Shown here: piece after piece, positions 1-63,205 of the stretch
How the letters are laid out: the number at the start of each line of letters is the position of its first letter
How positions within the stretch are numbered: the stretch's first letter is position 1
Assembly: GCA_964612105.1 (NCBI GenBank)
Contig: CAZTEU010000004.1
Coordinates: 60,897 to 124,101, forward strand
From: an uncultured Gammaproteobacteria bacterium
GTDB taxonomy: Bacteria > Patescibacteriota > Patescibacteriia > Magasanikbacterales > UBA922
DNA: 63,205 nt
Reading direction: 5' to 3'
Made by a program: the position numbers and the translations under genes
The notes under the pieces: generated by a model
Databases searched by the model: none
What the model was told of the DNA's origin: nothing
Seen by the model: the letters and a program-made list of their open reading frames with translations, nothing else

Positions 1-2
1 TA

Positions 3-290
3 GATGAGCATGGGAAAAAGTTAGATGAGCACGGGAAAAAACTAGACGATCATGGTGAACAATTGGAAACCATAGCAACCTATGTTCTTGATAATAGGAT
101 TAAGATTGACAACGTGTCGCTGAACGTAGAAAAGATTCTCAAAAGAATACCAGAAAATCTTGCAGAAACCTTAGATGCTATTAGAGGAAAAGAAAAAACA
201 CACGACCAAGAGCTTGTTTTTGTGAATGAACACCTAAAAAGAATAGACAAAGACATCGACAAAATCAAACCACTTGTTGGTCTCGCATAA
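3..290 (+). CDS. 5'-truncated coiled-coil protein with heptad repeats (LDEHGKK)
   Basis: Frame is open from the window edge: DEHGKK-LDEHGKK-LDDHGEQ-LETIA, continuing into ORF 63..290. Confidence 0.7.
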   Translation, partial: DEHGKKLDEHGKKLDDHGEQLETIATYVLDNRIKIDNVSLNVEKILKRIPENLAETLDAIRGKEKTHDQELVFVNEHLKRIDKDIDKIKPLVGLA

Positions 291-342
291 TTATAAACAA
301 AAAGCACTCACAATTTGAGTGTTTTTTTGGTATAATAAACGC

Positions 343-2040
343 ATGGATAATATTTTCTTACAAACAAGTGCGCTGTTGGGTATAACAGTTAGCATTGCAT
401 TTGTCATTCGTTTTTTGCGACAGCCACTTTTGGTGGCATACATCATAGCTGGAGTGGTAGCAGGACCTCTTTTCTTGAATTTGCTTCATGGAGATACAGA
501 GCTGTTTAGGGCATTTTCAGAATTTGGAGTTGTGTTACTTCTTTTTGTTGTTGGGCTGAGTTTAAACTTTGACCATATTAAGAGAATAGGTAAGACCTCT
601 CTTGTTACTGGGCTGGGACAAGTCACCTTTACTGGTATTATAGGTTATCTGATATTGACTAGGCTTGGCTTCGATAGCATCACGTCAATTTACGTTGCAA
701 TTGCGCTTACATTTTCTAGCACTATTATAATAGTTAAATTGCTTGGAGATAAGAAGGACAATCAGTCTGTTTATGGAAGGCATGTGATAGGGCTTATGGT
801 TGTTCAAGACCTTATTGCTGTGTTTGTAATGGTCTTTATTACCTCATTAAAGGGAGATGGCGACATTTGGACAACCTCAAGTATTCTAGTGCTAAAATTA
901 CTTGCTCTCACAGGCTTTGTGTTTCTGCTTGCGAGGTATTTACTGCCTTGGATATTGGATAAGGTGGCCAGCTCATCGGAATTCTTATTTATATTTACAA
1001 TAGCTTGGTGTTTTGGGATAGCAAGCCTGTTGTACGCTATAGGGTTCTCTATAGAAATAGGGGCTATAATTGCCGGGCTTACCTTGGGATCTTCTCCATA
1101 TCAGCCAGAAATTAGTAGTCGTATAAAACCACTCCGCGACTTTTTTATTGTTCTATTTTTTGTAATCTTGGGAAGCGAGATGCAGTTTACAGATGTTTCT
1201 GCCCTGCTTGTGCCAGCGTCTGTTATTTCTTTGTTTATATTATTCGGAGACTCTCTTGTCTTGTTTGTGTTGTTTCGTATCCTAAAATTTACACGCAGGA
1301 ACAGCTTTCTTGCCGCTGTCACTGCATCCCAGGTAAGTGAGTTTGGTTTTATTTTGTTGTTTGTAGCAATCCAGGCAGGGCATATCTCTGGGGCAGTTAT
1401 ACCAATGTTTACCATGGTAGCGTTGGTAACCATTTTTGTTTCTTCATATGCCATCACATATAATGAACAACTATACCAGCTCCTTATTCCAATATTTAAT
1501 TTATTTGGAAAGGACAAGTATCAGCAAATGGAGGATGAGACGGAGCCATACACTGTTTGGGTGTTTGGGTATCATAGGATTGGTTGGAAAGTTGTACAAG
1601 CTTTGTTGGACAAGAAGATTAGGTTTGCAGTAGTAGACTTTGACCCAAAAGCAGTCTCAAGACTAAAACACAGAGGAATAGATGGTTACTTTGGCGATGC
1701 AGCGGATGTTGAGTTCTTATCTACCCTTCCCCTAGAGAAAGCAAAACTAATAGTATCAACTTTGCCAGAATCGGACGATCAGGTGACGTTAATTAAGCAT
1801 GTACGAAGTGCTTCTGACAAACCAAAAATTATGGCTAATCTTTACGAAAATAAATATCTAGAAGATCTATACGAAGCTGGAGCAGACTATGTCATGATGC
1901 CACATTTGCTTGGTGGTAGTTGGGTTGCGAATATATTAACAAATGAACCTTGGACAAAGAGAACTTTCCAGCAATTAAGACAAGATCAGAAAAAGGAAAT
2001 GAAATTACGATCTAATTCCCCTCTCGTAGAACAGTCTTGA
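343..2040 (+). CDS. CPA2 cation:proton antiporter (Kef-type) with C-terminal TrkA-N/KTN domain
   Basis: About 12 hydrophobic segments with FSSTIIIVK and QDL motifs; Rossmann-like VFGYHRIG and GYFGDAAD. ATG at 343 preferred. Confidence 0.9.
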   Translation: MDNIFLQTSALLGITVSIAFVIRFLRQPLLVAYIIAGVVAGPLFLNLLHGDTELFRAFSEFGVVLLLFVVGLSLNFDHIKRIGKTSLVTGLGQVTFTGIIGYLILTRLGFDSITSIYVAIALTFSSTIIIVKLLGDKKDNQSVYGRHVIGLMVVQDLIAVFVMVFITSLKGDGDIWTTSSILVLKLLALTGFVFLLARYLLPWILDKVASSSEFLFIFTIAWCFGIASLLYAIGFSIEIGAIIAGLTLGSSPYQPEISSRIKPLRDFFIVLFFVILGSEMQFTDVSALLVPASVISLFILFGDSLVLFVLFRILKFTRRNSFLAAVTASQVSEFGFILLFVAIQAGHISGAVIPMFTMVALVTIFVSSYAITYNEQLYQLLIPIFNLFGKDKYQQMEDETEPYTVWVFGYHRIGWKVVQALLDKKIRFAVVDFDPKAVSRLKHRGIDGYFGDAADVEFLSTLPLEKAKLIVSTLPESDDQVTLIKHVRSASDKPKIMANLYENKYLEDLYEAGADYVMMPHLLGGSWVANILTNEPWTKRTFQQLRQDQKKEMKLRSNSPLVEQS

Positions 2041-2080
2041 CACAGCATATACAGCCTGCTATAATGATGGCGTTTCATAC

Positions 2081-2153
2081 GGGCCGATAGCTCATCTGGT
2101 AGAGCGCCGCATTTGCACTGCGGAGGTGGCGGGTTCAAGTCCTGTTCGGTCCA
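2081..2153 (+). tRNA. tRNA-Ala(TGC)
   Basis: Acceptor GGGCCGA/TCGGTCC, anticodon loop TTTGCAC, T-loop TTCAAGT. Confidence 0.93.
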
Positions 2154-2161
2154 CAAATTAC

Positions 2162-2185
2162 ATCGTCCATCCGAGGATGGACGAT
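2162..2185. other. Perfect hairpin in the tRNA spacer
   Basis: ATCGTCCATC-CGAG-GATGGACGAT. Confidence 0.6.
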
Positions 2186-2194
2186 TGTTATTAA

Positions 2195-2266
2195 GCCGAG
2201 GTAGCTCAGTGGTAGAGCAGGGGCCTGAAGAGCCTCGTGTCGTGAGTTCGATTCTCACCCTCGGCA
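2195..2266 (+). tRNA. tRNA-Phe(GAA)
   Basis: Acceptor GCCGAGG/CCTCGGC, anticodon loop CTGAAGA, T-loop TTCGATT. Confidence 0.95.
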
Positions 2267-2280
2267 CATAGCCACAAAAC

Positions 2281-2354
2281 CGGAGTGTAGCTCAGTTGGC
2301 TAGAGCACTGCGTTTGGGACGCAGGGGTCGAAGGTTCAAGTCCTTTCACTCCGA
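2281..2354 (+). tRNA. tRNA-Pro(TGG)
   Basis: Acceptor CGGAGTG/CACTCCG, anticodon loop TTTGGGA. Confidence 0.95.
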
Positions 2355-2404
2355 CTAATTAAACTCCATCGTAATATGCATGGAGTTTATTATTTAACAA
2401 AAAT

Positions 2405-3142
2405 ATGGGCAATGAAATAAAACTACTACTAGTGCAGGTTCGCAAAGAACAAGAAATGGCAGACCATGAATTTTCTGTTATAGCGCGTACAGCAGAGCTT
2501 CCAGAAGATAGCTTTGATCGTATTAACGTTGTAAAAGGGGAAAAAATAGAACTAGAAAAGCTAAAAGAATACGATGCAGTAATTATTGGAGGCTCTGGAG
2601 GGTTTTCTGTGCTTGGTGGAGATAGTTTTAACGAACACCTCAAGGATATAACAAGATACTGCAAGGAAAACAACATACCATTTCTCGGGCTTTGTTATGG
2701 TTTCCAGATAGCTGTACAAGCTTTAGGGGGGAAAGTAATCAATGATCTATCAAGCATGGAAACAGGAACATTTGTAGCAAAACGCACAGATAATTCAGAT
2801 AACGATCCTCTAATTGGCACACTACCAAAAGAGTTTCCGGTTGCTTGTGGTAGGCAGGACAGGGCAGAGATTCTACCAGAAGGGGTTGCAAACTATGTAT
2901 CGACAGAAAAGTGTCCTTATCATTACATTACATTCCCTGGAACTAACTTTTTTGCAGCACAGTTCCATCCAGAGCTTTGGAAGAGGGAAGATAATCTGGT
3001 GCGTATAACATTCTACAGAGAAAAATATGGTTTGAGTGAGGAAGAGTATAATAAACAGACCGAATTATTCTCAGATGCTCCAGAAAGTGCAAAAATATTG
3101 AGTAATTTTATGCAGAACGTTGTTATAGCAAACAAAAGATAG
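2405..3142 (+). CDS. Class I glutamine amidotransferase-like protein
   Basis: GLCYGFQ nucleophile elbow and QFHPE His-Glu motif. Confidence 0.85.
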   Translation: MGNEIKLLLVQVRKEQEMADHEFSVIARTAELPEDSFDRINVVKGEKIELEKLKEYDAVIIGGSGGFSVLGGDSFNEHLKDITRYCKENNIPFLGLCYGFQIAVQALGGKVINDLSSMETGTFVAKRTDNSDNDPLIGTLPKEFPVACGRQDRAEILPEGVANYVSTEKCPYHYITFPGTNFFAAQFHPELWKREDNLVRITFYREKYGLSEEEYNKQTELFSDAPESAKILSNFMQNVVIANKR

Positions 3143-3177
3143 GGGTGAAGACAGAGAAGAAGTATAAAAAAAGCATA

Positions 3178-3270
3178 AATAAAAGCACCTCCCAAAAGGA
3201 GGTGCTTTTATTGTATTGCCATACAATGGGAGGAATGATTTACATTTATCCCTCGGGCTTTCACCCGATG
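3178..3270 (-). ncRNA. Candidate small RNA (promoter, two hairpins, terminator, no ORF)
   Basis: Minus-strand TTGACT-16-TATAAT (3303-3276); hairpins TCGGG/CCCGA and ATTGTAT/ATACAAT; terminator AAAAGCACCTCC/GGAGGTGCTTTT. Confidence 0.35.
3181..3209. terminator. Bidirectional intrinsic terminator
   Basis: AAAAGCACCTCC-CAAAA-GGAGGTGCTTTT. Confidence 0.75.
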
Positions 3271-3376
3271 GAAACATTATAGCATAATATCCAAAAAAGT
3301 CAAAAGGGCTACTTGTCCACAAGGGGGAAAGGGCTAAATAAACAAAAAAACACCACAAATGTGATGTTTCTAAGTG

Positions 3377-3448
3377 AGCGGCAGACCGGACTTGAACCGG
3401 CGACCTCTTCCTTGGCAAGGAAGCGTTCTACCACTGAACTACTACCGC
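3377..3448 (-). tRNA. tRNA-Gly(GCC)
   Basis: Reverse complement folds with acceptor GCGGTAG/CTGCCGC and anticodon loop TTGCCAA. Confidence 0.95.
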
Positions 3449-3467
3449 ATAGTCCAATACTACTTTG

Positions 3468-3540
3468 TTGCGGGGGCCGGACTTGAACCGGCGACCTCTG
3501 GGTTATGAGCCCAGCGAGCTGCCAACTGCTCCACCCCGCG
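3468..3540 (-). tRNA. Initiator tRNA-Met(CAT)
   Basis: C1:A72 mismatch, three G-C pairs in anticodon stem, loop CTCATAA. Confidence 0.93.
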
Positions 3541-3593
3541 ATATTGCGTAGAGAGTATATCAGAAGAGGAAAAATAAATCAAGGGTACCTAGG

Positions 3594-4655
3594 CTAGCAA
3601 TCAAAAAGAAGCTCAAAGTCATTTATAACTATTAGGCGAAGAAAATGCTTCATTGCATATCTTAGCTTGGGGCTACTCTGGTTTGCTAGGTATTCATCTA
3701 TATTAAATATAAGCTGGAACAGCAAATAACCCTTTAATGCCGTCTTTATCAATTCATTTTCCTCTTTTATCTTCATACCACTTCTTCCATACTTTTTCCT
3801 ATAATCCTCCAACCCTTTTCTTATCCTATCTTTCCTGTAAATCCCATCTTTTACTCCTCCATAGTAATAACAAGATTGAGCAATTGTAGCTGCAATATCT
3901 ACAGACCTGTGATCAAACCTAATCCAATCAAAATCAAAGATGCCAGACACAGTATCCCCTATATAATGAACATTTCCAGGATGTAAATCAAAATGTACAA
4001 TTTGTTTTGGTAAACTCCCAAACTTCTTTTCTAAAAACTCTGCCTGAGTCTGTTTTATAAACAAGCGAATCTCATCTTCGTGCCTAGTAAACACAGAACC
4101 AAGAGCTGTTTTGCGCAGAGGGCCTATACGTTTATTAAATTCCTTTGTCATTCCATTAACATAGTCCGCTAGCTCTACATTTTTTATTCGTAAATCCGTA
4201 TTAAAGCCCTTGACCTCCTTGGAGAAGAGGGTGCTAGCCTCAAAAAAACTCTTTGCTTTTTTAGTATCAAATCTTTTTAAGTTATCCCAACTTCCAACAG
4301 CTTTTCCTGGTAAATAATCTTGTAGAGTATAGAAAGTATTTCTGTGAGAGACCAAATATTTCTCCTTATCATTTTTTATTATTCGAGCAGTAAGACCAAA
4401 ACCTCTTTTGTGCAGATATTCTAACACCTGCACCTCCAGCAGAATATGATTTTTCTTCGTTCCTCTACGAGATTCTCTCAATATATATTTCTCTTTGCTA
4501 GAACCAATAGTTACACGGTATACATTGTTAACCAAACCTGTAGAGTTTTGCTCTATGGTAATTTCCTTATTATCAAAAAACCCTCCCCAACTCTTTAGCA
4601 CCTTTAATAGCAAACCGTACTTTTCCTTGGAGATCTTTTTATATATCTTGTTCAT
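3594..4655 (-). CDS. Phosphotransferase, APH/homoserine kinase type II family
   Basis: IVHFDLHPGNV (Brenner motif) and IFDFD. Confidence 0.85.
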   Translation of the reverse strand: MNKIYKKISKEKYGLLLKVLKSWGGFFDNKEITIEQNSTGLVNNVYRVTIGSSKEKYILRESRRGTKKNHILLEVQVLEYLHKRGFGLTARIIKNDKEKYLVSHRNTFYTLQDYLPGKAVGSWDNLKRFDTKKAKSFFEASTLFSKEVKGFNTDLRIKNVELADYVNGMTKEFNKRIGPLRKTALGSVFTRHEDEIRLFIKQTQAEFLEKKFGSLPKQIVHFDLHPGNVHYIGDTVSGIFDFDWIRFDHRSVDIAATIAQSCYYYGGVKDGIYRKDRIRKGLEDYRKKYGRSGMKIKEENELIKTALKGYLLFQLIFNIDEYLANQSSPKLRYAMKHFLRLIVINDFELLFDC

Positions 4656-4753
4656 ATATATAGATTATATCAGATTTCTTAACACACAACTTGTATATTG
4701 ACAAAACAGGCACTATAGTGTAGTGTTTTATTAACAAAACAGAGAGGTGAATC

Positions 4754-4999
4754 ATGGCACAATGTCCTTCATGCGGACACCTGTACGGACTGTTCAAGGT
4801 GAGGCGCAGACCGTCTGTCCAGTCCTGTCCCAGTTGTGGGTGGGATCCGACCTCGTCGTCGAGTAGCGACGACGACTACGATCCCAATATGGATCCCTAT
4901 CACGACCCAAGAAGTGGGAGGGGGTCTCGCTACCAGAGCGGTGGCATTCCTGGCGGAGGAAGCACCGGAAGCGGAAGTCGTGGTGGGCGTGGACGTTAG
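4754..4999 (+). CDS. Small GC-rich orphan with two CxxC motifs and a Gly/Arg/Ser-rich tail
   Basis: CPSCG twice; upstream TTGACA-17-TATAGT and GAGGTG SD. Confidence 0.65.
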   Translation: MAQCPSCGHLYGLFKVRRRPSVQSCPSCGWDPTSSSSSDDDYDPNMDPYHDPRSGRGSRYQSGGIPGGGSTGSGSRGGRGR

Positions 5000-5014
5000 T
5001 CTGCACACATTCTA

Positions 5015-5084
5015 AGGGGGAGACGATCGTGAAAACAGTAGGGATCGTCAAACTCAAAACAACACCTGTAAAGGTGTTTTTTTG
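5015..5084 (+). repeat. 70-bp direct repeat, copy 1 (hairpin plus terminator)
   Basis: Identical to 5430-5499; GACGATC/GATCGTC stem, then AACACCT-GTAA-AGGTGTT-T run. Confidence 0.9.
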
Positions 5085-5244
5085 TTTTATGACATTAGAA
5101 AAATAATTAATTCAGTTGATTTTAAACGAGCATCTATTGACAGCCGGCCGTTTTTGCGCTACGCTAACATCACTTAATCCGAGCCTAGAAATATAAACCT
5201 ACGGCTGCGGAAATTAGCGCTATATGCGCAGAGAGGTGAGAGTG

Positions 5245-5409
5245 ATGACATTTTGGAGAAACTGGGAGTGGAGGAGCTGTTCTTCCTGCTTTGGAACGGG
5301 CTGGGTAAGTGTCATGCGACATGACGACGATGTAGATGGTGATGAAGTGAGGTGCACTGTGTGCAACGGCAGAGGAAAGGTCAAGGTCGCCAAGGATGAC
5401 GACGACTGA
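5245..5409 (+). CDS. DnaJ-type CxxCxGxG zinc-finger microprotein
   Basis: CSSCFGTG and CTVCNGRG; GAGGTG SD; upstream TTGACA. Confidence 0.7.
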   Translation: MTFWRNWEWRSCSSCFGTGWVSVMRHDDDVDGDEVRCTVCNGRGKVKVAKDDDD

Positions 5410-5429
5410 GACGTCTTCATAAAATTTAT

Positions 5430-5499
5430 AGGGGGAGACGATCGTGAAAACAGTAGGGATCGTCAAACTCAAAACAACACCTGTAAAGGTGTTTTTTTG
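5430..5499 (+). repeat. 70-bp direct repeat, copy 2
   Basis: Identical to 5015-5084. Confidence 0.9.
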
Positions 5500-5581
5500 A
5501 TCTAGGATTGAGGGGTGCTAGAAGCGAGTATTTATTGACTTCCCTAGCTATTCTCTATAAAATATGTTTTAGGAGGTAAAA

Positions 5582-5797
5582 ATGTCTGGTACCAATAACA
5601 AGCACAGCTCGTCCTGTGAGAAAAGACAAATGCCAGCTCGCTCACTTGCAGAAGCATGTGAAATCGCACTCGATCCCAACAGGTGGAGCGACGAGACGAT
5701 AGAGCAAATGGAGCGTTTCCAACGCTACTGTGGCGTGTGTGAGCGTGTCGGGTGTGATTGCCTGTTCATCTTCAGGGACAGGGGAATGCGCAGATGA
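5582..5797 (+). CDS. Small Cys-containing orphan
   Basis: TTGACT-17-TATAAA promoter, AGGAGG SD, CGVC and CDC motifs; terminator AACACCT/AGGTGTT at 5884-5907. Confidence 0.55.
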   Translation: MSGTNNKHSSSCEKRQMPARSLAEACEIALDPNRWSDETIEQMERFQRYCGVCERVGCDCLFIFRDRGMRR

Positions 5798-5917
5798 GGT
5801 GGCACTCATGGTCTTTGCAGACAAAGGGAGCCCGAACACTCACGATGCACGAGCATACGGAGAAAGTTCGGGGCATCATAAAGAACACCTATAAAGGTGT
5901 TTTTTTGATATAAAGAT

Positions 5918-5945
5918 AAACGGGCTTATTAGAGGGCGTTAGAGC
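5918..5945. repeat. Array core copy A (degenerate, 10 mismatches)
   Basis: AAACGGGCTTATTAGAGGGCGTTAGAGC followed by TTTTTGTAC as after copy B. Confidence 0.6.
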
Positions 5946-5953
5946 TTTTTGTA

Positions 5954-6679
5954 CTACTTATTCTGCTCCCAAAGCATTGTAAACATAGCATCAAAAATAT
6001 CCACCATTGCTGGAACAGCAATAACCACAGCGAGGGAAGAAAGTTCTGGGCTCACTATCAACACCTTGTCTTTAAAAATATCCATCGTACTTTTGAAACC
6101 ATATTTCTTTGGTAAAAATTTCACCTCGCGTAACAGCTCCTTACTTGTAGGACTATCTTTTCTGGATTCCTCTGTAAGAAGAAGTTTTGTCTTTATTTTT
6201 GCCTTTGCTCTGTCTTTTCTGTATTGCACAAAGAATTCTTTATCCAATCCTTGCCAATGCTTTGCTGTTCCAATAATCTTGTACTCTTTTCCTTTATGCT
6301 CTTCTAACACTTCGTCATAAAACTTTTTTAATTCGTCCACTGTTTCAATAAATCTAAGCCCAACCATGTTGAGCTGTTTTTTTTCTAGTGATTCTAGAGA
6401 GGGGATAAGGTCTTCAAAAGAGGACACCTTCTTTTTGTAATGGTCTGCCACTCGTTGGGGCTTGTCTGCGTAAAATAACTGCTTATTCTTTCTGTAATAC
6501 ATCGTCACAAACCCTTTTTTTGACAGAGCCTTAAGAGTTGCGTACACGGTTGTGCGTTTTATACCCACATCTTTGGCTACCGCACTAGCAATAGCTCCGC
6601 CAGAGCGTAGAAGCGAGACATATATGTCTGCTTCTTGGTCAGAGAGCCCAAGATCCTTTAATGCTTGTTTTGAGGCCAT
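5954..6679 (-). CDS. TrmB-like HTH transcriptional regulator
   Basis: LKDLGLSDQEADIYVSLL...IKRTTVYATLKAL winged-HTH N-terminus. Confidence 0.85.
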   Translation of the reverse strand: MASKQALKDLGLSDQEADIYVSLLRSGGAIASAVAKDVGIKRTTVYATLKALSKKGFVTMYYRKNKQLFYADKPQRVADHYKKKVSSFEDLIPSLESLEKKQLNMVGLRFIETVDELKKFYDEVLEEHKGKEYKIIGTAKHWQGLDKEFFVQYRKDRAKAKIKTKLLLTEESRKDSPTSKELLREVKFLPKKYGFKSTMDIFKDKVLIVSPELSSLAVVIAVPAMVDIFDAMFTMLWEQNK

Positions 6680-6723
6680 ATTACTGTTGTCTAAATATTA
6701 AGACACTTTTTTACTATGCTTAT

Positions 6724-6800
6724 ATTATAGCTTATTTTAGCCATATTGTCAAGCCCTTATGTCTAAAACGGTTGACAAAAGCGGGAAAATAGGGTATAAT
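6724..6800. promoter_or_regulatory. Divergent sigma70 promoters
   Basis: Minus: TTGACA (6752-6747)-17-TATAAT (6729-6724); plus: TTGACA (6772-6777)-17-TATAAT (6795-6800). Confidence 0.8.
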
Positions 6801-6847
6801 GCTCTGTTAACAATCAAGAAGGTTGGAACAAAACATCGCTCTTTAAA

Positions 6848-6938
6848 ACATTCCCGCCCCCACCCATCTGCTTGGAGAGAGGCATATGAGTGGAGGCAGG
6901 GAATTATCCTTGGACCAAACGACCCTGGGAGGGGAAAA
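6848..6938 (+). ncRNA. Conserved structured 5' leader, copy 1
   Basis: Aligns without gaps to 9776-9686 with compensatory base-pair changes. Confidence 0.65.
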
Positions 6939-7490
6939 ATGTGTAAGAAAACCATTTCTATCGTTCAGGCAGTGCGTATGTCCGAGCTCGGTGAGGATGA
7001 GGTGATCATCACGCCAGTCATCGTGGGTCGCAAGCGCGTTTCCGCACTCGTGGAGTTCCGCGCAGCACCTGGGCTCGCAACACTGGTGGATTACCGTGAC
7101 GTCTATCACGGTACCAGAGGTATCCTGCTTGTTGCTGGGCGCGCATTTTACAATGTGTGTGGTTGCTGCCCAGCGCGACGCCCGGATGGGTTGCCTCGGG
7201 AGTACAAGGTCTATGAGGTCTTCCTTACGGGACGTCGAGAGAGGGAGGACATTCCCCACCTCGTTAAGCACTACAACGATGCCTATGCGGAGGGGCTTCG
7301 GAAGGCGATCGCACGTTCCGGTGTGAAAACGGTGGCCGTACGCGAGGCGGGCGAGTTCCAGAGCAAGTTCCGAGATCTCGGTGCGGAGATCGTGGAGCAC
7401 AACAAGTTCCGAAAGCATCTCAAGTGGGATCTCCCCGCGCGTGAGGTGGAGTCGATCTTGGATCGGCTCAAATACATCAAGGAGGACTAG
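6939..7490 (+). CDS. GC-rich orphan protein (183 aa)
   Basis: ATG after GGGAGGGG SD; the longer track ORF runs through the promoter and leader. Confidence 0.7.
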   Translation: MCKKTISIVQAVRMSELGEDEVIITPVIVGRKRVSALVEFRAAPGLATLVDYRDVYHGTRGILLVAGRAFYNVCGCCPARRPDGLPREYKVYEVFLTGRREREDIPHLVKHYNDAYAEGLRKAIARSGVKTVAVREAGEFQSKFRDLGAEIVEHNKFRKHLKWDLPAREVESILDRLKYIKED

Positions 7491-7636
7491 TCGCCGACAA
7501 GCGACAACAACAAAGGTTAAATGGCCGAGTACCTATACAAAATCTCGGCCCAATTCAAAAGAACATCTCACAAAGGTGTTCTTTTGTTTTAGGTTATTTG
7601 TTGTATGGTATAATTACTTCGTTATCAAATATTAAT

Positions 7637-9019
7637 ATGAGTTCAATTCTAATATTATTAGGAATAATCTTTTCCATTTTTGTAATTATACGTCCGTTTA
7701 GGGTTGGTAAAATTAAGATAGACATGGCTTCTGGACCCCTGCTTGTCCTGCTTGTTCTGTTGTTAATTAGGGTAATAGACCTAGATACAATATCTTTTGG
7801 AATATTAGGTGATGGACAAATAAAACCATGGGAAATAATGATAATATTCTTTTCTGTGGCATATGTGAGTATTAGTACAGATGTGACAGGTATTTTTGAT
7901 TATCTTGCGTATAAGGTTGTGCAGGCAGCAAAAGGAAGTGGAATAAAATTATTTGTGTTCTTCTACCTGTTTGCTGGAGTGTTAAGTATTTTTACATCCA
8001 ACGATATAGTTATACTTACGCTAACACCAATAATTTTCTACCTAAGTAAACATGCAAAAATTAATATTCTTCCTCTTTTGTTTGCAGAGTTTTTTGCTGC
8101 AAACACAATGAGCATGTTTTTGTATATAGACAATCCAACAAATATAATGGTTGTAAGTTCGTCAGGGATTGGATTTCTTGAATATGTAAAAGTAATGTGG
8201 TTACCAACGGTTGTTGCTGGTGTAAGCACAATCACTCTTCTTTATCTGGTGTTTAGGAACAAAATTACTAGGAAGTACAAAAGAACCAAAGCAACCATGT
8301 TTGAAGTGCGTAATTGGTTTGATGCAGTATTAAGCAGTGGGCTACTCCTTACAATGCTTATATTCCTTTCTGTTTCTCAGCACGTTGGAATGGATATTTG
8401 GAAAATAACTTTGTTTTTTTGTGTAGTGTTTATTGCAGAAGACATTTGTTTTGGTCTGTACTACAGAATGAGAGAACATAGTCTTACAGACACGCAAAAG
8501 AAAAAGAGTTTGGATGTGTTTAATATTCCAAAAGAGAAGAACGAGTTCTTAATTGCACTAAGAAGAATGCCATGGAAAATATTCCCATTTATTTTTACAT
8601 TCTTTGTGCTAGTGCAAGCATTAAATGATGTGGGTGTGATCTCGTCTATTGCTGTTTTTGTTTCTTCGTTTGCTACTTCACTTTGGTCCAGCATACTAGG
8701 CGTTGGCGCACTAAGTATAGTTTTGGCTAATGTTATGAATAATCAGCCAATGACAATTTTACTCCTAAACGTGCTATTAGATGATAGCTTTAGTCCGACA
8801 GGGATTGTTCATCAGGGGGCAGTATATGCTGTAATAGTTGCAAGTAATTTAGGGGCAAACATTACAATTGTTGGAGCTTTAGCTGGGTTAATGTGGAGAA
8901 AAATTCTAAGGACAAAGAATATAGAAATTTCGTATCTAGACTTTCTAAAGGTCGGAGTTCTAATTACTCCAATTGTGTTCTTAATAACAATAGCTACTCT
9001 TTATTTTGTTATTGCTTAA
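7637..9019 (+). CDS. ArsB/NhaD (ion transporter superfamily) permease
   Basis: SIFTSNDIVILTLTP, NPTNI, ANVMNNQP and ASNLGANITIVGALAGLMW motifs. Confidence 0.85.
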   Translation: MSSILILLGIIFSIFVIIRPFRVGKIKIDMASGPLLVLLVLLLIRVIDLDTISFGILGDGQIKPWEIMIIFFSVAYVSISTDVTGIFDYLAYKVVQAAKGSGIKLFVFFYLFAGVLSIFTSNDIVILTLTPIIFYLSKHAKINILPLLFAEFFAANTMSMFLYIDNPTNIMVVSSSGIGFLEYVKVMWLPTVVAGVSTITLLYLVFRNKITRKYKRTKATMFEVRNWFDAVLSSGLLLTMLIFLSVSQHVGMDIWKITLFFCVVFIAEDICFGLYYRMREHSLTDTQKKKSLDVFNIPKEKNEFLIALRRMPWKIFPFIFTFFVLVQALNDVGVISSIAVFVSSFATSLWSSILGVGALSIVLANVMNNQPMTILLLNVLLDDSFSPTGIVHQGAVYAVIVASNLGANITIVGALAGLMWRKILRTKNIEISYLDFLKVGVLITPIVFLITIATLYFVIA

Positions 9020-9031
9020 TCTTACACATAC

Positions 9032-9091
9032 AAAACAACGCCTTATTAGGCGCTGTTTTTGTTTGAGCTGGATACTAGAGGACGTTAGAAC
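9032..9091. repeat. Array junction B: hairpin plus 28-bp core (9064-9091)
   Basis: AAAACAACGCC/GGCGCTGTTTT then TGAGCTGGATACTAGAGGACGTTAGAAC. Confidence 0.9.
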
Positions 9092-9214
9092 TTTTTGTAC
9101 ACAAAAAATCACCTGATAAGGGTGATTCTTTGTTATCTTTTTTGTACAAACAAGAATGTGCCGAGTTTACGTGACGGCTGCACGGGGTGGCGAGTCCAAT
9201 CTTGCCAATTCCTC

Positions 9215-9685
9215 CTACAGAATTTTGAAGTTGAGCCTCACGGAGACGGACACCAGGTCCACCCCGCCGGCATAGCTGATGTATGCCACGGGAGTGGCAA
9301 CTTTCAGCGTCTTGCTGACTGGGAAGATCGGTACGATCGCCCCGCCAACGGCATAGGTGTTCTTTTTGGGGACCCAGCGCGTCAGTCCAGTGGCGCCAAC
9401 CAAGAAGTGCTTGTTCACTTTCTTGATAGCCCCGACGATCATCTGCGGCTGTACCACCAACTTGGTAGTCGGAGTGAACACTCCAACCTCCAGGAAAGCT
9501 GCCCAACCATCAGCGATGGGTTGTACAGCGTGGATTCCCAGGGCTGCGCCGACAGGCAGATCTTTGTCGACGTTGATGGCCTTTGGGAAAGCCATGTAGG
9601 TTCCCAGACCCAACGAGGCTCCCTGCGCCTCGAAGGCGATGAGGGAACAGAACAACGAAATGAGAAAGAACGAAGTGCGAGTCAT
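9215..9685 (-). CDS. GC-rich secreted orphan with beta-strand-rich (barrel-like) pattern
   Basis: Signal peptide (…AFEAQGA), alternating hydrophobic strands, C-terminal SVSVRLNFKIL. Confidence 0.6.
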   Translation of the reverse strand: MTRTSFFLISLFCSLIAFEAQGASLGLGTYMAFPKAINVDKDLPVGAALGIHAVQPIADGWAAFLEVGVFTPTTKLVVQPQMIVGAIKKVNKHFLVGATGLTRWVPKKNTYAVGGAIVPIFPVSKTLKVATPVAYISYAGGVDLVSVSVRLNFKIL

Positions 9686-9776
9686 GATTTCCCTCCCAGG
9701 GAAGTGTGGGGTCGGGCTTATTCCCGATCTCCACTCATATGCCTCTCTCTAGGCAGATGGGTGAAAATGGGAATGT
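9686..9776 (-). ncRNA. Conserved structured 5' leader, copy 2
   Basis: Homologous to 6848-6938; promoter TTGACA (9824-9819)-17-TATAAT (9801-9796). Confidence 0.65.
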
Positions 9777-9932
9777 CTTAACTTAATAACACAGCATTAT
9801 ATCATAAAAAACTATACTTGTCAAGTCTTTTTGGCTAAGTAAAGCCAAATATAGTCATTATGTATCTGATAATCAAACTACTTATTTGACAAAATGCCTA
9901 TAAATTAGCATAATACTACTGTCATAAATTAT

Positions 9933-11081
9933 GTGACAGAATATAGTATGAAACTAACGCCCCTAGGTTTTTCAAAAAACGAAGAGAAAGTTTATCTTTC
10001 TTTGTTTGAATTAGGTAAAACTCGTGCTGGAAAAGTGATAGAACACACTTCCCTGCATAGAAATTTGGTCTATACTGCTCTTGAGGCACTTTTGGAGCGT
10101 GATTTAATAACAAAGACACTGCAAGGAGGTGTAAGTGTGTTCTCAGCAAATAATCCAGATAGGTTAGTTGAAGAAATTGAAAGTAAAAAAAGTGAAGCAA
10201 TAGCAATAGCAGAAGAATTAAAGAAGAAAGTTGACCTACAAACAAGAGAAGTTGTAATTTTTGAGGGGGCTGAAGGTATAGAAAGAGCAATGCGCCAGAA
10301 TCTACAAGCTCAAAAAGGAAAAACAGTCTACGCATTGGGTGCTTCCGCAAATAACGAGACATCAGAATCGCAAATGTTTTCAAGAAAATATCATAATGAA
10401 TTGATTGAAAAAGGAATTTCTTTTAAAGCTCTGTACGGAAGAAATGTTGAGGACGGTATTGTTGAAGAAAAAAAGAAATTATCCAACGCAGAAGTAAAAT
10501 ATATGCCAACAAGCATTGAAGCACCCATGTGGTTTAATATTTGTGGGGATGTTAGTTCAATTATTTCAATGGACAAGAACCCCTTGGCAATCAACATAAA
10601 AAGTGAGTCCATTGCGGAAGGATTAAAACAATACTTTAATCACTTATGGAATCAAAAAGTAATGACATTTGAGGGAGACAGAGGGTTTAAACATGCATTT
10701 GGTGATATTTTAAAAACACTCCAAAGAGGAGATGAGCTAATGATTTTGGGAATTCCTGAATTTGATCAAGAGTTTATAAATATGATAAGGGATTTTCATA
10801 AAAAAAGAGCAGGGCAGGGAATTATTTCTAGAATACTGTTAAATGAGGGTGCAAAAGATATGGGAGAGACGCTTAGAAAAATTGCACACACCAAAATTAA
10901 ATATATGCAGCGCGGTGTAGTTACTCCTGCTGCCCTCTTAATTTACAAAAATAAAACATTAATTAGTCTGCCAAGCAGGAGGACTTTTATGCAGATAGAT
11001 GACAAAGAGACTACGCAGTCTTTCACACACCACTTCAATGAGCTGTGGAGTACAAAAGAAAAACAAGATTTAAAAATGTAG
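9933..11081 (+). CDS. TrmB-like regulator with duplicated C-terminal effector domain
   Basis: LGFSKNEEKVYLSLFELG HTH; two VVIFEG/VMTFEG-initiated domains. Confidence 0.8.
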   Translation: MTEYSMKLTPLGFSKNEEKVYLSLFELGKTRAGKVIEHTSLHRNLVYTALEALLERDLITKTLQGGVSVFSANNPDRLVEEIESKKSEAIAIAEELKKKVDLQTREVVIFEGAEGIERAMRQNLQAQKGKTVYALGASANNETSESQMFSRKYHNELIEKGISFKALYGRNVEDGIVEEKKKLSNAEVKYMPTSIEAPMWFNICGDVSSIISMDKNPLAINIKSESIAEGLKQYFNHLWNQKVMTFEGDRGFKHAFGDILKTLQRGDELMILGIPEFDQEFINMIRDFHKKRAGQGIISRILLNEGAKDMGETLRKIAHTKIKYMQRGVVTPAALLIYKNKTLISLPSRRTFMQIDDKETTQSFTHHFNELWSTKEKQDLKM

Positions 11082-11098
11082 ATTTGCAATATTCATAA

Positions 11099-11159
11099 AA
11101 AAACAACGCTAATCCCAGCGCTGTTTTTATTTGAGGTGGTTACTGGATGATGTTAGAAC
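11099..11159. repeat. Array junction C (core 11132-11159)
   Basis: Hairpin plus TGAGGTGGTTACTGGATGATGTTAGAAC; overlaps the stop codon of the neighbouring toxin-like gene. Confidence 0.85.
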
Positions 11160-11524
11160 TGGGTCTTCTCAAAGTTCCCCTGATCAATGTCTTCGATTGC
11201 ACTATCTAATGAATTAAGAATTAGAATCTTTGCTTTTTTATTATTCATTGACAGGTTTTCGCCAAACACCTTATCCTTTTTTAATCTAATCACAATTGGA
11301 ATGACAAGATTCTTTTGTTTATACATGAAAACAATTAATCTACCTGCCACCTTGTGAACCATTCTTAATTTAAATAGTTCTCCACCTGTATATCCCAGGT
11401 TCGAGAGTCGTACTTTCTGGCCACGCAATTTGTTTACAGCTTTTTTGATATCCTCCAACGAATAATATTTTTTAATCAGTTTGTATTCTTTTTGAAGAAA
11501 TGATTTCGTCAAAATCAGTATCAT
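11153..11524 (-). CDS. Putative RelE/ParE-like toxin
   Basis: Small basic protein, MILILTKSF start, LFKLRM..GRLIVF; downstream of an RHH-like gene. Confidence 0.5.
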   Translation of the reverse strand: MILILTKSFLQKEYKLIKKYYSLEDIKKAVNKLRGQKVRLSNLGYTGGELFKLRMVHKVAGRLIVFMYKQKNLVIPIVIRLKKDKVFGENLSMNNKKAKILILNSLDSAIEDIDQGNFEKTQF

Positions 11525-11529
11525 ACCTC

Positions 11530-11775
11530 CTATATATTTATTTTTTTGAGTGACTTACTTAGCTTATTTGTTTTTTCTATAATTTCTTTATCTGCAAATA
11601 CATCATCGTAGAATTCATTTTTTGCGTGCAAAGAAATACGCAAATCATCGTGAATATAAGCACGCATTGCCATTGTTAGTAATGCTTTTAGTGTTATTCC
11701 CTCTCTTTTTGTTTTTTTGAGTGCCTTCTCTTTTAGTTTTGCATCGCTCATGAATGTGACTTGTGTTTGGTTCAT
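11530..11775 (-). CDS. Putative RHH antitoxin (RelB/DinJ-like)
   Basis: QVTFMSDAKLKEKALKKTKREGITLKALL; own TTGACA-17-TATAGT promoter. Confidence 0.55.
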   Translation of the reverse strand: MNQTQVTFMSDAKLKEKALKKTKREGITLKALLTMAMRAYIHDDLRISLHAKNEFYDDVFADKEIIEKTNKLSKSLKKINI

Positions 11776-11836
11776 ATTGCTATATAGTTTATTACTACAT
11801 TTAAACTATATATTATGATTGAGTGTTTGTCAAGTA

Positions 11837-11897
11837 AAAAACAATACTAATCCTAGCGCTGTTTTAATTTGGGCTGGCTACTAGAGGACGTTAGAAC
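11837..11897. repeat. Array junction D (core 11870-11897)
   Basis: Hairpin plus TGGGCTGGCTACTAGAGGACGTTAGAAC. Confidence 0.9.
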
Positions 11898-12029
11898 TGG
11901 AATAATAAAAAAAGAACAAATTGTTCTTGTATGAAAGTCCATGTCCGCCCGCCCGTGCTTGTTGCTCGATGAGCGGACACGGACGGACGCGCTCCTTCTG
12001 GGCTCGTGCAGCGAAGGGGTGTAACACGG

Positions 12030-12335
12030 TCAGACTCTTGCGTGCTTTTGTACACGGGCTGCTTCGCTGGTAAGTCGTGGCTCTACGATCGAGGTGTCCT
12101 TTCCGTAACCTCGTGACCCATTGTTGACTATACAGCCGTTTTCCCAGGTGAGGTGGTGTGTGTGGCCTCTGTGAATGCAGCGGGCCACTTTGATCGGCTC
12201 CCAGTCTGCAAATCCTCTGGCGTATCCGACAAACAACCACTCAATTCCATCATTCCCCACAAGACTGTCTCCGCAGGTCAAACTCTCAAACTCATCTTGT
12301 GTGATTGCAGTCTTTTCAATGAGGTGTTGTAACAT
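12030..12335 (-). CDS. GC-rich orphan
   Basis: GGAGG SD upstream of ATG; 101-aa ORF. Confidence 0.6.
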   Translation of the reverse strand: MLQHLIEKTAITQDEFESLTCGDSLVGNDGIEWLFVGYARGFADWEPIKVARCIHRGHTHHLTWENGCIVNNGSRGYGKDTSIVEPRLTSEAARVQKHARV

Positions 12336-12602
12336 ATTGTCCTCCGTGCAAGGGGTATAAGCAAGTCAGGGTAGTATAATAATAGATGTGGGAGAAATAG
12401 GCAAGTTGGGATACAATGAGATGTATTGTGGTTGTAATAGAAAATAGCTTAAGTTAGTCAAACAAACGCTTAGACCTATTGACAAAAGGAGTTTTTTGTG
12501 TTAAGGTCTTTCCAGTTTTTCCTCTCGAGGATTTATCGTCAAGTGTGAAAGTCATACAAAGCGCGGTGATGGTCTCTGAGGGGTAATTCCTAGGAGGTCA
12601 TT

Positions 12603-12851
12603 ATGACAGCGCAGCCAGTAGAGGTCACTATCCTGTGGAATGGAGGATGGGATAGATACCTCGTCGACACAAGTATCACCGTCAGTGTTCCTGAAGCAGA
12701 GCTTCAGGGGAACGCCCGAATGTGGCCAACATTCGAGTGTGAGGAAGCCGAAGGTTCGTTCCTCAAAGCAAGCTTTAGTTCGGTCTTGAAAAAGTCCGTT
12801 ACCGAAGGTTGTGGGGTTCGCATTCTGAGGCGCCTCGGCGGCGGCGACTAA
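12603..12851 (+). CDS. GC-rich orphan
   Basis: AGGAGG SD; TTGACA at about 12479; about 100-nt leader. Confidence 0.6.
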   Translation: MTAQPVEVTILWNGGWDRYLVDTSITVSVPEAELQGNARMWPTFECEEAEGSFLKASFSSVLKKSVTEGCGVRILRRLGGGD

Positions 12852-12900
12852 TCGATGGCAAAAAAGCGGTACCTTTCGGGGTGCCGCTATTCTTTTCTAA

Positions 12901-12961
12901 AAAAACAACACCAGTCTTAATGTTGTTTTTAGGTGAGCCGAGTACTAGAGAGCGTCAGAGC
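12901..12961. repeat. Array junction E (core 12934-12961, 7 mismatches)
   Basis: Hairpin AAAAACAACA/TGTTGTTTTT plus TGAGCCGAGTACTAGAGAGCGTCAGAGC. Confidence 0.75.
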
Positions 12962-12981
12962 TGGGTGGGTGGTGTAAATTT

Positions 12982-13245
12982 CTACTTATAGACTTGCTCG
13001 TGTCCACCAACATCAATAAATATTACGTGAGTGTAGTTATTGTATTCTTCGAATATTAAGCGTATATTTCCCGAGACTGACACGGCTCTTTTTCCCAGCA
13101 TCAGACCTCGAAGTTTGTGGTTTTTTAGTGAAGTGTCGCTTGGGTCTTTTATAAGCCTTTCTATTGTTTTTGTAATTTTACTCTGAAGTTTGCATGGAAG
13201 CTTCTTAAATTGTTTTGTAAATCTTTTACTATAACTAATCTTCAT
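12982..13245 (-). CDS. RelE/YafQ-family type II toxin
   Basis: MKISYSKRFTKQFKKL...LKNHKLRG...VGGHEQVY. Confidence 0.9.
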   Translation of the reverse strand: MKISYSKRFTKQFKKLPCKLQSKITKTIERLIKDPSDTSLKNHKLRGLMLGKRAVSVSGNIRLIFEEYNNYTHVIFIDVGGHEQVYK

Positions 13246-13517
13246 AGTTTTTTCAGATAAGCTATCGCTTCATCTGCCTCCATTGGCTCGGTCACATTTA
13301 TTCCTTTCTTTGCCTCTTTACCTGCTTTTAATATTTCTTTTTCTTGTTGTACAGTGAGGCCGTTTTCTGTAATAAGAGGAAAAGGAACACCTTTTTGTAA
13401 TGTTATTTGTTTTAAGTAGAGTTTAATAGCTGTACTCATGTCTAATCCAAGACGATCTAGTATTTTTTTTGCAGAGGTCTTTGTTTTTTTGTCTACACGA
13501 ATTTGTATTGTAGTCAT
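13242..13517 (-). CDS. RelB/DinJ-family antitoxin
   Basis: MTTIQIRVDKKTK...LGLDMSTAIKLYLKQI...GVPF; 4-bp overlap with toxin. Confidence 0.9.
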   Translation of the reverse strand: MTTIQIRVDKKTKTSAKKILDRLGLDMSTAIKLYLKQITLQKGVPFPLITENGLTVQQEKEILKAGKEAKKGINVTEPMEADEAIAYLKKL

Positions 13518-13592
13518 AAATATATATTTGTATAAATACATAATAACATGTCTGTAGTGATGTTGTCAATACAGCTAATATTATTTCATCTT

Positions 13593-13697
13593 TCCAGACT
13601 GTCCCGCTACCCAATGTTAGAATAAAAAACACTGCCGTATGTAGCAGTGTTTTAGCTCTTTCAGAAAATTGAGCTGGCTACCAGAGGACGTTAGAAC
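13593..13697. repeat. Array junction F, long type (core 13670-13697)
   Basis: TTCCAG…CCCAATGTTAGAAT, hairpin AAAACACTGC/GCAGTGTTTT, then TGAGCTGGCTACCAGAGGACGTTAGAAC. Confidence 0.9.
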
Positions 13698-13702
13698 CCA
13701 AG

Positions 13703-14545
13703 TTAGGGCAAGAATTTAATGCTATCAACCATTTCATCTAATATTGTTTCAAAATTATTTATATCACCTCTTTCAATAATGGTTTGCGAGGTGATAACTA
13801 TGCTACTAAGTTCATTTTTTGGATTAAATAAGTAGTATTGTGCTGCTAGGGGTCCAGGAGATGGGTATATCGGAGAAAAACTTACTTTTGCTACTGTTAT
13901 ACCATGGGTGTTTTGAGATATGGTGCATTTTTTAATATCGCCCCACACCATTAGAGATTTACCGCTGTTTTTATAATCATATTCGCCGCTATCGATCCAC
14001 TTACAAACAGACTCAACCTTTTCTTTGTTCAGCCCCAGAGCGTCATCTTCCCAAGATAATCCGCGGTCTCCGCCCAGCCCGGATTTTCCATCAGTTATTG
14101 CTATGTATCGAGGGCTTCCAAAAAAATTTGAGAGTGTTAGATAGTAAAAGGGAATTCCCTCTTTTCCTTGTTCAACAATTTCTCTTGGGCTTATGCCATG
14201 CGGTTGCTGCACCTGTCCGATTTCACCAAAAGAGGCTGGGTACTCAAACGTGATGCCTAGATTTGAATCTGAAAATGCTTTTTTAATTGTGTTCTCAGGG
14301 TTGTTTATTAAATTAGTGAGTCTATCTATCTGCTCTTTTTTTATTCTTTTGGCTTCGTAATATCTGTCTGAATTTTCTTTGTTTGGGTCAATAACAGTTT
14401 GTTTAGGTGTCTCATCTTCACTAGAAATTTTTAAGGAGAAGTCCCCTTTGGTGTTTTGAGTAGAAGACATAATGACAAACACTAGCGCGAAAGATGTGGC
14501 CAGCAAAGGAATCCAAAATTCCTGACTCTTAAAATCTATCTTCAT
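13703..14545 (-). CDS. Membrane-anchored/secreted hypothetical protein
   Basis: Single N-terminal hydrophobic segment; 280 aa. Confidence 0.7.
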   Translation of the reverse strand: MKIDFKSQEFWIPLLATSFALVFVIMSSTQNTKGDFSLKISSEDETPKQTVIDPNKENSDRYYEAKRIKKEQIDRLTNLINNPENTIKKAFSDSNLGITFEYPASFGEIGQVQQPHGISPREIVEQGKEGIPFYYLTLSNFFGSPRYIAITDGKSGLGGDRGLSWEDDALGLNKEKVESVCKWIDSGEYDYKNSGKSLMVWGDIKKCTISQNTHGITVAKVSFSPIYPSPGPLAAQYYLFNPKNELSSIVITSQTIIERGDINNFETILDEMVDSIKFLP

Positions 14546-14604
14546 ATTTTTTATTTAATATGTTGTGATTATACCACAGTTCGGCATTCCAGTCCCCAGT
14601 AACA

Positions 14605-14665
14605 AAAAACAACGCTAATCTTAGCGCTGTTTTCATTTGAGCTGGCTACTAGAGGGCGTTAGAAC
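14605..14665. repeat. Array junction G (core 14638-14665)
   Basis: Hairpin plus TGAGCTGGCTACTAGAGGGCGTTAGAAC. Confidence 0.9.
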
Positions 14666-14672
14666 TTTTTGT

Positions 14673-15206
14673 CTACTTAGGGCCTAGTAAATCCTTGTGA
14701 AATTCATACAAAGAGCTTCCAACCATTTCAATTGCTTGTGTTTCTTTGTTATCGCTATTTATCAATACAGATTGAGCTTTTTCTGTGTCAACAAGCGCCA
14801 TTTCTACTGTTCCGTCTTTGTGCCCCTCCATGTAATACCCTCTTTTCTTTATCTTTTTAAGAATATTCGCATAATCTGAGTTTGTCATTGAGCGAACTCT
14901 CCAGACCTCATGTTTTTTGTGCTTGTTAAATTCCTCAAATATTTTATCGACTGTAAAAAGACGTTCGTTCACCTTCTGCCTGAAATTATCTGGATCCTCT
15001 ATTTTGTAATAATATCTGTTTCCCATTTTTGAGTGGTTAATAAAACCCTTTTCTTCCAAAGAGCGCAGATATTCCTGGCAACTTGTTCGTAGTATTCCTG
15101 TTTTGTCCGCGAGCTCAGATACTTTTGCACTTCCAAGTCTAAGAAGAGTTCTATATACAAGAATTTCTTTATCAGAAAAATTAAATTGTCTTAATAATTG
15201 TTCCAT
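14673..15206 (-). CDS. TrmB-like HTH regulator
   Basis: FNFSDKEILVYRTLLRLG...ILRTSCQEYLRSLEEKGF. Confidence 0.8.
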   Translation of the reverse strand: MEQLLRQFNFSDKEILVYRTLLRLGSAKVSELADKTGILRTSCQEYLRSLEEKGFINHSKMGNRYYYKIEDPDNFRQKVNERLFTVDKIFEEFNKHKKHEVWRVRSMTNSDYANILKKIKKRGYYMEGHKDGTVEMALVDTEKAQSVLINSDNKETQAIEMVGSSLYEFHKDLLGPK

Positions 15207-15832
15207 ATATTTTGGTACATTTCGCTAACCTCTTTATTCTTAAAACCAAATACTTGTAATTGGTCCCCAAACTCTACAAAAGCAACCTTGTTACTCCAAA
15301 TAAATAGCATTACATCTCCTTTTCGTTCTTTCACCTTTGGTGCAATTCCTTTTTGGTTGGATCTTTTGTGGTAGAAGGGCCAATAATCTCCAAGGTAATT
15401 AGCCAAGTGACTACTTTGTCCAATTATATGCATTTTCTTTTTTTCTCGAAGTGATTTCTCCAGCAATATCTTTACTCCATGAACATCTTTGGAATATGAG
15501 CGCAGTCTTAAAGGTTGCTCTGTCTTCTTATATTCCTTATGCATCGCAGGCACAAACTTCCTTACAGCACTCTCTTGCCTTTTCACATACTGCTTTAATG
15601 CGCCAATAGGTAGGGCGCGGAAGTCCAATACATCTCTGTATTTAGTAGAAGTGACAAGCTTCTTTTTTTTGAGTGACTCTAATACTAAATATGTGGTTGG
15701 TCTTTTAGTCCCCGCTCTTTTTGATATACCTAAAACACCGCCCTTCTTCATTGAGAGTAGGGCGCTGTATACAAGAGCTTCCTTGTGAGAAAGTCCAAGG
15801 TTTTCTAGGGCTTTTATACGCTTAATATCCAT
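15191..15832 (-). CDS. TrmB-like HTH regulator
   Basis: LENLGLSHKEALVYSALL...TKRPTTYLVLESL. Confidence 0.8.
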   Translation of the reverse strand: MDIKRIKALENLGLSHKEALVYSALLSMKKGGVLGISKRAGTKRPTTYLVLESLKKKKLVTSTKYRDVLDFRALPIGALKQYVKRQESAVRKFVPAMHKEYKKTEQPLRLRSYSKDVHGVKILLEKSLREKKKMHIIGQSSHLANYLGDYWPFYHKRSNQKGIAPKVKERKGDVMLFIWSNKVAFVEFGDQLQVFGFKNKEVSEMYQNIWNNY

Positions 15833-15932
15833 ATTGCTGTCAATAATAACATCAATTATCAATATATAAATAATATTATATAGTGCACTGTCCGTCAAGG
15901 GGGCGGACATTCATTCTTTTTTGGAGGTCGTT

Positions 15933-16574
15933 ATGCTTGTTCATTCTACTAACTGCAGAAGGCGGACGATTCCGCGCCTGAAAAGACCGCGGAGCTGTTT
16001 CCGCGTTCCCACGAATACCGTGCTGGTCGTGGTCGATCCGCAGAAAGCCTTCGGTTCGGTCGTGTCAGTTCCGCATGTCGAAGAGGCGGTCTCCAACATG
16101 CGTAAGGTGATCTCTTACTGGCGCAAGCGCGGAGGGAAGGTGATCCTCACGAGGCACATCTACAAGGATGAGAGTTGCGTCGGATCGGTCTCAGATTTCA
16201 TCCCGCCGATTTTCGGCGTGTTGAGGGAAGGTTCGCCGATGGGCGAGTTCCATGATGGCATCTGGTTCGATGGCGTCATCATCATCGACAAAACCGAGTT
16301 CAACGCCTTCATCGGGACGACGCTCGAGAAGCAGCTCCGCAAGCTCGGCGCCTCCCATTTCCTCGTCTGCGGTCTCACGACCCCGATCTGCGTGGAGGGT
16401 ACTGCGCGTGGCGGTGTTGAGCGTGGTTTCAAGGTGACGGTCGTCTCGGACGCTTGTGCATCTCAGCCCATGGGTGAGGAATCCGCTCGGGAGGCACACG
16501 ACTCTGCCATCGTTCGACTCGGCTACATCTTCGCTAAGGTGGTCAGCACCGAGGATCTCCTGTCGCTGCAGTAG
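15933..16574 (+). CDS. Isochorismatase-like cysteine hydrolase (GC-rich)
   Basis: D-K-C triad motifs VVVDPQ, IDK, TPICV; GGAGG SD; terminator AACATCT/AGGTGTT at about 16620. Confidence 0.85.
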   Translation: MLVHSTNCRRRTIPRLKRPRSCFRVPTNTVLVVVDPQKAFGSVVSVPHVEEAVSNMRKVISYWRKRGGKVILTRHIYKDESCVGSVSDFIPPIFGVLREGSPMGEFHDGIWFDGVIIIDKTEFNAFIGTTLEKQLRKLGASHFLVCGLTTPICVEGTARGGVERGFKVTVVSDACASQPMGEESAREAHDSAIVRLGYIFAKVVSTEDLLSLQ

Positions 16575-16639
16575 GCAAAAAGGTTTCCGCGTTTTCCTGA
16601 AAAAACGCGAGCACAAAAGAACATCTGTAAAGGTGTTTT

Positions 16640-16770
16640 TTTGTTTAGTTCCAACCTCCCCACACCATTCCAGTCGCCAGTACCCAAGGTTAGAACCAAA
16701 AACACTGCTAGATTTAGCAGTGTTTTAACTCTTTCGGGAAAATGAGCTGGCTACTAGAGGACGTTAGAAA
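16640..16770. repeat. Array junction H, long type (core 16743-16770)
   Basis: Same layout as F; TGAGCTGGCTACTAGAGGACGTTAGAAA. Confidence 0.9.
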
Positions 16771-16947
16771 TGGAATTGTACTACAGTGACTTAGTTTGTC
16801 TGCTAAGTCCCCACAACATGCTGAGTGTTGTTCTCATGAATTCTACAAAATCACCACCCTCAACTAAAATCAATTTTTTGGTTTGGAGAATATTCAAAAA
16901 TACTGCATAAATGCAGTATTTTTGAAGCGAATGTGAAAATCATGATT

Positions 16948-17424
16948 TTAATCAAGTTTTTTGAAATTAAGCCAAGTCCCGCTTGCCGACTTTTCATCTT
17001 CAGGGAGAAGGCCAACAAGAGCCTCTGTAAGACTATTGTTTTCATGGCCTGCTCTGAACAGAGCCCTTTCATCATCAATTCTCTCACCCTCTCTGAAGAC
17101 AGACCCCTCATGTAAATCTGCAGCCATTTGACGTAGAACACTATGTTGATGAGCCAGAACAATTTGTTTTGCAATGAGCTTCATATAAGATTCGTCTGCT
17201 TCTTCAATGGCATCGCCATAAGGGTCAGACTCTCTACTGGGAAGATGTTCTTTCCCGAGTTCACGAACCTCAGCAAGAACATCATCAAATGTCGGAACTT
17301 TATCTTGGTAAGCACGGTCAAGTTCCTCAAAATCAAGTCGATTATCCATCTCTGATTCTTGGTTAGAGGTATCGCTCTCAATATCTTTTTTGGGTACTTT
17401 CCTCCCCATTCCTTCATTATTCAT
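16948..17424 (-). CDS. Acidic hypothetical protein, copy 1
   Basis: 158-aa ORF; start uncertain. Confidence 0.6.
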   Translation of the reverse strand: MNNEGMGRKVPKKDIESDTSNQESEMDNRLDFEELDRAYQDKVPTFDDVLAEVRELGKEHLPSRESDPYGDAIEEADESYMKLIAKQIVLAHQHSVLRQMAADLHEGSVFREGERIDDERALFRAGHENNSLTEALVGLLPEDEKSASGTWLNFKKLD

Positions 17425-17544
17425 AATGAAATAATATAATTTATTAATAATATATTAACTATACACTAATTAATCCAAAGTTTCAAGACCTTTTGAATGC
17501 TGACCAATTCCTGTGGTAATTAATCAGACGTGTGGCTGACATTT

Positions 17545-17675
17545 CTTGTTCAGTTCTAATCTCCTCACACCATTCCAGTCGCCAGCACCCAAGGTTAGAA
17601 CCAAAAACACTGCTAGATTTAGCAGTGTTTTAACTCTTTCGGGAAAATGAGCTGGCTACTAGAGGACGTTAGAAA
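17545..17675. repeat. Array junction I (core 17648-17675)
   Basis: Core identical to H. Confidence 0.9.
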
Positions 17676-17852
17676 TGGAATTGTACTACAGTGACTTAGT
17701 TTGTCTGCTAAGTCCCCACAACATGCTGAGTGTTGTTCTCATGAATTCTACAAAATCACCACCCTCAACTAAAATCAATTTTTTGGTTTGGAGAATATTC
17801 AAAAATACTGCATAAATGCAGTATTTTTGAAGCGAATGTGAAAATCATGATT

Positions 17853-18329
17853 TTAATCAAGTTTTTTGAAATTAAGCCAAGTCCCGCTTGCCGACTTTTC
17901 ATCTTCAGGGAGAAGGCCAACAAGAGCCTCTGTAAGACTATTGTTTTCATGGCCTGCTCTGAACAGAGCCCTTTCATCATCAATTCTCTCACCCTCTCTG
18001 AAGACAGACCCCTCATGTAAATCTGCAGCCATTTGACGTAGAACACTATGTTGATGAGCCAGAACAATTTGTTTTGCAATGAGCTTCATATAAGATTCGT
18101 CTGCTTCTTCAATGGCATCGCCATAAGGGTCAGACTCTCTACTGGGAAGATGTTCTTTCCCGAGTTCACGAACCTCAGCAAGAACATCATCAAATGTCGG
18201 AACTTTATCTTGGTAAGCACGGTCAAGTTCCTCAAAATCAAGTCGATTATCCATCTCTGATTCTTGGTTAGAGGTATCGCTCTCAATATCTTTTTTGGGT
18301 ACTTTCCTCCCCATTCCTTCATTATTCAT
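17853..18329 (-). CDS. Acidic hypothetical protein, copy 2
   Basis: Identical to 16948..17424. Confidence 0.6.
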   Translation of the reverse strand: MNNEGMGRKVPKKDIESDTSNQESEMDNRLDFEELDRAYQDKVPTFDDVLAEVRELGKEHLPSRESDPYGDAIEEADESYMKLIAKQIVLAHQHSVLRQMAADLHEGSVFREGERIDDERALFRAGHENNSLTEALVGLLPEDEKSASGTWLNFKKLD

Positions 18330-18553
18330 AATGAAATAATATAATTTATTAATAATATATTAACTATACACTAATTAATCCAAAGTTTCAAGACCTTTTG
18401 AATGCTGACCAATTCCTGTGGTAATTAATCAGACGTGTGGCTGACATTTCTTGTTCAGTTCTAATCTCCTCACACCATTCCAGTCGCCAGCACCCAAGGT
18501 TAGAACCAAAAACACTGCTAGATTTAGCAGTGTTTTAAGGGTTTTGGAAAATG

Positions 18554-18625
18554 AGCGGACGACCGGAATCGAACCGGCATCATCGGCTTGGAAGGCCGAG
18601 ATAATAACCATTATACGACGTCCGC
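18554..18625 (-). tRNA. tRNA-Gly(TCC)
   Basis: Acceptor GCGGACG/CGTCCGC, anticodon loop CTTCCAA, T-loop TTCGATT. Confidence 0.95.
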
Positions 18626-18743
18626 GTGTATATAGGCTGGATTATTATAGTTAACTTACTGGTTTTTGTCAATAATGTGTTTAGTTTTGTAACTTGCCAA
18701 AAACTAAGTATTCTGCTAAAGTTAGTGAATACTATAATATAAT

Positions 18744-19475
18744 ATGATGAATAAAAAGATATTTGTTTTACAGTTTCGTACAGATCAGTCGGAGGCACAT
18801 GACCAGCTTTGCCTTAACCAAGCTCTAGAGGGAATGAATGTATCTTTCGTGTACTTCAATCCCACAAGGAATGAAATGCCAGAAAATCTGGATAATGCAG
18901 ACGCGTTAATACTTAGTGGGTCTGGAGAGTTTTTTGTAGGTAAGGAGCCAGGAAAAGATACTTGGATGCCACGTGTACTAGAATTAATGGATGAGGCCTT
19001 AGAAAAAGATGTTCCAATGTTAGGGCTATGCTTTGGTTCTCAGCTGTTAGCTAAGCATCAAGGAGCAAACATTACAGACGATAAGAAGCACATGGAGCTG
19101 GGAACTTTTGAAATTACAATGAACGAGAAAGCCAAAGATGATCCAATATTTTCTGCAATGCCAGAAAAATACTATGTGATACTAGGACACAAAGAAACAC
19201 CAATAGATATACCAGACAATTTGGAAATATTAGCAAGCTCAGAAAGAGTGCCTGCACAGGCAATCAGAGTAAAAGGAAAAAAAGCCTGGTCTGTCCTTTT
19301 CCATCCGGAAGTAAACAAGAAGCAGTTGCTAGAACGTTTGGAAATGTATCCAGAATACATGGAAGACCCAAGTAAGATAGATGAGTTTGAGGCTCAGCTG
19401 AATGAGGTTCCTCATGCACAAGAAGTTATATTATCATTTGCAAGATTTGTTATTAGTAATGAAATAAAAAGATAG
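18744..19475 (+). CDS. Class I glutamine amidotransferase-like protein
   Basis: GLCFGSQ and LFHPE. Confidence 0.85.
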   Translation: MMNKKIFVLQFRTDQSEAHDQLCLNQALEGMNVSFVYFNPTRNEMPENLDNADALILSGSGEFFVGKEPGKDTWMPRVLELMDEALEKDVPMLGLCFGSQLLAKHQGANITDDKKHMELGTFEITMNEKAKDDPIFSAMPEKYYVILGHKETPIDIPDNLEILASSERVPAQAIRVKGKKAWSVLFHPEVNKKQLLERLEMYPEYMEDPSKIDEFEAQLNEVPHAQEVILSFARFVISNEIKR

Positions 19476-19476
19476 T

Positions 19477-20040
19477 ATGGGAGATACAACAGATATTAAG
19501 AAAGGTGTTGCAATTAATCACAACAATGATATATATGTTGTGACAGATTTCCAGTTTACAAACCCTGGGAAAGGTGCAGCATTTACAAAAGTAAAAATGA
19601 AAAGTGTTGCTACTGGGAAAAGCATAGAAATAACGTATAAGAGTGGGGAATCTGTAAACACGGTTTATGTGAACAAACAAACAATGCAATATCTTTACGA
19701 AAGCAATAGTTTGTACTCCTTCATGAACAAAGAGACATACGAGACCATTGAGGCAAATGCAAGTGTTATCGGAGAAGACTCAAAATACCTCAAAGAAGGT
19801 TTAGATGTAATTGCTGTTGTTTATGAGGGTAATATAATTGCTATTGAGCTTCCAAAAAAAGTACAGTACAAAGTTGTGCAGGCAGAACCGGCGGTTAAGG
19901 GAGATACAGCTAGTGGTAATGTTACAAAAGATGTTACATTAGACAATGGAATGCACGTACAGGTACCTATATTTATAAAAGAAGGGGAAGAGGTTACTGT
20001 AAACACAGAAACTGGAGACTATGGTGGAAGGGTAAGTTAG
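19477..20040 (+). CDS. efp: Elongation factor P
   Basis: NPGKGAAF loop, AVKGDTA, VQVPIFIKEGE. Confidence 0.97.
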   Translation: MGDTTDIKKGVAINHNNDIYVVTDFQFTNPGKGAAFTKVKMKSVATGKSIEITYKSGESVNTVYVNKQTMQYLYESNSLYSFMNKETYETIEANASVIGEDSKYLKEGLDVIAVVYEGNIIAIELPKKVQYKVVQAEPAVKGDTASGNVTKDVTLDNGMHVQVPIFIKEGEEVTVNTETGDYGGRVS

Positions 20041-20107
20041 CAGGTAGTTAAAATTAATAGAGAAAACCGCCAATATGGCGGTTTTTTAATAGTAAACATT
20101 AGCTTTA

Positions 20108-22030
20108 TCACTTACTCATCATTTTCTTTGCATTTTTTACAATTCCACTGCTGTCTATGCCTGCTTCTTTATATAGGTCCTGCCATGTTCCAGAAAGTGC
20201 GTATTCTTCTACACCAAGATTTACAAACTTATCTACCACAATATTATTCTGAGTCAAATAACTTGCAAGTTGATTGCCTAGTCCAGACTGTACACAATGG
20301 TCTTGCACCACCAAGACTTTTTTTGTTTTCTTGATAGAGTTAATAAGTGTGTTATCGAATTTCTTTATTGAGCTTACCACAACTATCTCTGCATCAATTC
20401 CTTTGTCAGTTAATATATCTCTCGCTTTTACTGCCTCTGATGTAACACTACCCGCTGTTACAATAGTTATGTGTTTTCCTTTTCTCAATAAATCACATTT
20501 TCCATACTCATACTTATAACTTGCTCCGTAGAAAGGTTTTCCATTTGGTTTTGTAAGTACAGGCACCTTATGTCTGCCCATGCGTACATAGAAGTTTCCA
20601 AAGTGGTTTGCTATGTAGCGTATAATCCTATCGCAATGATTTGGGTCAGCAGGTTCTACAACCATCGTGTTTAATAGTCCTAGCACAGAACCAAGGTCGT
20701 CTATTGCTTGGTGTGTTGGTCCGTCTTCTCCTACAGATAATCCACAATGAGTTGCAACCATTTTTACATTTGTCTGGTTAATGTCATTTACTCTTGCTTG
20801 GTCTTTTGCACGACTTGTCATGAAAGCTCCAAAAGTAGAGCAGAATGGCACAAAACCGCTTAGGCTTAGTCCTCCAGAACAAGAAACCATTTGTTGCTCT
20901 GCAATTCCACACTCTATATGTCTTTCTGGAAACTCTTTCTTAATATACGTTGTCTTTACAGACACATCTACGTCTGCAGTAAGAGCCAAGATATTTTTGT
21001 TTTTCTTCGCTAAGTCTAACAGCGCCTTTCCATATGCTGTCCTACAGTCCGTGACCTCATCTGCAGGATAAAATTTTGCTCTGCCTGTCTTAATTCCTGT
21101 GTTAGCGAGAGGTTTTGGAAAACTTGGCTTATCTGGTCTCCACTTTATCTCTTTTTTAAACGCACCAATAAGAACATCTTCTTCTTTTGTTAGTTTGAGT
21201 TGTCTAACAGCATCTTTTGCCTGCTCTTCTTTGGTTGTCTTCCCGTGCCATGTCGCCCTGTGGTGCTCTCCTTCTTTTTGCATGAAGTCTACACCTTGCC
21301 CCATTGTGGTATGACCAAGCAAAAGGGTTGGTTTGTGCTTTACCTTACTTGCTAGACTTAATGCTAACCACATGTCCTCATAGTCATGTCCGTTTACTTC
21401 TATTACATGCCAACCTCCGGCTGTGAACCAAGCTTTTGGATCATATGGCATAACCTTTTTTATGGAATCGCTCAGCTGAACCTCATTATAGTCCATGAAA
21501 GTTATAAAATTATTGAGCTTGTACTTATGTGCAAAGTTCATCATTTCGTATACCTGCCCCTCTTGTGATTCACCATCTCCAATAACAGCAAACACGTGCT
21601 TTTTGCTGTTCTTTAGTTTTTCTGCGAGAGCAAAGCCTGTGCCAGCAGAAACTCCGGCACCCAGTGGACCTGTTCCATACCAGACACCAGGAACTTGGCG
21701 AGTTACATGACCTTCATATTTATATCCAGCTTTACGAAACCCTTTTATTACATCTTTCTTTGGAATATATCCAAGCTCTGCAAGAACACTATATACAGCA
21801 GGGGATATGTGTCCGATAGAAATAACAGATGTCTCTCCGGTTTGGCTTATGATAAATGAGTAGATAAGTGATAAGTAGTCTATTGAGGAAAGAGAGCCAC
21901 CAGGATGTCCACTTCCTGCAGTTGTTGTCATTTGTATTATAGAACTACGACAACTCTTCGCAAAAGCAGACAAAAAGGCCTTTTGGTCTTTGTTTAGTTT
22001 TGTACCTAGTTTTGGAACGGAGAAACTCAT
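20108..22030 (-). CDS. tkt: Transketolase
   Basis: GSGHPGGSLS, GDGESQEG TPP motif, GEDGPTHQ. Confidence 0.93.
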   Translation of the reverse strand: MSFSVPKLGTKLNKDQKAFLSAFAKSCRSSIIQMTTTAGSGHPGGSLSSIDYLSLIYSFIISQTGETSVISIGHISPAVYSVLAELGYIPKKDVIKGFRKAGYKYEGHVTRQVPGVWYGTGPLGAGVSAGTGFALAEKLKNSKKHVFAVIGDGESQEGQVYEMMNFAHKYKLNNFITFMDYNEVQLSDSIKKVMPYDPKAWFTAGGWHVIEVNGHDYEDMWLALSLASKVKHKPTLLLGHTTMGQGVDFMQKEGEHHRATWHGKTTKEEQAKDAVRQLKLTKEEDVLIGAFKKEIKWRPDKPSFPKPLANTGIKTGRAKFYPADEVTDCRTAYGKALLDLAKKNKNILALTADVDVSVKTTYIKKEFPERHIECGIAEQQMVSCSGGLSLSGFVPFCSTFGAFMTSRAKDQARVNDINQTNVKMVATHCGLSVGEDGPTHQAIDDLGSVLGLLNTMVVEPADPNHCDRIIRYIANHFGNFYVRMGRHKVPVLTKPNGKPFYGASYKYEYGKCDLLRKGKHITIVTAGSVTSEAVKARDILTDKGIDAEIVVVSSIKKFDNTLINSIKKTKKVLVVQDHCVQSGLGNQLASYLTQNNIVVDKFVNLGVEEYALSGTWQDLYKEAGIDSSGIVKNAKKMMSK

Positions 22031-22323
22031 AAGTTTTTTATATAAAACATGATCAGAATTATTTGGATAGCTAATATAACAGACATTCCTGCTTGGAAGG
22101 ATATTTTTCTTGTTTTATGCCTAAAGAATTTCATAGCTACTATTGCACCAATGGAACCACCAATTGCAGATAATACCCAAAGAGAGGTTTCTGAAACCCG
22201 TCTAGACTGAATCTTAGCTTTTATTTTATCAATACCAAAATAAAAAAATGTAACAACATTAATCAGTACAAAATATGACAGCATAAGCTGATGAAGAAAG
22301 TCTAGAGAAAGGAACCACCTCAT
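22027..22323 (-). CDS. DUF1294 family membrane protein
   Basis: DKIKA...RVSE..L...GGSIGA..AMKFFRHKT. Confidence 0.85.
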   Translation of the reverse strand: MRWFLSLDFLHQLMLSYFVLINVVTFFYFGIDKIKAKIQSRRVSETSLWVLSAIGGSIGAIVAMKFFRHKTRKISFQAGMSVILAIQIILIMFYIKNL

Positions 22324-22324
22324 G

Positions 22325-22900
22325 TTATTTGTTTATAGACTCATTATAATGATATTTTCTGTCCTCGTGAGCAAGTCTAATTAAAGCCTCTCTTATTTTA
22401 TTTGGGGCAGAAACATCGTGAGCAATAATATTTACGTTTACAGAAGCTGTCTTTATAGCCACCTTCCCGTAGTTGAAAAACGTAGCCACAACTCCCTGCA
22501 CATCACTTGTAACGTCTTGTATGCGGAACAGGTCTACCTCAGAAACAGATCTGGAAAACAGCCCCAGTTGCTCTACGTCTATAATACGATCATTTGTAAT
22601 AATCCACACATCTAGATAGAACTCAATAAATTGAGCAAAGAAAAACAGATAAACACTTAGTAGATACACGCTAGTAAACATTACAGCTAATGGGTAGATA
22701 ACAGGACCATCAAAGATAAGCGGATACATGTTTGTGAGGAGTAAATACAGTATTGCAGGAATGCAGAGTAGCACTAAAAACAAGATTATTTTTGGAATAA
22801 AAGTAATAGGATGACGACGTAGGACATGTTCTATTTTTTCATATGACTTTTGTCGAATAAGCTCATCTATTTTCATACTAGAAAGTGCTACTGTTACCAA
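22325..22900 (-). CDS. Membrane protein with bacterial PH domain
   Basis: Two TM segments then WIITNDRIID...IQDV...FNYG; start uncertain. Confidence 0.75.
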   Translation of the reverse strand: MVTVALSSMKIDELIRQKSYEKIEHVLRRHPITFIPKIILFLVLLCIPAILYLLLTNMYPLIFDGPVIYPLAVMFTSVYLLSVYLFFFAQFIEFYLDVWIITNDRIIDVEQLGLFSRSVSEVDLFRIQDVTSDVQGVVATFFNYGKVAIKTASVNVNIIAHDVSAPNKIREALIRLAHEDRKYHYNESINK

Positions 22901-23150
22901 ATATCCCAGGTAGCCAGTCTGCGCTAAAAAGTGTTACAGGCTGTGTCCACCCTAAACCAACCAATAGTTGGAAAGTAAAATAAAGAGTATATATGGTAAG
23001 TACCATTATAAAGAGTGTCATTGTAAAACTTGCTAGTGTAAAACTTGCTGTAGCAAAGATGTGATATATGTGTACGAAAGAAAAAACAAGAAACACACAC
23101 AAAAAAGCGAGATACAGAAACAGGAATACGTAAAGTGGAATTGTGATCAT
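22878..23150 (-). CDS. Small membrane protein
   Basis: Two hydrophobic helices; in the ruvB operon. Confidence 0.6.
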
Positions 23151-24175
23151 AGCAGGTTTGATTGTGTGGAATTGCTCATGTGCTCGTGTGCAAGAGGTGT
23201 CACTTTTCTTCCGCGAGGTGTTCGTTCCAACATTCCTATCTGTAGAAGATATGGTTCGTAGATAGTTTCTATTGTGTCTACATCCTCAGCAACAGATGCT
23301 GCTAAAGTTCCAAGCCCCACAGGACCTCCCCCAAACTTACTTACAATAGTTTCTAATATCTTACGATCCACGGAATCTAGCCCGTGCTTGTCTATATTAA
23401 GCAACTCTAGTGCACTGTTTGCAATGTCTCCTGTAATTATACCATTGTGACGCACCTGAGCATAATCACGAACCCTCCTAAGCAGACGATTTGCTACGCG
23501 AGGGGTTCTTCTTGCACGACCTGCTAACATCTGAGATGCTTTTTCGTCTATCTCTACATCTAATAATGAGGCGTTTCTACGAAGAATTTTATCAATATCT
23601 AGAGGTTCGTAAAAATTGAGATGGTATACATGCCCAAACCTGTCACGAAGAGGGCTGGACAATAGGTTTAGTTTAGTTGTAGCGCCAATAAGAGTAAATC
23701 TTTCAAGGGGCATACGTAGAGTTCTGGCAGTAGGCCCTTTACCGACAATTATATCCAGTACATAGTCCTCCATCGACGAATATAATACTTCCTCTATGGC
23801 CTTACTCATTCTATGTATCTCATCTATAAAAAGCACGTCTCCTTCAGATAAGTTAGATAGGATAGCTGCTAAATCTCCCACTCTCTCCAAAGCTGGACCA
23901 GCTGTAACTCTCAGATTAACATTCATTTCTTTTGCAATAATAGAAGCCAAAGTAGTCTTTCCTAATCCTGGATTTCCGTACAGCAAAATATGCTCAATTG
24001 CTTCATCACGACCCTTTGCTGCTTCAATGGAGATGCCAAGAGGCTCTTTTATGTGGAGCTGTCCAACAAACTCACCCAAGGTCTTTGGTCTGAGGGTAGC
24101 CTCAATCTGAGACTCATCTGGTTCTGAGCTGTCTGAAGGCATTCCACTAACAATTCTTGATTCTTCTGTATCCAT
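23147..24175 (-). CDS. ruvB: Holliday junction branch migration helicase RuvB
   Basis: [15 protein letters not shown] Walker A, FIDEIHR, RTPRGR. Confidence 0.97.
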
Positions 24176-24388
24176 AGTACGTGTATTGTACGGTGTTGTT
24201 CCATTAAAATCAAACAATCAGGCAAAGTTTGCGACCTTTTGATTATTTATGAAGAATAATTGTGTGGATAACTTTTGGGAACAAAACCAAAGAGGCGATT
24301 TAATGGCTAATCTTAGAAAAATTTAATGCGTCGCACAACAATTTGGTGACTTGAAATAAAATATGGTATAATCCTTTTACCCTCAAAA

Positions 24389-24436
24389 ACACAATATATA
24401 GTGGTTGAAAACCATTTGAATACGCATATATAGTAA
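24389..24436. promoter_or_regulatory. Tandem NrdR boxes
   Basis: ACACAATATATAGTGG (24389) and TACGCATATATAGTAA (24421), 32 bp apart, upstream of nrdA. Confidence 0.75.
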
Positions 24437-24516
24437 ATCTGGCCTGTCACAATTCATCTATTACGTTAGTAATAGATATTTTTTCCCCAAAATAACAATT
24501 TATTATTTATTAATTA

Positions 24517-27432
24517 ATGCTTGTCATTATGTCAAAATCCTCTATTCCAAATATTAAAAAAAGAAGCGGTGAAATCGTTGAGTTTGAGGTTGAGAAAATT
24601 AAAAGAGCCGTTGCTGGTGCCGTTTCTGAAATAATGGGAAACGAGGACAATAAACTAATTGATAATGTTTGTGATGATATCATTTCTAAACTGGAAAGAC
24701 GCTTTGAAGGAAAAGTACCTTCAGTGGAAGATGTACAAAACATTACAGAAATGTCACTTATGGCAATAGGTCAGTTTGCTGTAGCGAAGGCTTACATTAT
24801 TTACAGGTACGAACACCAGAAACAGCGACAGGTCAAGAAGAGAGAAGCCCAAGAAAAAATAGAAGAAGGTGGTCTGCGAGTGATAAAAAGATCTGGCGAA
24901 ACAGAAATATTTTCAGTTGATAAACTAAAGAAGAGTATTAATTTCTACGCTGTCGGATATGAAGACATTGTAGACGTATCAATTGTAGCTAACCAGGTTC
25001 GTTCTGAAATTTACGAGGATATTAAAACTAGTGATATTGAGAGAGCAATAATAATGGTTCTGCGCTCTTGGATTGAACAAGACCCAGCATATTCATTTGT
25101 TGCTGCAAGAGCTTTGCTAATTAGGAATTATAAAGATGTCATAGGATATGACAGAATTGATTTTGATAATTTAGAAAGACAGTTAAAAAATGCTTTTGTA
25201 ACAAACATAACAAAAGGTGTTTCTGCAGGAAAACTAGATCCACGGATGTTGGCTTTTGATATGAATGATTTGGTTGCCGAAATGGACTTTTCCAGAGACA
25301 AGAGTCATACATACTTGAGTGCACAAACATTGGTTGATAGATATTTCTTGCGCAACCCAGAAACCAAAGAGGTTTTAGAAACTCCACAGGCATTTTGGAT
25401 GCGTGTTGCAATGGGTCTTTCAATAAATGAGTCAGATCGGAACGCAAAAGCAAAAGAATTCTATGGAGTAATGAGTCAACTGTTGTTTGTTCCTTCAACC
25501 CCTACACTATTTCACTCTGGAACAAGCCACTCTCAACTCAGCTCTTGCTATCTTACAACTATCGAAGATTCTCTCACTCATATATTCAAGAGTATTTCAG
25601 ATAATGCACAGCTTTCAAAGTGGAGCGGTGGGATTGGTAATGATTGGACAAGCCTAAGAGGAATTGGAGCCTTAATTAAGGGAACTGGTGTGGCTAGTCA
25701 AGGAGTTATTCCTTTCCTAAAGATTGCAAATGATACCACAGCTGCCATTAACCGTAGTGGAAGACGTAGGGGTGCAACCTGCGCGTATCTGGAAACATGG
25801 CACTGGGATATTGAGGACTTCTTGGAGCTAAGAAAAAATACAGGAGACGAACGTCGTAGGACACATGACATGAATACATCAAACTGGATTCCTGATTTGT
25901 TTATGCAACGCGTTAAGGAAGATGGAATGTGGAGCCTGTTCTCTCCAGATGAAACCCCAGACTTGCACCATGCATACGGTAAGGAGTTTGAAAAGTTGTA
26001 CACTCAATATGAGCAAAAAGGTAAGATGGGCGAGATGTCACTTTATAAGGAAATAAAAGCGAAGGATTTGTGGAAAAAAATGCTAACGATGTTGTATGAG
26101 ACGGGACATCCTTGGATAACCTTTAAAGATCCTTGCAATCTTCGTTCACCTCAAGATCATGTTGGTGTTGTACATAGTTCAAATCTTTGTACAGAAATAA
26201 CACTCAACACATCTTCAGATGAGACAGCAGTGTGTAACTTAGGGTCAATAAATCTTGAGAAGCATGTGGCAGAAGGAAAATTAGACGAAATATTGGTGGC
26301 TAAAACAGTAAAAACTGGAATGAGGATGTTGGACAATGTAATAGATATTAATTTTTATCCAACACAAGAAGCTAAGGCATCCAACATGCGTCATCGTCCG
26401 GTAGGGTTTGGAATTATGGGATTCCAAAACGCACTATACAAAATGGGAATTAATTTCGATAGCGAGGCATCAGTAGAGTTTGCAGACTACTCGCAAGAGG
26501 TCGTGTCATATCATGCAATATCAGCTTCCGCAGATTTGGCCAGGGAAAGAGGCGCATACTCCACTTTTAAGGGATCAAAATGGGATAGAGGAATATTTCC
26601 AGTAGATACAATAGGCGTGTTAGAGCAAGAACGTGGTGAAAGCATAGACGTAAACAGAAACACCAAGTTAGACTGGTCACCTGTCCGCAATGCTGTCAGT
26701 CAGTTTGGAATGAGAAACTCAAACACAATGGCAATAGCGCCTACAGCAACAATTTCAAATATCTCAGGAACAACCCCAACGATAGAACCAATCTATAAAA
26801 ACATTTATGTAAAGTCCAATCAGGCAGGAGACTTTACAATTGTAAATCCATATCTTGTAGAAGAGCTAAAGAAGCTTAACCTATGGGACAGCGAAATGTT
26901 AGGTAAACTAAAATATCATGACGGAAGAGTATCAGAAATACAAGAGATACCTCAAGATATAAAAGATAAATATAAAGAAGTTTTCGAGATTGCTCCACGC
27001 TGGTTAATAAAAGTAGCAGCACATCGTGGTAAATGGGTGGACCAGAGTCAGTCCTTAAACATATTCTATTCTGGGCAATCAGGAAAAGAGATTTCAGATA
27101 TATACACATATGCATGGGAAATGGGACTAAAGACAACATACTACATGCGTACTCTAGCTGTGTCTCAAGTGGAAAAGTCTACAGTAAACACAACAGAGTT
27201 TGGTCAGACACATAACAGAAAACAAACAGACACGCCTCAGAAAGAAGAAGGAGGTGCTCCAGCTGTACCAACACCACCAGTTGCAATGACTGTTCCTGCA
27301 CCTGCTGGACCTCTTGCGCCAACGCCACAACCAATAGAAGTAAGAGCCCCAATTGCTCAGGTGCAAAGACCAACCACTCCAGAGGTAAAACTATGTAGAA
27401 TAGAAGATCCAGACTGTGAAGCTTGCCAATAA
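24517..27432 (+). CDS. nrdA: Class I ribonucleotide reductase alpha subunit with two ATP-cones
   Basis: Two cone starts (IKKRSG, VIKRSG); SSCY, SNLCTE, KTTYYMR; C-terminal CEACQ. Confidence 0.96.
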   Translation: MLVIMSKSSIPNIKKRSGEIVEFEVEKIKRAVAGAVSEIMGNEDNKLIDNVCDDIISKLERRFEGKVPSVEDVQNITEMSLMAIGQFAVAKAYIIYRYEHQKQRQVKKREAQEKIEEGGLRVIKRSGETEIFSVDKLKKSINFYAVGYEDIVDVSIVANQVRSEIYEDIKTSDIERAIIMVLRSWIEQDPAYSFVAARALLIRNYKDVIGYDRIDFDNLERQLKNAFVTNITKGVSAGKLDPRMLAFDMNDLVAEMDFSRDKSHTYLSAQTLVDRYFLRNPETKEVLETPQAFWMRVAMGLSINESDRNAKAKEFYGVMSQLLFVPSTPTLFHSGTSHSQLSSCYLTTIEDSLTHIFKSISDNAQLSKWSGGIGNDWTSLRGIGALIKGTGVASQGVIPFLKIANDTTAAINRSGRRRGATCAYLETWHWDIEDFLELRKNTGDERRRTHDMNTSNWIPDLFMQRVKEDGMWSLFSPDETPDLHHAYGKEFEKLYTQYEQKGKMGEMSLYKEIKAKDLWKKMLTMLYETGHPWITFKDPCNLRSPQDHVGVVHSSNLCTEITLNTSSDETAVCNLGSINLEKHVAEGKLDEILVAKTVKTGMRMLDNVIDINFYPTQEAKASNMRHRPVGFGIMGFQNALYKMGINFDSEASVEFADYSQEVVSYHAISASADLARERGAYSTFKGSKWDRGIFPVDTIGVLEQERGESIDVNRNTKLDWSPVRNAVSQFGMRNSNTMAIAPTATISNISGTTPTIEPIYKNIYVKSNQAGDFTIVNPYLVEELKKLNLWDSEMLGKLKYHDGRVSEIQEIPQDIKDKYKEVFEIAPRWLIKVAAHRGKWVDQSQSLNIFYSGQSGKEISDIYTYAWEMGLKTTYYMRTLAVSQVEKSTVNTTEFGQTHNRKQTDTPQKEEGGAPAVPTPPVAMTVPAPAGPLAPTPQPIEVRAPIAQVQRPTTPEVKLCRIEDPDCEACQ

Positions 27433-27436
27433 TCTT

Positions 27437-28471
27437 ATGCCAATTACAAAAACCACAGAAAAAGTAGATATTAACAAAAGACGTATAATAAACGGAGTAG
27501 ATGCAGATGTTATGCAACTATATCCCATGAAACATACGTTTGCTTGGGATGCATATAATGCTGGTAATGCTAACCACTGGTTGCCTACAGAAATAATAAT
27601 GCAGAATGATATAGAACAATGGCGAGCACAAGGTATGCTAAGTGAAGAAGAAAGACATGCGTTCAAGACAGTGCTTGGTTTCTTCACTACAGCAGATTCC
27701 ATTGCTGCAAATAACATAGTTATTGCTGCATACAAACACATAACATCACCAGAGTGTAGGATGTACTTGCTACGCCAAGCCTACGAAGAAGCAATTCACA
27801 CGCATGCGTATCAGTATATTGTAGAAAGCCTAGGACTAGACGAGGGTGAAATATTTAACATGTACAGAGAAGTAGATGCAATATATAACAAGGCATCATT
27901 TATTCTATCCTTTAATGAAGGAATCTTTAATCCAAACTTTAAGACAGGTACTTTCGAGAGTGATCAGAAGTTTTTGGAAAACATAATTGTATTCTCACTA
28001 ATAATGGAAGGCATATTCTTTTACAGCTCGTTTGCTGTGATGTTTGGTTTCCAGAGACAAAACAAAATGGTTGGTTCTGCAGAGCAGATACAATATATTA
28101 TGAGAGATGAGTCACAGCATCTCAACTTTGGTATAAACATGATAAACACAATAAAAGAAGAGCAACCAGAGCTTTGGACACCGGAGTTTCAGCAACATAT
28201 TATTAATTTGGTAAGAGAGGGTGCAATATTGGAATATACTTTTGCTAATACAGTGTTTCCAAGAGGTATATTTGGAATGAATGCAGAAGGCTTTAAACAG
28301 TATATAGAACACATCAGTGACAGGCGACTAGCACGCATTGGATTACCTGCACAGTTTAACGTAAATAACCCATTCCCTTGGATGAGTGAGGCTATAGACC
28401 TAAACAAAGAAAAGAATTTCTTTGAGACCAGAGTAACAGAATATTCCACTGGTGGAACATTGGATTGGTAA
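27437..28471 (+). CDS. nrdB: Class Ia ribonucleotide reductase beta subunit
   Basis: EEAIHTHAY with radical Tyr; EGIFFY; RDESQH; NFFETRV. Confidence 0.95.
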   Translation: MPITKTTEKVDINKRRIINGVDADVMQLYPMKHTFAWDAYNAGNANHWLPTEIIMQNDIEQWRAQGMLSEEERHAFKTVLGFFTTADSIAANNIVIAAYKHITSPECRMYLLRQAYEEAIHTHAYQYIVESLGLDEGEIFNMYREVDAIYNKASFILSFNEGIFNPNFKTGTFESDQKFLENIIVFSLIMEGIFFYSSFAVMFGFQRQNKMVGSAEQIQYIMRDESQHLNFGINMINTIKEEQPELWTPEFQQHIINLVREGAILEYTFANTVFPRGIFGMNAEGFKQYIEHISDRRLARIGLPAQFNVNNPFPWMSEAIDLNKEKNFFETRVTEYSTGGTLDW

Positions 28472-28517
28472 AATCATGATTATTTTATAAAAAACCCTCG
28501 TAGAGCCCGAGGGTTTT

Positions 28518-29222
28518 TTATTTTCCTTTATTCCTTTTCTGCTCATGGAACCAGTCTACTGCGGTTTGTAGGTCATCAGATGAAAAGGCAGGCCATTTTA
28601 TCTTCGGGAAGTATAGTTCTGCATATGTACTCTGCCATGGCAACCAACCAGACATTCTTTGGTGGTCAGAAGTGCGTATCATTAGGTCTACATCTGGCAT
28701 ATCTTTAGTGTCTAGGTATTCTTGGAAAGATTCCTCTGTTATTTCGTTTGGATTAATACCAGATTCTACTATCTTCTTTGTAGCACGCACTATTTCATCG
28801 CGTCCTCCATAGTTAATAGCAAGTGTAAGTACAGTACCTGTATGATTCTTTGTGTTTTCCTTCAGCTCTTGCATGGCTATCTGCACTTTCTCTGGTAGTT
28901 TTGTGAGGTCTCCAATTGTGTTAAACTTCACGTTGTATTTTATAAAATCATCCTTGTAGTTAATTATCTTGGATGCCAAAGAAAAGAGGTGTTCTAACTC
29001 TTTCTCCCCACGATTCTTTAGATTTTCTGTAGAGAGTGCCCACATTGTAAGGAAGGGGATTTTCATTTCTGATGCAGAGACAGCAATACGGCGAAGATTC
29101 TTTGCACCTTCTGTGTGCCCCAAAAGCTTAGGCATACCTTTAGCAGTGGCCCAAGTTCTGTTACCGTCCATTATGATAGCAATGTGTTGTAGTGTTTCCA
29201 TATTTAGAAATAATACCTGCAA
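28518..29222 (-). CDS. uppS: Undecaprenyl diphosphate synthase
   Basis: HIAIIMDGNR, STEN, DLMIRTS, RMSGWLPWQ. Confidence 0.95.
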   Translation of the reverse strand: MQVLFLNMETLQHIAIIMDGNRTWATAKGMPKLLGHTEGAKNLRRIAVSASEMKIPFLTMWALSTENLKNRGEKELEHLFSLASKIINYKDDFIKYNVKFNTIGDLTKLPEKVQIAMQELKENTKNHTGTVLTLAINYGGRDEIVRATKKIVESGINPNEITEESFQEYLDTKDMPDVDLMIRTSDHQRMSGWLPWQSTYAELYFPKIKWPAFSSDDLQTAVDWFHEQKRNKGK

Positions 29223-29293
29223 TGGTAAAAAAAATCAAGGGACAGACTTGATTTATCTTACATTTTCATGATAGTATGCATTTATTGCACAAA

Positions 29294-29375
29294 GGGCCAG
29301 TGGTGGAATTGGTATACACGAGGGACTTAAAATCCCTTGCCGCAAGGATTGTGAGTTCGAGTCTCACCTGGCCCA
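29294..29375 (+). tRNA. tRNA-Leu(TAA)
   Basis: Acceptor GGGCCAG/CTGGCCC, loop CTTAAAA, long variable arm. Confidence 0.95.
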
Positions 29376-29421
29376 CAAAAAAAGCACCATGAAGGTGCTT
29401 TTGTAATATAGGCAGATAATA

Positions 29422-30492
29422 CTAATTATGCGATAGTTCGTGGTTGTAGTAGTGGTTGTAGATAGACATTATAGCTAGGTATAGGGAAACTAGAATAGGA
29501 CCTATTACAAATCCAGACACCCCAAACAGAAATATACCTCCAAGAGTGGAAAATAGGACAAGTAGAGGATGCATTTCTACATCTTTACCAATAAGCGGTG
29601 GTCGTAATAGGTTGTCTATCATACTAATTATAAATGTACCAACAGTTAGGATAATAACACCTTCCCAGATATTTCCAAGAGCAAGCATAATTATTCCAGC
29701 TGGTAGCCACACAATTACAGATCCAATTGCGGGTATTACAGATAATATTGTCATAATAACTCCCCAGATTAGCGCTCCTTGCACACCAACCACCCAAAAC
29801 ATTATTCCAGCTAGGAAGCCCTGTATACCACCAATAATAAACGTACTTTTCATTGTCGCTCTTGTGACAGAATTAAATCTATCAAACATCATCTGCTCAT
29901 ATTTATCTCCAAGAGGCGATAAATACATTAGTCTTTTTAACATCCTTTCTCCATCCTTAAAGAAGTAATATAGTGTGTAGAAAAGAAGGAAGAGCATCAT
30001 CATAAACCTAGCAGAGTTTTTGGTAAGATCTGCTGACCATGCAAGAATAGCACCTGTAACTTTTTCAGAGACAGTGGCTATGTATTGAGGCCAGTTTTCT
30101 GTTGCCTCATCTACAAAAGGCATTAAAGGTGTGCTTTCCACCCACTTACCAACACTACTTATGTCTGCAGAAATATCTCTGTTACTAATTGTTTGGTACA
30201 TCTCAAATGACTGGTTTACAATTAATGTAGATAGTACAGTTAACGGAATAACTAGCACTAGCAAGACTACAGACAACATTACAAAAGAAGTTATTGCAGG
30301 GTGGTGTATTTTTTTTAATAACCACTTGTACATTGGTGCAAACATTACAGCTATTATTGCTGCCCAGAATATTGGGTAAAAGAATGGTTGGAATAGATAC
30401 AACATTGCTATTGTAAGAATTACAATCAGTGCGAAGAAGAAAATAATTCTCATTCGATCAAAACTTAGTGTTTGTTTTCTTGATTTAGGCAT
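29422..30492 (-). CDS. AI-2E family transporter
   Basis: Multi-TM; DNLLRPPLIG and LGGIFLFGVSGFVIGP. Confidence 0.9.
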   Translation of the reverse strand: MPKSRKQTLSFDRMRIIFFFALIVILTIAMLYLFQPFFYPIFWAAIIAVMFAPMYKWLLKKIHHPAITSFVMLSVVLLVLVIPLTVLSTLIVNQSFEMYQTISNRDISADISSVGKWVESTPLMPFVDEATENWPQYIATVSEKVTGAILAWSADLTKNSARFMMMLFLLFYTLYYFFKDGERMLKRLMYLSPLGDKYEQMMFDRFNSVTRATMKSTFIIGGIQGFLAGIMFWVVGVQGALIWGVIMTILSVIPAIGSVIVWLPAGIIMLALGNIWEGVIILTVGTFIISMIDNLLRPPLIGKDVEMHPLLVLFSTLGGIFLFGVSGFVIGPILVSLYLAIMSIYNHYYNHELSHN

Positions 30493-30570
30493 ATATAATG
30501 TTTATTGCTTACAGTATAGCAAAAACAAAGTATTAGACCAAATAAAAAATCCCGCGTTAGCGGGATTATA

Positions 30571-30900
30571 TTACGCTGCTGTTTTATATTCCGTCTGATC
30601 TGGTGTGTCAGGGGTGTTTTCAATCTTATCCCTGACCAAGTCAGCTTTTACTAAGTCCTCAGCTTCTTGTTCGCTCATAGAATCCACCGCTCTTAGTTTG
30701 TCTGTACCTTCTACTCCAGAAAGGTTGTGAGCGCGCTCAACATCTTCTGCTCTGTGAAGAGGAATGTCTTCATCTACTATTTTTTGTGCCGCTTCTACAT
30801 CAGGAGCGTCTTCTAGTTTTTGTAGGCGAGCAACATCAGCCTTTGGTGATTCTTGCTTTACTTCTTTTGGCCTAAAGCCAAACATTTCTCTTAAACCCAT
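30571..30900 (-). CDS. Hypothetical protein
   Basis: 109-aa acidic ORF followed by terminator hairpin. Confidence 0.7.
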   Translation of the reverse strand: MGLREMFGFRPKEVKQESPKADVARLQKLEDAPDVEAAQKIVDEDIPLHRAEDVERAHNLSGVEGTDKLRAVDSMSEQEAEDLVKADLVRDKIENTPDTPDQTEYKTAA

Positions 30901-30969
30901 ATGTGTTTGTTAAAAATCTAATTATGCCCTGAGTATAGCACAAAAACACTGTTTTGTCAATATCTGCAG

Positions 30970-31728
30970 CTAACTACCAGATACAGCAGAATCAGCTGGA
31001 TTATCCTCAACTTCTGTCTTAATAGTATCAGATCGTAGCCCTCTAACTTTTCCAATACCAACACCAGTATCTCCGGTAAACTCCCCGCTTCCAACATGAG
31101 GCACATCTTCTGTGTCTGCCCCACCCTCAAGAGAGGCTAAATCGTTTTGCACACCACTTATTTTATTATCCAATTCGGTGCGTTCATCTGGGTTTGCTAC
31201 CATCTCCCTCTGTTTTTTAAGTATAGATATACGAAGCTTTCTTAATTCTACCTCTGCGGGGACTACAGTCTCCTTGTTCACTACCCCAAGGGCTTCCTCA
31301 AAAGAAGGGATATATGATAGAAACTCTTTTACTTGATCATGTAATAATTGTTTTTGTTCTTCTAGTTTTTCTGGACTCTCTCCCTTGTTTTTCTTCAGCA
31401 TCTTTTTTGTTTTTGCTACATCTTTCATTGTCTGCGAGATTGTTGGAGTATACGAAGGGAACACTTCTGCGATTTTCTGCTCTGCATGATTGGTCATTAA
31501 GGGGAGATTGTTTAGTTTGTTTTCGGAAGTACTATCCTTGTCATGCAACACACCTTCTAAAAGAGGCACATCATGAGTAATAATGTGCTTCATTTGTACG
31601 TACTCTGTTTTCATCATGAGAAACTCTCTTTCTTTGTCCTTAAACTTTTTTTCCAAGTCGGCAATTTGTTTTTCTGCATCTTGTTTTGCAAACTCTTGTT
31701 GAGGAGAATAGGCGTTAAAAGGTGTCAT
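30970..31728 (-). CDS. Coiled-coil hypothetical protein
   Basis: 252 aa, E/K-rich. Confidence 0.7.
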   Translation of the reverse strand: MTPFNAYSPQQEFAKQDAEKQIADLEKKFKDKEREFLMMKTEYVQMKHIITHDVPLLEGVLHDKDSTSENKLNNLPLMTNHAEQKIAEVFPSYTPTISQTMKDVAKTKKMLKKNKGESPEKLEEQKQLLHDQVKEFLSYIPSFEEALGVVNKETVVPAEVELRKLRISILKKQREMVANPDERTELDNKISGVQNDLASLEGGADTEDVPHVGSGEFTGDTGVGIGKVRGLRSDTIKTEVEDNPADSAVSGS

Positions 31729-31732
31729 ATGT

Positions 31733-32458
31733 TTATATTATATTTTCTTTCTTAACATATCTCCATTTTCCAACTGGCATTGTGCCTATTTTTAGCTTAG
31801 AGATGCGTGTACGTTTTAATGATACCAAATCATAACCTAACCTACCAAACATTTTCCTGATCTGTCTGTTCTTTCCTTCTGTAAGAATAACTGTAAGCAC
31901 AGTTCGTCTCCCAACTATATTTTGTTTTTTTATTTTTATTCCTTTAACTGTTTCGTTCCCAAGTTTCATGCCCCTGGACAGCACCTTTTTTGCATCGTTG
32001 GATAGTGGCTGATTTATTATTAATTCATATTCTTTTTCATGCTCATAGCGAGGATGAGTAAGTTTGTTAGCCATTTCCCCATCGTTTGTAAGCAACATAA
32101 GACCGCTAGAGTCCTTATCCAGCCTACCTACAGGATATACACGGGCCTTTAGTGGAGTTTTATACCTCCCTATTTGATTTTTCTGAGTCAACAGCTCCAT
32201 TACAGATACGCCCTGTGAGCTTGTTGTACTACTGACATAGTCTATAGGTTTGTTTAGTGCAATATATACCAAGTCACTGGATTTTGTAGGGGCATATCCT
32301 ACAATTTTTACTTTGTCTTTTTCTGGATCTACTTTTGTCCCAGCTTCTGTAATTCTTTTGCCATTAACTAATACTTTTCCTTCTGATATTAACACCTCAG
32401 CTTTTCTGCGAGAAGCGTATCCCAAATCTGCAATATGTTTTTGTAAACGTATTAGCAT
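31733..32458 (-). CDS. rRNA pseudouridine synthase (RsuA/RluB family)
   Basis: S4 domain, VGRLDKDSSG, EGKNRQIRKM. Confidence 0.93.
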   Translation of the reverse strand: MLIRLQKHIADLGYASRRKAEVLISEGKVLVNGKRITEAGTKVDPEKDKVKIVGYAPTKSSDLVYIALNKPIDYVSSTTSSQGVSVMELLTQKNQIGRYKTPLKARVYPVGRLDKDSSGLMLLTNDGEMANKLTHPRYEHEKEYELIINQPLSNDAKKVLSRGMKLGNETVKGIKIKKQNIVGRRTVLTVILTEGKNRQIRKMFGRLGYDLVSLKRTRISKLKIGTMPVGKWRYVKKENII

Positions 32459-32459
32459 A

Positions 32460-33680
32460 CTATTCTTTTGTTATCTCCACTATGTCTATGGTTTTGTTTT
32501 TCACGCTTGCTATTCTAACCGTAACATTATCAAAAACGATTTCCATATTTTTACTTGGGGTCTTTTTTACATGATCCATAATTATTTCTGAAATTGTAGA
32601 CAGCTCATCTCCAGGGAGATTTATGTTGAAGAAATTGTTTATATCTCGCAGATCCTCGTCTCCAGAAACTAAAATTGTGTTCTTATCCAACCGTTTAATT
32701 ATGTTGTCCTCAATATCATGCTCATCTGCTATCTCTCCCACTAATTCTTCCAAGACATCTTCCAAAGTTACAATTCCTTCTGTTCCGCCGTACTCATCTT
32801 GTACAACAGCTATGTGTGTTTTTGCTCTCTGAAACTCTTCCAATACGTCATCTAGGCGCATCTGACGCGGAATACGTAATATCTGGTGCATTATATCTTT
32901 TATAGACTTATTCTCCACGTCATGGGCATATGATACAAGAAGATCTCTTGTGTGAGCAAAGCCAATGATATTGTCTGGAGTAGACTTCACTACAGGAAAT
33001 CTAGTATGAGGGGACTCTTCTACAATTTTTGTTGCCTGCTTTATAGATAGGGTGTCTTCCAAATATGCACACTTTACACGTGGAGTCATTATATCTTCTG
33101 CTGTAATATCATTAAACCTAAACAACCTCTCAATCATTACTTGCTCATCTTCGTCTATTGCGCCCTGCTGTAATGCAGTTGTTGCTAGTGCACGCAATTC
33201 CTCTTCACTAACCCTTTCTTCTGCGTGCTCTCCAGCAAAGATATTGGTCATCCATTCAAAAATAAGAATAACAGGAAGAAGAATTATTTCTAGGAACCAT
33301 AAATATGGTGCTGCAAAGATTGCAAACTTTTTATTGTGGTTAGATGCATATGATTTTGGTATGATTTCCCCAAAGATTAGAATGAGAAGTGTCATTGTTC
33401 CTGTGGCTATACCAATTGCATTTGAGTGAGAATATTTTATTGCAATAACAGTGGCTAGAGAAGCAGCCCCAATGTTTACTAAATTATTTCCTATTAGAAT
33501 AGTAACTAGAACTCTGCGTGGATTTTTTTTGAGTAACTTAATTAGCTTTGCTCTCGGAAGCTTTCTCTTTACCATTGATTCAACTTTTGAATTTGTAAGA
33601 GAAACGAACGCAACCTCTGCCGCAGAAAAAAATGCCGATAGGCCAAGGGATACAATAAGTGCAATAATCTGTCTTGTCAT
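32460..33680 (-). CDS. CNNM/HlyC-CorC family protein (DUF21, CBS, CorC)
   Basis: FFSAAEVA, GEIIPK, DEYGGTEGIVTLED. Confidence 0.92.
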   Translation of the reverse strand: MTRQIIALIVSLGLSAFFSAAEVAFVSLTNSKVESMVKRKLPRAKLIKLLKKNPRRVLVTILIGNNLVNIGAASLATVIAIKYSHSNAIGIATGTMTLLILIFGEIIPKSYASNHNKKFAIFAAPYLWFLEIILLPVILIFEWMTNIFAGEHAEERVSEEELRALATTALQQGAIDEDEQVMIERLFRFNDITAEDIMTPRVKCAYLEDTLSIKQATKIVEESPHTRFPVVKSTPDNIIGFAHTRDLLVSYAHDVENKSIKDIMHQILRIPRQMRLDDVLEEFQRAKTHIAVVQDEYGGTEGIVTLEDVLEELVGEIADEHDIEDNIIKRLDKNTILVSGDEDLRDINNFFNINLPGDELSTISEIIMDHVKKTPSKNMEIVFDNVTVRIASVKNKTIDIVEITKE

Positions 33681-33683
33681 AAA

Positions 33684-34232
33684 TTACCAACTGAACTGTT
33701 TGTTGCGTTTCATATAGTCAAAACGAATAATGTTATATGAGATGAATTCATTTTCTATTTCTCCGGAAAGAGCCATTTTTACTGCCCGTTTAAGAGGTAC
33801 GAATTGAGGTTTTGTAAACTCTCCAAGCTCTTGTGGAAGCGGATCATGCACAAGCTCTTTTGCAACATAAATATAAATGTCCCAAAGAAGAGTATTGCTT
33901 GGTGATTTTTTATGAAGAAGTTTTATACGCTTGGCCCTAAAGCCTGTTTCTTCACGAAGTTCGCGCTGAGCTGCCTTACGCGGGGTGTCTCCATATTTAT
34001 CCATACGACCGCCAGGCAAGAACCATACATTTTTACCAGATCCGTAGCGAAACTCACGAATCATCAAAAGCTCATTTTTTTTATTAAAGGCAAGAGTGCT
34101 TACACTAGGTGGGCGCTCACAATATTCGAATACTGTTTTTTTACCGTCAGGTAACGTAACATTTCTTTCTTTTACAGCAAAAATCCTCCCCTTGTATCTA
34201 TTTCTAATTTTCCCGAGCTTTATGCCCTTCAT
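33684..34232 (-). CDS. NUDIX hydrolase
   Basis: PGG...AAQRELREETG Nudix box. Confidence 0.9.
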   Translation of the reverse strand: MKGIKLGKIRNRYKGRIFAVKERNVTLPDGKKTVFEYCERPPSVSTLAFNKKNELLMIREFRYGSGKNVWFLPGGRMDKYGDTPRKAAQRELREETGFRAKRIKLLHKKSPSNTLLWDIYIYVAKELVHDPLPQELGEFTKPQFVPLKRAVKMALSGEIENEFISYNIIRFDYMKRNKQFSW

Positions 34233-34367
34233 ATAGTGTAGATTAACCTATTTTGCAGTATTTTGCAATCGGTATTGACTTCTGTGAATATTAGATGGTA
34301 GTTTACTATATGGTTGAGCTTTTATTACAAGGAACCTCCTTGGGGAGGGACAAACAAGGAGTAATCA

Positions 34368-34892
34368 ATGGCGACTTTCCAAAGAATCATTGAAGTAGTG
34401 GTAGAAGCAGAAGATGAAGCGTTCGTCGCCAGACTCTTCAAAAGGCTGGACACAACGCTGTCCGAGTTTTCCGACAGTTTGGATGGCAAGCCAGTTAGCT
34501 TTGCCATCGTGAGGAATGACAAGGGTGCCAGCCTGGTTGGTCCAGACAAATGGCCTCTTAAGGCCGGTGATGTTGTCCAAACTGGTCGTGGTGGCCACAC
34601 TGCTGTGGTCGGTGAGCCCATGGAGCCTCAAGACTTCAAAAGTGGGACATCCTCAAGTGATCCGCACACATGGGTTGTGTGCTATGTCGCTGATCCAACT
34701 GCATCCTGGAGTCTCCCATCCGAGGATGCACTGTTCGATTGGCTGGAGGAGAATCAAGGTGGCGGTTCGATTAGTGTTTCAGCGAACAGGGGGGAGAACT
34801 GGGTGGATGTCACTGACCTCAAAAACGCCATGGAAGTAGAGAACTGCAGTGCGCTTGATGCATTTGGTCTGATCACCGGAGCAGGTGTCTAG
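34368..34892 (+). CDS. GC-rich orphan
   Basis: TTGACT promoter, AAGGAG SD, 3' hairpin and terminator. Confidence 0.65.
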   Translation: MATFQRIIEVVVEAEDEAFVARLFKRLDTTLSEFSDSLDGKPVSFAIVRNDKGASLVGPDKWPLKAGDVVQTGRGGHTAVVGEPMEPQDFKSGTSSSDPHTWVVCYVADPTASWSLPSEDALFDWLEENQGGGSISVSANRGENWVDVTDLKNAMEVENCSALDAFGLITGAGV

Positions 34893-34996
34893 ACACACAC
34901 AGCACTCCTCTCGGTCTCCTGTCATTGTGACGAGGCCGAGGGGGGAATCTAAAAAACCGACACAAGTCGATTTTTTATTTGTTTTATTTTCAAATA

Positions 34997-35298
34997 TTAG
35001 CACCTATAATGCTCTGGCTTATACGGCCCATCTTTTGCAACCCCAATATATTCCGCCTGCTCATCTGTCATTTCTGTAATACTTACTCCAAGTTTGTCTA
35101 GGTGCAATCTTGCAACCTCCTCGTCTAATTGTTTTGGAAGAGTGTATACCCCTACTTCATAATTATTTTTCACCAAATCAATCTGTGCAAGCACCTGATT
35201 ACTAAAACTATTGCTCATTACAAAACTTGGATGACCTGTAGCGCAACCAAGATTCATTAGGCGACCTTCTTCTACATAAATATTGAATGACCATCGTC
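34997..35298 (-). pseudogene. ahcY: Duplicated 3' fragment of ahcY
   Basis: Near-identical to 35888-36190 with a 1-nt indel near its 5' end; ends HYRC instead of HYRY. Confidence 0.9.
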
Positions 35299-35463
35299 TA
35301 TATTGAGCCCCGATTTTGCCTAATTTTACGTCTTTCATGCTTGTAGATTGGTCTATTTTAGGAGATTTGGCAATTAAAAAAGAGCCTTGTAAGGGGCTGT
35401 TAGAAAGGGGAACTCCTTGGAACCGACTCGCCCGTGGTGGACGAGCCGGTTCGTTGCTGATGT

Positions 35464-35796
35464 TTATGTATCAATTCCGACGGCGAGAGGGACCGGTCCA
35501 CCTGTTCTGGTGTGGTCGCCCCTTTTCCACAGTGTGAACCGCGACACTGGGTTGTGACCCTCATCTGGGTCGCAAGCTCCGCCAATTGAATCGCGTATCT
35601 CCACCGTCAGAGGATCATCCTCAGGTCCTGCATCTGCCAGAAGGACTCTGCACACCGCAACCCCTTTTCGTTTTGTGGGGGCCGTGATGACCTCCACCAT
35701 GGCTCCAGCAGGCAGGCTTCCGCCCTCTTTGGTCCAAACAGGAGTCAACACGTCGAGCTGATCTCCACTCCTCAATTCTTTAGCGAATAAGAACAT
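35464..35796 (-). CDS. GC-rich orphan
   Basis: AGGAGGTG SD, upstream TTGACA, 3' hairpin. Confidence 0.65.
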
Positions 35797-35887
35797 CGTG
35801 CACCTCCTTATGTTGAGCCTATCTCTTTTTTTAATATGTGTCAATAAAAAAATCAGCAGAAGCCGATTTTAGGTTTAAAATTTTGAG

Positions 35888-37300
35888 TTAGTACCTATAG
35901 TGTTCTGGCTTATACGGCCCATCTTTTGCAACCCCAATATATTCCGCCTGCTCATCTGTCATTTCTGTAATACTTACTCCAAGTTTGTCTAGGTGCAATC
36001 TTGCAACCTCCTCGTCTAATTGTTTTGGAAGAGTGTATACCCCTACTTCATAATTATTTTTCACCAAATCAATCTGTGCAAGCACCTGATTACTAAAACT
36101 ATTGCTCATTACAAAACTTGGATGACCTGTAGCGCAACCAAGATTCATTAGGCGACCTTCTGCTAACATAAATATTGAATGACCATCATCAAAAGTATAT
36201 TTGTCTACCTGTGGTTTTATATTTTCTTTTTTTACACTAGGGTCATTATTGAGAGGCTCTACTTCTATTTCGTTATCAAAATGACCAACATTACATACAA
36301 TTGCCTGGTCTTTCATCTTCTTCATGTGCTCAACACGAATTACATCCTTATTACCTGTAGTAGTCACATATATATCTCCACGACCAAGTGTATTTTCTAC
36401 TGTTGTAACTTCGTATCCTTCCATAGACGCCTGTAGTGCGCAGATTGGGTCTATCTCTGTGACTATCACCCTACAACCTTGTCCTCTGAGAGACTGGGCA
36501 GAACCTTTACCAACATCACCATAACCACATACGACGGCAACTTTACCTCCGAGCATTACGTCCATTGCGCGGTTTAGTCCATCTACTAGGGAGTGACGAA
36601 TTCCAAATACGTTATCGAACTTACTTTTTGTAACAGAATCATTAACGTTTATTGCAGGGAATAGCAACTCTCCTTTTTTCTGCATTTGGTAAAGCCTCAT
36701 TACACCAGTTGTTGTTTCCTCAGACACTCCAATTATATCTTTTGCAACACTAGTCCAGCGATTTGGGTTCTTGGAGTATAGCTCTTTCATTAGTTTTATG
36801 AGCTCTTGGAATTCTAAAGGTTCGTTTGAATAATCTTTTTCTAATTTCTCTGGATTTTTTTCTATATCCACCCCCAAGTGAACCATCAATGTAGCATCGC
36901 TTCCATCATCTACAATTAAATCTGGACCTTTTCCATCACCAAAATCTAATGCGCGTTCTGTGCACCACCAATATTCAGCGAGAGTTTCTCCTTTCCATGC
37001 AAAAACAGGCACACCACTCTTTGCAATTGCTGCGGCCGCATGATCTTGTGTAGAAAATATATTACAACTTGCCCAGCGCACATTCGCTCCGAGAGCAACC
37101 AACGTTTCTATAAGCACAGCTGTTTGGATTGTCATGTGTAGCGAGCCCATTACACTCTTTCCGGCAAGAGGCTTTTCTGATGCGTACTTTTCACGGATAG
37201 ACATAAGTCCAGGCATCTCTTTTTCTGCAATCTTAATCTCCTTGCGTCCAAAATCTGCAAGTGATATATCTTTTATCTTATAATTTTGTGTTTCATCCAT
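35888..37300 (-). CDS. ahcY: Adenosylhomocysteinase
   Basis: [44 protein letters not shown]. Confidence 0.97.
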
Positions 37301-37314
37301 AAAATTAACTTATA

Positions 37315-38277
37315 CTATCCTCGGAAGAGAACAAATGCTGTATAGCCTATATATAGTAGTATAAAGAAAGCACCTTGCCAACGCTGTAATACATGCCTTC
37401 CTCTTTTTCCTCCAACAAACATAAATAGGAATAAGAGGGTGGCAGCAAGTCCTGCAACAGCAATGTCTGTATTAATCTCCATGCTCACGTGCATAGGGGC
37501 GACAATAGGGGTGAGACCTAATACCCACAGCACATTAAATATATTGGAGCCTACTACATTTCCTATGGCTATGTCAACATGCCCCCTGTACGCTGCAATT
37601 GCAGAAGTTACAAGTTCTGGTAGGGATGTTCCTACGGCTGTAATGGTTAGTCCAATAAGAAGTTCAGACAGACCTGCTAATTTTGCAAGAATAACTGCAT
37701 TGTCCACCATTAACTTTCCACCAAGAGTAAGACTAATTATTCCACCAAGGATAAAAATAGCAGAGGTAGATAGTTTGTATGTTTCCACGTCCTCTTTTTC
37801 TCCTTCCACCTTTGTAAGACCGTATGTGTAGTAGATGAAAATAAGAAAATAACTAACAAGGACTAGACCATCACCTCTTGTGAGAACATTCTGCCCATTA
37901 TTTCCAAACATTACATCGTTTGTAAGTAAGAATAGTACAAAGACAACCAGCACACTAAAAGGTATTTCCTTCCAAGTTGTTCCACGCTTAACAGCTAGAG
38001 GTCTTATTAAAGCGGCTATACCAAGAACAAGTAATACATTAGAAATATTACTTCCAAGTATATTACCAAAAGCTATGTCACTTGCCCCGCTTACAGCAGA
38101 AAATAAGTTAATTACAAGCTCTGGGGCAGAAGTACCAAAAGCTACTACTGTAAGCCCAATTACAATGGGTGAAACACCAAAACGCTTTGCTATGGAAGAG
38201 GAACCTTTTACAAAAATATCTCCCCCGATAAGTAAGATTATTAGTCCGAGCAGAAGAAGTCCAATTGCTATATACAT
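37315..38277 (-). CDS. Ca2+/Na+ antiporter (YrbG family)
   Basis: Two GTSxPEL and GSNI alpha-repeats. Confidence 0.92.
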   Translation of the reverse strand: MYIAIGLLLLGLIILLIGGDIFVKGSSSIAKRFGVSPIVIGLTVVAFGTSAPELVINLFSAVSGASDIAFGNILGSNISNVLLVLGIAALIRPLAVKRGTTWKEIPFSVLVVFVLFLLTNDVMFGNNGQNVLTRGDGLVLVSYFLIFIYYTYGLTKVEGEKEDVETYKLSTSAIFILGGIISLTLGGKLMVDNAVILAKLAGLSELLIGLTITAVGTSLPELVTSAIAAYRGHVDIAIGNVVGSNIFNVLWVLGLTPIVAPMHVSMEINTDIAVAGLAATLLFLFMFVGGKRGRHVLQRWQGAFFILLYIGYTAFVLFRG

Positions 38278-38415
38278 AATATTTTTTTAAAACTGTCGCT
38301 ATTATAGCTATATTTAATAAGGTTTTCAAGAAGGTTACAAGGCTTTGTTATAAGTAGTTGACATATATAGTACATAATGTTATTATGATTTGTCACCAAC
38401 AAAAGGAGGTGTGAC

Positions 38416-38715
38416 ATGAACGAAGCACGTAGACAAACTCCGGCCTACAAGATCCTGCTGGAACTCCTGGAGCTCTCGGTTGGTCCCATGCCGGACACCA
38501 GCTCAGACCTGGATGTGAACTTTGGGCGCATCGGGCTGAACATGATGTGTGCCAGAATTGCTCACGGTATCGCCAACATGGAGATTCCAGAGGGGTACAC
38601 GGACAAGGTTCTGAACAGGTTGGAGGATATCCACCAACTTGCCCTTGAGGAGGGCAACACGAGTTGTGCCACCTCGGTACAGCTCGCCAGAACCACAATC
38701 TACACCCGAGAGTAG
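38416..38715 (+). CDS. GC-rich orphan
   Basis: TTGACA promoter, AGGAGGTG SD, terminator. Confidence 0.65.
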   Translation: MNEARRQTPAYKILLELLELSVGPMPDTSSDLDVNFGRIGLNMMCARIAHGIANMEIPEGYTDKVLNRLEDIHQLALEEGNTSCATSVQLARTTIYTRE

Positions 38716-38835
38716 CCAACAACTAGTGCTGTTCAAAAACCCCGCATGGTTTACCAATGTGGGGTTTCTTCTTTTTTGGTCGTTCTCCTTGACAAAAATA
38801 GAATTTTCCGCTATACTTCGCCAATTGTAAACATT

Positions 38836-40632
38836 ATGGATATTAGAAACATTGCAATTATTGCCCACGTAGATCATGGTAAGACAACTTTGACTGATGC
38901 ACTCATGCGTCAGACGGGAATGGTTGCAGATGACCAGTCTACTATGGATTCAAACGCTCTAGAACAAGAGCGTGGTATTACTATATATTCAAAAAATGCT
39001 TCTCTTAACTACAAGGATACAAAAATTAATATTGTAGACACTCCAGGACATGCAGATTTCGGATCAGAGGTGGAACGTGTGCTTCGTTCTATAGACTCTG
39101 TCTTACTATTGGTAGACGCACAAGAAGGTCCAATGCCACAAACTAAGTTTGTTCTCAAAAAAGCATTAGAACTTGGGCTAAAACCAATAGTTGTAATAAA
39201 CAAAATAGACAAACCAGCAGCAAGACCAGAAGAAGTGCACGATATGGTTCTAGAGCTTTTTATGGATCTTGGTGCCAATGATGAACAGCTCGACTTTATA
39301 ACTGTATATGCGATTGCTAAGCAAGGAATAGCTAAGAATAAAATGGAAGATGATTCGGACAACTTAGATCCTTTGTTGGGTACAATACTAGAGCATGTGC
39401 CACCAGCACCAAACGATACAGGCGCACCTTTTCGTATGCAACCATTTAACCTTGGTTATGATAGTTTTGTTGGGCGTTTAGCAGTTGGAAGAGTGTACGA
39501 AGGCGTAGTAAAAGTTGGTGATAATGTTTTTATTAAAAAACCAACCGGGGAAACAAGAAAAGGAAAGATTTCCAAATTATATACTTTTAAGGGGATGAAC
39601 AGAGTGGAATCTACAGAGGCCACTGCTGGAGATATAGTACAGATTGCTGGAATAGCAGATATATATATTGGAGAAACTATATCTGAGAGCGAAGATGCAG
39701 AGCCATTACCCGCCATTACAATAGATGAACCAACAATCTCTCTCTTCTTTCTTGTAAACAATTCTCCTTTTGCAGGACGAGAAGGGAAGTTTGTTACAAG
39801 TCGCCAGATTCGTGAACGATTAGAAAAAGAAGGGGAAGTAAACGTGGGTTTACGTATTGATTTTGCGGAAGGTGATGCGTTTAAGGTATACGGACGTGGA
39901 GAACTACACATTGCTATCCTTCTTGAAAACATGCGTCGCGAAGGTTTCGAACTGCAGATCTCACAACCTCAAGTTATATTAAAAGAAATAGATGGAGTAA
40001 AGAGTGAGCCTTTTGAGGAGGTAATAGTAGATGTACCAGAAGCAATGTCTGGAGCCGTGATTGAGAAACTATCCAAAAGAAAAGCATTAATGACAGCCAT
40101 GACACAGAATCATGGCCAAGCACGTCTTATTTTTGAGTGCCCAACCCGAGGACTACTCGGCTATCGTGGTGAATTTATTGTAGATACTCGCGGAGAAGGA
40201 ATTATGTCTAGTCGTGTAATTGGCTTCCGCCCATTTGTAGGGGAAATTAGCAAAAGCAACCTAGGCTCTATGATTTCTATGATTACAGGTAAGGCACTAG
40301 CTTTCTCACTTTTCAATTTACAAGATAGGGGCTCATTATATATTGGAGCCAATACAGAAGTATACGAAGGAATGGTTATTGGTAATACAGCAAAAGGATT
40401 GGACATGGCGGTTAATCCTATTAAAGGAAAACAACTTACAAACATGCGAGCTAGTGGAAGTGATGATGCTGTAAACTTAACCCCTCCGATTGAGATGACA
40501 CTAGAAAGAGGTCTAGAAATAATGAGCGACGATGAATATTTAGAGATAACCCCCGAAAGCATACGCCTAAGAAAACAGTTGCTAACTGAGAATGATAGGA
40601 TACGAGAGGGACGAGCTTCCAAGAAGAAATAA
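38836..40632 (+). CDS. typA: Translational GTPase TypA/BipA
   Basis: [36 protein letters not shown]. Confidence 0.97.
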
Positions 40633-40678
40633 AATAAAACCGGACATTTCCGGTTTTATTAATTACATTGCTAAACAA

Positions 40679-41614
40679 TTAAAATATGCCTTCGCTATAC
40701 GTCTTCTCATATCTTTCTCCAAACTCTTCCATAGTAAAACTATGATTCTGTGTTCCATAGTGTTCTATCGCATAACTCGCACACACACTAGCGACCTGCC
40801 CACAGACTTTGTATTCTAATCCTTTCGTATAAGCCCAGAAAAATCCTGCTCTGTACGCATCTCCAGCACCTGTTGGGTCTTCTATGGACTGAGGGGGGCA
40901 GGGGGCTATTTCTAGTATACCAAGCTTAGATGTAATAACAGATCCTTTTTCTCCAAGAGTAGTTATTAGCACTTCTACATGATTTAATAATTCTTTTGCA
41001 TCCCAACCAGTTTTTTCCTGTATTAATCTCATCTCATAATCGTTTCCAATAAGAAACTTTGCCTGCCCAATAGCTCCCATTAATTCTTGTGGGCTTAGTG
41101 CAGTGATTTGTTGACCTGGATCGAAACAAAATGGGATTTTTTCATCATAGCACTGCAATGCATGATTAATCATTACATCTTTCTGCGTTGGTGCAATGAT
41201 TGCAAGCTCTACACCTTCCGCATCTTTAACAGATAATGAGAGAGACTCTTCATCTGGTCCAGGGTGATATGCAGCCACCTGATTATCCTCTTTGTCTGTT
41301 GTAATATGAGCACTAGTTGTTAATTTATCTTTTGACTGAACAATATATTTTGTATCTATACCGTGTTTTTCAAACCAGCTAGCGTAATCTTTAGCATCTG
41401 TACCAAGTGCGCCAAATACAACTGGACTACCTCCAAGTAATTTTGTGGTATATGCAATATTACCCGCTGTACCACCAAAATTCCTCTCTAATCTGTTTAC
41501 TACAAAACATACATTCAATATATGTATCTGATCCGGCAATATATGGTTCTTAAAACTATCTGGAAAGGTCATTATATAGTCGTACGCAATGGAACCAGAG
41601 ATAAGAGTGGACAT
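40679..41614 (-). CDS. PfkB-family kinase (adenosine kinase-like)
   Basis: GSIAYD, GGTAGN, DPTGAGDAYRAG. Confidence 0.85.
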   Translation of the reverse strand: MSTLISGSIAYDYIMTFPDSFKNHILPDQIHILNVCFVVNRLERNFGGTAGNIAYTTKLLGGSPVVFGALGTDAKDYASWFEKHGIDTKYIVQSKDKLTTSAHITTDKEDNQVAAYHPGPDEESLSLSVKDAEGVELAIIAPTQKDVMINHALQCYDEKIPFCFDPGQQITALSPQELMGAIGQAKFLIGNDYEMRLIQEKTGWDAKELLNHVEVLITTLGEKGSVITSKLGILEIAPCPPQSIEDPTGAGDAYRAGFFWAYTKGLEYKVCGQVASVCASYAIEHYGTQNHSFTMEEFGERYEKTYSEGIF

Positions 41615-41715
41615 ATTCTTGTTTATTAATTTAGTCAGTCTAATTTAACAGATTTGGAGGTTTTTCTCAATGCCTCTTGACAAAACAACCATTTTTTGTA
41701 TATACTGGGGTCAAC

Positions 41716-41928
41716 ATGGAGGGTATCGTGTGCAAACAACCTGATCAACCTGAGACAGGCGACAGCCTTCTCACTTTGCCACAACGGCGCTTGGACGAGG
41801 TGTTCCACTTCTGGTCTTGCGATTGCGGACCGAGACAGTCTCACCTCTCACCTCTCTTCCTGGAGGCGTACAAGCCCCCGCCGGACGAGGGTGTTCTCAA
41901 GAAAGAGGACAAGCCGGAGGCGGCATGA
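41716..41928 (+). CDS. GC-rich small orphan (Cys-containing)
   Basis: TTGACA-17-TATACT promoter; start uncertain. Confidence 0.45.
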   Translation: MEGIVCKQPDQPETGDSLLTLPQRRLDEVFHFWSCDCGPRQSHLSPLFLEAYKPPPDEGVLKKEDKPEAA

Positions 41929-42044
41929 CCGACGAACAAACAGGCTGGAGCGAGGATTACAAGGAGGATCCAGCCACCCAGCCAAATAAAAAACGGCACT
42001 AGTGCCATTTTTTTATTATACAATTTTCTTTATTAACTATGTGC

Positions 42045-42521
42045 TTACACAAACTCCTTGGTTATCTTTTGCTTTCGCCTATACAGTATCAGCATTCCCA
42101 TGATAAACAATATTGTGGATGTTGTTGCAGAACCCATGCAGTATATGCATATTTCATGAAGTACAAATAATTGTAAATATACAAACCATGCGGAGGCGAG
42201 CAAGCCTGCTATAGGTGCCCAGGTGAGATACTTGAGCAAGAGACCTTTTTTTGTATCAAGGTAAGCAATGCTTATGATAAATATGCTTAAGTAGAACAAA
42301 GACCCACCCAAAGCTACAGGAATACCAAACACAGTAGAATATTTACTTGTTGTTACAGCATTACACCCACCGTGTACTCCACATGACAGTGCAGTACCAG
42401 AATAGTGTTTGAACGTGAGGAAAGTAGCGTCTGCAAATCCAAACAGAGCGACAACAAGCATTATTATTACAATATAATTAGTTGTTAATTGCTTCTTCGA
42501 TAAGAGCTTTAAACCCATCAT
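42045..42521 (-). CDS. Vitamin K epoxide reductase family (VKOR)
   Basis: C-x5-C loop, CIYC motif, four TM; start uncertain. Confidence 0.9.
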   Translation of the reverse strand: MMGLKLLSKKQLTTNYIVIIMLVVALFGFADATFLTFKHYSGTALSCGVHGGCNAVTTSKYSTVFGIPVALGGSLFYLSIFIISIAYLDTKKGLLLKYLTWAPIAGLLASAWFVYLQLFVLHEICIYCMGSATTSTILFIMGMLILYRRKQKITKEFV

Positions 42522-43107
42522 ATGATCCTGGATTAGTTATTTGTTTACCGTTTAGGAAAAACGTTGGTGTTCCAGATAATGAACTTGCGCTATCTTCATC
42601 TCGCTGTACCTTATCCCTAACCCCTTCACTGCTAAAGTCACTTTCAAACTGATCCAAATCTAAACCAAGAGATTCTGCAAGCTTCTCAAACAATATCTCT
42701 GGTGCAGGATCATTTTCCCAGGTTGACTGTGTATTAAAAATCATATCATGCATTTCCCAGAACTTTCCTTGTTTTCCAGCTGCTTCTGATGCTTGAGCAG
42801 CAGAAACTGCATTGTTGTGCATTTGTCTTAATGGATAGTGTCTGTAAACAAACTTCAGATCATTAGGAAACTCATTTACAAGCTGTTTTATTACAGGGTA
42901 CACTCCAGCACACCCAGGACATTGGAAGTCACTGTATTCCACTAGTACAGCCTTACCATTTTCCGCTCCTTTATAATTATCTTCTGAGGATACAGCAAGA
43001 GGTAGCGAGCCTCCTACTACTCCAGGACCACTGCTTAATTTTGCTAGTCCAAAAACCATTATTAATAATCCTCCAACTACAAGTGTCCAAAGTAAAGTTT
43101 TATTCAT
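42478..43107 (-). CDS. DsbA-family thiol-disulfide oxidoreductase
   Basis: EYSDFQCPGC and GTPTFF. Confidence 0.92.
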   Translation of the reverse strand: MNKTLLWTLVVGGLLIMVFGLAKLSSGPGVVGGSLPLAVSSEDNYKGAENGKAVLVEYSDFQCPGCAGVYPVIKQLVNEFPNDLKFVYRHYPLRQMHNNAVSAAQASEAAGKQGKFWEMHDMIFNTQSTWENDPAPEILFEKLAESLGLDLDQFESDFSSEGVRDKVQRDEDSASSLSGTPTFFLNGKQITNPGSYDGFKALIEEAINN

Positions 43108-43145
43108 AGGTATATATTATTTTATGACTAAAGTATTATAGCAAA

Positions 43146-44453
43146 TTATACGCGATCTAACACGCACAAGCCTTCTATATGTGGTGTGCGCGGGAAAAAG
43201 TTATAGAGTTTAATAAACGAGGGTCTATAATGCTCCTCCAGCAATCTAATATCGCGTGCTTGTGTTGCGATGTTGCATGACAGGTAGATAATTCTAGGTG
43301 GCTTTTTAATTAGTAATCTATTAATTATCTTGTGGTGCAGACCTGCTCTTGGAGGGTCCACAATGATTGTGTGATTACTTGTTATAACTTCTGTAATTTG
43401 TTCTGCAGGCATACAATGAGCCTCGCAATTATTAATTCCATTTATTTCTATATTCTGTTGAGCATACTCTATAGCTTCTTTATTGCTGTCCACTAAAATT
43501 GTTTCATCACGATTGTATGAGATAGGCAAACTAATTGCTCCAACTCCTGAATAAAAATCTATCAGAGGTGTTTTTGGTGAGACAAAAGCGTTTATGTCAT
43601 CCAATGCCTGAGAGAACATTGGAATATTTATCTGGAAAAAACTCAAAGCACCAAACTTTAGTTTTGTTCCCTTAATGTCTGCAATTAAATAGTCCTGCCC
43701 ATTGGAAAATAATAGTTTGGTGGGAACAGAAGCGGGGGATTTATGGGTAGAATAATATAATTGGAACCCTAAAAAATTCTCATTTAGTGGAGGGTATGAA
43801 TCAAATACCAGCTCATCTTTGATAAACAAGGCGCATATAGCTTTTCCATCTCCATTACTTCTTACAACTAGGCTTTTTAGGCTCCTCATTGGTATTTTTT
43901 GCTCATTAACCCATTTTAATATGTTCTGAGCTACCTCATTAATAACAGATTCTGCAAGAGAGCTCTCGTCTATTGGTGTTTTGTACTTTTGACCTCTCTC
44001 AAAAAAAGCTAGAGACACCGGCTCATATTCCGCACTGTTCTGATAATCCTGTTCCACATTAGTAGGAGCAAAACTAAACTCAATTTTATTCCTATACCCA
44101 TATTGCGTGTTATCACAAGCAATCTCTGGAGGATTGGAAGAAAGAATAAGTCCTCCTATTTTTCCGTACTGCTCTATCGCTATATTTTTTTTGTAATAAT
44201 TCTCCCTGTCCCAATCCAAGATTTGCCATGGAGAGGAGGAGAGAAAATGAGGGTCTTGTGATGCTACTCTCTCTGGAGATGCTTTAATGATATTTCTTGC
44301 TACAGCTTCTGTATAGTCCTTTTTCCTTTTAATAACCTCAATTTCCACTTCTTCACCAGGAAGAGCATTCCACACAAAAACCACCTGCCCGTTTTCTAGA
44401 CGAGCTAAACCCTGCCCTCCATTTACAAGTTTTTCTATTACAACTTTTTCCAT
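43146..44453 (-). CDS. RNA m5U methyltransferase (RlmD/TrmA family)
   Basis: TRAM domain, DFYSGVG, DPPRAG, LSCN, FFPRTPHIE. Confidence 0.9.
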   Translation of the reverse strand: MEKVVIEKLVNGGQGLARLENGQVVFVWNALPGEEVEIEVIKRKKDYTEAVARNIIKASPERVASQDPHFLSSSPWQILDWDRENYYKKNIAIEQYGKIGGLILSSNPPEIACDNTQYGYRNKIEFSFAPTNVEQDYQNSAEYEPVSLAFFERGQKYKTPIDESSLAESVINEVAQNILKWVNEQKIPMRSLKSLVVRSNGDGKAICALFIKDELVFDSYPPLNENFLGFQLYYSTHKSPASVPTKLLFSNGQDYLIADIKGTKLKFGALSFFQINIPMFSQALDDINAFVSPKTPLIDFYSGVGAISLPISYNRDETILVDSNKEAIEYAQQNIEINGINNCEAHCMPAEQITEVITSNHTIIVDPPRAGLHHKIINRLLIKKPPRIIYLSCNIATQARDIRLLEEHYRPSFIKLYNFFPRTPHIEGLCVLDRV

Positions 44454-44555
44454 AATGAGCTCTACTTTGCCATACATGCAGTAAACAATCAAGGTTGACA
44501 AAACAGCATGTGTGATGTATAAGTGTAATTAACCAGAACCTATGGAGGGAGAACC

Positions 44556-44906
44556 ATGAGAAACCCCGAGAGAAAGGAGGTCCTTTGTCGCTTGCGAAGC
44601 CACGCGTTGCAACACCGAAGAGTGCCTGGGAAGATGTTGGCGAAGAAGCATCTTCGCACAGCTATGATTCTCAGTCATATGCTTCGGAGTCGTAAACCTG
44701 TGGTTGAAAACACCACATGTCGACTTGCAAGAGCTGTTCGTGAGAACGATACCTATGTCGCAAAGCTGATGTGCTTGGCACTCAAGCAAATGAAGTTGTC
44801 ATACTCCGAGACAGCGAAACTCGTCAGCATTGCTGCGACTGCCAGTACAAGTGAAATGCAGTGTGCGATTAGTTCCACTGTTGCTCACATACGCTGCGCC
44901 GAGTGA
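44556..44906 (+). CDS. Basic GC-rich orphan
   Basis: TTGACA promoter, GGAGG SD, 3' hairpin. Confidence 0.6.
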   Translation: MRNPERKEVLCRLRSHALQHRRVPGKMLAKKHLRTAMILSHMLRSRKPVVENTTCRLARAVRENDTYVAKLMCLALKQMKLSYSETAKLVSIAATASTSEMQCAISSTVAHIRCAE

Positions 44907-45037
44907 ATGAAGGAGAACAACCTGCTCCGAGGTGTACAATTGAGTCCACCTCGGTTGCACACTTCATAAAACTGCGAAAGCAGGTTTTTTTATTTTGTAT
45001 ATAATGTTAATATAAATAGGTATTAATAATTATATAT

Positions 45038-45679
45038 ATGAATAAACTAAACAAGCTTGCCACACTACTATTTATGCTGGTAATTATTGGTGCGGGTTGT
45101 AGCGTAGCAACACCTGCAGATGTTGAAGAACAAGACGAAGTAAAACAGATTGAGGAAGTAGAGAAGGTGGCTGATGTGGCTATTGAAAAAATAAAGAAAC
45201 AGGAAACACCTTCCGCACCAAAGACAGAAGAAGTTCCAGTAGTGGATACATCTGAAAAAGACACAGTAAAAGAAACACCTGTCGAGGAGAAAGTAAAAAC
45301 CTTTTCGTTTACAGGAAAAAGACTTGCAGGCAACAACGCTCCGTTTATAGATTTCAATAAGACGGACTACGATAATGCTCTAAGGGAGAACAGAGTTGTT
45401 ATGTTGTATTTCTATGCAACGTGGTGTCCTTTATGCATAGCAGAATTAAAAGAAACCAGAACATTTTTTAATGAACTAGAAGACAAAAGAGTGGTTGGCT
45501 TGCGTGTAAACTTCAAAGATGGGAACACAGATGATTTCGAAAAACAACTTGCAAAAGAGTTTGGGGTGGCTTATCAGCACACAAAAGTTATATTAAAAGA
45601 TGGTGTAAGGGTGCTAAAGAAGCCAGACACATGGAGAAAAGATCGTTATCATGAAGAAATAAATAAAATATTAAACTAA
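45038..45679 (+). CDS. Thioredoxin-like lipoprotein
   Basis: Lipobox-like IGAGC; FYATWCPLC. Confidence 0.85.
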   Translation: MNKLNKLATLLFMLVIIGAGCSVATPADVEEQDEVKQIEEVEKVADVAIEKIKKQETPSAPKTEEVPVVDTSEKDTVKETPVEEKVKTFSFTGKRLAGNNAPFIDFNKTDYDNALRENRVVMLYFYATWCPLCIAELKETRTFFNELEDKRVVGLRVNFKDGNTDDFEKQLAKEFGVAYQHTKVILKDGVRVLKKPDTWRKDRYHEEINKILN

Positions 45680-45683
45680 TAAT

Positions 45684-46388
45684 ATGCAAGAAGGAACATT
45701 ATTATTTGCACTTGTGGCAGGAGCTGTCTCGTTTCTGTCGCCGTGTGTTTTACCTATTATTCCAGGCTATCTTTCGTATCTAGCGGGAGGTTCTGGAAAA
45801 GACGGAGAAGCTACGCGTAAAGATATATTTGTTACAAGTATATTTTTTGTGCTTGGTTTTTCTGCTGTATTTTCTGCTGTAGGCGTCCTACTAAACTCAG
45901 CTCTAGAAGCGGTTGCTTATGATGCGCAGCTTTGGATGTCCAGGATTGGTGGGGTAATTATTATTTTCTTTGGTCTTTACCTAATGGGATTATTAAAGAT
46001 AAAATTTTTGCAAGGAGAGCACAGGTTACGAATAACACATAAGTTTAAGTCTAAAAAATTATCCGCATTTGTTTTTGGTTCCGCTTTTGCGGTTGGTTGG
46101 AGCCCTTGTGTGGGAGCTGTACTAGGAGGAATATTAGCCTTGGCTGCAACACAACCAGGCATAGCGTTTAGTTTGCTGTTAAGCTATTCAATAGGTTTTG
46201 GTATTCCATTTTTAATTGTAGGGGCATTTACTAGTCAGGCAGCGAATATAATTAATAAATATGCTCACATATTGAAGTATATAAATATCTTTTTTGGATT
46301 ATTACTTATCGTACTAGGTGTGCTTATTTTCAATCAAACACTTAGTCAGTACGCAAGTTTTGAGATATTAAACAACCTACTCTACTAA
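45684..46388 (+). CDS. Cytochrome c biogenesis CcdA / DsbD-like protein
   Basis: SFLSPCVLP and WSPCVG. Confidence 0.92.
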   Translation: MQEGTLLFALVAGAVSFLSPCVLPIIPGYLSYLAGGSGKDGEATRKDIFVTSIFFVLGFSAVFSAVGVLLNSALEAVAYDAQLWMSRIGGVIIIFFGLYLMGLLKIKFLQGEHRLRITHKFKSKKLSAFVFGSAFAVGWSPCVGAVLGGILALAATQPGIAFSLLLSYSIGFGIPFLIVGAFTSQAANIINKYAHILKYINIFFGLLLIVLGVLIFNQTLSQYASFEILNNLLY

Positions 46389-46469
46389 TAATAAACACAA
46401 AAGAGCCTATTAGGGCTCTTTTTGATTGACAAAAACCTATTTTTATGTAAAACTGTTAATGTTTATAAC

Positions 46470-46703
46470 ATGGAGGTGATTGTGCACTGGGCTGAGAAAG
46501 CAAACCGCATCGTGCGTTTTGTCATCCTCATTATGGTCTGCATCCTGCTTGTTCAGTTGAGCGAGTGTGGTCTGTACTATTGTAGGTTGCAGATTGTGTC
46601 TTTGGTTAAATCCAAGCGCATCGTCTTGGTTGAGGTCGAGAAGGTAATCGACCAAAAAACCAAGATTGTCTGCGATGAGAGTGGGGAAGGTGTCTGTTTG
46701 TAA
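46470..46703 (+). CDS. Small orphan with one TM segment
   Basis: TTGACA-17-TAAAACT, GGAGGTG; hydrophobic N-terminal half. Confidence 0.45.
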   Translation: MEVIVHWAEKANRIVRFVILIMVCILLVQLSECGLYYCRLQIVSLVKSKRIVLVEVEKVIDQKTKIVCDESGEGVCL

Positions 46704-46788
46704 CCCTGTGGCACACAAAGGAGTAAAATACCCGCCACAATGTGTGTTTCCAATAATTGGAACTATACATTGGTGCGGGTATTTTGTT

Positions 46789-47415
46789 TTATTTATTATT
46801 TCTTATCTTGTTCGAGATAGTGTCATTACCACTCTTGTTTCTTGCTGTACTAAAGACTCTTCCATACATTATCATACGCAATGTAAAAAACCTCCACTCT
46901 TTTTTTGGGATAAGTTTCATTAAATCTTGCTCTATCCTTTTTGCATCTTTATGTTTTGTTAATCCAAACTGTCTAGACAGTCTAATAACATGAGTATCTA
47001 CCGCTATTCCTTCTGTAATATTATAAGCAGAAGCAAGAAAGACGTTTGCTGTTTTTCTTCCAACACCAGGAAGTGTGATTAGTTCCGCAATTGTTTTTGG
47101 GATTCTTCCCCCAAACTCTTTCTTAATTTTTTTTGCGGAATGTACAATGTTTTTAGCCTTGTTTTTATAAAGTCCAATGGAATTTATATCTCTTTCAAAA
47201 GTTTTTATGTTTTCCCTTGCAAAATCATCTAGTTTTTTATATTTTTTAAACAAATTTTTTGTAACCTTGTTTACCTGTTTGTCTGTTGTCTGTGCAGATA
47301 GTATTATTGCTACTAAAAACTGAAACCTGCTTCTATAGTTTAGGGCAGGTCTTACTTTTGGGAATAGTTTTTTTAACTCTCTAAGTATAATTTTTACTCG
47401 CTCTTCTTTTTTCAT
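46789..47415 (-). CDS. nth: Endonuclease III-like HhH-GPD glycosylase lacking the Fe-S cluster
   Basis: LSAQTTD, LPGVGRKTANV, AVDTH; no cysteines. Confidence 0.88.
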   Translation of the reverse strand: MKKEERVKIILRELKKLFPKVRPALNYRSRFQFLVAIILSAQTTDKQVNKVTKNLFKKYKKLDDFARENIKTFERDINSIGLYKNKAKNIVHSAKKIKKEFGGRIPKTIAELITLPGVGRKTANVFLASAYNITEGIAVDTHVIRLSRQFGLTKHKDAKRIEQDLMKLIPKKEWRFFTLRMIMYGRVFSTARNKSGNDTISNKIRNNK

Positions 47416-47422
47416 ACCTTTT

Positions 47423-48694
47423 TTACTCTGTCCTTATGGCATCTATTGGGTCTAGTTCTGCAGCTTTTCTTGCTGGGTATAGTCCAAACAATAATCCTAC
47501 AGCTGTAGAAAAGGACACGCTTAATAGTATAGAGAATATAGATATCCTAAAGGTCCAGGCTAGTCCTTGGTATTGTGCTCCAAACGCAATTAGTCCAGAC
47601 ACAAGTACTCCAAAGAATATACCAACAACCCCACCTATACCTGTTATTACAACTGCTTCTGTAAGGAATTGGTGCAAAATATCTTTTTTGGATGCTCCTA
47701 CAGATTTTCTTAAGCCTATCTCAAAGGTTCTTTCTGCAACAGAAACATACATCACATTCATAATACCAACCCCTCCTACTAATAGTGAAATTGCAGACAA
47801 TGCAATAAGGAGCCAGGTTATTCCTAAGATAATTGTGCCAACTATCTCTAATGATTCTGTCATGGTAGTTACAGAGAAATCATCTTTGTCTGGATCTGTG
47901 ATATCGTGGCGATCACGCATAAGCCACCTAATTTCCTCAGCTGTTGTCTCAGCGATGCTATTGTCTATGGTCTGCCCAATAATCCATAAGACATGGTCTA
48001 CTCCCATAATCTTTTTTTGCACAGTTTTTAGGGGGATATACACCAGGGAATCCATATCGAAAAAACCAGCAGAACCTTTACTTTCCATCACTCCTAGTAC
48101 TTCGAAGGATTTTCCATCTACTTTTATTTGCTTACCAGAAGGATCTTCATTTCCAAACAGCGTTTCAGCTGTTTTAGCGCCCAGCACAATCACCTGAGAC
48201 GCAGATTTTTCTTCACTGCTTGTAAAAAACCTTCCTGTTTTGGGCTTACCTTTATCTATTTCAAAAAATTCAGCAGTTACACTAAATACCGTTGGTCTTA
48301 TCTTCTCACTTTGGTATGACGTAACAACCTGCGTTGTAATACCTGCATACGCGTTTCCAATATTATCTAGATCACGTATAGCCTCCATATCTTTTCTTGT
48401 AAGAGACGTTATACTAACCCCGCGTGCGAGCCCTTGAACATTGTCCATAGAGGCTTTACCAGTGGAAGGAACTTTTATTTCTACATCTATCCAGTTATCA
48501 CCAAAAGAAGAAATCTCCTCCATTATTATTCCCCTAAGACCATGTCCTGCCGATAACACAATAATCACCATCCCTATACCAATCATAACTCCAAAGACTG
48601 TCAAAAAACTACGTATCTTATTTTTCTTAAACGTCTCAAACGCAGATATGAAAATTGCTTCCCAGTGATTTTTATTCATAACGCAATGCATCAA
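47423..48694 (-). CDS. ABC permease (MacB/FtsX family)
   Basis: RSFLTVFGVMIG, GGVGIMNVM, ERTFEIGLRKSVGA. Confidence 0.92.
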   Translation of the reverse strand: MMHCVMNKNHWEAIFISAFETFKKNKIRSFLTVFGVMIGIGMVIIVLSAGHGLRGIIMEEISSFGDNWIDVEIKVPSTGKASMDNVQGLARGVSITSLTRKDMEAIRDLDNIGNAYAGITTQVVTSYQSEKIRPTVFSVTAEFFEIDKGKPKTGRFFTSSEEKSASQVIVLGAKTAETLFGNEDPSGKQIKVDGKSFEVLGVMESKGSAGFFDMDSLVYIPLKTVQKKIMGVDHVLWIIGQTIDNSIAETTAEEIRWLMRDRHDITDPDKDDFSVTTMTESLEIVGTIILGITWLLIALSAISLLVGGVGIMNVMYVSVAERTFEIGLRKSVGASKKDILHQFLTEAVVITGIGGVVGIFFGVLVSGLIAFGAQYQGLAWTFRISIFSILLSVSFSTAVGLLFGLYPARKAAELDPIDAIRTE

Positions 48695-49898
48695 TAGGAT
48701 TAAGCTCCGCAGCTTTTTTTGCTGGGACTATACCAAAAACAAGGCCGATTATAGAAGAAACTCCGAATGCAACAACAATAGAAGTGGGGGATATTATGAA
48801 AGAGTAATCATATCCAAGAGACTGGACAATCTTTGCTATTACAAATGATATTAACAAGCCAAGTATCACCCCGATTGCTCCAGCAACAGCAGAGATAACA
48901 ACTGTTTCGGACAGGAACTGTAGCATGATGTCCCTGCTTTTTGCTCCTACAGACTTACGCAAACCTATTTCTTTTGTTTTTTCTCTTACAGCAATAAGCA
49001 TAATGTTCATTATCCCCACGCCTCCCACAAAAAGAGAGATTGCTGCTATGGCTACAAGAAAAAACTTTAATGAGTTTGTTATTGTTGTTAGCATTGTTAA
49101 CATGTCTTCTAGTGTGCGTACTGAGAAGTCAGTGTCATTGTGTCTCTCAAAAAGAGTTTGCTTAATTTCCTCAACACTTTGACGAAGATATTTTTCATCA
49201 TCAATTCTTATTCTTAGGAATGAAACATGTCTAACACCCATAAGATCTCTTTGTGCTGTTGGCAATGGGATAAGTACAGCATTGTCTAGGTTCTCAAATC
49301 CGCTAGACCCTTTTTCCTTGAGAACACCAATTACCTTAAACTGTTTTCTCTTTAGTTTTACATTTTCTCCTATTGGGCTTTGGTTAGAAAACAACTCTTT
49401 TGCTATTTCAGAACCCAAGATCATTACACGTGAGTGTCCAGCCTCTTCTCCTTCATCAAAAAATCTTCCTAAATCCATTTCTCCTTTCTCCTGCTCTAGA
49501 TAACTTGCGTTTGTGCCAGTGTATGTGACAGAACGCTCTACATTTTGGTATCTTAGGATATCATTTCCAGAAATATAACTGGTTACGAGGCGGACATGAG
49601 AGGTATTGTGCCTGTCCAACAAAGCTTTACCATCTTCATCTGTGAGGGTTGTTATAATAATTCCCATTGCTTGTGCAGGAGGACCCGTTTCTTCTGATGC
49701 TCCTGCAAGTACAGCAATCTGGTCTGTACCACGGCGTTGTATTTGATTGGTAATTAGGCTTTGCGCACCAGCACCTACTGACATAACTAGTACAACAGAC
49801 ATGATTCCAATAATAAGACCAAGCATCGTAAGAATCGTGCGTCTTCTGTTAACGTGTAAATTATTCCAGGCGATTTTAGCCACCTCTTTATTTTCCAT
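48672..49898 (-). CDS. ABC permease (MacB/FtsX family)
   Basis: RTILTMLGLIIG, GGVGIMNIM, EIGLRKSVGA. Confidence 0.92.
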   Translation of the reverse strand: MENKEVAKIAWNNLHVNRRRTILTMLGLIIGIMSVVLVMSVGAGAQSLITNQIQRRGTDQIAVLAGASEETGPPAQAMGIIITTLTDEDGKALLDRHNTSHVRLVTSYISGNDILRYQNVERSVTYTGTNASYLEQEKGEMDLGRFFDEGEEAGHSRVMILGSEIAKELFSNQSPIGENVKLKRKQFKVIGVLKEKGSSGFENLDNAVLIPLPTAQRDLMGVRHVSFLRIRIDDEKYLRQSVEEIKQTLFERHNDTDFSVRTLEDMLTMLTTITNSLKFFLVAIAAISLFVGGVGIMNIMLIAVREKTKEIGLRKSVGAKSRDIMLQFLSETVVISAVAGAIGVILGLLISFVIAKIVQSLGYDYSFIISPTSIVVAFGVSSIIGLVFGIVPAKKAAELNPIDALRYE

Positions 49899-49908
49899 GC
49901 AAAAGACT

Positions 49909-50631
49909 CTATTTGTTCAATTTGCCTTTTCTTGCTGTTCGGCAATTATGATTTTTCCCGTCACTTTCCACCTTTCCATCTCTTAGGCAGATAATTCTTT
50001 TTGCGTGCTCTGCGGTTTCTTTTTCATGAGTGACCATAATTACAGTGCGTCCTTTCTCACTTATGTCTTGAAGGATTTGCAATATTTGGTTACCTGTTGT
50101 CGAATCTAGGTTTCCAGTAGGCTCATCTGCAAATAATATATATGGATCATTAACAATAGCACGTGCTATGGCAACTCGTTGCTTTTCTCCACCAGAAAGT
50201 TGATTTGAATGATTGTTTATTCTATTGGTGAGCCCTACAGCTTCTATAGCATCTTCTACTGCTTTTTTATCATTTGGGCGATCACTGTATACCAAAGGAA
50301 GTCTTACGTTATCGAAAACACTGGTTCTTGGAAGAAGATTAAAAGCCTGGAACACAAAACCTATATTTTTATTTCTCATCTTTGCCAAGGCTTCATCATC
50401 AAACTTACTTACATCCTTCCCCTGGAACAAGTACTTTCCTTTTGTTGATGTGTCTAGAAAACTAAGAATATGCATAAGGGTTGATTTTCCAGAACCACTG
50501 GGACCCATAATCGCGATAAACTCACCTTCCTCTATTTTTAAATTAATGTTATGAAGAACCGGCGTCACAATTTCGCCGGTTACATACTCTTTATATATAT
50601 CTTTAGTCTCAATTAGGGTTTTTTTACTCAT
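49909..50631 (-). CDS. ABC transporter ATP-binding protein (LolD/MacB-like)
   Basis: [26 protein letters not shown]. Confidence 0.95.
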
Positions 50632-50637
50632 ACCTCT

Positions 50638-52422
50638 TTAATTCTCCTTTATAAATGTAATAATTTCGTCACCTTCCTCAACTCCAGATGTGATTTCTAT
50701 CAAACCACCGTTGCCTCTTAATCCTGTTTCCACTTCTTTTTTATCAAACTTACCTTTTGTTTTGTTAGTAAGAACTCTAATATATTTTTTTCCACTTTCA
50801 TTGATAATTGAGCGCTGTGGAGCCACGAGCACACCTTCTTTTGTCTCTGTTATTATTTCGACATTTGCTGTCATTCCAGATCTAATTGGTAAATCAGATG
50901 TATCAGAAAGAAGAATGTCTGTATTATAATAGATAACCCCAGAAACCTCTGTCTTGCCCGGCTCTACTGACACAACCTTTCCCATAAGTTCCACATCATC
51001 TCCAAAGGCATCAAGCGTAATCACAACATCATCATCTACAGATACTTTTGCAACATCAGATTCGGAAATATCTACCTCTATACTTTTTTCTGGTGAAACA
51101 AGAGTAATTACTGGGTCTAGTGCTGTGACATTCTCACCAACATTTACATCTAATTTTGCAACGACACCATCCGCAATTGCCCTAAGCTCTGTCTTACTTA
51201 CTTCGTTTTGAGCAGACTGCACACTTGCACTGTATCTGTTTACATCAGCTCTTAAGGAACCAAGATCCACATCTCTAGGTGCTGCAACTAGCAAGTCATA
51301 AGCAGCTTGGGCTTGTGCAAGATCTGCTTTTGCTATCTTTATGTCTGCCTCAGCCTGCTTTTTCTTGTTTTCTAAATTATTCTTTGCTTTGTTATATGCA
51401 ATTTCATATCCAGCAAGACTATTTTTTGCAGAAGACACTGCTTGTACAGAATTCGTAAGGTTTGTGCTCGCTGTATTTACACTGACTAGAGCAGCGTTTA
51501 TGTCTGATTTAAGGGTTTCCAGGTTTGACTCTGTCATACCAAGAACTGCTCGTGAAGCTGTAAGCATGGCTTGCATGTCTACAAGATGGCTTTGGATTTG
51601 AGCCACAGTGTTCTGTGTAGGACTAATTGAGAGATCTACTTTGTCGTTCGGGCTAGAGATTTGTAAGGCAAAGACTCCGGCCTTAGCTGCATTATACGCA
51701 GACCTTGCTTTTTTGTAGCTAGTCTCTGCAGTGAACAAAGTGCCTGGAGAAGCAGAGCCCAAACCATCCTCAAATACATCATTAGCTGTTGCATTGTCTA
51801 TACCTATTATGTTATCTGACTCTGTTAAGGCGTCTGACAAGGAAGCCATTGTTGATTTTAATGTATTGATAAGGTCATCGTATGCATCTCTTACTATTTT
51901 ACTATCTTCGCCAGCTTCTACTAGTTTTAGGTCATTTTCAGCATCACTAAACTCTTTTTTAGCAGTATCTACTGTGGAAGCAGAGGAAGCCTCTGTTTTG
52001 TCCAGCGATGCCCTCTTTTGGTCTACCAAAGCAAGTGCTTTTGTCCTTTCTGCATCACTTGCTCCAGCTATCCTTAAATCTAGAGAAGCTTGTGCAGAAC
52101 GAAGTTGAGCAACAGACTGAGCCAGAGCGCTACGTTGCTGTACATTTTGTAACTTAGCAATAAGATCTCCTTTCTCTACTGTATCTCCACTTTTTTTACT
52201 AATTTGAGCAACACGACCGCTTACCTCCCAACCATATGATATGTCCAATTCACCTGATATAGAACCTGTTTCACTGACTGACTGCACTAATTCAGTACGC
52301 TCAACAGAAGTATGAGAAAACTCAGGAGTCTTGTCTCCACGAGATTTAGAAAAAACAACAAGTAAAATAATTACAACTATAGTGGTAATTATCCAAAACT
52401 TTTTAGATCTAGGTATGCTCAT
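50638..52422 (-). CDS. Efflux periplasmic adaptor (HlyD/MacA-like) with long coiled coil
   Basis: N-terminal TM, long helical hairpin, GMTANVEI. Confidence 0.88.
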   Translation of the reverse strand: MSIPRSKKFWIITTIVVIILLVVFSKSRGDKTPEFSHTSVERTELVQSVSETGSISGELDISYGWEVSGRVAQISKKSGDTVEKGDLIAKLQNVQQRSALAQSVAQLRSAQASLDLRIAGASDAERTKALALVDQKRASLDKTEASSASTVDTAKKEFSDAENDLKLVEAGEDSKIVRDAYDDLINTLKSTMASLSDALTESDNIIGIDNATANDVFEDGLGSASPGTLFTAETSYKKARSAYNAAKAGVFALQISSPNDKVDLSISPTQNTVAQIQSHLVDMQAMLTASRAVLGMTESNLETLKSDINAALVSVNTASTNLTNSVQAVSSAKNSLAGYEIAYNKAKNNLENKKKQAEADIKIAKADLAQAQAAYDLLVAAPRDVDLGSLRADVNRYSASVQSAQNEVSKTELRAIADGVVAKLDVNVGENVTALDPVITLVSPEKSIEVDISESDVAKVSVDDDVVITLDAFGDDVELMGKVVSVEPGKTEVSGVIYYNTDILLSDTSDLPIRSGMTANVEIITETKEGVLVAPQRSIINESGKKYIRVLTNKTKGKFDKKEVETGLRGNGGLIEITSGVEEGDEIITFIKEN

Positions 52423-52468
52423 ACTTAAATTATCTTAATACTACCTTAATTATTAGTCAACTGGGGAA

Positions 52469-52900
52469 TTATATTATTTTTAGTTTTTTTAACCAAAGCT
52501 TCCATATTTTTTCTAGCTTCAACTTTTTTATTTCTTTTGGGGTATACCATCCTATTGATTTTGCTTCTGTGTAATTTCTTTGTACTTTTCCTTCCACTTC
52601 ACACTCAAAGACGTACCAGTGGTGATTGTCTATTCCTCTGCTACAGGTGTTGTCCACTATTTCTTCTTCCAGCACTAGGTGCAGATTTGTAACATCTAAT
52701 CCTGTTTCTTCACCAACCTCTCTTTTTATTGCCTGTTCCTTATTCTCCCATTCGTCAACGTGTCCGGCAGGACATGCAAACCCATAAGGAGGATTAACAC
52801 GATCCAACAGCAAATATTTACCATCCTTTTTTATTATTGCACCGACAGAATAATGCATTGGCTCTCCCTTTTTTGAAGGATGAAGCTTAGGGTCTAACAT
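52469..52900 (-). CDS. NUDIX hydrolase
   Basis: PAGH...AIKREVGEETG. Confidence 0.88.
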   Translation of the reverse strand: MLDPKLHPSKKGEPMHYSVGAIIKKDGKYLLLDRVNPPYGFACPAGHVDEWENKEQAIKREVGEETGLDVTNLHLVLEEEIVDNTCSRGIDNHHWYVFECEVEGKVQRNYTEAKSIGWYTPKEIKKLKLEKIWKLWLKKLKII

Positions 52901-52909
52901 AACAAAAAT

Positions 52910-55102
52910 TTATTCGAAAATTGCTGAGTTCCAATTTCTCCATACACTGTCCGCAGCCTTTCCTCTTACAGAATAATCCGGTAGTAAAGGCATTTCATAT
53001 CTAGAATAACCTATGTGGTTTAGTCCTATTGCCCAGCTAGAATCTTTTATCTTTGTAATAAAAGCATCAACAACACGTGCATGCTGATATTCACTATATG
53101 AGTGTGTTTGCCAGTCTTCCTCAGAATCTAATCTAGTTGGAATTTTACCAGTCCCATAATGATCTTTACCCTTCCACGATTTGTCTACAGGCAAGTAAGA
53201 GATTTCAAACCAGATAGATTTGTTGTGATATTTCTTTAGAACAAGACCACCGGATATTATAGCATTGACCCCGCTTTGCAGAGCTGTGTCACCAACAGAC
53301 TCGTCTAAGGAAAGAGGTTCATCTATTTGTAAATAGAAGAAATTAGCAAGCTTGCCCCATGATATATAGTCTGGTTCTGGTATGGTAGTTTGTGTTTCAA
53401 GCACATCTCTAGAAGCAGACACACCTAGGCCAACTTCCACACCAGATAGAGACTTCATAGAATTAACAATGTCAGTCATTCTATCATGCTCTAAATTAAT
53501 AACTTCACTTCCATTACCTTCTCCAACTATAGGCGAGGTATAAAACATTTTATCTACACCCTCTTCCAGAGCTAATTTACTATAATAATCTGTCATCTCT
53601 CTTATTTCATCAAAGTATGCCTTGTACCATTCTATATTATGACCACTAAAATCTATATCTGTACAACATGCCTTTGGTCCCAACAGAACCTTTAGACCTT
53701 CTGCCTTAAGTGCTCTTATATCTTTTTTTAATATATCATCTGGTGTTACTTTTCTAAGAACAGGAAGGGGAGATGTCTGTTCCCAGTCCCATGAAGGATA
53801 TAAAACAGCCCAGTTATATTCACCAGCAACTAATTCTTTTGCTGTGGTAGCAATTGTATCTTCTGTTCCACTAACATAATCTGTTATCCCTTGACCAGAA
53901 TGAAAATCAACCTTCCCATCACGATCTGGGAATTTATTACCTGTGCTTCCTAGTTCTTGTATACTTTCTGGAGTGACGGCTCCACTTGGGAACCATCTCC
54001 ATCTTTCTACCTCGTCTGTTTGAGTTTTTTCATTTGCAAAAACAGTCTTCCTTCCTCGATTATCTGTAAAATGAGTCAGTGTATCGTTCTCCAAATAATC
54101 CGCTGTAGCAAACCCTTCTCCATTACGACTATATCTATAAGAAACCTCATACTCTCCAGCGCTGTTTACATTAAAGAAAACATCTGTGTCACTAAACTCC
54201 TTTGTAAATTGCTGATTTCCTATTGAGTCCATCTTAACACCATCATTTTTACCTGCTAAGTGTATATAAATTGAGTCTTCAGCTGGTGTGTTTTCTGGAA
54301 CTGTGACAAGGAAAGTCATTGTTCCTTTTGGTGAAACTGCTACTTTTACCTCCGGTGGTGTTTGTTTTGCAACGTTAGAATTATCCTGTGCTGGGTCAGA
54401 GACCAAGCTCTGTGAGGTCACTTCTTCGTCTACTCTTGTCATGCTAGAAAATATGGCCTGTGATATATCACGAACATCATTTTTCTGTGAGTTTCTTAGG
54501 CTATCCTTTACTTTCTTTAGTTTTCCATCAGACACTACATATATCTGAGTTGTCCCAACCTCTCTTACAACTTGTCCATTGTGAGGAACTGTTTCTTGTA
54601 TTGTAGAACCCACATCTAGATTTGCATCAAATACATCAGATAAGTCTCTCACAACACTTGCCCAGTTTTCCCCGTATAAATCTTTCGCAACTTCTTCACT
54701 TGCTATCTTGTGCTTCATGTTTCCAGGACCAACAGCGTACACGTTAGGTGATATGGTTGTCTTAACAAGACGTGACCCTGGACGGAAGTTAATACCACCA
54801 CCAGATGGGTAGTTGTCTACACAAACATTTGGGATCACTGTTATGTTTGAGAAGTCTTCATACCAAGTGTGATATACCTCACTATTTGGGAAGTACATCC
54901 TTTTCATGTCCTTGTTAACAAGATAAACAGCACTGTTTGTTGGAACCTTAAACAAATCACCAGCAGACAAAGATGTGCATGTCTCTGCAAGAGAGTAAGG
55001 TGTTCCGTGTATTGCAAATAAAAACGCAAAAACAAGGAAGGACAGAAGGGTCATTATTATGTGATGTTGCTCAAACTGAGCCAGTTTTTTATAAATGCTC
55101 AT
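52910..55102 (-). CDS. Large secreted protein, possible CBM20-like plus glycoside-hydrolase-like TIM barrel
   Basis: Signal/TM segment; MTFLVTVPENTP..IYIHLAG CBM-like; C-terminal region resembles GH113-like barrels (inference). Confidence 0.55.
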   Translation of the reverse strand: MSIYKKLAQFEQHHIIMTLLSFLVFAFLFAIHGTPYSLAETCTSLSAGDLFKVPTNSAVYLVNKDMKRMYFPNSEVYHTWYEDFSNITVIPNVCVDNYPSGGGINFRPGSRLVKTTISPNVYAVGPGNMKHKIASEEVAKDLYGENWASVVRDLSDVFDANLDVGSTIQETVPHNGQVVREVGTTQIYVVSDGKLKKVKDSLRNSQKNDVRDISQAIFSSMTRVDEEVTSQSLVSDPAQDNSNVAKQTPPEVKVAVSPKGTMTFLVTVPENTPAEDSIYIHLAGKNDGVKMDSIGNQQFTKEFSDTDVFFNVNSAGEYEVSYRYSRNGEGFATADYLENDTLTHFTDNRGRKTVFANEKTQTDEVERWRWFPSGAVTPESIQELGSTGNKFPDRDGKVDFHSGQGITDYVSGTEDTIATTAKELVAGEYNWAVLYPSWDWEQTSPLPVLRKVTPDDILKKDIRALKAEGLKVLLGPKACCTDIDFSGHNIEWYKAYFDEIREMTDYYSKLALEEGVDKMFYTSPIVGEGNGSEVINLEHDRMTDIVNSMKSLSGVEVGLGVSASRDVLETQTTIPEPDYISWGKLANFFYLQIDEPLSLDESVGDTALQSGVNAIISGGLVLKKYHNKSIWFEISYLPVDKSWKGKDHYGTGKIPTRLDSEEDWQTHSYSEYQHARVVDAFITKIKDSSWAIGLNHIGYSRYEMPLLPDYSVRGKAADSVWRNWNSAIFE

Positions 55103-55199
55103 ATATGTATTAATATGTATCTATTGTAGCAGATTTTTATAAAACAAAAAACCACCTGACGGTGATTTTTTTCTTTCAGCCTTATTCGTGGTGTTAGGG

Positions 55200-56342
55200 T
55201 TATATAACATTGTGAGGATACTCCTTTCCTCTATTCTGGAAAGAAAGTATTTTAGGGTTTTGTATTACCCCATCACGGATTTCCATTGCCTTAGATATTG
55301 TCTCATTTTTTGCCCACTCATTAGGGCCTCCCATTACTACAGGCAAGAAAGGTATTAAAGCTTTGGATATTTCCCATGAGGCAGAGTTCCAATACCAGCT
55401 TGGACTGTGATCCACTGCATAGTAGTATTTTCCATCAGACTGGAACATTGGGTTGTCAAAAGTGGTTGGTTTTGCACACCAGAAGCCCATTCCCTCATCA
55501 CAGCTAATATCTATAATAAGCGCCCCGTTTCTCAACTTATGTGAATCCATTGCGCCAACAAATGTCTTTGGATTTTCTGGGTTCTGCATCGTACCATTAA
55601 CTATTATTTCTACGTCAGAGAGTGCGTCTGCAAATAGTTTTATGCTTCCATCTTCCTCTACAGCCAACATATTTCCAGAGTCATTTTTTCTCATTTGCTT
55701 ATACACCACTCCCGGTAACTGATCCTTCACCTGTGTAGATGGGCGACCTGTATATACAGTAATGTCATTAAACCCTTGCCCTTGTAGTGCGTATACAGCC
55801 CCCCGACTTACAGACCCAAAACTAATTACCACAGCTTTTCTTTGTTTTCCATAGTTTCCATCTACTCCAATTAAACTAAGTGCGTGTTTTACACCTGCAT
55901 ATCCTGCAATCTCATTGTTCTTATAAAAAGTATGCAACTCACTATTACCCGCCTTTCCCCAAGAGAACATTGCTTCCCATGCTATTACAGATAGTTTTCT
56001 GTCTATAGAAACTTGAGTAATTTCTTTCTGTTGCACAAAATGAGGCCATCCCCACACAAGAGAACCTTCTTTTACCTGCGCTAAATCTTCTGCCAGAGGT
56101 TTTGGCATTAACACGCAATCAAAGTTATTTAGTATTTCGTGACTATTAGCTACACGCCCAGATGTAAGATTAGCAAGCTCTCCATCTGTCATCCCAAACT
56201 TAATACCATATCCTTGTTCGAAAGTAATCAATCTTCTTAGTTCTTCCGGTATAAGCGCTATGTGTTCTGGATGGATAGGTACTCTATTCTCATTTTCCTT
56301 GCGTGATTTTCCTACTACTCCTACTGTTAGGTATTGTGACAT
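55200..56342 (-). CDS. N5-(carboxyethyl)ornithine synthase-like (AlaDH/PNT family)
   Basis: KENENRVPIHP, SFGSVSRGA, DISCDEGMGF, YAVDHSPS. Confidence 0.8.
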   Translation of the reverse strand: MSQYLTVGVVGKSRKENENRVPIHPEHIALIPEELRRLITFEQGYGIKFGMTDGELANLTSGRVANSHEILNNFDCVLMPKPLAEDLAQVKEGSLVWGWPHFVQQKEITQVSIDRKLSVIAWEAMFSWGKAGNSELHTFYKNNEIAGYAGVKHALSLIGVDGNYGKQRKAVVISFGSVSRGAVYALQGQGFNDITVYTGRPSTQVKDQLPGVVYKQMRKNDSGNMLAVEEDGSIKLFADALSDVEIIVNGTMQNPENPKTFVGAMDSHKLRNGALIIDISCDEGMGFWCAKPTTFDNPMFQSDGKYYYAVDHSPSWYWNSASWEISKALIPFLPVVMGGPNEWAKNETISKAMEIRDGVIQNPKILSFQNRGKEYPHNVI

Positions 56343-56377
56343 ATATTGTATAAATAAAATGCAGTGTACATTATATA

Positions 56378-56575
56378 TTAGTCCTTGTAAACCTTTGCAA
56401 CTCTCCCAACCTGCCCAGACTCTAGTCTTACTTTTATACCCCTATGATGAGCAGGGGAGCTAGTAAGAATATCTTTTACGATTCCGTATGTTATTTCACC
56501 TGTAGGCTGATCTTTTTTTAATATTATAGCCACCTTTGAACCCCTCTCAATATCTTTCCTTTGTGTTCCATCCAT
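56378..56575 (-). CDS. YwbE/DUF2196 family protein
   Basis: ILKKDQPTG..T.GIVKDILTSS..H.RGIKVRL..GQVGRV. Confidence 0.85.
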   Translation of the reverse strand: MDGTQRKDIERGSKVAIILKKDQPTGEITYGIVKDILTSSPAHHRGIKVRLESGQVGRVAKVYKD

Positions 56576-56681
56576 ATATATTTATTAAATATATTATTAC
56601 TACACAGATTATTGCATACTTATGTTTTTTTTAAAATACCAAAGAACCGCCCAAAGGCGGTTCTATATAATTTATTATACC

Positions 56682-57065
56682 CTATACTTTCTGTGGCATG
56701 CTTGGGCCTGCTCCATATTTGTTGTTTCCTGGAGTGCTTCCCAAAACTAGAAATACAAACATAACGATAGAACCTACAAAAGGAACTAGTTGTATAAAAT
56801 ACCACCAGCCACTACGACCTGTGTCATGTAGTCTCCTTACCACTACAGATATACTAGGCAGTATCATTGCAACAATATACAACAGATATACTATAGAAAC
56901 TATGTTATAAAGAGTCTCTGACCCCTGTACTAGAGCTGCTAGTACAGCTATGCCCACTATAATTAACACATTTATAAGTAGAAACATCCAAAACTCTTTT
57001 CTACTTGCTCGTCCTGCAAAGGTAGCATATTTTTTTAGTGCACCTATATAATACTGCATATACAT
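56682..57065 (-). CDS. DUF805 family membrane protein
   Basis: FAGRASRKEFW, RRLHDTGRSGWW, NKYG. Confidence 0.9.
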   Translation of the reverse strand: MYMQYYIGALKKYATFAGRASRKEFWMFLLINVLIIVGIAVLAALVQGSETLYNIVSIVYLLYIVAMILPSISVVVRRLHDTGRSGWWYFIQLVPFVGSIVMFVFLVLGSTPGNNKYGAGPSMPQKV

Positions 57066-57124
57066 TATTTTAAATAAAAAACATGAATTAACTCATGCAT
57101 TATATCATATTTGCCCTTGTTTCA

Positions 57125-57556
57125 CTATATGGACTGCAAAATTGCCTGCTCTAAATCTTCTGGCTCATCTGTACCAATCCTGTACAACTTTCCATTCTCC
57201 ATTTCTATCTGCACAGCATCAAACCCAGACACATTAAATATCCACGCACGAGGCTTCACACTAAATTTTATTCCCCAGCCATAATACCAGTGATTTTTTA
57301 CTACTTTTGCAGATACAATATCTTCCAACTTAAATTTCTTCCTAAAAATCCCATAACCAAACCTTATCCGCAAATATTTTTCATTTATCATTACAGTAAG
57401 AGTGGTAAAAGAAGCAATAAGTAGTAAAATAATGACCATGAAAACGACAGCTGCTGGTTCGTAGCCTGTATATCTCAGTATAAACAAGAAATAGAAAACA
57501 AGAAAAACCAACACAGCTATCATTAAGTGACCAATTTGCGTGTGCTTATAAATCAT
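57125..57556 (-). CDS. Membrane protein with PH-like domain
   Basis: Two TM segments, then YGWGIK and RIGTDEPEDL. Confidence 0.7.
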   Translation of the reverse strand: MIYKHTQIGHLMIAVLVFLVFYFLFILRYTGYEPAAVVFMVIILLLIASFTTLTVMINEKYLRIRFGYGIFRKKFKLEDIVSAKVVKNHWYYGWGIKFSVKPRAWIFNVSGFDAVQIEMENGKLYRIGTDEPEDLEQAILQSI

Positions 57557-57568
57557 ACCTTCTTATGT

Positions 57569-58276
57569 CTATTTTTTTCTATAGAAATAAAAATCTGCAA
57601 AAGACTCCTTCTCCGGATCTTCTTTTAATGTAAATTCATTATCTATTTTTGTCATTAACTCCCAACCATGTAGATTTCTACTTATCCAATCTGTAAACTT
57701 CCTATGCTTCACATGTTGAGCAGGTGCTTTTGTTTGCCTGTCCGTGTTAGAAGAATAGATAATCACATACTTATTAGCAGAAGCAAACAAATCATTCATA
57801 TATTTCTCGTATACATCATCTTCCACCAAATGAAATATTACATCCAAAGACATTGTTGCATCTACGCTAAATGTTTTGAGGTTGTCATAAAAGTACTGAG
57901 GGTCATAAAGGAAAAATGATTTACTATTCTCTTTCTCAAACTTATCCTTACACACTGTAATACTCTTTTTTGAGACATCGAAACCAATGTACTTAGGGAT
58001 ATTAAACAAAGATAGCTGATGACCGTCTCCACAGCCAAACTCTAGTACAGTGTTTATATTTTTTTCTTTTATAAAATCATTAATCGCCTCAGCCTTAAAC
58101 TTCGCCAACCTTCCATACGAACCTGCCCCAGAGTTCCCCCCTGACTCATACCTCTCTTCCCAATACTTCTTAGAATTAAAATCCCTGTCCTTTCTTAACG
58201 AACGAAGTATAGACCGAGCAATAGAAGACAATAGCTTGTTCTTTTTTATTAGGTTTTTAAATATGGTCTTGCTCAT
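57569..58276 (-). CDS. Class I SAM-dependent methyltransferase
   Basis: VLEFGCGDG motif I, GFDVS, SLDVIFHL. Confidence 0.85.
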   Translation of the reverse strand: MSKTIFKNLIKKNKLLSSIARSILRSLRKDRDFNSKKYWEERYESGGNSGAGSYGRLAKFKAEAINDFIKEKNINTVLEFGCGDGHQLSLFNIPKYIGFDVSKKSITVCKDKFEKENSKSFFLYDPQYFYDNLKTFSVDATMSLDVIFHLVEDDVYEKYMNDLFASANKYVIIYSSNTDRQTKAPAQHVKHRKFTDWISRNLHGWELMTKIDNEFTLKEDPEKESFADFYFYRKK

Positions 58277-58323
58277 ATTTTTATTTCATCTGGTAGTACC
58301 TTATTGTTCTGCATCTTTTAGTA

Positions 58324-58680
58324 TTACCTAATAATGCAATGGGAAAAAAACTTCTCACGAAAATTTACAGCTTCTTCAATTTCTTCATCTGATAATGAAA
58401 CACCTTCCGGAACCAGTATTAGCTTATCGTCGTCATCTTCATGTCTGTGTATTATGGCTATACAAACCCCAGTTACTTTTTCTAAAGGTGTTTGTGGTCC
58501 TATATAATATGCATCTAATTCTTCTCCGTCAGGAGCTAAGGTTCCAGGAACATATCCATAATTCTGAGTATACAAAGCTCCTTTGTAATAAGTTCCATAT
58601 GCTTGGTCTATAATAATTGAGACTTTTTCGCCCAGGTACTCTTTACACATTTCCAAAGATTTAGAGTTGTTCATTTTCAT
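58324..58680 (-). CDS. Small inorganic pyrophosphatase-like protein
   Basis: NYGYVPGTLAPDGEELDAY and DDDK. Confidence 0.8.
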   Translation of the reverse strand: MKMNNSKSLEMCKEYLGEKVSIIIDQAYGTYYKGALYTQNYGYVPGTLAPDGEELDAYYIGPQTPLEKVTGVCIAIIHRHEDDDDKLILVPEGVSLSDEEIEEAVNFREKFFSHCIIR

Positions 58681-58736
58681 AAAGCACAGCTGTTTTATAC
58701 ATTTATATTTGCGTATATATTAGACAATAACAACAA

Positions 58737-59288
58737 TTAATTCAACCAAGGTGGCTTAGATTTAATAACCTTATTGTATATTTTACAACTCTTAATATGA
58801 GCTCCCTTTAGGTAACCTGTACTAACTAAAAACTCATTTACTATCTCACCACCTGTAAACTTAAATGTTTTTTTAAATAACTTTGTCCATTCCTCTCTTG
58901 TAAGAGGATAATTCTTGCCCAACCACTTCTTAAAAGAACCAAACTCTTCTTGGATTTGTAGTATTACGTTTGCATTATGAATAGTAGCATCAATTTTTAG
59001 CCTGTTACGAATAATTCCAGCATCGTTCAATAATCTTTGCCTATCTTTTTCCTTATACGATGCAACTTTTGCAATATTAAAATTATCAAATGCTTTCTTA
59101 AAATTCTTCCTCTTCTTTAGTATTGTTGTCCAACTCAATCCAGCCTGGTTAATCTCCAGTATTAGACGTTCGAACAGCTCATTATCATTATCAATAGCAA
59201 AACCATAAGCTGTGTCATGATATATGCGATGTACGTTAGTTTTATCGAAGCCCCCTACAGCTTCGCAGTATGATTTAGGTTTTTCCAT
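58737..59288 (-). CDS. tag: DNA-3-methyladenine glycosylase I
   Basis: YHDTAYG, LILEINQAGLSW..IL.KR, IIRNRLKI, FKFTG. Confidence 0.92.
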   Translation of the reverse strand: MEKPKSYCEAVGGFDKTNVHRIYHDTAYGFAIDNDNELFERLILEINQAGLSWTTILKKRKNFKKAFDNFNIAKVASYKEKDRQRLLNDAGIIRNRLKIDATIHNANVILQIQEEFGSFKKWLGKNYPLTREEWTKLFKKTFKFTGGEIVNEFLVSTGYLKGAHIKSCKIYNKVIKSKPPWLN

Positions 59289-59307
59289 TCCTATAATATA
59301 TAACAAG

Positions 59308-59556
59308 TTATTTACCACCCCTATCTTTAACAATAATTACTAATATCCAAATGATGGAGATAGCAAATATTACTGCTGTTATAAGCATGGTTATATAGTC
59401 CCATACAATATAACAAGGTAAAGAAGTGACTATTTCTTGCTTACAAGGAAAAAAGTAATTGTATGATTTTCCAATAATTAGCTCTGTATTTGAAAAATGG
59501 TAGATCAAAGCAGATATTATTGCGGAGACAAGAGGGATTTTTATTTTTTTTATCAT
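59308..59556 (-). CDS. Small two-TM hypothetical protein (cassette-like)
   Basis: Start at 59556 preferred; the track ORF extends into the attC-like site. Confidence 0.6.
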   Translation of the reverse strand: MIKKIKIPLVSAIISALIYHFSNTELIIGKSYNYFFPCKQEIVTSLPCYIVWDYITMLITAVIFAISIIWILVIIVKDRGGK

Positions 59557-59692
59557 AATTACATTATAGTGTGTAAATAAAACTTTTAATTTTACATAAC
59601 GTTTGCGTATATGCGAACGTTGTGAATACTTGTATGCCAACATTGGCGAAGCCAACGTACAAGTATGAGTAATTTGGGCGGAGCCCATGGAC

Positions 59693-59920
59693 TTATTTTT
59701 TCCCTTTTCTAAAGTCGCCTTCTTTTAATCCACTGTGAAGCAAAATCGACTGAAATGTACCATGTGGTATTTCCTTCTTCCTAACTTTAATAGTGACTTT
59801 TAATGTTTTCCCTTTTGTAGCTTTTTCATATCTGGCATGCGATCCTTTTTGCCTAACAAAAAAGAAGCCCTTTTCTGATAGGACTTTTAGTACAATTTTT
59901 AATGAAATTGGTCTAGGCAT
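59693..59920 (-). CDS. HicA-family toxin
   Basis: KGFFFVRQKGSH and EIPHGTFQSIL. Confidence 0.9.
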   Translation of the reverse strand: MPRPISLKIVLKVLSEKGFFFVRQKGSHARYEKATKGKTLKVTIKVRKKEIPHGTFQSILLHSGLKEGDFRKGKK

Positions 59921-60131
59921 GTTGGAATTTAAGTCGTTCCAACACAGGACGCTCTATTTTTTGTATTTTAGAAAGAGGAACATCTTCAAGATGAAGTTCC
60001 AGCGCCTCCTGTAATGATTCTAGGGCTTCTTTTTTGGAATCACCAAAACTGGAAACTCCTGTATTAAGATTCCAAGATACATAGTGTTTACCCTCTTTCC
60101 ACACGACATTTTTTAAGTCGATTTTGCGCAT
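59913..60131 (-). CDS. HicB-family antitoxin (short)
   Basis: GVSSFGDSKKEALESLQEALELHLE. Confidence 0.88.
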   Translation of the reverse strand: MRKIDLKNVVWKEGKHYVSWNLNTGVSSFGDSKKEALESLQEALELHLEDVPLSKIQKIERPVLERLKFQHA

Positions 60132-60221
60132 ATTTCTAAGATAATTATACTTGTACTTTACTTAAAAAGAAAAAATAAGTCAAATTGGGCGTAGCCGGTT
60201 ATATGTTGTTATGTGATGCGC

Positions 60222-60461
60222 TTAAAAATTAAAATCTTTTTCCAAACATTCAACATATATTCTCTGTGCTTCTAATTCCATCTCTTCACTTACTTTTATG
60301 AAGTTTTTAGGTGGAAATTCTTCTTGTGTTGTGTTTGTGACTTTAGAATATGCTTCGCTCCAGCAGTTTTTAACTTTTGAGCCAGTTATTAAAAACCAAA
60401 TAAAGATAATGACACCGAGTAGCATAATTACAATGAATGTCCATTTTATTATTTTTTTCAT
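60222..60461 (-). CDS. Small membrane-anchored cassette protein
   Basis: N-terminal TM; lies between attC-like ends. Confidence 0.65.
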   Translation of the reverse strand: MKKIIKWTFIVIMLLGVIIFIWFLITGSKVKNCWSEAYSKVTNTTQEEFPPKNFIKVSEEMELEAQRIYVECLEKDFNF

Positions 60462-60491
60462 ATTTGTATTTTAATAATTATTAAGCATTTC

Positions 60492-60583
60492 ACACAACGT
60501 TTCGGCATAGCCGAAGTTTTGCAGTGGTAAAATGGGAGCGCTAGCGACCCACCACTGCAAAATTTGGGTGAGCGAGCGTTAAA
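60492..60583. repeat. attC-like site 2 (right arm missing)
   Basis: ACACAAC-GTTTC-GGCATA, internal stem TTTTGCAGTGG/CCACTGCAAAA, AATTTGGGTGAGC motif. Confidence 0.55.
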
Positions 60584-60642
60584 AATAAAATCACTTAAAA
60601 CAGTTGTTTAATTCCAAAGACTAGGAGACCGATAACTCCTAA

Positions 60643-60798
60643 AAACAAAATCTATTCTTTGCTTTCTTTTATAATATACTCGCTATACCACTTGCCGCTG
60701 CTGGTTTCTTAAATCCTATTGTTGCGGCTGTTGCTATGAGCTTAAGCAGTGTTTCTGTGGTCGGGAATAGCTTAAGAATTAGGAGGAAAGGATTTTAA
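60643..60798 (+). pseudogene. C-terminal remnant of a heavy-metal P1B-type ATPase
   Basis: [45 protein letters not shown]; in-frame stop immediately upstream. Confidence 0.85.
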
Positions 60799-60938
60799 TA
60801 TTTTCTCTATCAATCACTTGGGGCTATCTTTTGATTAAGAAGACTAACTTTTATAAGGTTGACAAGTTTGCCCTCCCGTGCTATATATAACCCCACAAAA
60901 CCCGCCCTTTAGTCTGGGCACGTTCTTTGGAGAATCAA

Positions 60939-61424
60939 ATGAAGAAAGTAGTACTTTCTGCACTTCCTTTTATGGTGTACGGTATTGTGGCGTATTTGAT
61001 CTCGGCTCATGTCTTCTATGCGGCGTCTGGTTCTTTCAACGCATCTACCGCATTTGCCGCCAGATTAGCTACCTTCACTGCCGTATACACCACCTTCCTC
61101 TCTGCAGCCACTATCAGTGATACTTTCAGAAGTACTATCGCCGATCTGGGCTTCGCCGTCGCTTTTGCTTTCGCTTGCGCTTACATCATCACTGTCTTCT
61201 CCACCAACCTCACCAACACTACCTTCTTTGCCTACTTTGTCACCCTTGTTTTCGCCGCTGCCTACGCTGCCGCCATGCCCACCATAATCGGCGGTATCAG
61301 TGGCTCCATCGATCTAGGCGAGTATCCAGTCAATGTGGTCTACTGGAAGGCTTTCCTTGTCTATCTTCTTGAGGCGATAGCCATCTTCACATTCGTCTAC
61401 TTCTACCATATCAGTGTTGAATGA
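60939..61424 (+). CDS. GC-rich multi-TM orphan
   Basis: TTGACA promoter, GGAG SD, 3' GC hairpin and CACCT/AGGTG terminator. Confidence 0.65.
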   Translation: MKKVVLSALPFMVYGIVAYLISAHVFYAASGSFNASTAFAARLATFTAVYTTFLSAATISDTFRSTIADLGFAVAFAFACAYIITVFSTNLTNTTFFAYFVTLVFAAAYAAAMPTIIGGISGSIDLGEYPVNVVYWKAFLVYLLEAIAIFTFVYFYHISVE

Positions 61425-61571
61425 TATAATGGAGGAGAACCTAACCCCTCGTGCCCACCGACTAAGCATCGGCTGGGCACGGGCGGGCAAACACAATTAA
61501 CCACCTAAATAGGTGTTTTTTTATTTGCCCCAAGAGATTGATAGTGTAAAAAAAGAAATGGGAAAACAATT

Positions 61572-61677
61572 TCGTACAACGTTTCGGCATATCTGATGTT
61601 TGCCGTAGCGTAGCGGAGGCAAATATGGGTGGAGGCTTTTGTATAAAAGCCGTAACCAGATATGCCGTGTTGTACGA
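61572..61677. repeat. attC-like site 3 (complete)
   Basis: TCGTACAAC-GTTTC-GGCATATCTG … CAGATATGCC-GT-GTTGTACGA. Confidence 0.8.
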
Positions 61678-61735
61678 TGTAATGAAAAATTCTTAATTCG
61701 CGATAGCGAATTATTTAATCGGGCAAATTTATTTT

Positions 61736-62554
61736 TTAAGTTTTTTCTTGCAATTTCAAATCTTCTTTCGAGACACCTAATAATTCATGTAGATATTGAT
61801 ATACTTCTTCAGTATTATCTCTGGAAAATTTTGCAATAATTTCATCCTTTGAAACATAGTCAGGTATTAAATATTCATCTTCTTCTAATCCAAAATGATT
61901 GTCCGTATTACTGTTTATTACAGAATCAATTGGAATTTTAAGAACATAAATTTCATATTGAAGCTGTTCTGCTGCGTCCGGTACATTTCCAGTACCAGCC
62001 TCTGCACAAGGAATACTGGTTGTGGCCGAAATGAATGACGAACCACCTCTTTGACTTTGTTTCATAGCAAGTTCTTCTGCGATACTTTGGGAAGATGGTT
62101 TGGCTACTGTAAGATAACGTTCATCTCCATAAATTGCATAACCGACTTCGTCTGATGATTGAAGTTGTTCCGTTAACTGTTTGGTTGATAATTTTCCATA
62201 TCCATAGGTTCTTGTGTAAAAACCTTTCTCGTCTAAATTAGGATGATCCCCGCGTAGTAAATAAATAAAACCGTCTTTGATAAATTTTGGATTTAACGTA
62301 GTTTTCCATAATTCAAATTGTAATTCAGAAATTCTTGTTCTATCTTGGTATCCATTTTCTCTAAGAATTTCCTCAATATCACGACTGGAATATAATAAAC
62401 TTTTCCTATCAAATAAAGAAACGAGTTCCGGGTTATCTTTGATATTTTCCCAGTTCGCCCAAAGATTATCTAATCGTTCTTTACGTTGTTCTAGATTTTC
62501 TTGTACTGCTTCTGGATTTTTTATGAATTGTGGGTCTCTGCCAAAATTTTCCAT
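61736..62554 (-). CDS. Cassette protein, putative R-S-E ADP-ribosyltransferase fold
   Basis: YLLRGD, SFISATTS and EEDEYL in the expected order. Confidence 0.5.
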   Translation of the reverse strand: MENFGRDPQFIKNPEAVQENLEQRKERLDNLWANWENIKDNPELVSLFDRKSLLYSSRDIEEILRENGYQDRTRISELQFELWKTTLNPKFIKDGFIYLLRGDHPNLDEKGFYTRTYGYGKLSTKQLTEQLQSSDEVGYAIYGDERYLTVAKPSSQSIAEELAMKQSQRGGSSFISATTSIPCAEAGTGNVPDAAEQLQYEIYVLKIPIDSVINSNTDNHFGLEEDEYLIPDYVSKDEIIAKFSRDNTEEVYQYLHELLGVSKEDLKLQEKT

Positions 62555-62625
62555 ATATGTAGATTTAAAAAATAAATTTGCCCCGATTAATTTGCCCGAC
62601 AGGGCAAAAAGAATTTTTCATTATT

Positions 62626-62811
62626 TCGTACAATGTACCTGCATAAGAGAAGTTGCGCCGTCTAAATCATCGAGATCGTCATCATCAAGCATACAGTATA
62701 GATACCATCAATCGTCAATATCAGTAGCGCAATTTGGGAGAGGGGAAACGCAACACCTTATCAAAATTAAATTTTTGCTTTTCCCCGAACCTCTTATGCA
62801 GTGTTATAAGA
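62626..62811. repeat. attC-like site 4 (long loop)
   Basis: TCGTACAAT-GTACC-TGCATAAGAG … CTCTTATGCA-GT-GTTATAA. Confidence 0.75.
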
Positions 62812-62829
62812 TGTAATCAAAAGCCGCCG

Positions 62830-63174
62830 TTATTTACCGTTTAGTTTTCTAATCCTTTTAATAACTGAATCTTGGTACAATCTAAAAGCTTTTCGTTTCT
62901 CCTTTGGGTATAGATATGGCGTCCCAAGAACTTCTCTACAATGTCCGCATGTTAGTTTAGGAATACTTTTCAGGCTTATATTTTGAAGATCAATAAATTT
63001 TGTTGGGTGAAGTATTCGATCCATATATAAGCGCCGTAAGTTCCCAGAACCGTCTTTTTGATACACCAAAAGTAATTTTTCACACTTACGACAGGACACA
63101 TTCAACAACCTTGAGTGTCCGCCCCGACTCGATTTATACTTATCTCGTTTAAACGAAAAGCTTGTTCTCTTCAT
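62830..63174 (-). CDS. Basic zinc-ribbon cassette protein
   Basis: CRKC and CGHC; YQKDGSGNLRRLY. Confidence 0.7.
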   Translation of the reverse strand: MKRTSFSFKRDKYKSSRGGHSRLLNVSCRKCEKLLLVYQKDGSGNLRRLYMDRILHPTKFIDLQNISLKSIPKLTCGHCREVLGTPYLYPKEKRKAFRLYQDSVIKRIRKLNGK

Positions 63175-63194
63175 ATAAGGCTTTTGATTATTTC

Positions 63195-63205
63195 ATATAA
63201 CGTTC
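63195..63205. repeat. Start of attC-like site 5 (cut by window edge)
   Basis: ATATAAC-GTTC, preceded by an inverted repeat of 62803-62825. Confidence 0.55.

Follow-up and report, generated by a model that had tools for sequence, protein, structure and literature searches.

Organisation of the array

The window analysed here, a stretch of 63,205 nucleotides, ends on the right where contig C4 ends; the genome, that of a very small, uncultured bacterium of Patescibacteria/Magasanikbacteria type, is ~945 kb in size. Positions 59594–63205 are a real integron-type array, the far end of a gene-cassette array, and contain two complete hairpin sites along with two halves, a fragment and a site truncated where the contig ends. 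An earlier note had listed five sites, and sequence inspection found the site elements it described at all five positions; two of these sites are complete, whereas those at 59594 and 60492 are halves and the one at 63193 is cut. Single small genes lie on the minus strand between the sites, as the note had also described and the ORF list confirmed. Sites were scored with a covariance model, R1, built from 31 sites of this family including sites 3 and 4 of the window, so that the scores of these two (103.9 bits, E 7e-22, and 98.8 bits, E 1.3e-20, respectively) are partly self-matches. Apart from the insertion described below, the minus strand carries all features of the array.

The left half of the array is degraded, with half sites and a foreign insertion. 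Both half sites correspond to the R''-L''-hairpin-TGGG-box half and end a few bases past the TGGG box. The terminal half site (59594–59690), identified from sequence and folds, reads on the minus (cassette top) strand as the 3' half of an attC, composed of a CCCAAATT box, a hairpin, L' (CGCATATACGC), AAAC, R' (GTTATGT) and AAAAT. We found no L'/R' partner for it on the plus strand, and this half site marks the distal end of the array. The last cassette contains a hicA toxin gene (75 aa, 59693–59920; PF07927 HicA_toxin, E 1.7e-13), which is overlapped by 8 nt by a 72-aa DUF7387 gene (59913–60131; PF24113, E 1e-8); judging from its position, the latter is a probable hicB-type antitoxin gene. An attC fragment with the TGGG box, L' and R' is located at 60183–60225. 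On the minus strand, this sequence runs through R'' (ACATAAC), A, L'' and the CCCAATTT box, at which it is truncated. Together with residues 59667–59683 it forms a 14/16-nt direct repeat around hicBA, and in homologous contigs it gave a weak R1 match of 16.9 bits. The following cassette gene (60222–60461) encodes a 79-aa, predicted membrane-anchored protein with no Pfam or PADLOC match. Half site 2 (60492–60580) comprises, on the plus strand, R'', GTTT, L'', hairpin A and the TGGG box; its other half is missing, and the 38.4 bits that R1 gives it come from a match extending over a false 3' arm. Sequence and ORFs delimit the foreign insertion at 60600–61560 on the plus strand. It holds what its translated tail suggests is the 3' fragment of a P-type ATPase gene (~60686–60797) and a G+C-rich membrane-protein gene (165 aa, 60927–61424, plus strand) with its own TTGACA/TATATA promoter and terminator (terminator-like site at 61502–61515).

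The right half carries the two complete attC-type sites. Site 3, which belongs to the cassette of a 272-aa gene, spans 61568–61681 including the conserved flanks and 61574–61675 from R'' to R' (102 nt box to box). It has a perfect 11-bp L stem and a 7-bp R box, and near-identical site types occur in other genera. The 272-aa gene (61736–62554) has no family and no Pfam or PADLOC match; a terminator-like hairpin (61713–61694) follows it and is separate from the site. In contig L216, two small genes seemed to replace this gene, a reading we rejected as a cassette swap because the change is a single nonsense SNP, a population variant of the gene. Site 4, of the 114-aa cassette, spans 62622–62815 with its flanks and 62628–62809 (182 nt) from R'' to R', and its crossover box reads ATT in place of GTT on the top strand. 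The 114-aa gene (62830–63174) encodes a Cys-rich, zinc-ribbon-like protein to which Pfam assigned no family. The first 13 nt of the next attC (63193–63205; tATTTC-ATATAAC-GTTC) precede the contig end, and this site is complete in contigs L212 (104.9 bits) and L216 (103.9 bits).

Among cassette proteins, Pfam matches were limited to HicA, DUF7387, glyoxalase, S51 peptidase and AAA_33 kinase, and PADLOC returned no defence matches. A search of the window against Rfam, which has no attC family, identified only tRNAs.

Architecture and folding of the sites

On the window plus strand, the 5' part of a site reads tATTTC-RYAYAAC-GTWY (4 nt)-L'' (11 nt)-A[AT]-GTT. It is followed by a hairpin, the conserved AAWWTGGGNGRRG and a second hairpin, and then by a 3' part that reads G(T)AAC-L' (11 nt, the perfect complement)-T (1 nt)-GTTRYRY-GATGTA. 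The sites thus have the form of attC: their inverted repeat is imperfect, with R'' (..AAC)/R' (GTT..) and L''/L' boxes and a variable centre, and their length varies too, from 57 to 348 nt with a median of 126. The spacers described in the earlier note are present, but their lengths are 4 and 1 nt instead of 5 and 2, because we counted the perfect L stem as 11 bp. The 4-nt spacer is GTTT, GTTC or GTAT, and the 1-nt spacer is T in 194 of 223 sites. Among the 31 aligned sites, double compensatory changes were observed in 9 of the 11 L-stem pairs, in up to 19 sequences.

Extrahelical L-box bases and a ~5/5 unpaired central spacer mark the bottom strand of attC. Both were sought in the sites of this family and were absent, the central loop being 4/1. 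The folding of both strands that the note had proposed gave no extrahelical bases; the window-plus strand does fold more stably: this held for the window-plus-type strand of 201 of 223 distinct sites, with a mean difference of -2.8 kcal/mol (p 9e-30). The R1 model scored 93–105 bits on this strand and 9–25 bits on the opposite one. With filters off and hits allowed up to E<=10, R1 failed to detect a class 1 attC, which, with the missing extrahelical bases, bears out the earlier description of a distinctive site family.

Within the 945-kb genome, the motif ATTTC-RYAYAAY-GT is confined to these 3.6 kb, a concentration far beyond chance. An R1 search of the genome identified a sole further site, at C3:34755–34902. 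A solo copy of the site was observed behind recR, in a housekeeping region.

Cassette footprint and polarity

Neighbouring sites are related in a way that reflects the cassettes between them. The distal 4 nt of R' of one site pair with R'' of the next site across the gene, with a mean of 2.98 of 4 positions and 44 of 84 pairs perfect. Own-site pairs reached 1.76–1.90 and permuted pairs 1.76 +/- 0.10, and none of 5000 permutations reached the observed value. This pairing of outer boxes across the neighbouring gene is the footprint of circular cassettes. The longest ORF runs opposite to the R''->R' reading of the site in 80 of 87 inter-site intervals, and the attC stays downstream of its gene in variant or duplicated cassettes. 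Cassette units made up of co-oriented ORF(s), their own attC and a hybrid R box are therefore present here. We rejected the opposite assignment, with the window plus strand as the cassette top strand and attI at the left end, because an R''-type half box abuts attI beside the integrase and because of the downstream position of attC in variant cassettes.

No sigma-70-like match to a Pc promoter was found in the 310 nt of contig C8 that contain attI, where this consensus may not suit the phylum, and promoter scans gave counts not above the shuffled expectation.

The recombinase

The intI search suggested by the earlier note led to a tyrosine recombinase on contig C8, although this is not a canonical IntI, as it lacks the additional domain. 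The gene (C8:9770–10579, ~270 aa; PF00589, E 9.6e-44) lies at the end of C8 and is divergent from the cassettes. Its best solved relative is VchIntIA (PDB 2a3v, E 2e-46), with a match split into two segments: residues 10–179 and 195–270 of the query align with IntI4 residues 11–183 and 242–317, skipping IntI4 residues 184–241. A MAFFT alignment with two canonical IntIs (444 and 422 bits) likewise leaves a ~50-aa gap in the short recombinase. Based on these alignments, the protein is most VchIntIA-like but has no ~45-aa additional (I2) domain. The I2 domain, with its helix around patch III, is held to be necessary for attC recombination. The recombinase keeps the conserved catalytic motifs and an IntI-type C-terminal I[KR]SPL(D) tail; the SPL tail is absent from XerA and from the other Xer-like proteins of this genome. 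It scores below the integron-integrase cut-offs (TIGR02249, 214 versus 265 bits; NF011946, 147 versus 435), passes the XerA model NF040815 (232.5 bits versus a cut-off of 220) and aligns end to end with Pyrococcus abyssi XerA (PDB 4a8e).

The attI-like element and the link between contigs

A conserved attI-like element, ..tATTTC-NNNTAAC|TANNNTATAY.., was identified 110–135 nt before the integrase ATG at 15 loci; at the end of C8 it reads ..GTTCGTATATACCCTA-G|TTA... Contigs G000:C8 and G029:C18 start exactly at TAAC, and contigs L208 and L210 join an identical integrase and attI to different cassettes at TAAC|TAGGG. A 225-aa cassette follows attI in L210 (CCCTAG|TTAGGCG) and another attC in L225 (GATACA|TTAGGCG). 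The TAAC|TAGGG junction variants on the window plus strand correspond to [G/A]|TT on the cassette strand. Cassettes turn over in natural populations: the window's 114-aa cassette occurs in 24+ metagenome contigs with several different upstream neighbours. Identical attC cores were also observed behind different genes (L212 versus L216, L215 versus L217), which requires either that genes have attC types in common or that sites undergo homologous recombination with each other.

The earlier note had guessed that an integrase lies beyond the right edge of the window. Metagenome contigs of 100% identity do link the window to the integrase and attI of C8, along a tiling path C8/L210–L225–L212–window with overlaps of 1128 and 982 nt; from the right end of the window the path crosses five more cassettes. 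This link rests on sister-sample contigs found by exact-protein look-up and not on one molecule. Contig C4 has at least two attC-type sites, the window contains no recombinase and the contig ends at the array. The CALIN-like label of the note is therefore formally correct for C4, yet the array is most likely the integrase-distal part of a complete element, and the tiling path indicates that its integrase-less state is an artefact of assembly breaks.

Distribution among genomes

When 401 Patescibacteria genomes were sampled, R1 detected the site family in 55 of them. The sites lie at fixed polarity beside a ~270-aa tyrosine recombinase in more than 12 relatives or loci; in L035, L049, L050, L051, L052, L054, L056, L058, L061, L062 and others they are always upstream of the short integrase gene and share its orientation. 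The family also occurs on some contigs with a DPANN or Altarchaeum label, and the recombinases beside the sites, including that of the Altarchaeum-labelled contig L153, lack the IntI-specific additional domain. Carriage by phages was considered and rejected: 13 viral contigs match a site pattern and none of the 13 has an R1 match.

Proposed mechanism and rival explanations

The note's assignment of the sites as attC-type is upheld by structure-conserving covariation, the pairing rule along the cassette chain and co-oriented single genes, as well as by relatives in which the sites keep a fixed polarity towards a tyrosine recombinase and an attI-like site. We consider it likely that 59594–63205 belongs to a gene-capture element of integron type served by the C8-type recombinase, as the part distal to the integrase. 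Each cassette reads, on the window minus strand, TT-RYRY-GAAAT..gene..TACATC-RYAYAAC-A-L''..variable hairpins..L'-RWAC-G. The substrate would be single-stranded folded DNA, and this recombinase would be the catalyst, cutting attC on its folded window-plus ("bottom") strand at the A-to-C step within the conserved AAC. The cut strand would be exchanged with attI or another attC, so that circular cassettes would be excised and then inserted preferentially at attI, as in classical integrons. In the choice of strand, the 4-nt/1-nt central loop and the strand-biased stability may replace extrahelical bases and I2.

The same element could instead operate by ordinary double-strand Xer/dif-like chemistry, as in IMEX or the pdif modules of Acinetobacter, with ATTTCRYAYAA-CGTTTC-GGCATATCTGA (11-6-11) as the duplex core and the hairpins serving transcription termination or forming cruciforms. 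The R arm with its flank and the L arm, set apart by a central region of 6 nt, do reproduce the geometry of a Xer core site. R' and its flank, TTATATGAAAT, resemble the XerD arm of E. coli dif, TTATGTTAAAT. Moreover, the recombinase has no I2 and scores above the XerA cut-off, and IntI itself retains double-strand activity (PMC4792948). Against this, the L arm is free to vary from one site to the next, with perfect covariation of its complement, as expected of a folded substrate and not of a duplex arm read by protein. Folding stability is also strongly strand-biased, and the "central region" of the mirror-image half is 3 nt long and could not serve as a duplex core. We regard this explanation as unlikely. 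For the genome's own dif, the only good candidate is C2:64234, TGTTCATATAA-TGTATA-TTATACGCTAA, with no GC-skew switch at this position.

We think it very unlikely that the array belongs to a canonical integron whose standard I2-bearing IntI is unassembled or acts in trans, with the short recombinase an unrelated neighbour such as a Xer paralogue. Integrase-less CALINs are common in bacteria and archaea (PMC9668308), and the non-CPR MAG G461, which has such sites, encodes two canonical IntIs plus the short form. However, the R1-type sites of G461 adjoin the short form and none was found beside its canonical IntIs, whose contigs end ~100–800 nt from the gene; no TIGR02249 match above cut-off was found in 61 relatives or in the genome itself; and more than 12 loci have the short recombinase next to the sites at a fixed polarity, the attI junction lying 110–135 nt from its start. 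Still less probable is that the sites are structured intergenic repeats (REP/MITE-like or terminators) between accessory genes that do not recombine. Their location just downstream of genes, their stable hairpins and the solo copy behind recR would suit such repeats. The chain pairing, junction polymorphism exactly at [G/A]|TT, confinement to arrays beside a recombinase and a separate terminator hairpin between gene and site would all be unexpected.

Comparison with known systems

Integrons are the textbook gene-capture device of bacteria, and what defines an integron integrase is an additional domain for reading the bases that flip out of the folded attC. As delimited by the IntegronFinder definitions (PMC9024848), sedentary chromosomal integrons and CALINs such as the Vibrio cholerae superintegron share with the present element a divergent integrase gene with attI adjoining it. 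In both, single-gene cassettes all point the same way, and behind each comes a hairpin site that is imperfectly conserved and has ..AAC/GTT.. boxes. Both also cross over at G|TT and have hybrid R boxes, sites of 57–348 nt, toxin-antitoxin cassettes and cassette turnover at the population level, and the class 1 integron L223, fetched for comparison, has the same layout. In contrast to sedentary integrons, the present integrase lacks the ~45-aa I2 domain and the attC lack extrahelical bases, with 4/1 spacers where theirs are ~5/5; the class 1 dfrA5 attC, for example, has 5/5 spacers and two extra bases. The present sites also feature a conserved internal AAWWTGGG box and conserved tATTTC/GATGTA flanks that lengthen the R arm, and the host is a member of the Patescibacteria with a genome of ~0.95 Mb.

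Archaeal integrons (Ghaly et al, 2022; PMC9668308) are similar in that they come from MAGs of episymbiotic lineages with small genomes, where most are CALINs and the contigs are fragmented, and in that attI lies beside intI. Archaeal IntIs have the IntI-specific additional domain (PMC9668308), whereas the recombinases beside the present sites do not; the Altarchaeum contig with sites of this family is not in the supplement of that paper.

Xer recombination acts on a single chromosomal 28-bp dif site. The Xer/dif, XerA, IMEX and pdif systems share with the present element the XerA-model match and the dif-like geometry of R arm, 6 nt and L arm. The present sites differ in being long covarying hairpins in multi-copy tandem arrays with a dedicated recombinase gene and attI, and the recombinase differs from XerA and from this genome's other Xer-like proteins in its IntI-type SPL tail; no role in chromosome dimer resolution is indicated.

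The array is a variant of the integron type for which full-text literature searches gave no published account; they turned up neither integrons in CPR bacteria nor integron integrases lacking I2. The short integrase without the defining domain bears on the origin of integrons, and integron logic without I2 or extrahelical bases would model how single-strand hairpin recombination evolved from Xer-type recombination. The system would also reveal the main platform of accessory-gene exchange in ultra-small Patescibacteria, whose mobile elements are poorly known. The arrays explain a recurrent assembly break in CPR MAGs and suggest that integron-like elements are under-counted when surveys look for canonical IntI; the particular value of the present window is that population contigs locate the crossover and connect the array with attI.

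Integron integrases have been proposed to arise from double-strand recombinases by gain of the I2 helix (Escudero et al, 2016, PMC4792948; 2020, PMC7790495). We see evenly balanced chances that Patescibacteria, and apparently some Spirochaetota, Ignavibacteria and DPANN-labelled bins, carry a large active integron lineage that recombines hairpin sites without I2 or extrahelical bases, selects the strand by the 4/1 loop and stability, and represents either a surviving pre-I2 stage between Xer/dif and integrons or a secondary streamlining. If true, either origin would mean that I2 is not required for cassette capture. The present enzymes fit the scheme of Escudero et al in resembling IntI minus I2; whereas those studies used engineered or evolved IntI1 variants, the lineage described here is natural and widespread, lacks I2 and is associated with hairpin sites.

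The cassette array at the end of the window

The array at window positions 59594–63205 is a real integron-type cassette array. The earlier note had described it as an attC-like cassette array, and this description is borne out by covariation within the sites, complementarity between neighbouring sites, association with a recombinase and an attI-like element, and junction variants among population contigs. The source genome (G000) comprises 945 kb in 8 contigs, with a G+C content of 37–40% and 98% completeness, and the window corresponds to C4:60897–124101, so that its right edge is the end of contig C4. Reading of the sequence located the described elements at all five positions that had been named. 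Two sites are complete, site 3 (61574–61675 from box to box) and site 4 (62628–62809 from box to box). The half sites at 59594 and 60492 (the latter being site 2) contain the first half only and end a few bases past the TGGG box, a fragment at 60183–60225 retains the box together with one L' and one R', and the contig end truncates the site at 63193. On the plus strand the sites follow the architecture tATTTC-RYAYAAC(R'')-GTWY-L''(11 nt)-A[AT]-GTT..hairpin A..AAWWTGGGNGRRG..hairpin B..G(T)AAC-L'-T-GTTRYRY(R')-GATGTA, where L' is the perfect complement of L''. A pattern search identified no copy of the leader ATTTC-RYAYAAY-GT elsewhere in the G000 genome.

Intact sites in the window are confined to the two integrase-proximal cassettes (114 aa and 272 aa), and the array distal to these cassettes is eroded. 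The place of the missing second half of site 2 is occupied by a foreign block (60600–61560), which contains a piece from the 3' end of a P-type ATPase gene (about 60686–60797, plus strand) and a G+C-rich gene for a 165-aa membrane protein (60927–61424, plus strand). The membrane-protein gene has a separate TTGACA/TATATA promoter and a terminator, and is flanked by inverted repeats that are also G+C-rich. The hicBA genes are positioned between two half sites, both broken at the TGGG box. The breakpoints of all three incomplete sites (59667–59683, 60183–60198 and 60560–60580) are localised a few bases past the conserved AAWWTGGGNGNAGC box, and this box may serve as a secondary point of recombination or insertion. 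On either side of hicBA the AAWWTGGGNGNAGC box is present as a 14/16-nt direct repeat; the L arms of the two halves are nevertheless non-complementary.

Conservation and range of the site family

Tandem copies of the sites were identified in several genera by a pattern search of 60 relatives, and a scan for the R''..L''/L'..R' geometry returned 42 candidate sites. RNAalifold analysis of 31 aligned sites recovered the R box and an 11-bp L stem, with compensatory double changes at 9 of the 11 L-stem pairs, in up to 19 of the 31 sequences. This alignment was used to build a covariance model (R1). In G000, the complete window sites scored 103.9 and 98.8 bits, values that are partly self-matches because both sites are among the 31 model-building sequences; half site 2 matched weakly and one solo site was detected behind recR on contig C3. 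This solo site (C3:34755–34902, minus strand; 56 bits) is directly 3' of recR, among housekeeping genes (dnaB, ybaB, recR), has flanks that both pair perfectly as ATTTC/GAAAT, and has no adjoining cassette array.

Under strict filters, with 7 candidates scored per genome, R1 matched at E ≤ 1e-6 in 55 of 401 sampled Patescibacteria genomes (more than 40 families). Among the matches listed in a GTDB-wide pattern scan, most are labelled Patescibacteria and many candidate phyla are represented. R1-confirmed sites were also identified in bins labelled Spirochaetales, Leptospirales, Ignavibacteriaceae, Bdellovibrionales, Omnitrophota, DPANN and Altarchaeum, as well as in MAGs of about 1 Mb labelled “Gammaproteobacteria”; binning errors are possible for those contigs that are short. 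Where an integrase shares a locus with R1-confirmed sites in such bins, it is the short form of about 270 aa. Array-bearing MAGs whose database label is “uncultured Gammaproteobacteria” or “Pseudomonadales” have genomes of 0.8–1.4 Mb and this short integrase (loci L090, L108, L114, L126, L136 and L148; genomes G454, G458, G459 and G465), and these labels are probably wrong.

A second site type of 81–83 nt (..TAAT-GGGC-GGCGGATATCTG..CAGATATCCGAC-A-GTTACGC-GAAGTC) was identified in locus L034 (G051:C2), where its copies (3754–3836, 5372–5452 and 6434–6514) alternate with main-type sites within a single array. Related sites with GGGT/GGGC spacers are found near the integrase in loci L049 and L035.

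Footprint of cassette exchange

In a set of 84 distinct pairs of neighbouring sites, the R' of one site is complementary to the R'' of the next, across the intervening gene, at a mean of 2.98 of 4 variable bases, and the complementarity is perfect in 44 pairs. The corresponding values were 1.76–1.90 for pairs within the same site and 1.76 ± 0.10 for permuted pairs, with 0 of 5,000 permutations reaching the observed value. This chain of complementarity is the hybrid-box footprint expected if circular units undergo cleavage and rejoining at the boundary that separates the AAC/GTT core from the remainder of the site. Of 87 inter-site intervals, 80 have a longest ORF that runs against the R''-to-R' reading of the site; therefore, each unit is composed of a gene followed by a site on the gene strand. 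Where a gene was present in two contexts, the downstream site was the one retained with it.

The short integrase and attI

In the search for intI suggested in the earlier note, no gene reached the integron-integrase cut-off in G000 or the 60 relatives. Most relatives do encode a protein of ~270–280 aa that matches TIGR02249 positions 1–180 and 237–313. Pfam analysis of the short integrase identified the Phage_integrase domain and SAM-like domain 4, and the NCBIfam ranking placed XerA (NF040815, 232.5 bits; cut-off 220) just above the integron integrase (TIGR02249, 214 bits; cut-off 265). The best solved-structure match was VchIntIA (PDB 2a3v, E 2e-46), with an alignment that is split in two and leaves out IntI4 residues 184–241; Pyrococcus abyssi XerA (PDB 4a8e, E 1.2e-44) ranked second. 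Alignment with two MAG IntIs (444 and 422 bits) showed that, in contrast to canonical IntI, the short forms are without ~50 aa at the position of the additional domain (I2). The I[KR]SPL(D) tail at the C terminus of IntIs is also present in the short forms, whereas XerA and the other Xer-like proteins of G000 are without it. The catalytic motifs are retained in the short forms. The family comprises more than 7,400 clusters, annotated as “site-specific tyrosine recombinase/integron integrase” or XerD and often located on very short contigs.

In locus L077 (Candidatus Kerfeldbacteria MHKF01000018.1), ~1 kb of sequence (2363–3406) with no gene-strand ORF interrupts the short integrase gene beside a five-site array. 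The interruption is at residue ~180–184, which corresponds to the position of the I2 domain in canonical IntIs, and is probably a gene-inactivating insertion.

Wherever both share a contig, the sites are located upstream of the short integrase gene and in the same orientation (loci L035, L041, L043, L049, L050, L051, L052, L054, L056, L058, L061 and L062); therefore, the cassette genes and the integrase are divergent. A conserved attI-like element (..tATTTC-NNNTAAC|TANNNTATAY..) is present 110–135 nt 5' of the integrase ATG. When R' boxes were read against the attI sequences, the left part of this element followed the same complementarity with the last attC, perfectly so in L050, L052, L054 and L056. 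On contig C8 of G000, the interval that separates the attI crossover from the start of the integrase contains two direct repeats of GGGTATATACG (10707–10717 and 10748–10758), which are possible accessory integrase-binding sites. DR1 and DR2 of attI1 are a comparable feature.

The short integrase gene is very often found within 100–350 nt of a contig end, and the G000 copy (C8:9770–10579) is 185 nt from one. C8 and a relative's contig, G029:C18, begin precisely at the attI TAAC, and contigs of many relatives end within ~100–350 nt upstream of the gene (G016:C6, G020:C8, G024:C26, G025:C54, G029:C18, G032:C1, G034:C4 and G035:C75). Heterogeneity of the cassettes next to attI appears to cause assembly breaks systematically in CPR MAGs.

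Population contigs and the crossover point

An identical integrase protein is encoded on nine metagenome contigs, which are the same as C8 downstream of TAAC and carry differing cassettes upstream (L208, L209 and L211 versus L210). The 114-aa cassette of the window is found on more than 24 contigs, with several upstream cassettes and two upstream attCs. The population is represented in the JGI samples 3300007504–3300009376. Contig L225 overlaps L210 over 1,128 nt and L212, which is the window in reverse, over 982 nt, each with 100% identity. The tiling path runs integrase - attI - [225 aa] - [glyoxalase] - [251+69 aa] - [S51 peptidase] - [114 aa] - [272 aa] - insertion - [79 aa] - [hicBA] - tag. 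The suggestion that an integrase might lie beyond the right edge of the window is supported by this path of identical sister-sample contigs, which would represent the array of one population.

The 225-aa cassette follows attI in L210 (CCCTAG|TTAGGCGAAAT) and another attC in L225 (GATACA|TTAGGCGAAAT), with identity beginning at TT. On the cassette strand, these junctions therefore map the crossover to [G/A]|TT, and the more recent cassettes are those closer to attI, an order that integrons also show. In one population variant, a T-to-A change (L216 position 1966 versus L212 position 1838) introduces a stop in place of a Leu codon in the gene of the 272-aa cassette, which suggests that this cassette is dispensable.

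Comparison with known integrons

The divergence of integrase and cassettes is the same layout as in a class 1 integron fetched for comparison. The sites differ from those of class 1: the dfrA5 attC has two 5-nt spacers and an L box with two additional bases on one arm, whereas the present family has a 4-nt spacer, a 1-nt spacer that is T in 194 of the 223 sites, a perfect 11-bp L stem and, beyond it, a conserved A[AT] bulge and GTT/AAC. R1 gave no match to the class 1 attC, even in an unfiltered search. The sites of the present family are without extrahelical bases and nevertheless show a strong strand asymmetry. The more stable fold is on the window-plus-type strand in 201 of 223 sites (mean difference −2.8 kcal/mol, p 9e-30), and this strand, with AA|C at the 5' side, is the counterpart of the classical attC bottom strand. 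In classical sites, the spacer and loop skew help bottom-strand choice alongside extrahelical bases (Nivina et al, PMC5027507).

Pairing of the flanks tATTTC/GATGTA within the fold extends the R arm to about 11–13 bp and gives an 11-6-11, dif-like geometry. A dif-like palindrome, TGTTCATATAA-TGTATA-TTATACGCTAA, is present at G000:C2:64234–64261, and its left arm is the attC R arm plus flank (TTCATATAA). Its identity as the dif of G000 is unsupported because there is no GC-skew switch at this position.

Full-text searches of the literature returned no description of integrons in Patescibacteria or of integron integrases without the additional domain. Archaeal IntIs carry this domain (Ghaly et al, PMC9668308), and IntI has been argued to have arisen from double-strand recombinases through gain of I2 (Escudero et al, PMC4792948 and PMC7790495). 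The array at the end of the window belongs to a widespread variant, of which we found no description, that combines a short IntI/XerA-like integrase with attC sites without extrahelical bases; its recombination mechanism is inferred. In the VchIntIA-VCR structure, I2 reportedly touches the extrahelical bases, and the joint absence of I2 and of these bases in the present system would therefore be coherent.

Follow-up and report, generated by a model that had tools for sequence, protein, structure and literature searches.

Integrons (IntI, attI and attC, including sedentary chromosomal integrons and CALINs) are the closest described relatives of the system considered here. Classical attC sites are about 57-141 bp long and contain no genes. 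To our knowledge, attC sites have been regarded as short, gene-free signals, and toxin-antitoxin (TA) pairs as stabilising arrays in the form of separate cassettes. The TA cassettes of chromosomal integrons, such as the Vibrio cholerae superintegron, have their own promoters and are credited with stabilising the array through the death of cells from which they are lost (PMC13108822). Foreign genes are placed within attC-type sites by IS1111-attC insertion sequences and attC-associated group II introns (PMC7923331). In the literature on integrons and attC sites in Patescibacteria and the candidate phyla radiation, and on attC sites with TA systems, genes inside attC-type sites were found only as IS elements and introns, and no integron was found described in this kind of bacterium.

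The locus analysed here lies in the window, a stretch of 63,205 nucleotides, and shares much with integrons: its sites are imperfect palindromes whose outer boxes resemble RYYYAAC/GTTRRRY and whose inner boxes are specific to each site, they are predicted to fold as single strands, crossover apparently occurs at G|TT by an attI divergent to a tyrosine recombinase, and small promoterless cassettes in one orientation turn over at the level of the population. Unlike integrons, the system has a recombinase without the IntI-specific insertion (residues 184-241), a site family with 5/2-nt spacers, a conserved T[TA]TGGG and two internal hairpins, breakpoints that fall also at the opposite R box, and sites of up to about 621 nt with genes inside. 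Type II TA pairs with their own promoters occur in cassette arrays both here and in Vibrio-type TA cassettes (PMC13108822), but there the pair is the cassette body between two attC sites, whereas here it lies between L'' and L' of one site. IS1111-attC elements and group II introns bring their own transposase or reverse transcriptase, whereas the hic insert consists of hicA and hicB only and, unlike those elements, imitates the hairpin it replaces by means of an inverted-repeat stem. A MITE-like transposon would likewise have terminal inverted repeats, here of 13-18 bp, but a target-site duplication is absent. As in HicAB type II systems (PMC4848639, PMC2701414), there is a HicA_toxin domain with a GSH motif and a small overlapping upstream partner; unlike in those systems, the 72-aa partner belongs to DUF7387, shows only a weak HicB signal and lacks a separate DNA-binding domain.

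Organisation of the array end

The host genome is 0.94 Mb (98% complete), and contig C4 ends with the window. Positions 59594-63205 form that end of an integron-like cassette array which lies farthest from the recombinase, and have the following features beyond the hic-containing site.

60222-60461, - strand: cassette gene for a 79-aa protein, whose attC-like site is the hic-containing site
60492-60580, + strand: half site C, made up of R box, L box, hairpin and motif with the right arm absent, followed by a P-type ATPase 3' fragment
about 60620-60797, opposite strand to site C: 3' fragment of a P-type ATPase gene
60927-61424, opposite strand to site C: 165-aa membrane ORF
61574-61675, + strand: site A, intact, 102 nt, L box 10/10, with a population breakpoint at GTT|GTAC
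62628-62809, + strand: site B, intact, 182 nt, L boxes 10/10 complementary
63195-63205, + strand: left box of the next site, ATATAACGTTC, at the contig end

The hic-containing site is the last of the array and belongs to the cassette of the 79-aa gene (60222-60461), which has no homolog in 240 genomes. The left ends typical of the site family recur at window positions 60487, 61569, 62623 and 63190, and the contig stops at 63205 because two different sites come next in the population. The 272-aa cassette gene (61736-62554) has no Pfam match, and is swapped for other genes in further contigs. An Rfam search of 56000-63205 matched nothing.

Several observations concern the surroundings. After site C (60492-61568), about 1 kb lies on the opposite strand and comprises the ATPase fragment, the membrane ORF and a terminator-like hairpin; in three other genomes (G090, G107 and G238) junctions likewise fall directly past the motif. 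A second, unlike repeat family occupies 5000-18600, in units of about 60-90 nt ending in ...GACGTTAGAAC (at least 8 copies), and tandem 905-bp repeats lie at 16637-18551, beside a tRNA-Gly gene.

One layout is common to 40 distinct intact sites collected from relatives and metagenome contigs. The first half runs from an R box (RNNYAAC) through a 4-5-nt spacer starting GT, an L box, A[AT]G and a hairpin to the T[TA]TGGG motif; the second half consists of an optional second hairpin, a G(T/A)A(A/G)CC element, the L' box, 1-2 nt, GTTRNNY and GATG. Left ends read ATTTY-RNNYAAC-GTT, and the interior of ordinary sites reads L''-A[AT]G-TTTxxx...xxxAAA-T[TA]TGGG, with L''-A[AT]G-T in 39 of the 40 and T[TA]TGGG in 35. 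The R''-L''...L'-R' arrangement is, as in attC sites, an imperfect palindrome that folds single-stranded: site A is predicted to fold into a single hairpin whichever strand is taken (-24.8 and -30.3 kcal/mol, z = -7 to -7.9). Complementarity of the R boxes within intact in-array sites is mostly just 3-5/7, and the arm-arm duplex energy averages -13.8 kcal/mol for cognate arm pairs and -6.2 +/- 2.2 for non-cognate ones. Judged by the exchange of cassettes at their boxes (below), members of the family act as recombination sites of integron type.

Mini-hairpins of the GC-GNA-GC type (GCGAAGC, GCGGAGC, GCGTAGC) occur at hairpin tips and in the motif, in the window at 59643-59655, 59676-59686 and 60187-60196. 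Such mini-hairpins are very stable in single-stranded DNA, and their recurrence is consistent with sites that function as a single strand.

Recombinase, attI and cassette turnover

A 270-aa tyrosine recombinase at the end of contig C8 (G000:C8), accompanied by an attI-like site, heads the array. Its best solved relative is the integron integrase VchIntIA (2A3V), matched at E 2e-46 in two pieces (11-183 and 242-317) that leave IntI residues 184-241 outside the alignment; the match to TIGR02249 is similarly divided (positions 1-178 and 237-313, 131 + 89 bits) and lies below the cut-off of 265. Judged from these alignments, the recombinase is without the IntI-specific insertion. Homologs are found 4-10 kb from arrays or hic sites, divergently transcribed, in four further genomes (G053, G236, G091 and G213).

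About 175 nt upstream of the recombinase start, on the other strand, contig C8 and three further contigs that encode the identical protein (L109, L110 and L112) have a common sequence, ...AAC|TAGGGTATATACGAAC...GGGGTATATACGTCC..., and three different first cassettes adjoin the same ...RYYYAAC|TAGGGTATATACG at attI. Locus L112 differs from L109 in that precisely one cassette (a site and a 225-aa gene) is missing at attI; the comparison indicates gain or loss of a cassette there, with the crossover at RYYYAA|C (G|TT on the gene strand). As in integrons, attI is beside and divergent from the recombinase gene and is joined to cassettes at G|TT.

Environmental contigs from this organism that are identical to the window part from it, or from one another, exactly at the boxes. 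Locus L035, for example, equals the window up to ...GCCGTGTT and then continues into another cassette (GTT|AGCT vs GTT|GTAC), and the final bases of the window (ATATAACGTTC) are followed in the population by two different sites and at least 5 different cassettes. The canonical box is used at attI and at the window end. In three comparisons within the population the break falls at the opposite R box (+ strand GTT|NNNN), namely L035 (window 61669-61675), L066 vs L070, and L069 vs L071; the same site is therefore joined to different genes, as is site A to a 272-aa or a 587-aa gene. Both strands of these near-symmetric sites may have recombined. The comparisons together indicate that it is at their AAC|GTT boxes that the folded attC-like sites exchange cassettes.

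Past 63205, two alternative sites (L066 and L069, + orientation) follow the same cassette with the R box in common. Their L boxes are near-identical, with one compensatory change (GCGTGTATCTG/CAGATACACGC vs GCGTATATCTG/CAGATATACGC), and their interiors are wholly different; one interior contains two similar hairpins, the second with a TTTGAC...GTCAAA stem resembling that of the hic module.

The hicBA module and its site

The site at the array's last position, about 621 nt long, comprises the following elements.

59594-59600, + strand: left R box ACATAAC (GTTATGT on the gene strand), the canonical crossover box
59601-59615, + strand: spacer GTTTG (59601-59605) and left L box CGTATATGCG (59606-59615), of the common class GCGTRTATSNG
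59624-59669, + strand: ordinary internal hairpin ('hairpin 2'), GAATACTTGTA ... TACAAGTATGAG, with a GCGAAGC tip mini-hairpin at 59643-59655; a homologous hairpin exists in G059
59671-59685, + strand: motif copy 1, AATTTGGGCGGAGCC, the family T[TA]TGGG plus the 5' arm of the second internal hairpin
59690-59702, + strand: left inverted repeat of the hic module, GACTTATTTTTTC, which includes the hicA stop codon
59693-59920, - strand: hicA toxin gene, 75 aa, intact, with GSH motif (Pfam HicA_toxin PF07927, E 1.7e-13, 50.9 bits)
59913-60131, - strand: hicB-like antitoxin gene, 72 aa, overlapping hicA by 8 nt (Pfam PF24113 DUF7387, E 1e-8)
60155-60183, - strand: promoter-like site of hicBA, sigma-70-like (TTGACT, 17 nt, TAAAGT)
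60169-60181, + strand: right inverted repeat of the hic module, GAAAAAATAAGTC, which pairs with the left repeat in the fold
60182-60196, + strand: motif copy 2, AAATTGGGCGTAGCC, made of the hic repeat end AAATT, the 3' arm of the second hairpin (GGGC..) and the pre-L' element GTAGCC
60197-60218, + strand: right arm, with L' GGTTATATG (60197-60205), TT (60206-60207), GTTATGT (60208-60214) and then a GATG tail

On the + strand the left side thus reads ATTTT-ACATAAC-GTTTG-CGTATATGCG-AAC-hairpin-AATTTGGGCGGAGCC-CATG-GACTTATTTTTTC-hicA and the right side hicB-GAAAAAATAAGTC-AAATTGGGCGTAGCC-GGTTATATG-TT-GTTATGT-GATG, the right arm being GGGCGTAGCCGGTTATATG. The first-pass annotation, made from the letters of the window, had described two arms, two motif copies flanking an insert, and hicA-hicB between them, and each of these is present where it was placed. 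It had also taken the arms for attC-like ends, which they are: both are true members of the family (about 40 distinct sites, with spacers of 4-5 and 1-2 nt). The left arm (59594-59626) is in addition near-palindromic, with a second AACGTT core (ACATAACGTTTGCGTA|TATGCGAACGTTGTGA), and the L box is followed by AACGTT in this site vs AAGTTT in the family.

The hicBA genes represent a putative self-promoted TA module. Matches of the 72-aa partner to HicB-type proteins are weak (HicB_lk_antitox, E 0.023; PDB HicB 9svk, E 0.28). The -35 hexamer of the promoter straddles the junction between the right repeat and motif copy 2, and relatives also conserve ATTTGACTT ahead of hicB. The window's gene pair has at its two ends a 13-bp inverted repeat without a mismatch, and across loci the module is bounded by an inverted repeat of 13-18 bp (TTTGACTTATTTTTT / AAAAAATAAGTCAAA). 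The hicB promoter and inverted repeat, to which the AAATT of motif copy 2 belongs, accompany hicAB throughout, with GTCAAATTTG in 16 of 30 genome loci.

hicAB genes within sites of relatives

HicB homologs are encoded in 42 of 240 genomes of the order, and metagenomes supplied 80 more loci; nesting was counted over the 79 distinct hicAB loci with enough flank. In 15 of these a family left arm, L''-AAG, lies directly against TTTGAC at the hicA stop. Both arms are present at nine loci, and are cognate in four: G040 and G213 (each 10/10 of the 10 scored L-box bases), the metagenome locus L134 (10/10) and G091 (8/10). In G040 and G213 the arms are identical and the L boxes (GCGTATAGCAG/CTGCTATACGC) match 11/11 by eye; their HicB proteins are only 55-58% identical to that of the window. 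The hic-containing sites in G213, G040 and G091 measure 567-572 nt. In the predicted fold of the G040 site (581 nt as folded; z = -6.5), the MFE and the centroid structure alike pair the R box, the 11-bp L box and the 17-19-bp repeat stem.

In the window as in these four relatives, the TA pair lies between L'' and L' of one site. An ordinary cassette body would lie between R' and R'', and hicAB was rejected as such since the module is between the L boxes. Most hic loci have the native right junction GTC|AAATTGGG, and the boundaries AAG|TTTGAC ... GTCAAA|TTTGGG occur beside at least 10 different L-box sequences. Because ordinary sites have L''-A[AT]G-T and T[TA]TGGG at the same places, the hic module replaces a hairpin exactly: in the nested relatives, as aligned, its inverted repeat takes the exact place of the first internal hairpin's stem, and the genes take that of the loop. 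Since the relatives carry the same gene-inside-site layout with intact sites, this layout looks like a recurrent, inherited design rather than an accident.

An accidental origin would consist in hicAB, as an ordinary cassette or chromosomal TA pair, lying between arms of unrelated decayed sites, with no meaning to the nesting. The complementarity of the window arms is inside the range of non-cognate pairs, as such an origin would predict. Against it, hicAB lies between cognate arms at four independent loci, the left arm abuts hicA at the same base in 15, an intact hic site is predicted to fold as one structure, and both window arms have the correct orientation and spacers and the flanking ATTTT and GATG tails. 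Chance juxtaposition is consequently strongly disfavoured and very improbable.

Other long or unusual sites occur in relatives. In G213:C8 a further long site (L106 3573-4107) of 535 nt has an 8-bp exact L box, a GC-rich structured interior and a promoter-like TTGACA..TAGGAT; its interior yielded no convincing ORF and no Rfam match. This site suggests that cargo within sites is not confined to hicAB. The same array contains a match to hammerhead type III below threshold (L106 4459-4527; 35 bits, gathering score 48.5). In G040 (L017/L051, 1130-1240 and 2130-2265) a repeated ORF-less unit immediately precedes full sites, and consists of a mini-site of about 40 nt (R box, GC-rich 9-bp stem, GGTAC loop, R box) and a 45-54-nt body. 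At the G215 locus (L061) a left arm, hicAB and the motif lie between direct repeats of about 43 nt made of a tRNA 3' end and terminator (TCCGTCGGCACA.AAAAATACTCTATGGTTTAGAGTATTTTT), which looks like integration at a tRNA gene.

One interrupted site or two

The first-pass annotation had called the two window arms complementary and had placed hicAB within one attC-like site. The R boxes do match 7/7, but a full match is also seen in 8.5% of the family's non-cognate R pairs, the L boxes agree at 7/10, and the arm-arm duplex of -8.3 kcal/mol is equalled by 15% of non-cognate pairs, so that the pairing is not above chance. The placement within one site gains from the recurrent layout and the intact arms of relatives, but the arms in the window are not demonstrably cognate. 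Folding of the long site, proposed at the same time as a check, spoke against it: in the 638-nt stretch the paired part is the 13-bp inverted repeat at the hicAB ends, and the outer arms stay unpaired. Among hic loci, the search for a better left-arm partner of the window's right arm gave G172 at -7.7 kcal/mol, no better than the left arm that the window itself has.

The other proposed check, for an uninterrupted site in relatives, succeeded. A homolog in G059 (L021 992-1130) is 82% identical over the left 99 nt, variable hairpin included. There the motif is followed by GGGCGAAGCCC-AGAAAA-GGGCTGAGCC-L'-R', the two halves standing 6 nt apart as the arms of a small symmetric hairpin, and GCCC-AGAAAA-GGGC in G059 corresponds to GCCC-ATG[module]AAATT-GGGCGTAGCC-L'-R' in the window. 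Both junctions in the window lie at the ends of the module's inverted repeat, and by eye the rare GGGCGNAGCC form is restricted to the window copies and G059, being absent from the hic-site flanks inspected. G059's own arms are themselves weakly paired (-5.3 kcal/mol), so the weak pairing in the window fits this type of site. For these reasons (junctions at repeat ends, the restricted GGGCGNAGCC form and the weak G059 arms) the favoured reading, to which we give somewhat more credence than doubt, is that the window has a single site of G059 type whose second internal hairpin carries the module in its loop.

The first-pass annotation had noted that copies of the loop motif flank the insert, and had proposed that the loop motif is a secondary insertion site or that the TA pair was captured within the recombination site. 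Nothing was found in favour of the motif as an insertion target, and, whether the window has one site or two, the copies are no insertion-made duplication, since both halves pre-exist in the uninterrupted G059 site and AAATT belongs to the hicB promoter and repeat. As a target-site duplication the copies would also differ at 2-3 of 15 positions.

The position of the module in the window is peculiar. Directly left of GACTTATTT, 29 related loci read AAGTTT, whereas CCCATG at these six positions (junction CCCATG|GAC) occurs in the window only, and the window has an ordinary hairpin and the motif ahead of hicA where nested loci have the L box. One history that would give this arrangement is the fusion of two adjacent sites then at the end of the array, a native hic site (R-L-AAGTTT-hicAB-motif-L'-R') and after it an ordinary G059-type site, through a single deletion that eliminated a short cassette body together with the facing halves of the two sites (the far one of the hic site, the near one of its neighbour), leaving a hybrid pseudo-site with non-cognate arms. 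The failure to demonstrate cognate arms in the window agrees with this, as does the combination of a native right junction, GTC|AAATTGGG, with a unique left one, which fits a one-off deletion. Adjacent sites of the required kind have precedents, a site lying 19 nt from a hic site in G091 and a mini-site 54 nt from one in G040, and site C in the same window is likewise truncated directly past its motif. Moreover, the arms are non-cognate at five of the nine hic loci elsewhere that have both, and the right arm of the window is not specifically closest to that of G059: the similarity ranks 7/42 over 34 nt and 19/42 over 24 nt, and holds at the family level only. Such a deletion would, however, have had to end within about 3-6 nt of the module's inverted repeat with the hicA stop untouched, and both neighbouring sites would have needed the rare GGGCGNAGCC form, in the single-hairpin geometry of G059. 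No pre-deletion form of the locus was found among relatives and metagenome loci, which also weighs against a fusion, and we regard this history, which the first-pass annotation had named as the one that would refute its view, as unlikely. Neither a direct ancestor nor a variant free of hicAB was found, which counts against the one-site reading.

Alternatively, hicAB bounded by its inverted repeat could be a small mobile module that is not inherited with one site but enters, as a secondary event, the hairpin loops of various sites; template switching at hairpins, the array's recombinase or some further enzyme would move it. The same module boundaries beside at least 10 different L boxes would be expected of such an element, and so would the different hairpin position in the window, every other nested locus having the first hairpin position with AAGTTT on the left. 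At L127 and L134 the module and right arm are common and the left arm differs exactly from the L box outward, and copies with the GTCAAATTTG end are found also outside arrays, beside housekeeping genes. Yet no transposase or recombinase gene is aboard and no target-site duplication is present, and arm swaps could equally be due to gene conversion from site to site or to homologous recombination across the 450 bp of shared hicAB; L127 and L134 are, besides, about 12% different throughout, with no recent event visible. We regard a mobile module as doubtful.

Whichever way it arose, the module is not seen to leave. No contig lacking hicAB was found: every contig read had the order 79-aa gene, hicB, hicA, in look-ups with HicB (24 contigs), the 79-aa protein (24) and the Tag protein (14). 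The single deviating downstream flank (L033) has its junction 20 nt past the R box, within a foreign mnmE gene, and looks like a chimera. Because the outer arms are poorly complementary and no contig is without the module, the window's copy is probably a fixed site, recombinationally weak or dead, with its TA genes intact.

Proposed organisation and implications

The best explanation of the whole, which we hold to be reasonably probable, is that of an integron-like array end in which hicBA is housed inside sites, the window's copy in a second hairpin. In this lineage hicBA would sit inside attC-like sites and replace an internal hairpin of their variable region. The inverted repeat would act as an adaptor stem which, in the single strand, closes the cargo of about 450 nt into a stem-loop; with the cargo closed off, the outer L and R boxes should still be able to meet, as modelled by folding of the intact relative G040. 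An addiction module so placed would be inseparable from the recombination site, to be moved or lost with the cassette, and by analogy with Vibrio TA cassettes (PMC13108822) the pair would penalise excision or deletion of this array end. The copy in the window would no longer recombine.

A broader proposal, for which we see the case as evenly balanced, is that small-genome bacteria of the candidate-phyla type have an undescribed integron variant, with a short IntI/Xer-like integrase, sites that house cargo and crossing over at both R boxes. The interior of such sites would be modular, housing a TA pair with an adaptor stem in some and, elsewhere, a 535-nt non-coding insert. With the R box of either strand usable, genes and site interiors could be shuffled independently.

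If these views are right, cassettes or array ends would be made harder to lose in a new manner, by a working site whose own hairpin contains an addiction module. Sites of attC type would then tolerate, and perhaps exchange, half a kilobase of cargo in their variable part when an adaptor stem restores the fold. This would bear on the length limits of single-stranded recombination substrates, on how cassettes and their sites are assembled, and on the retention of accessory genes in ultra-small genomes.
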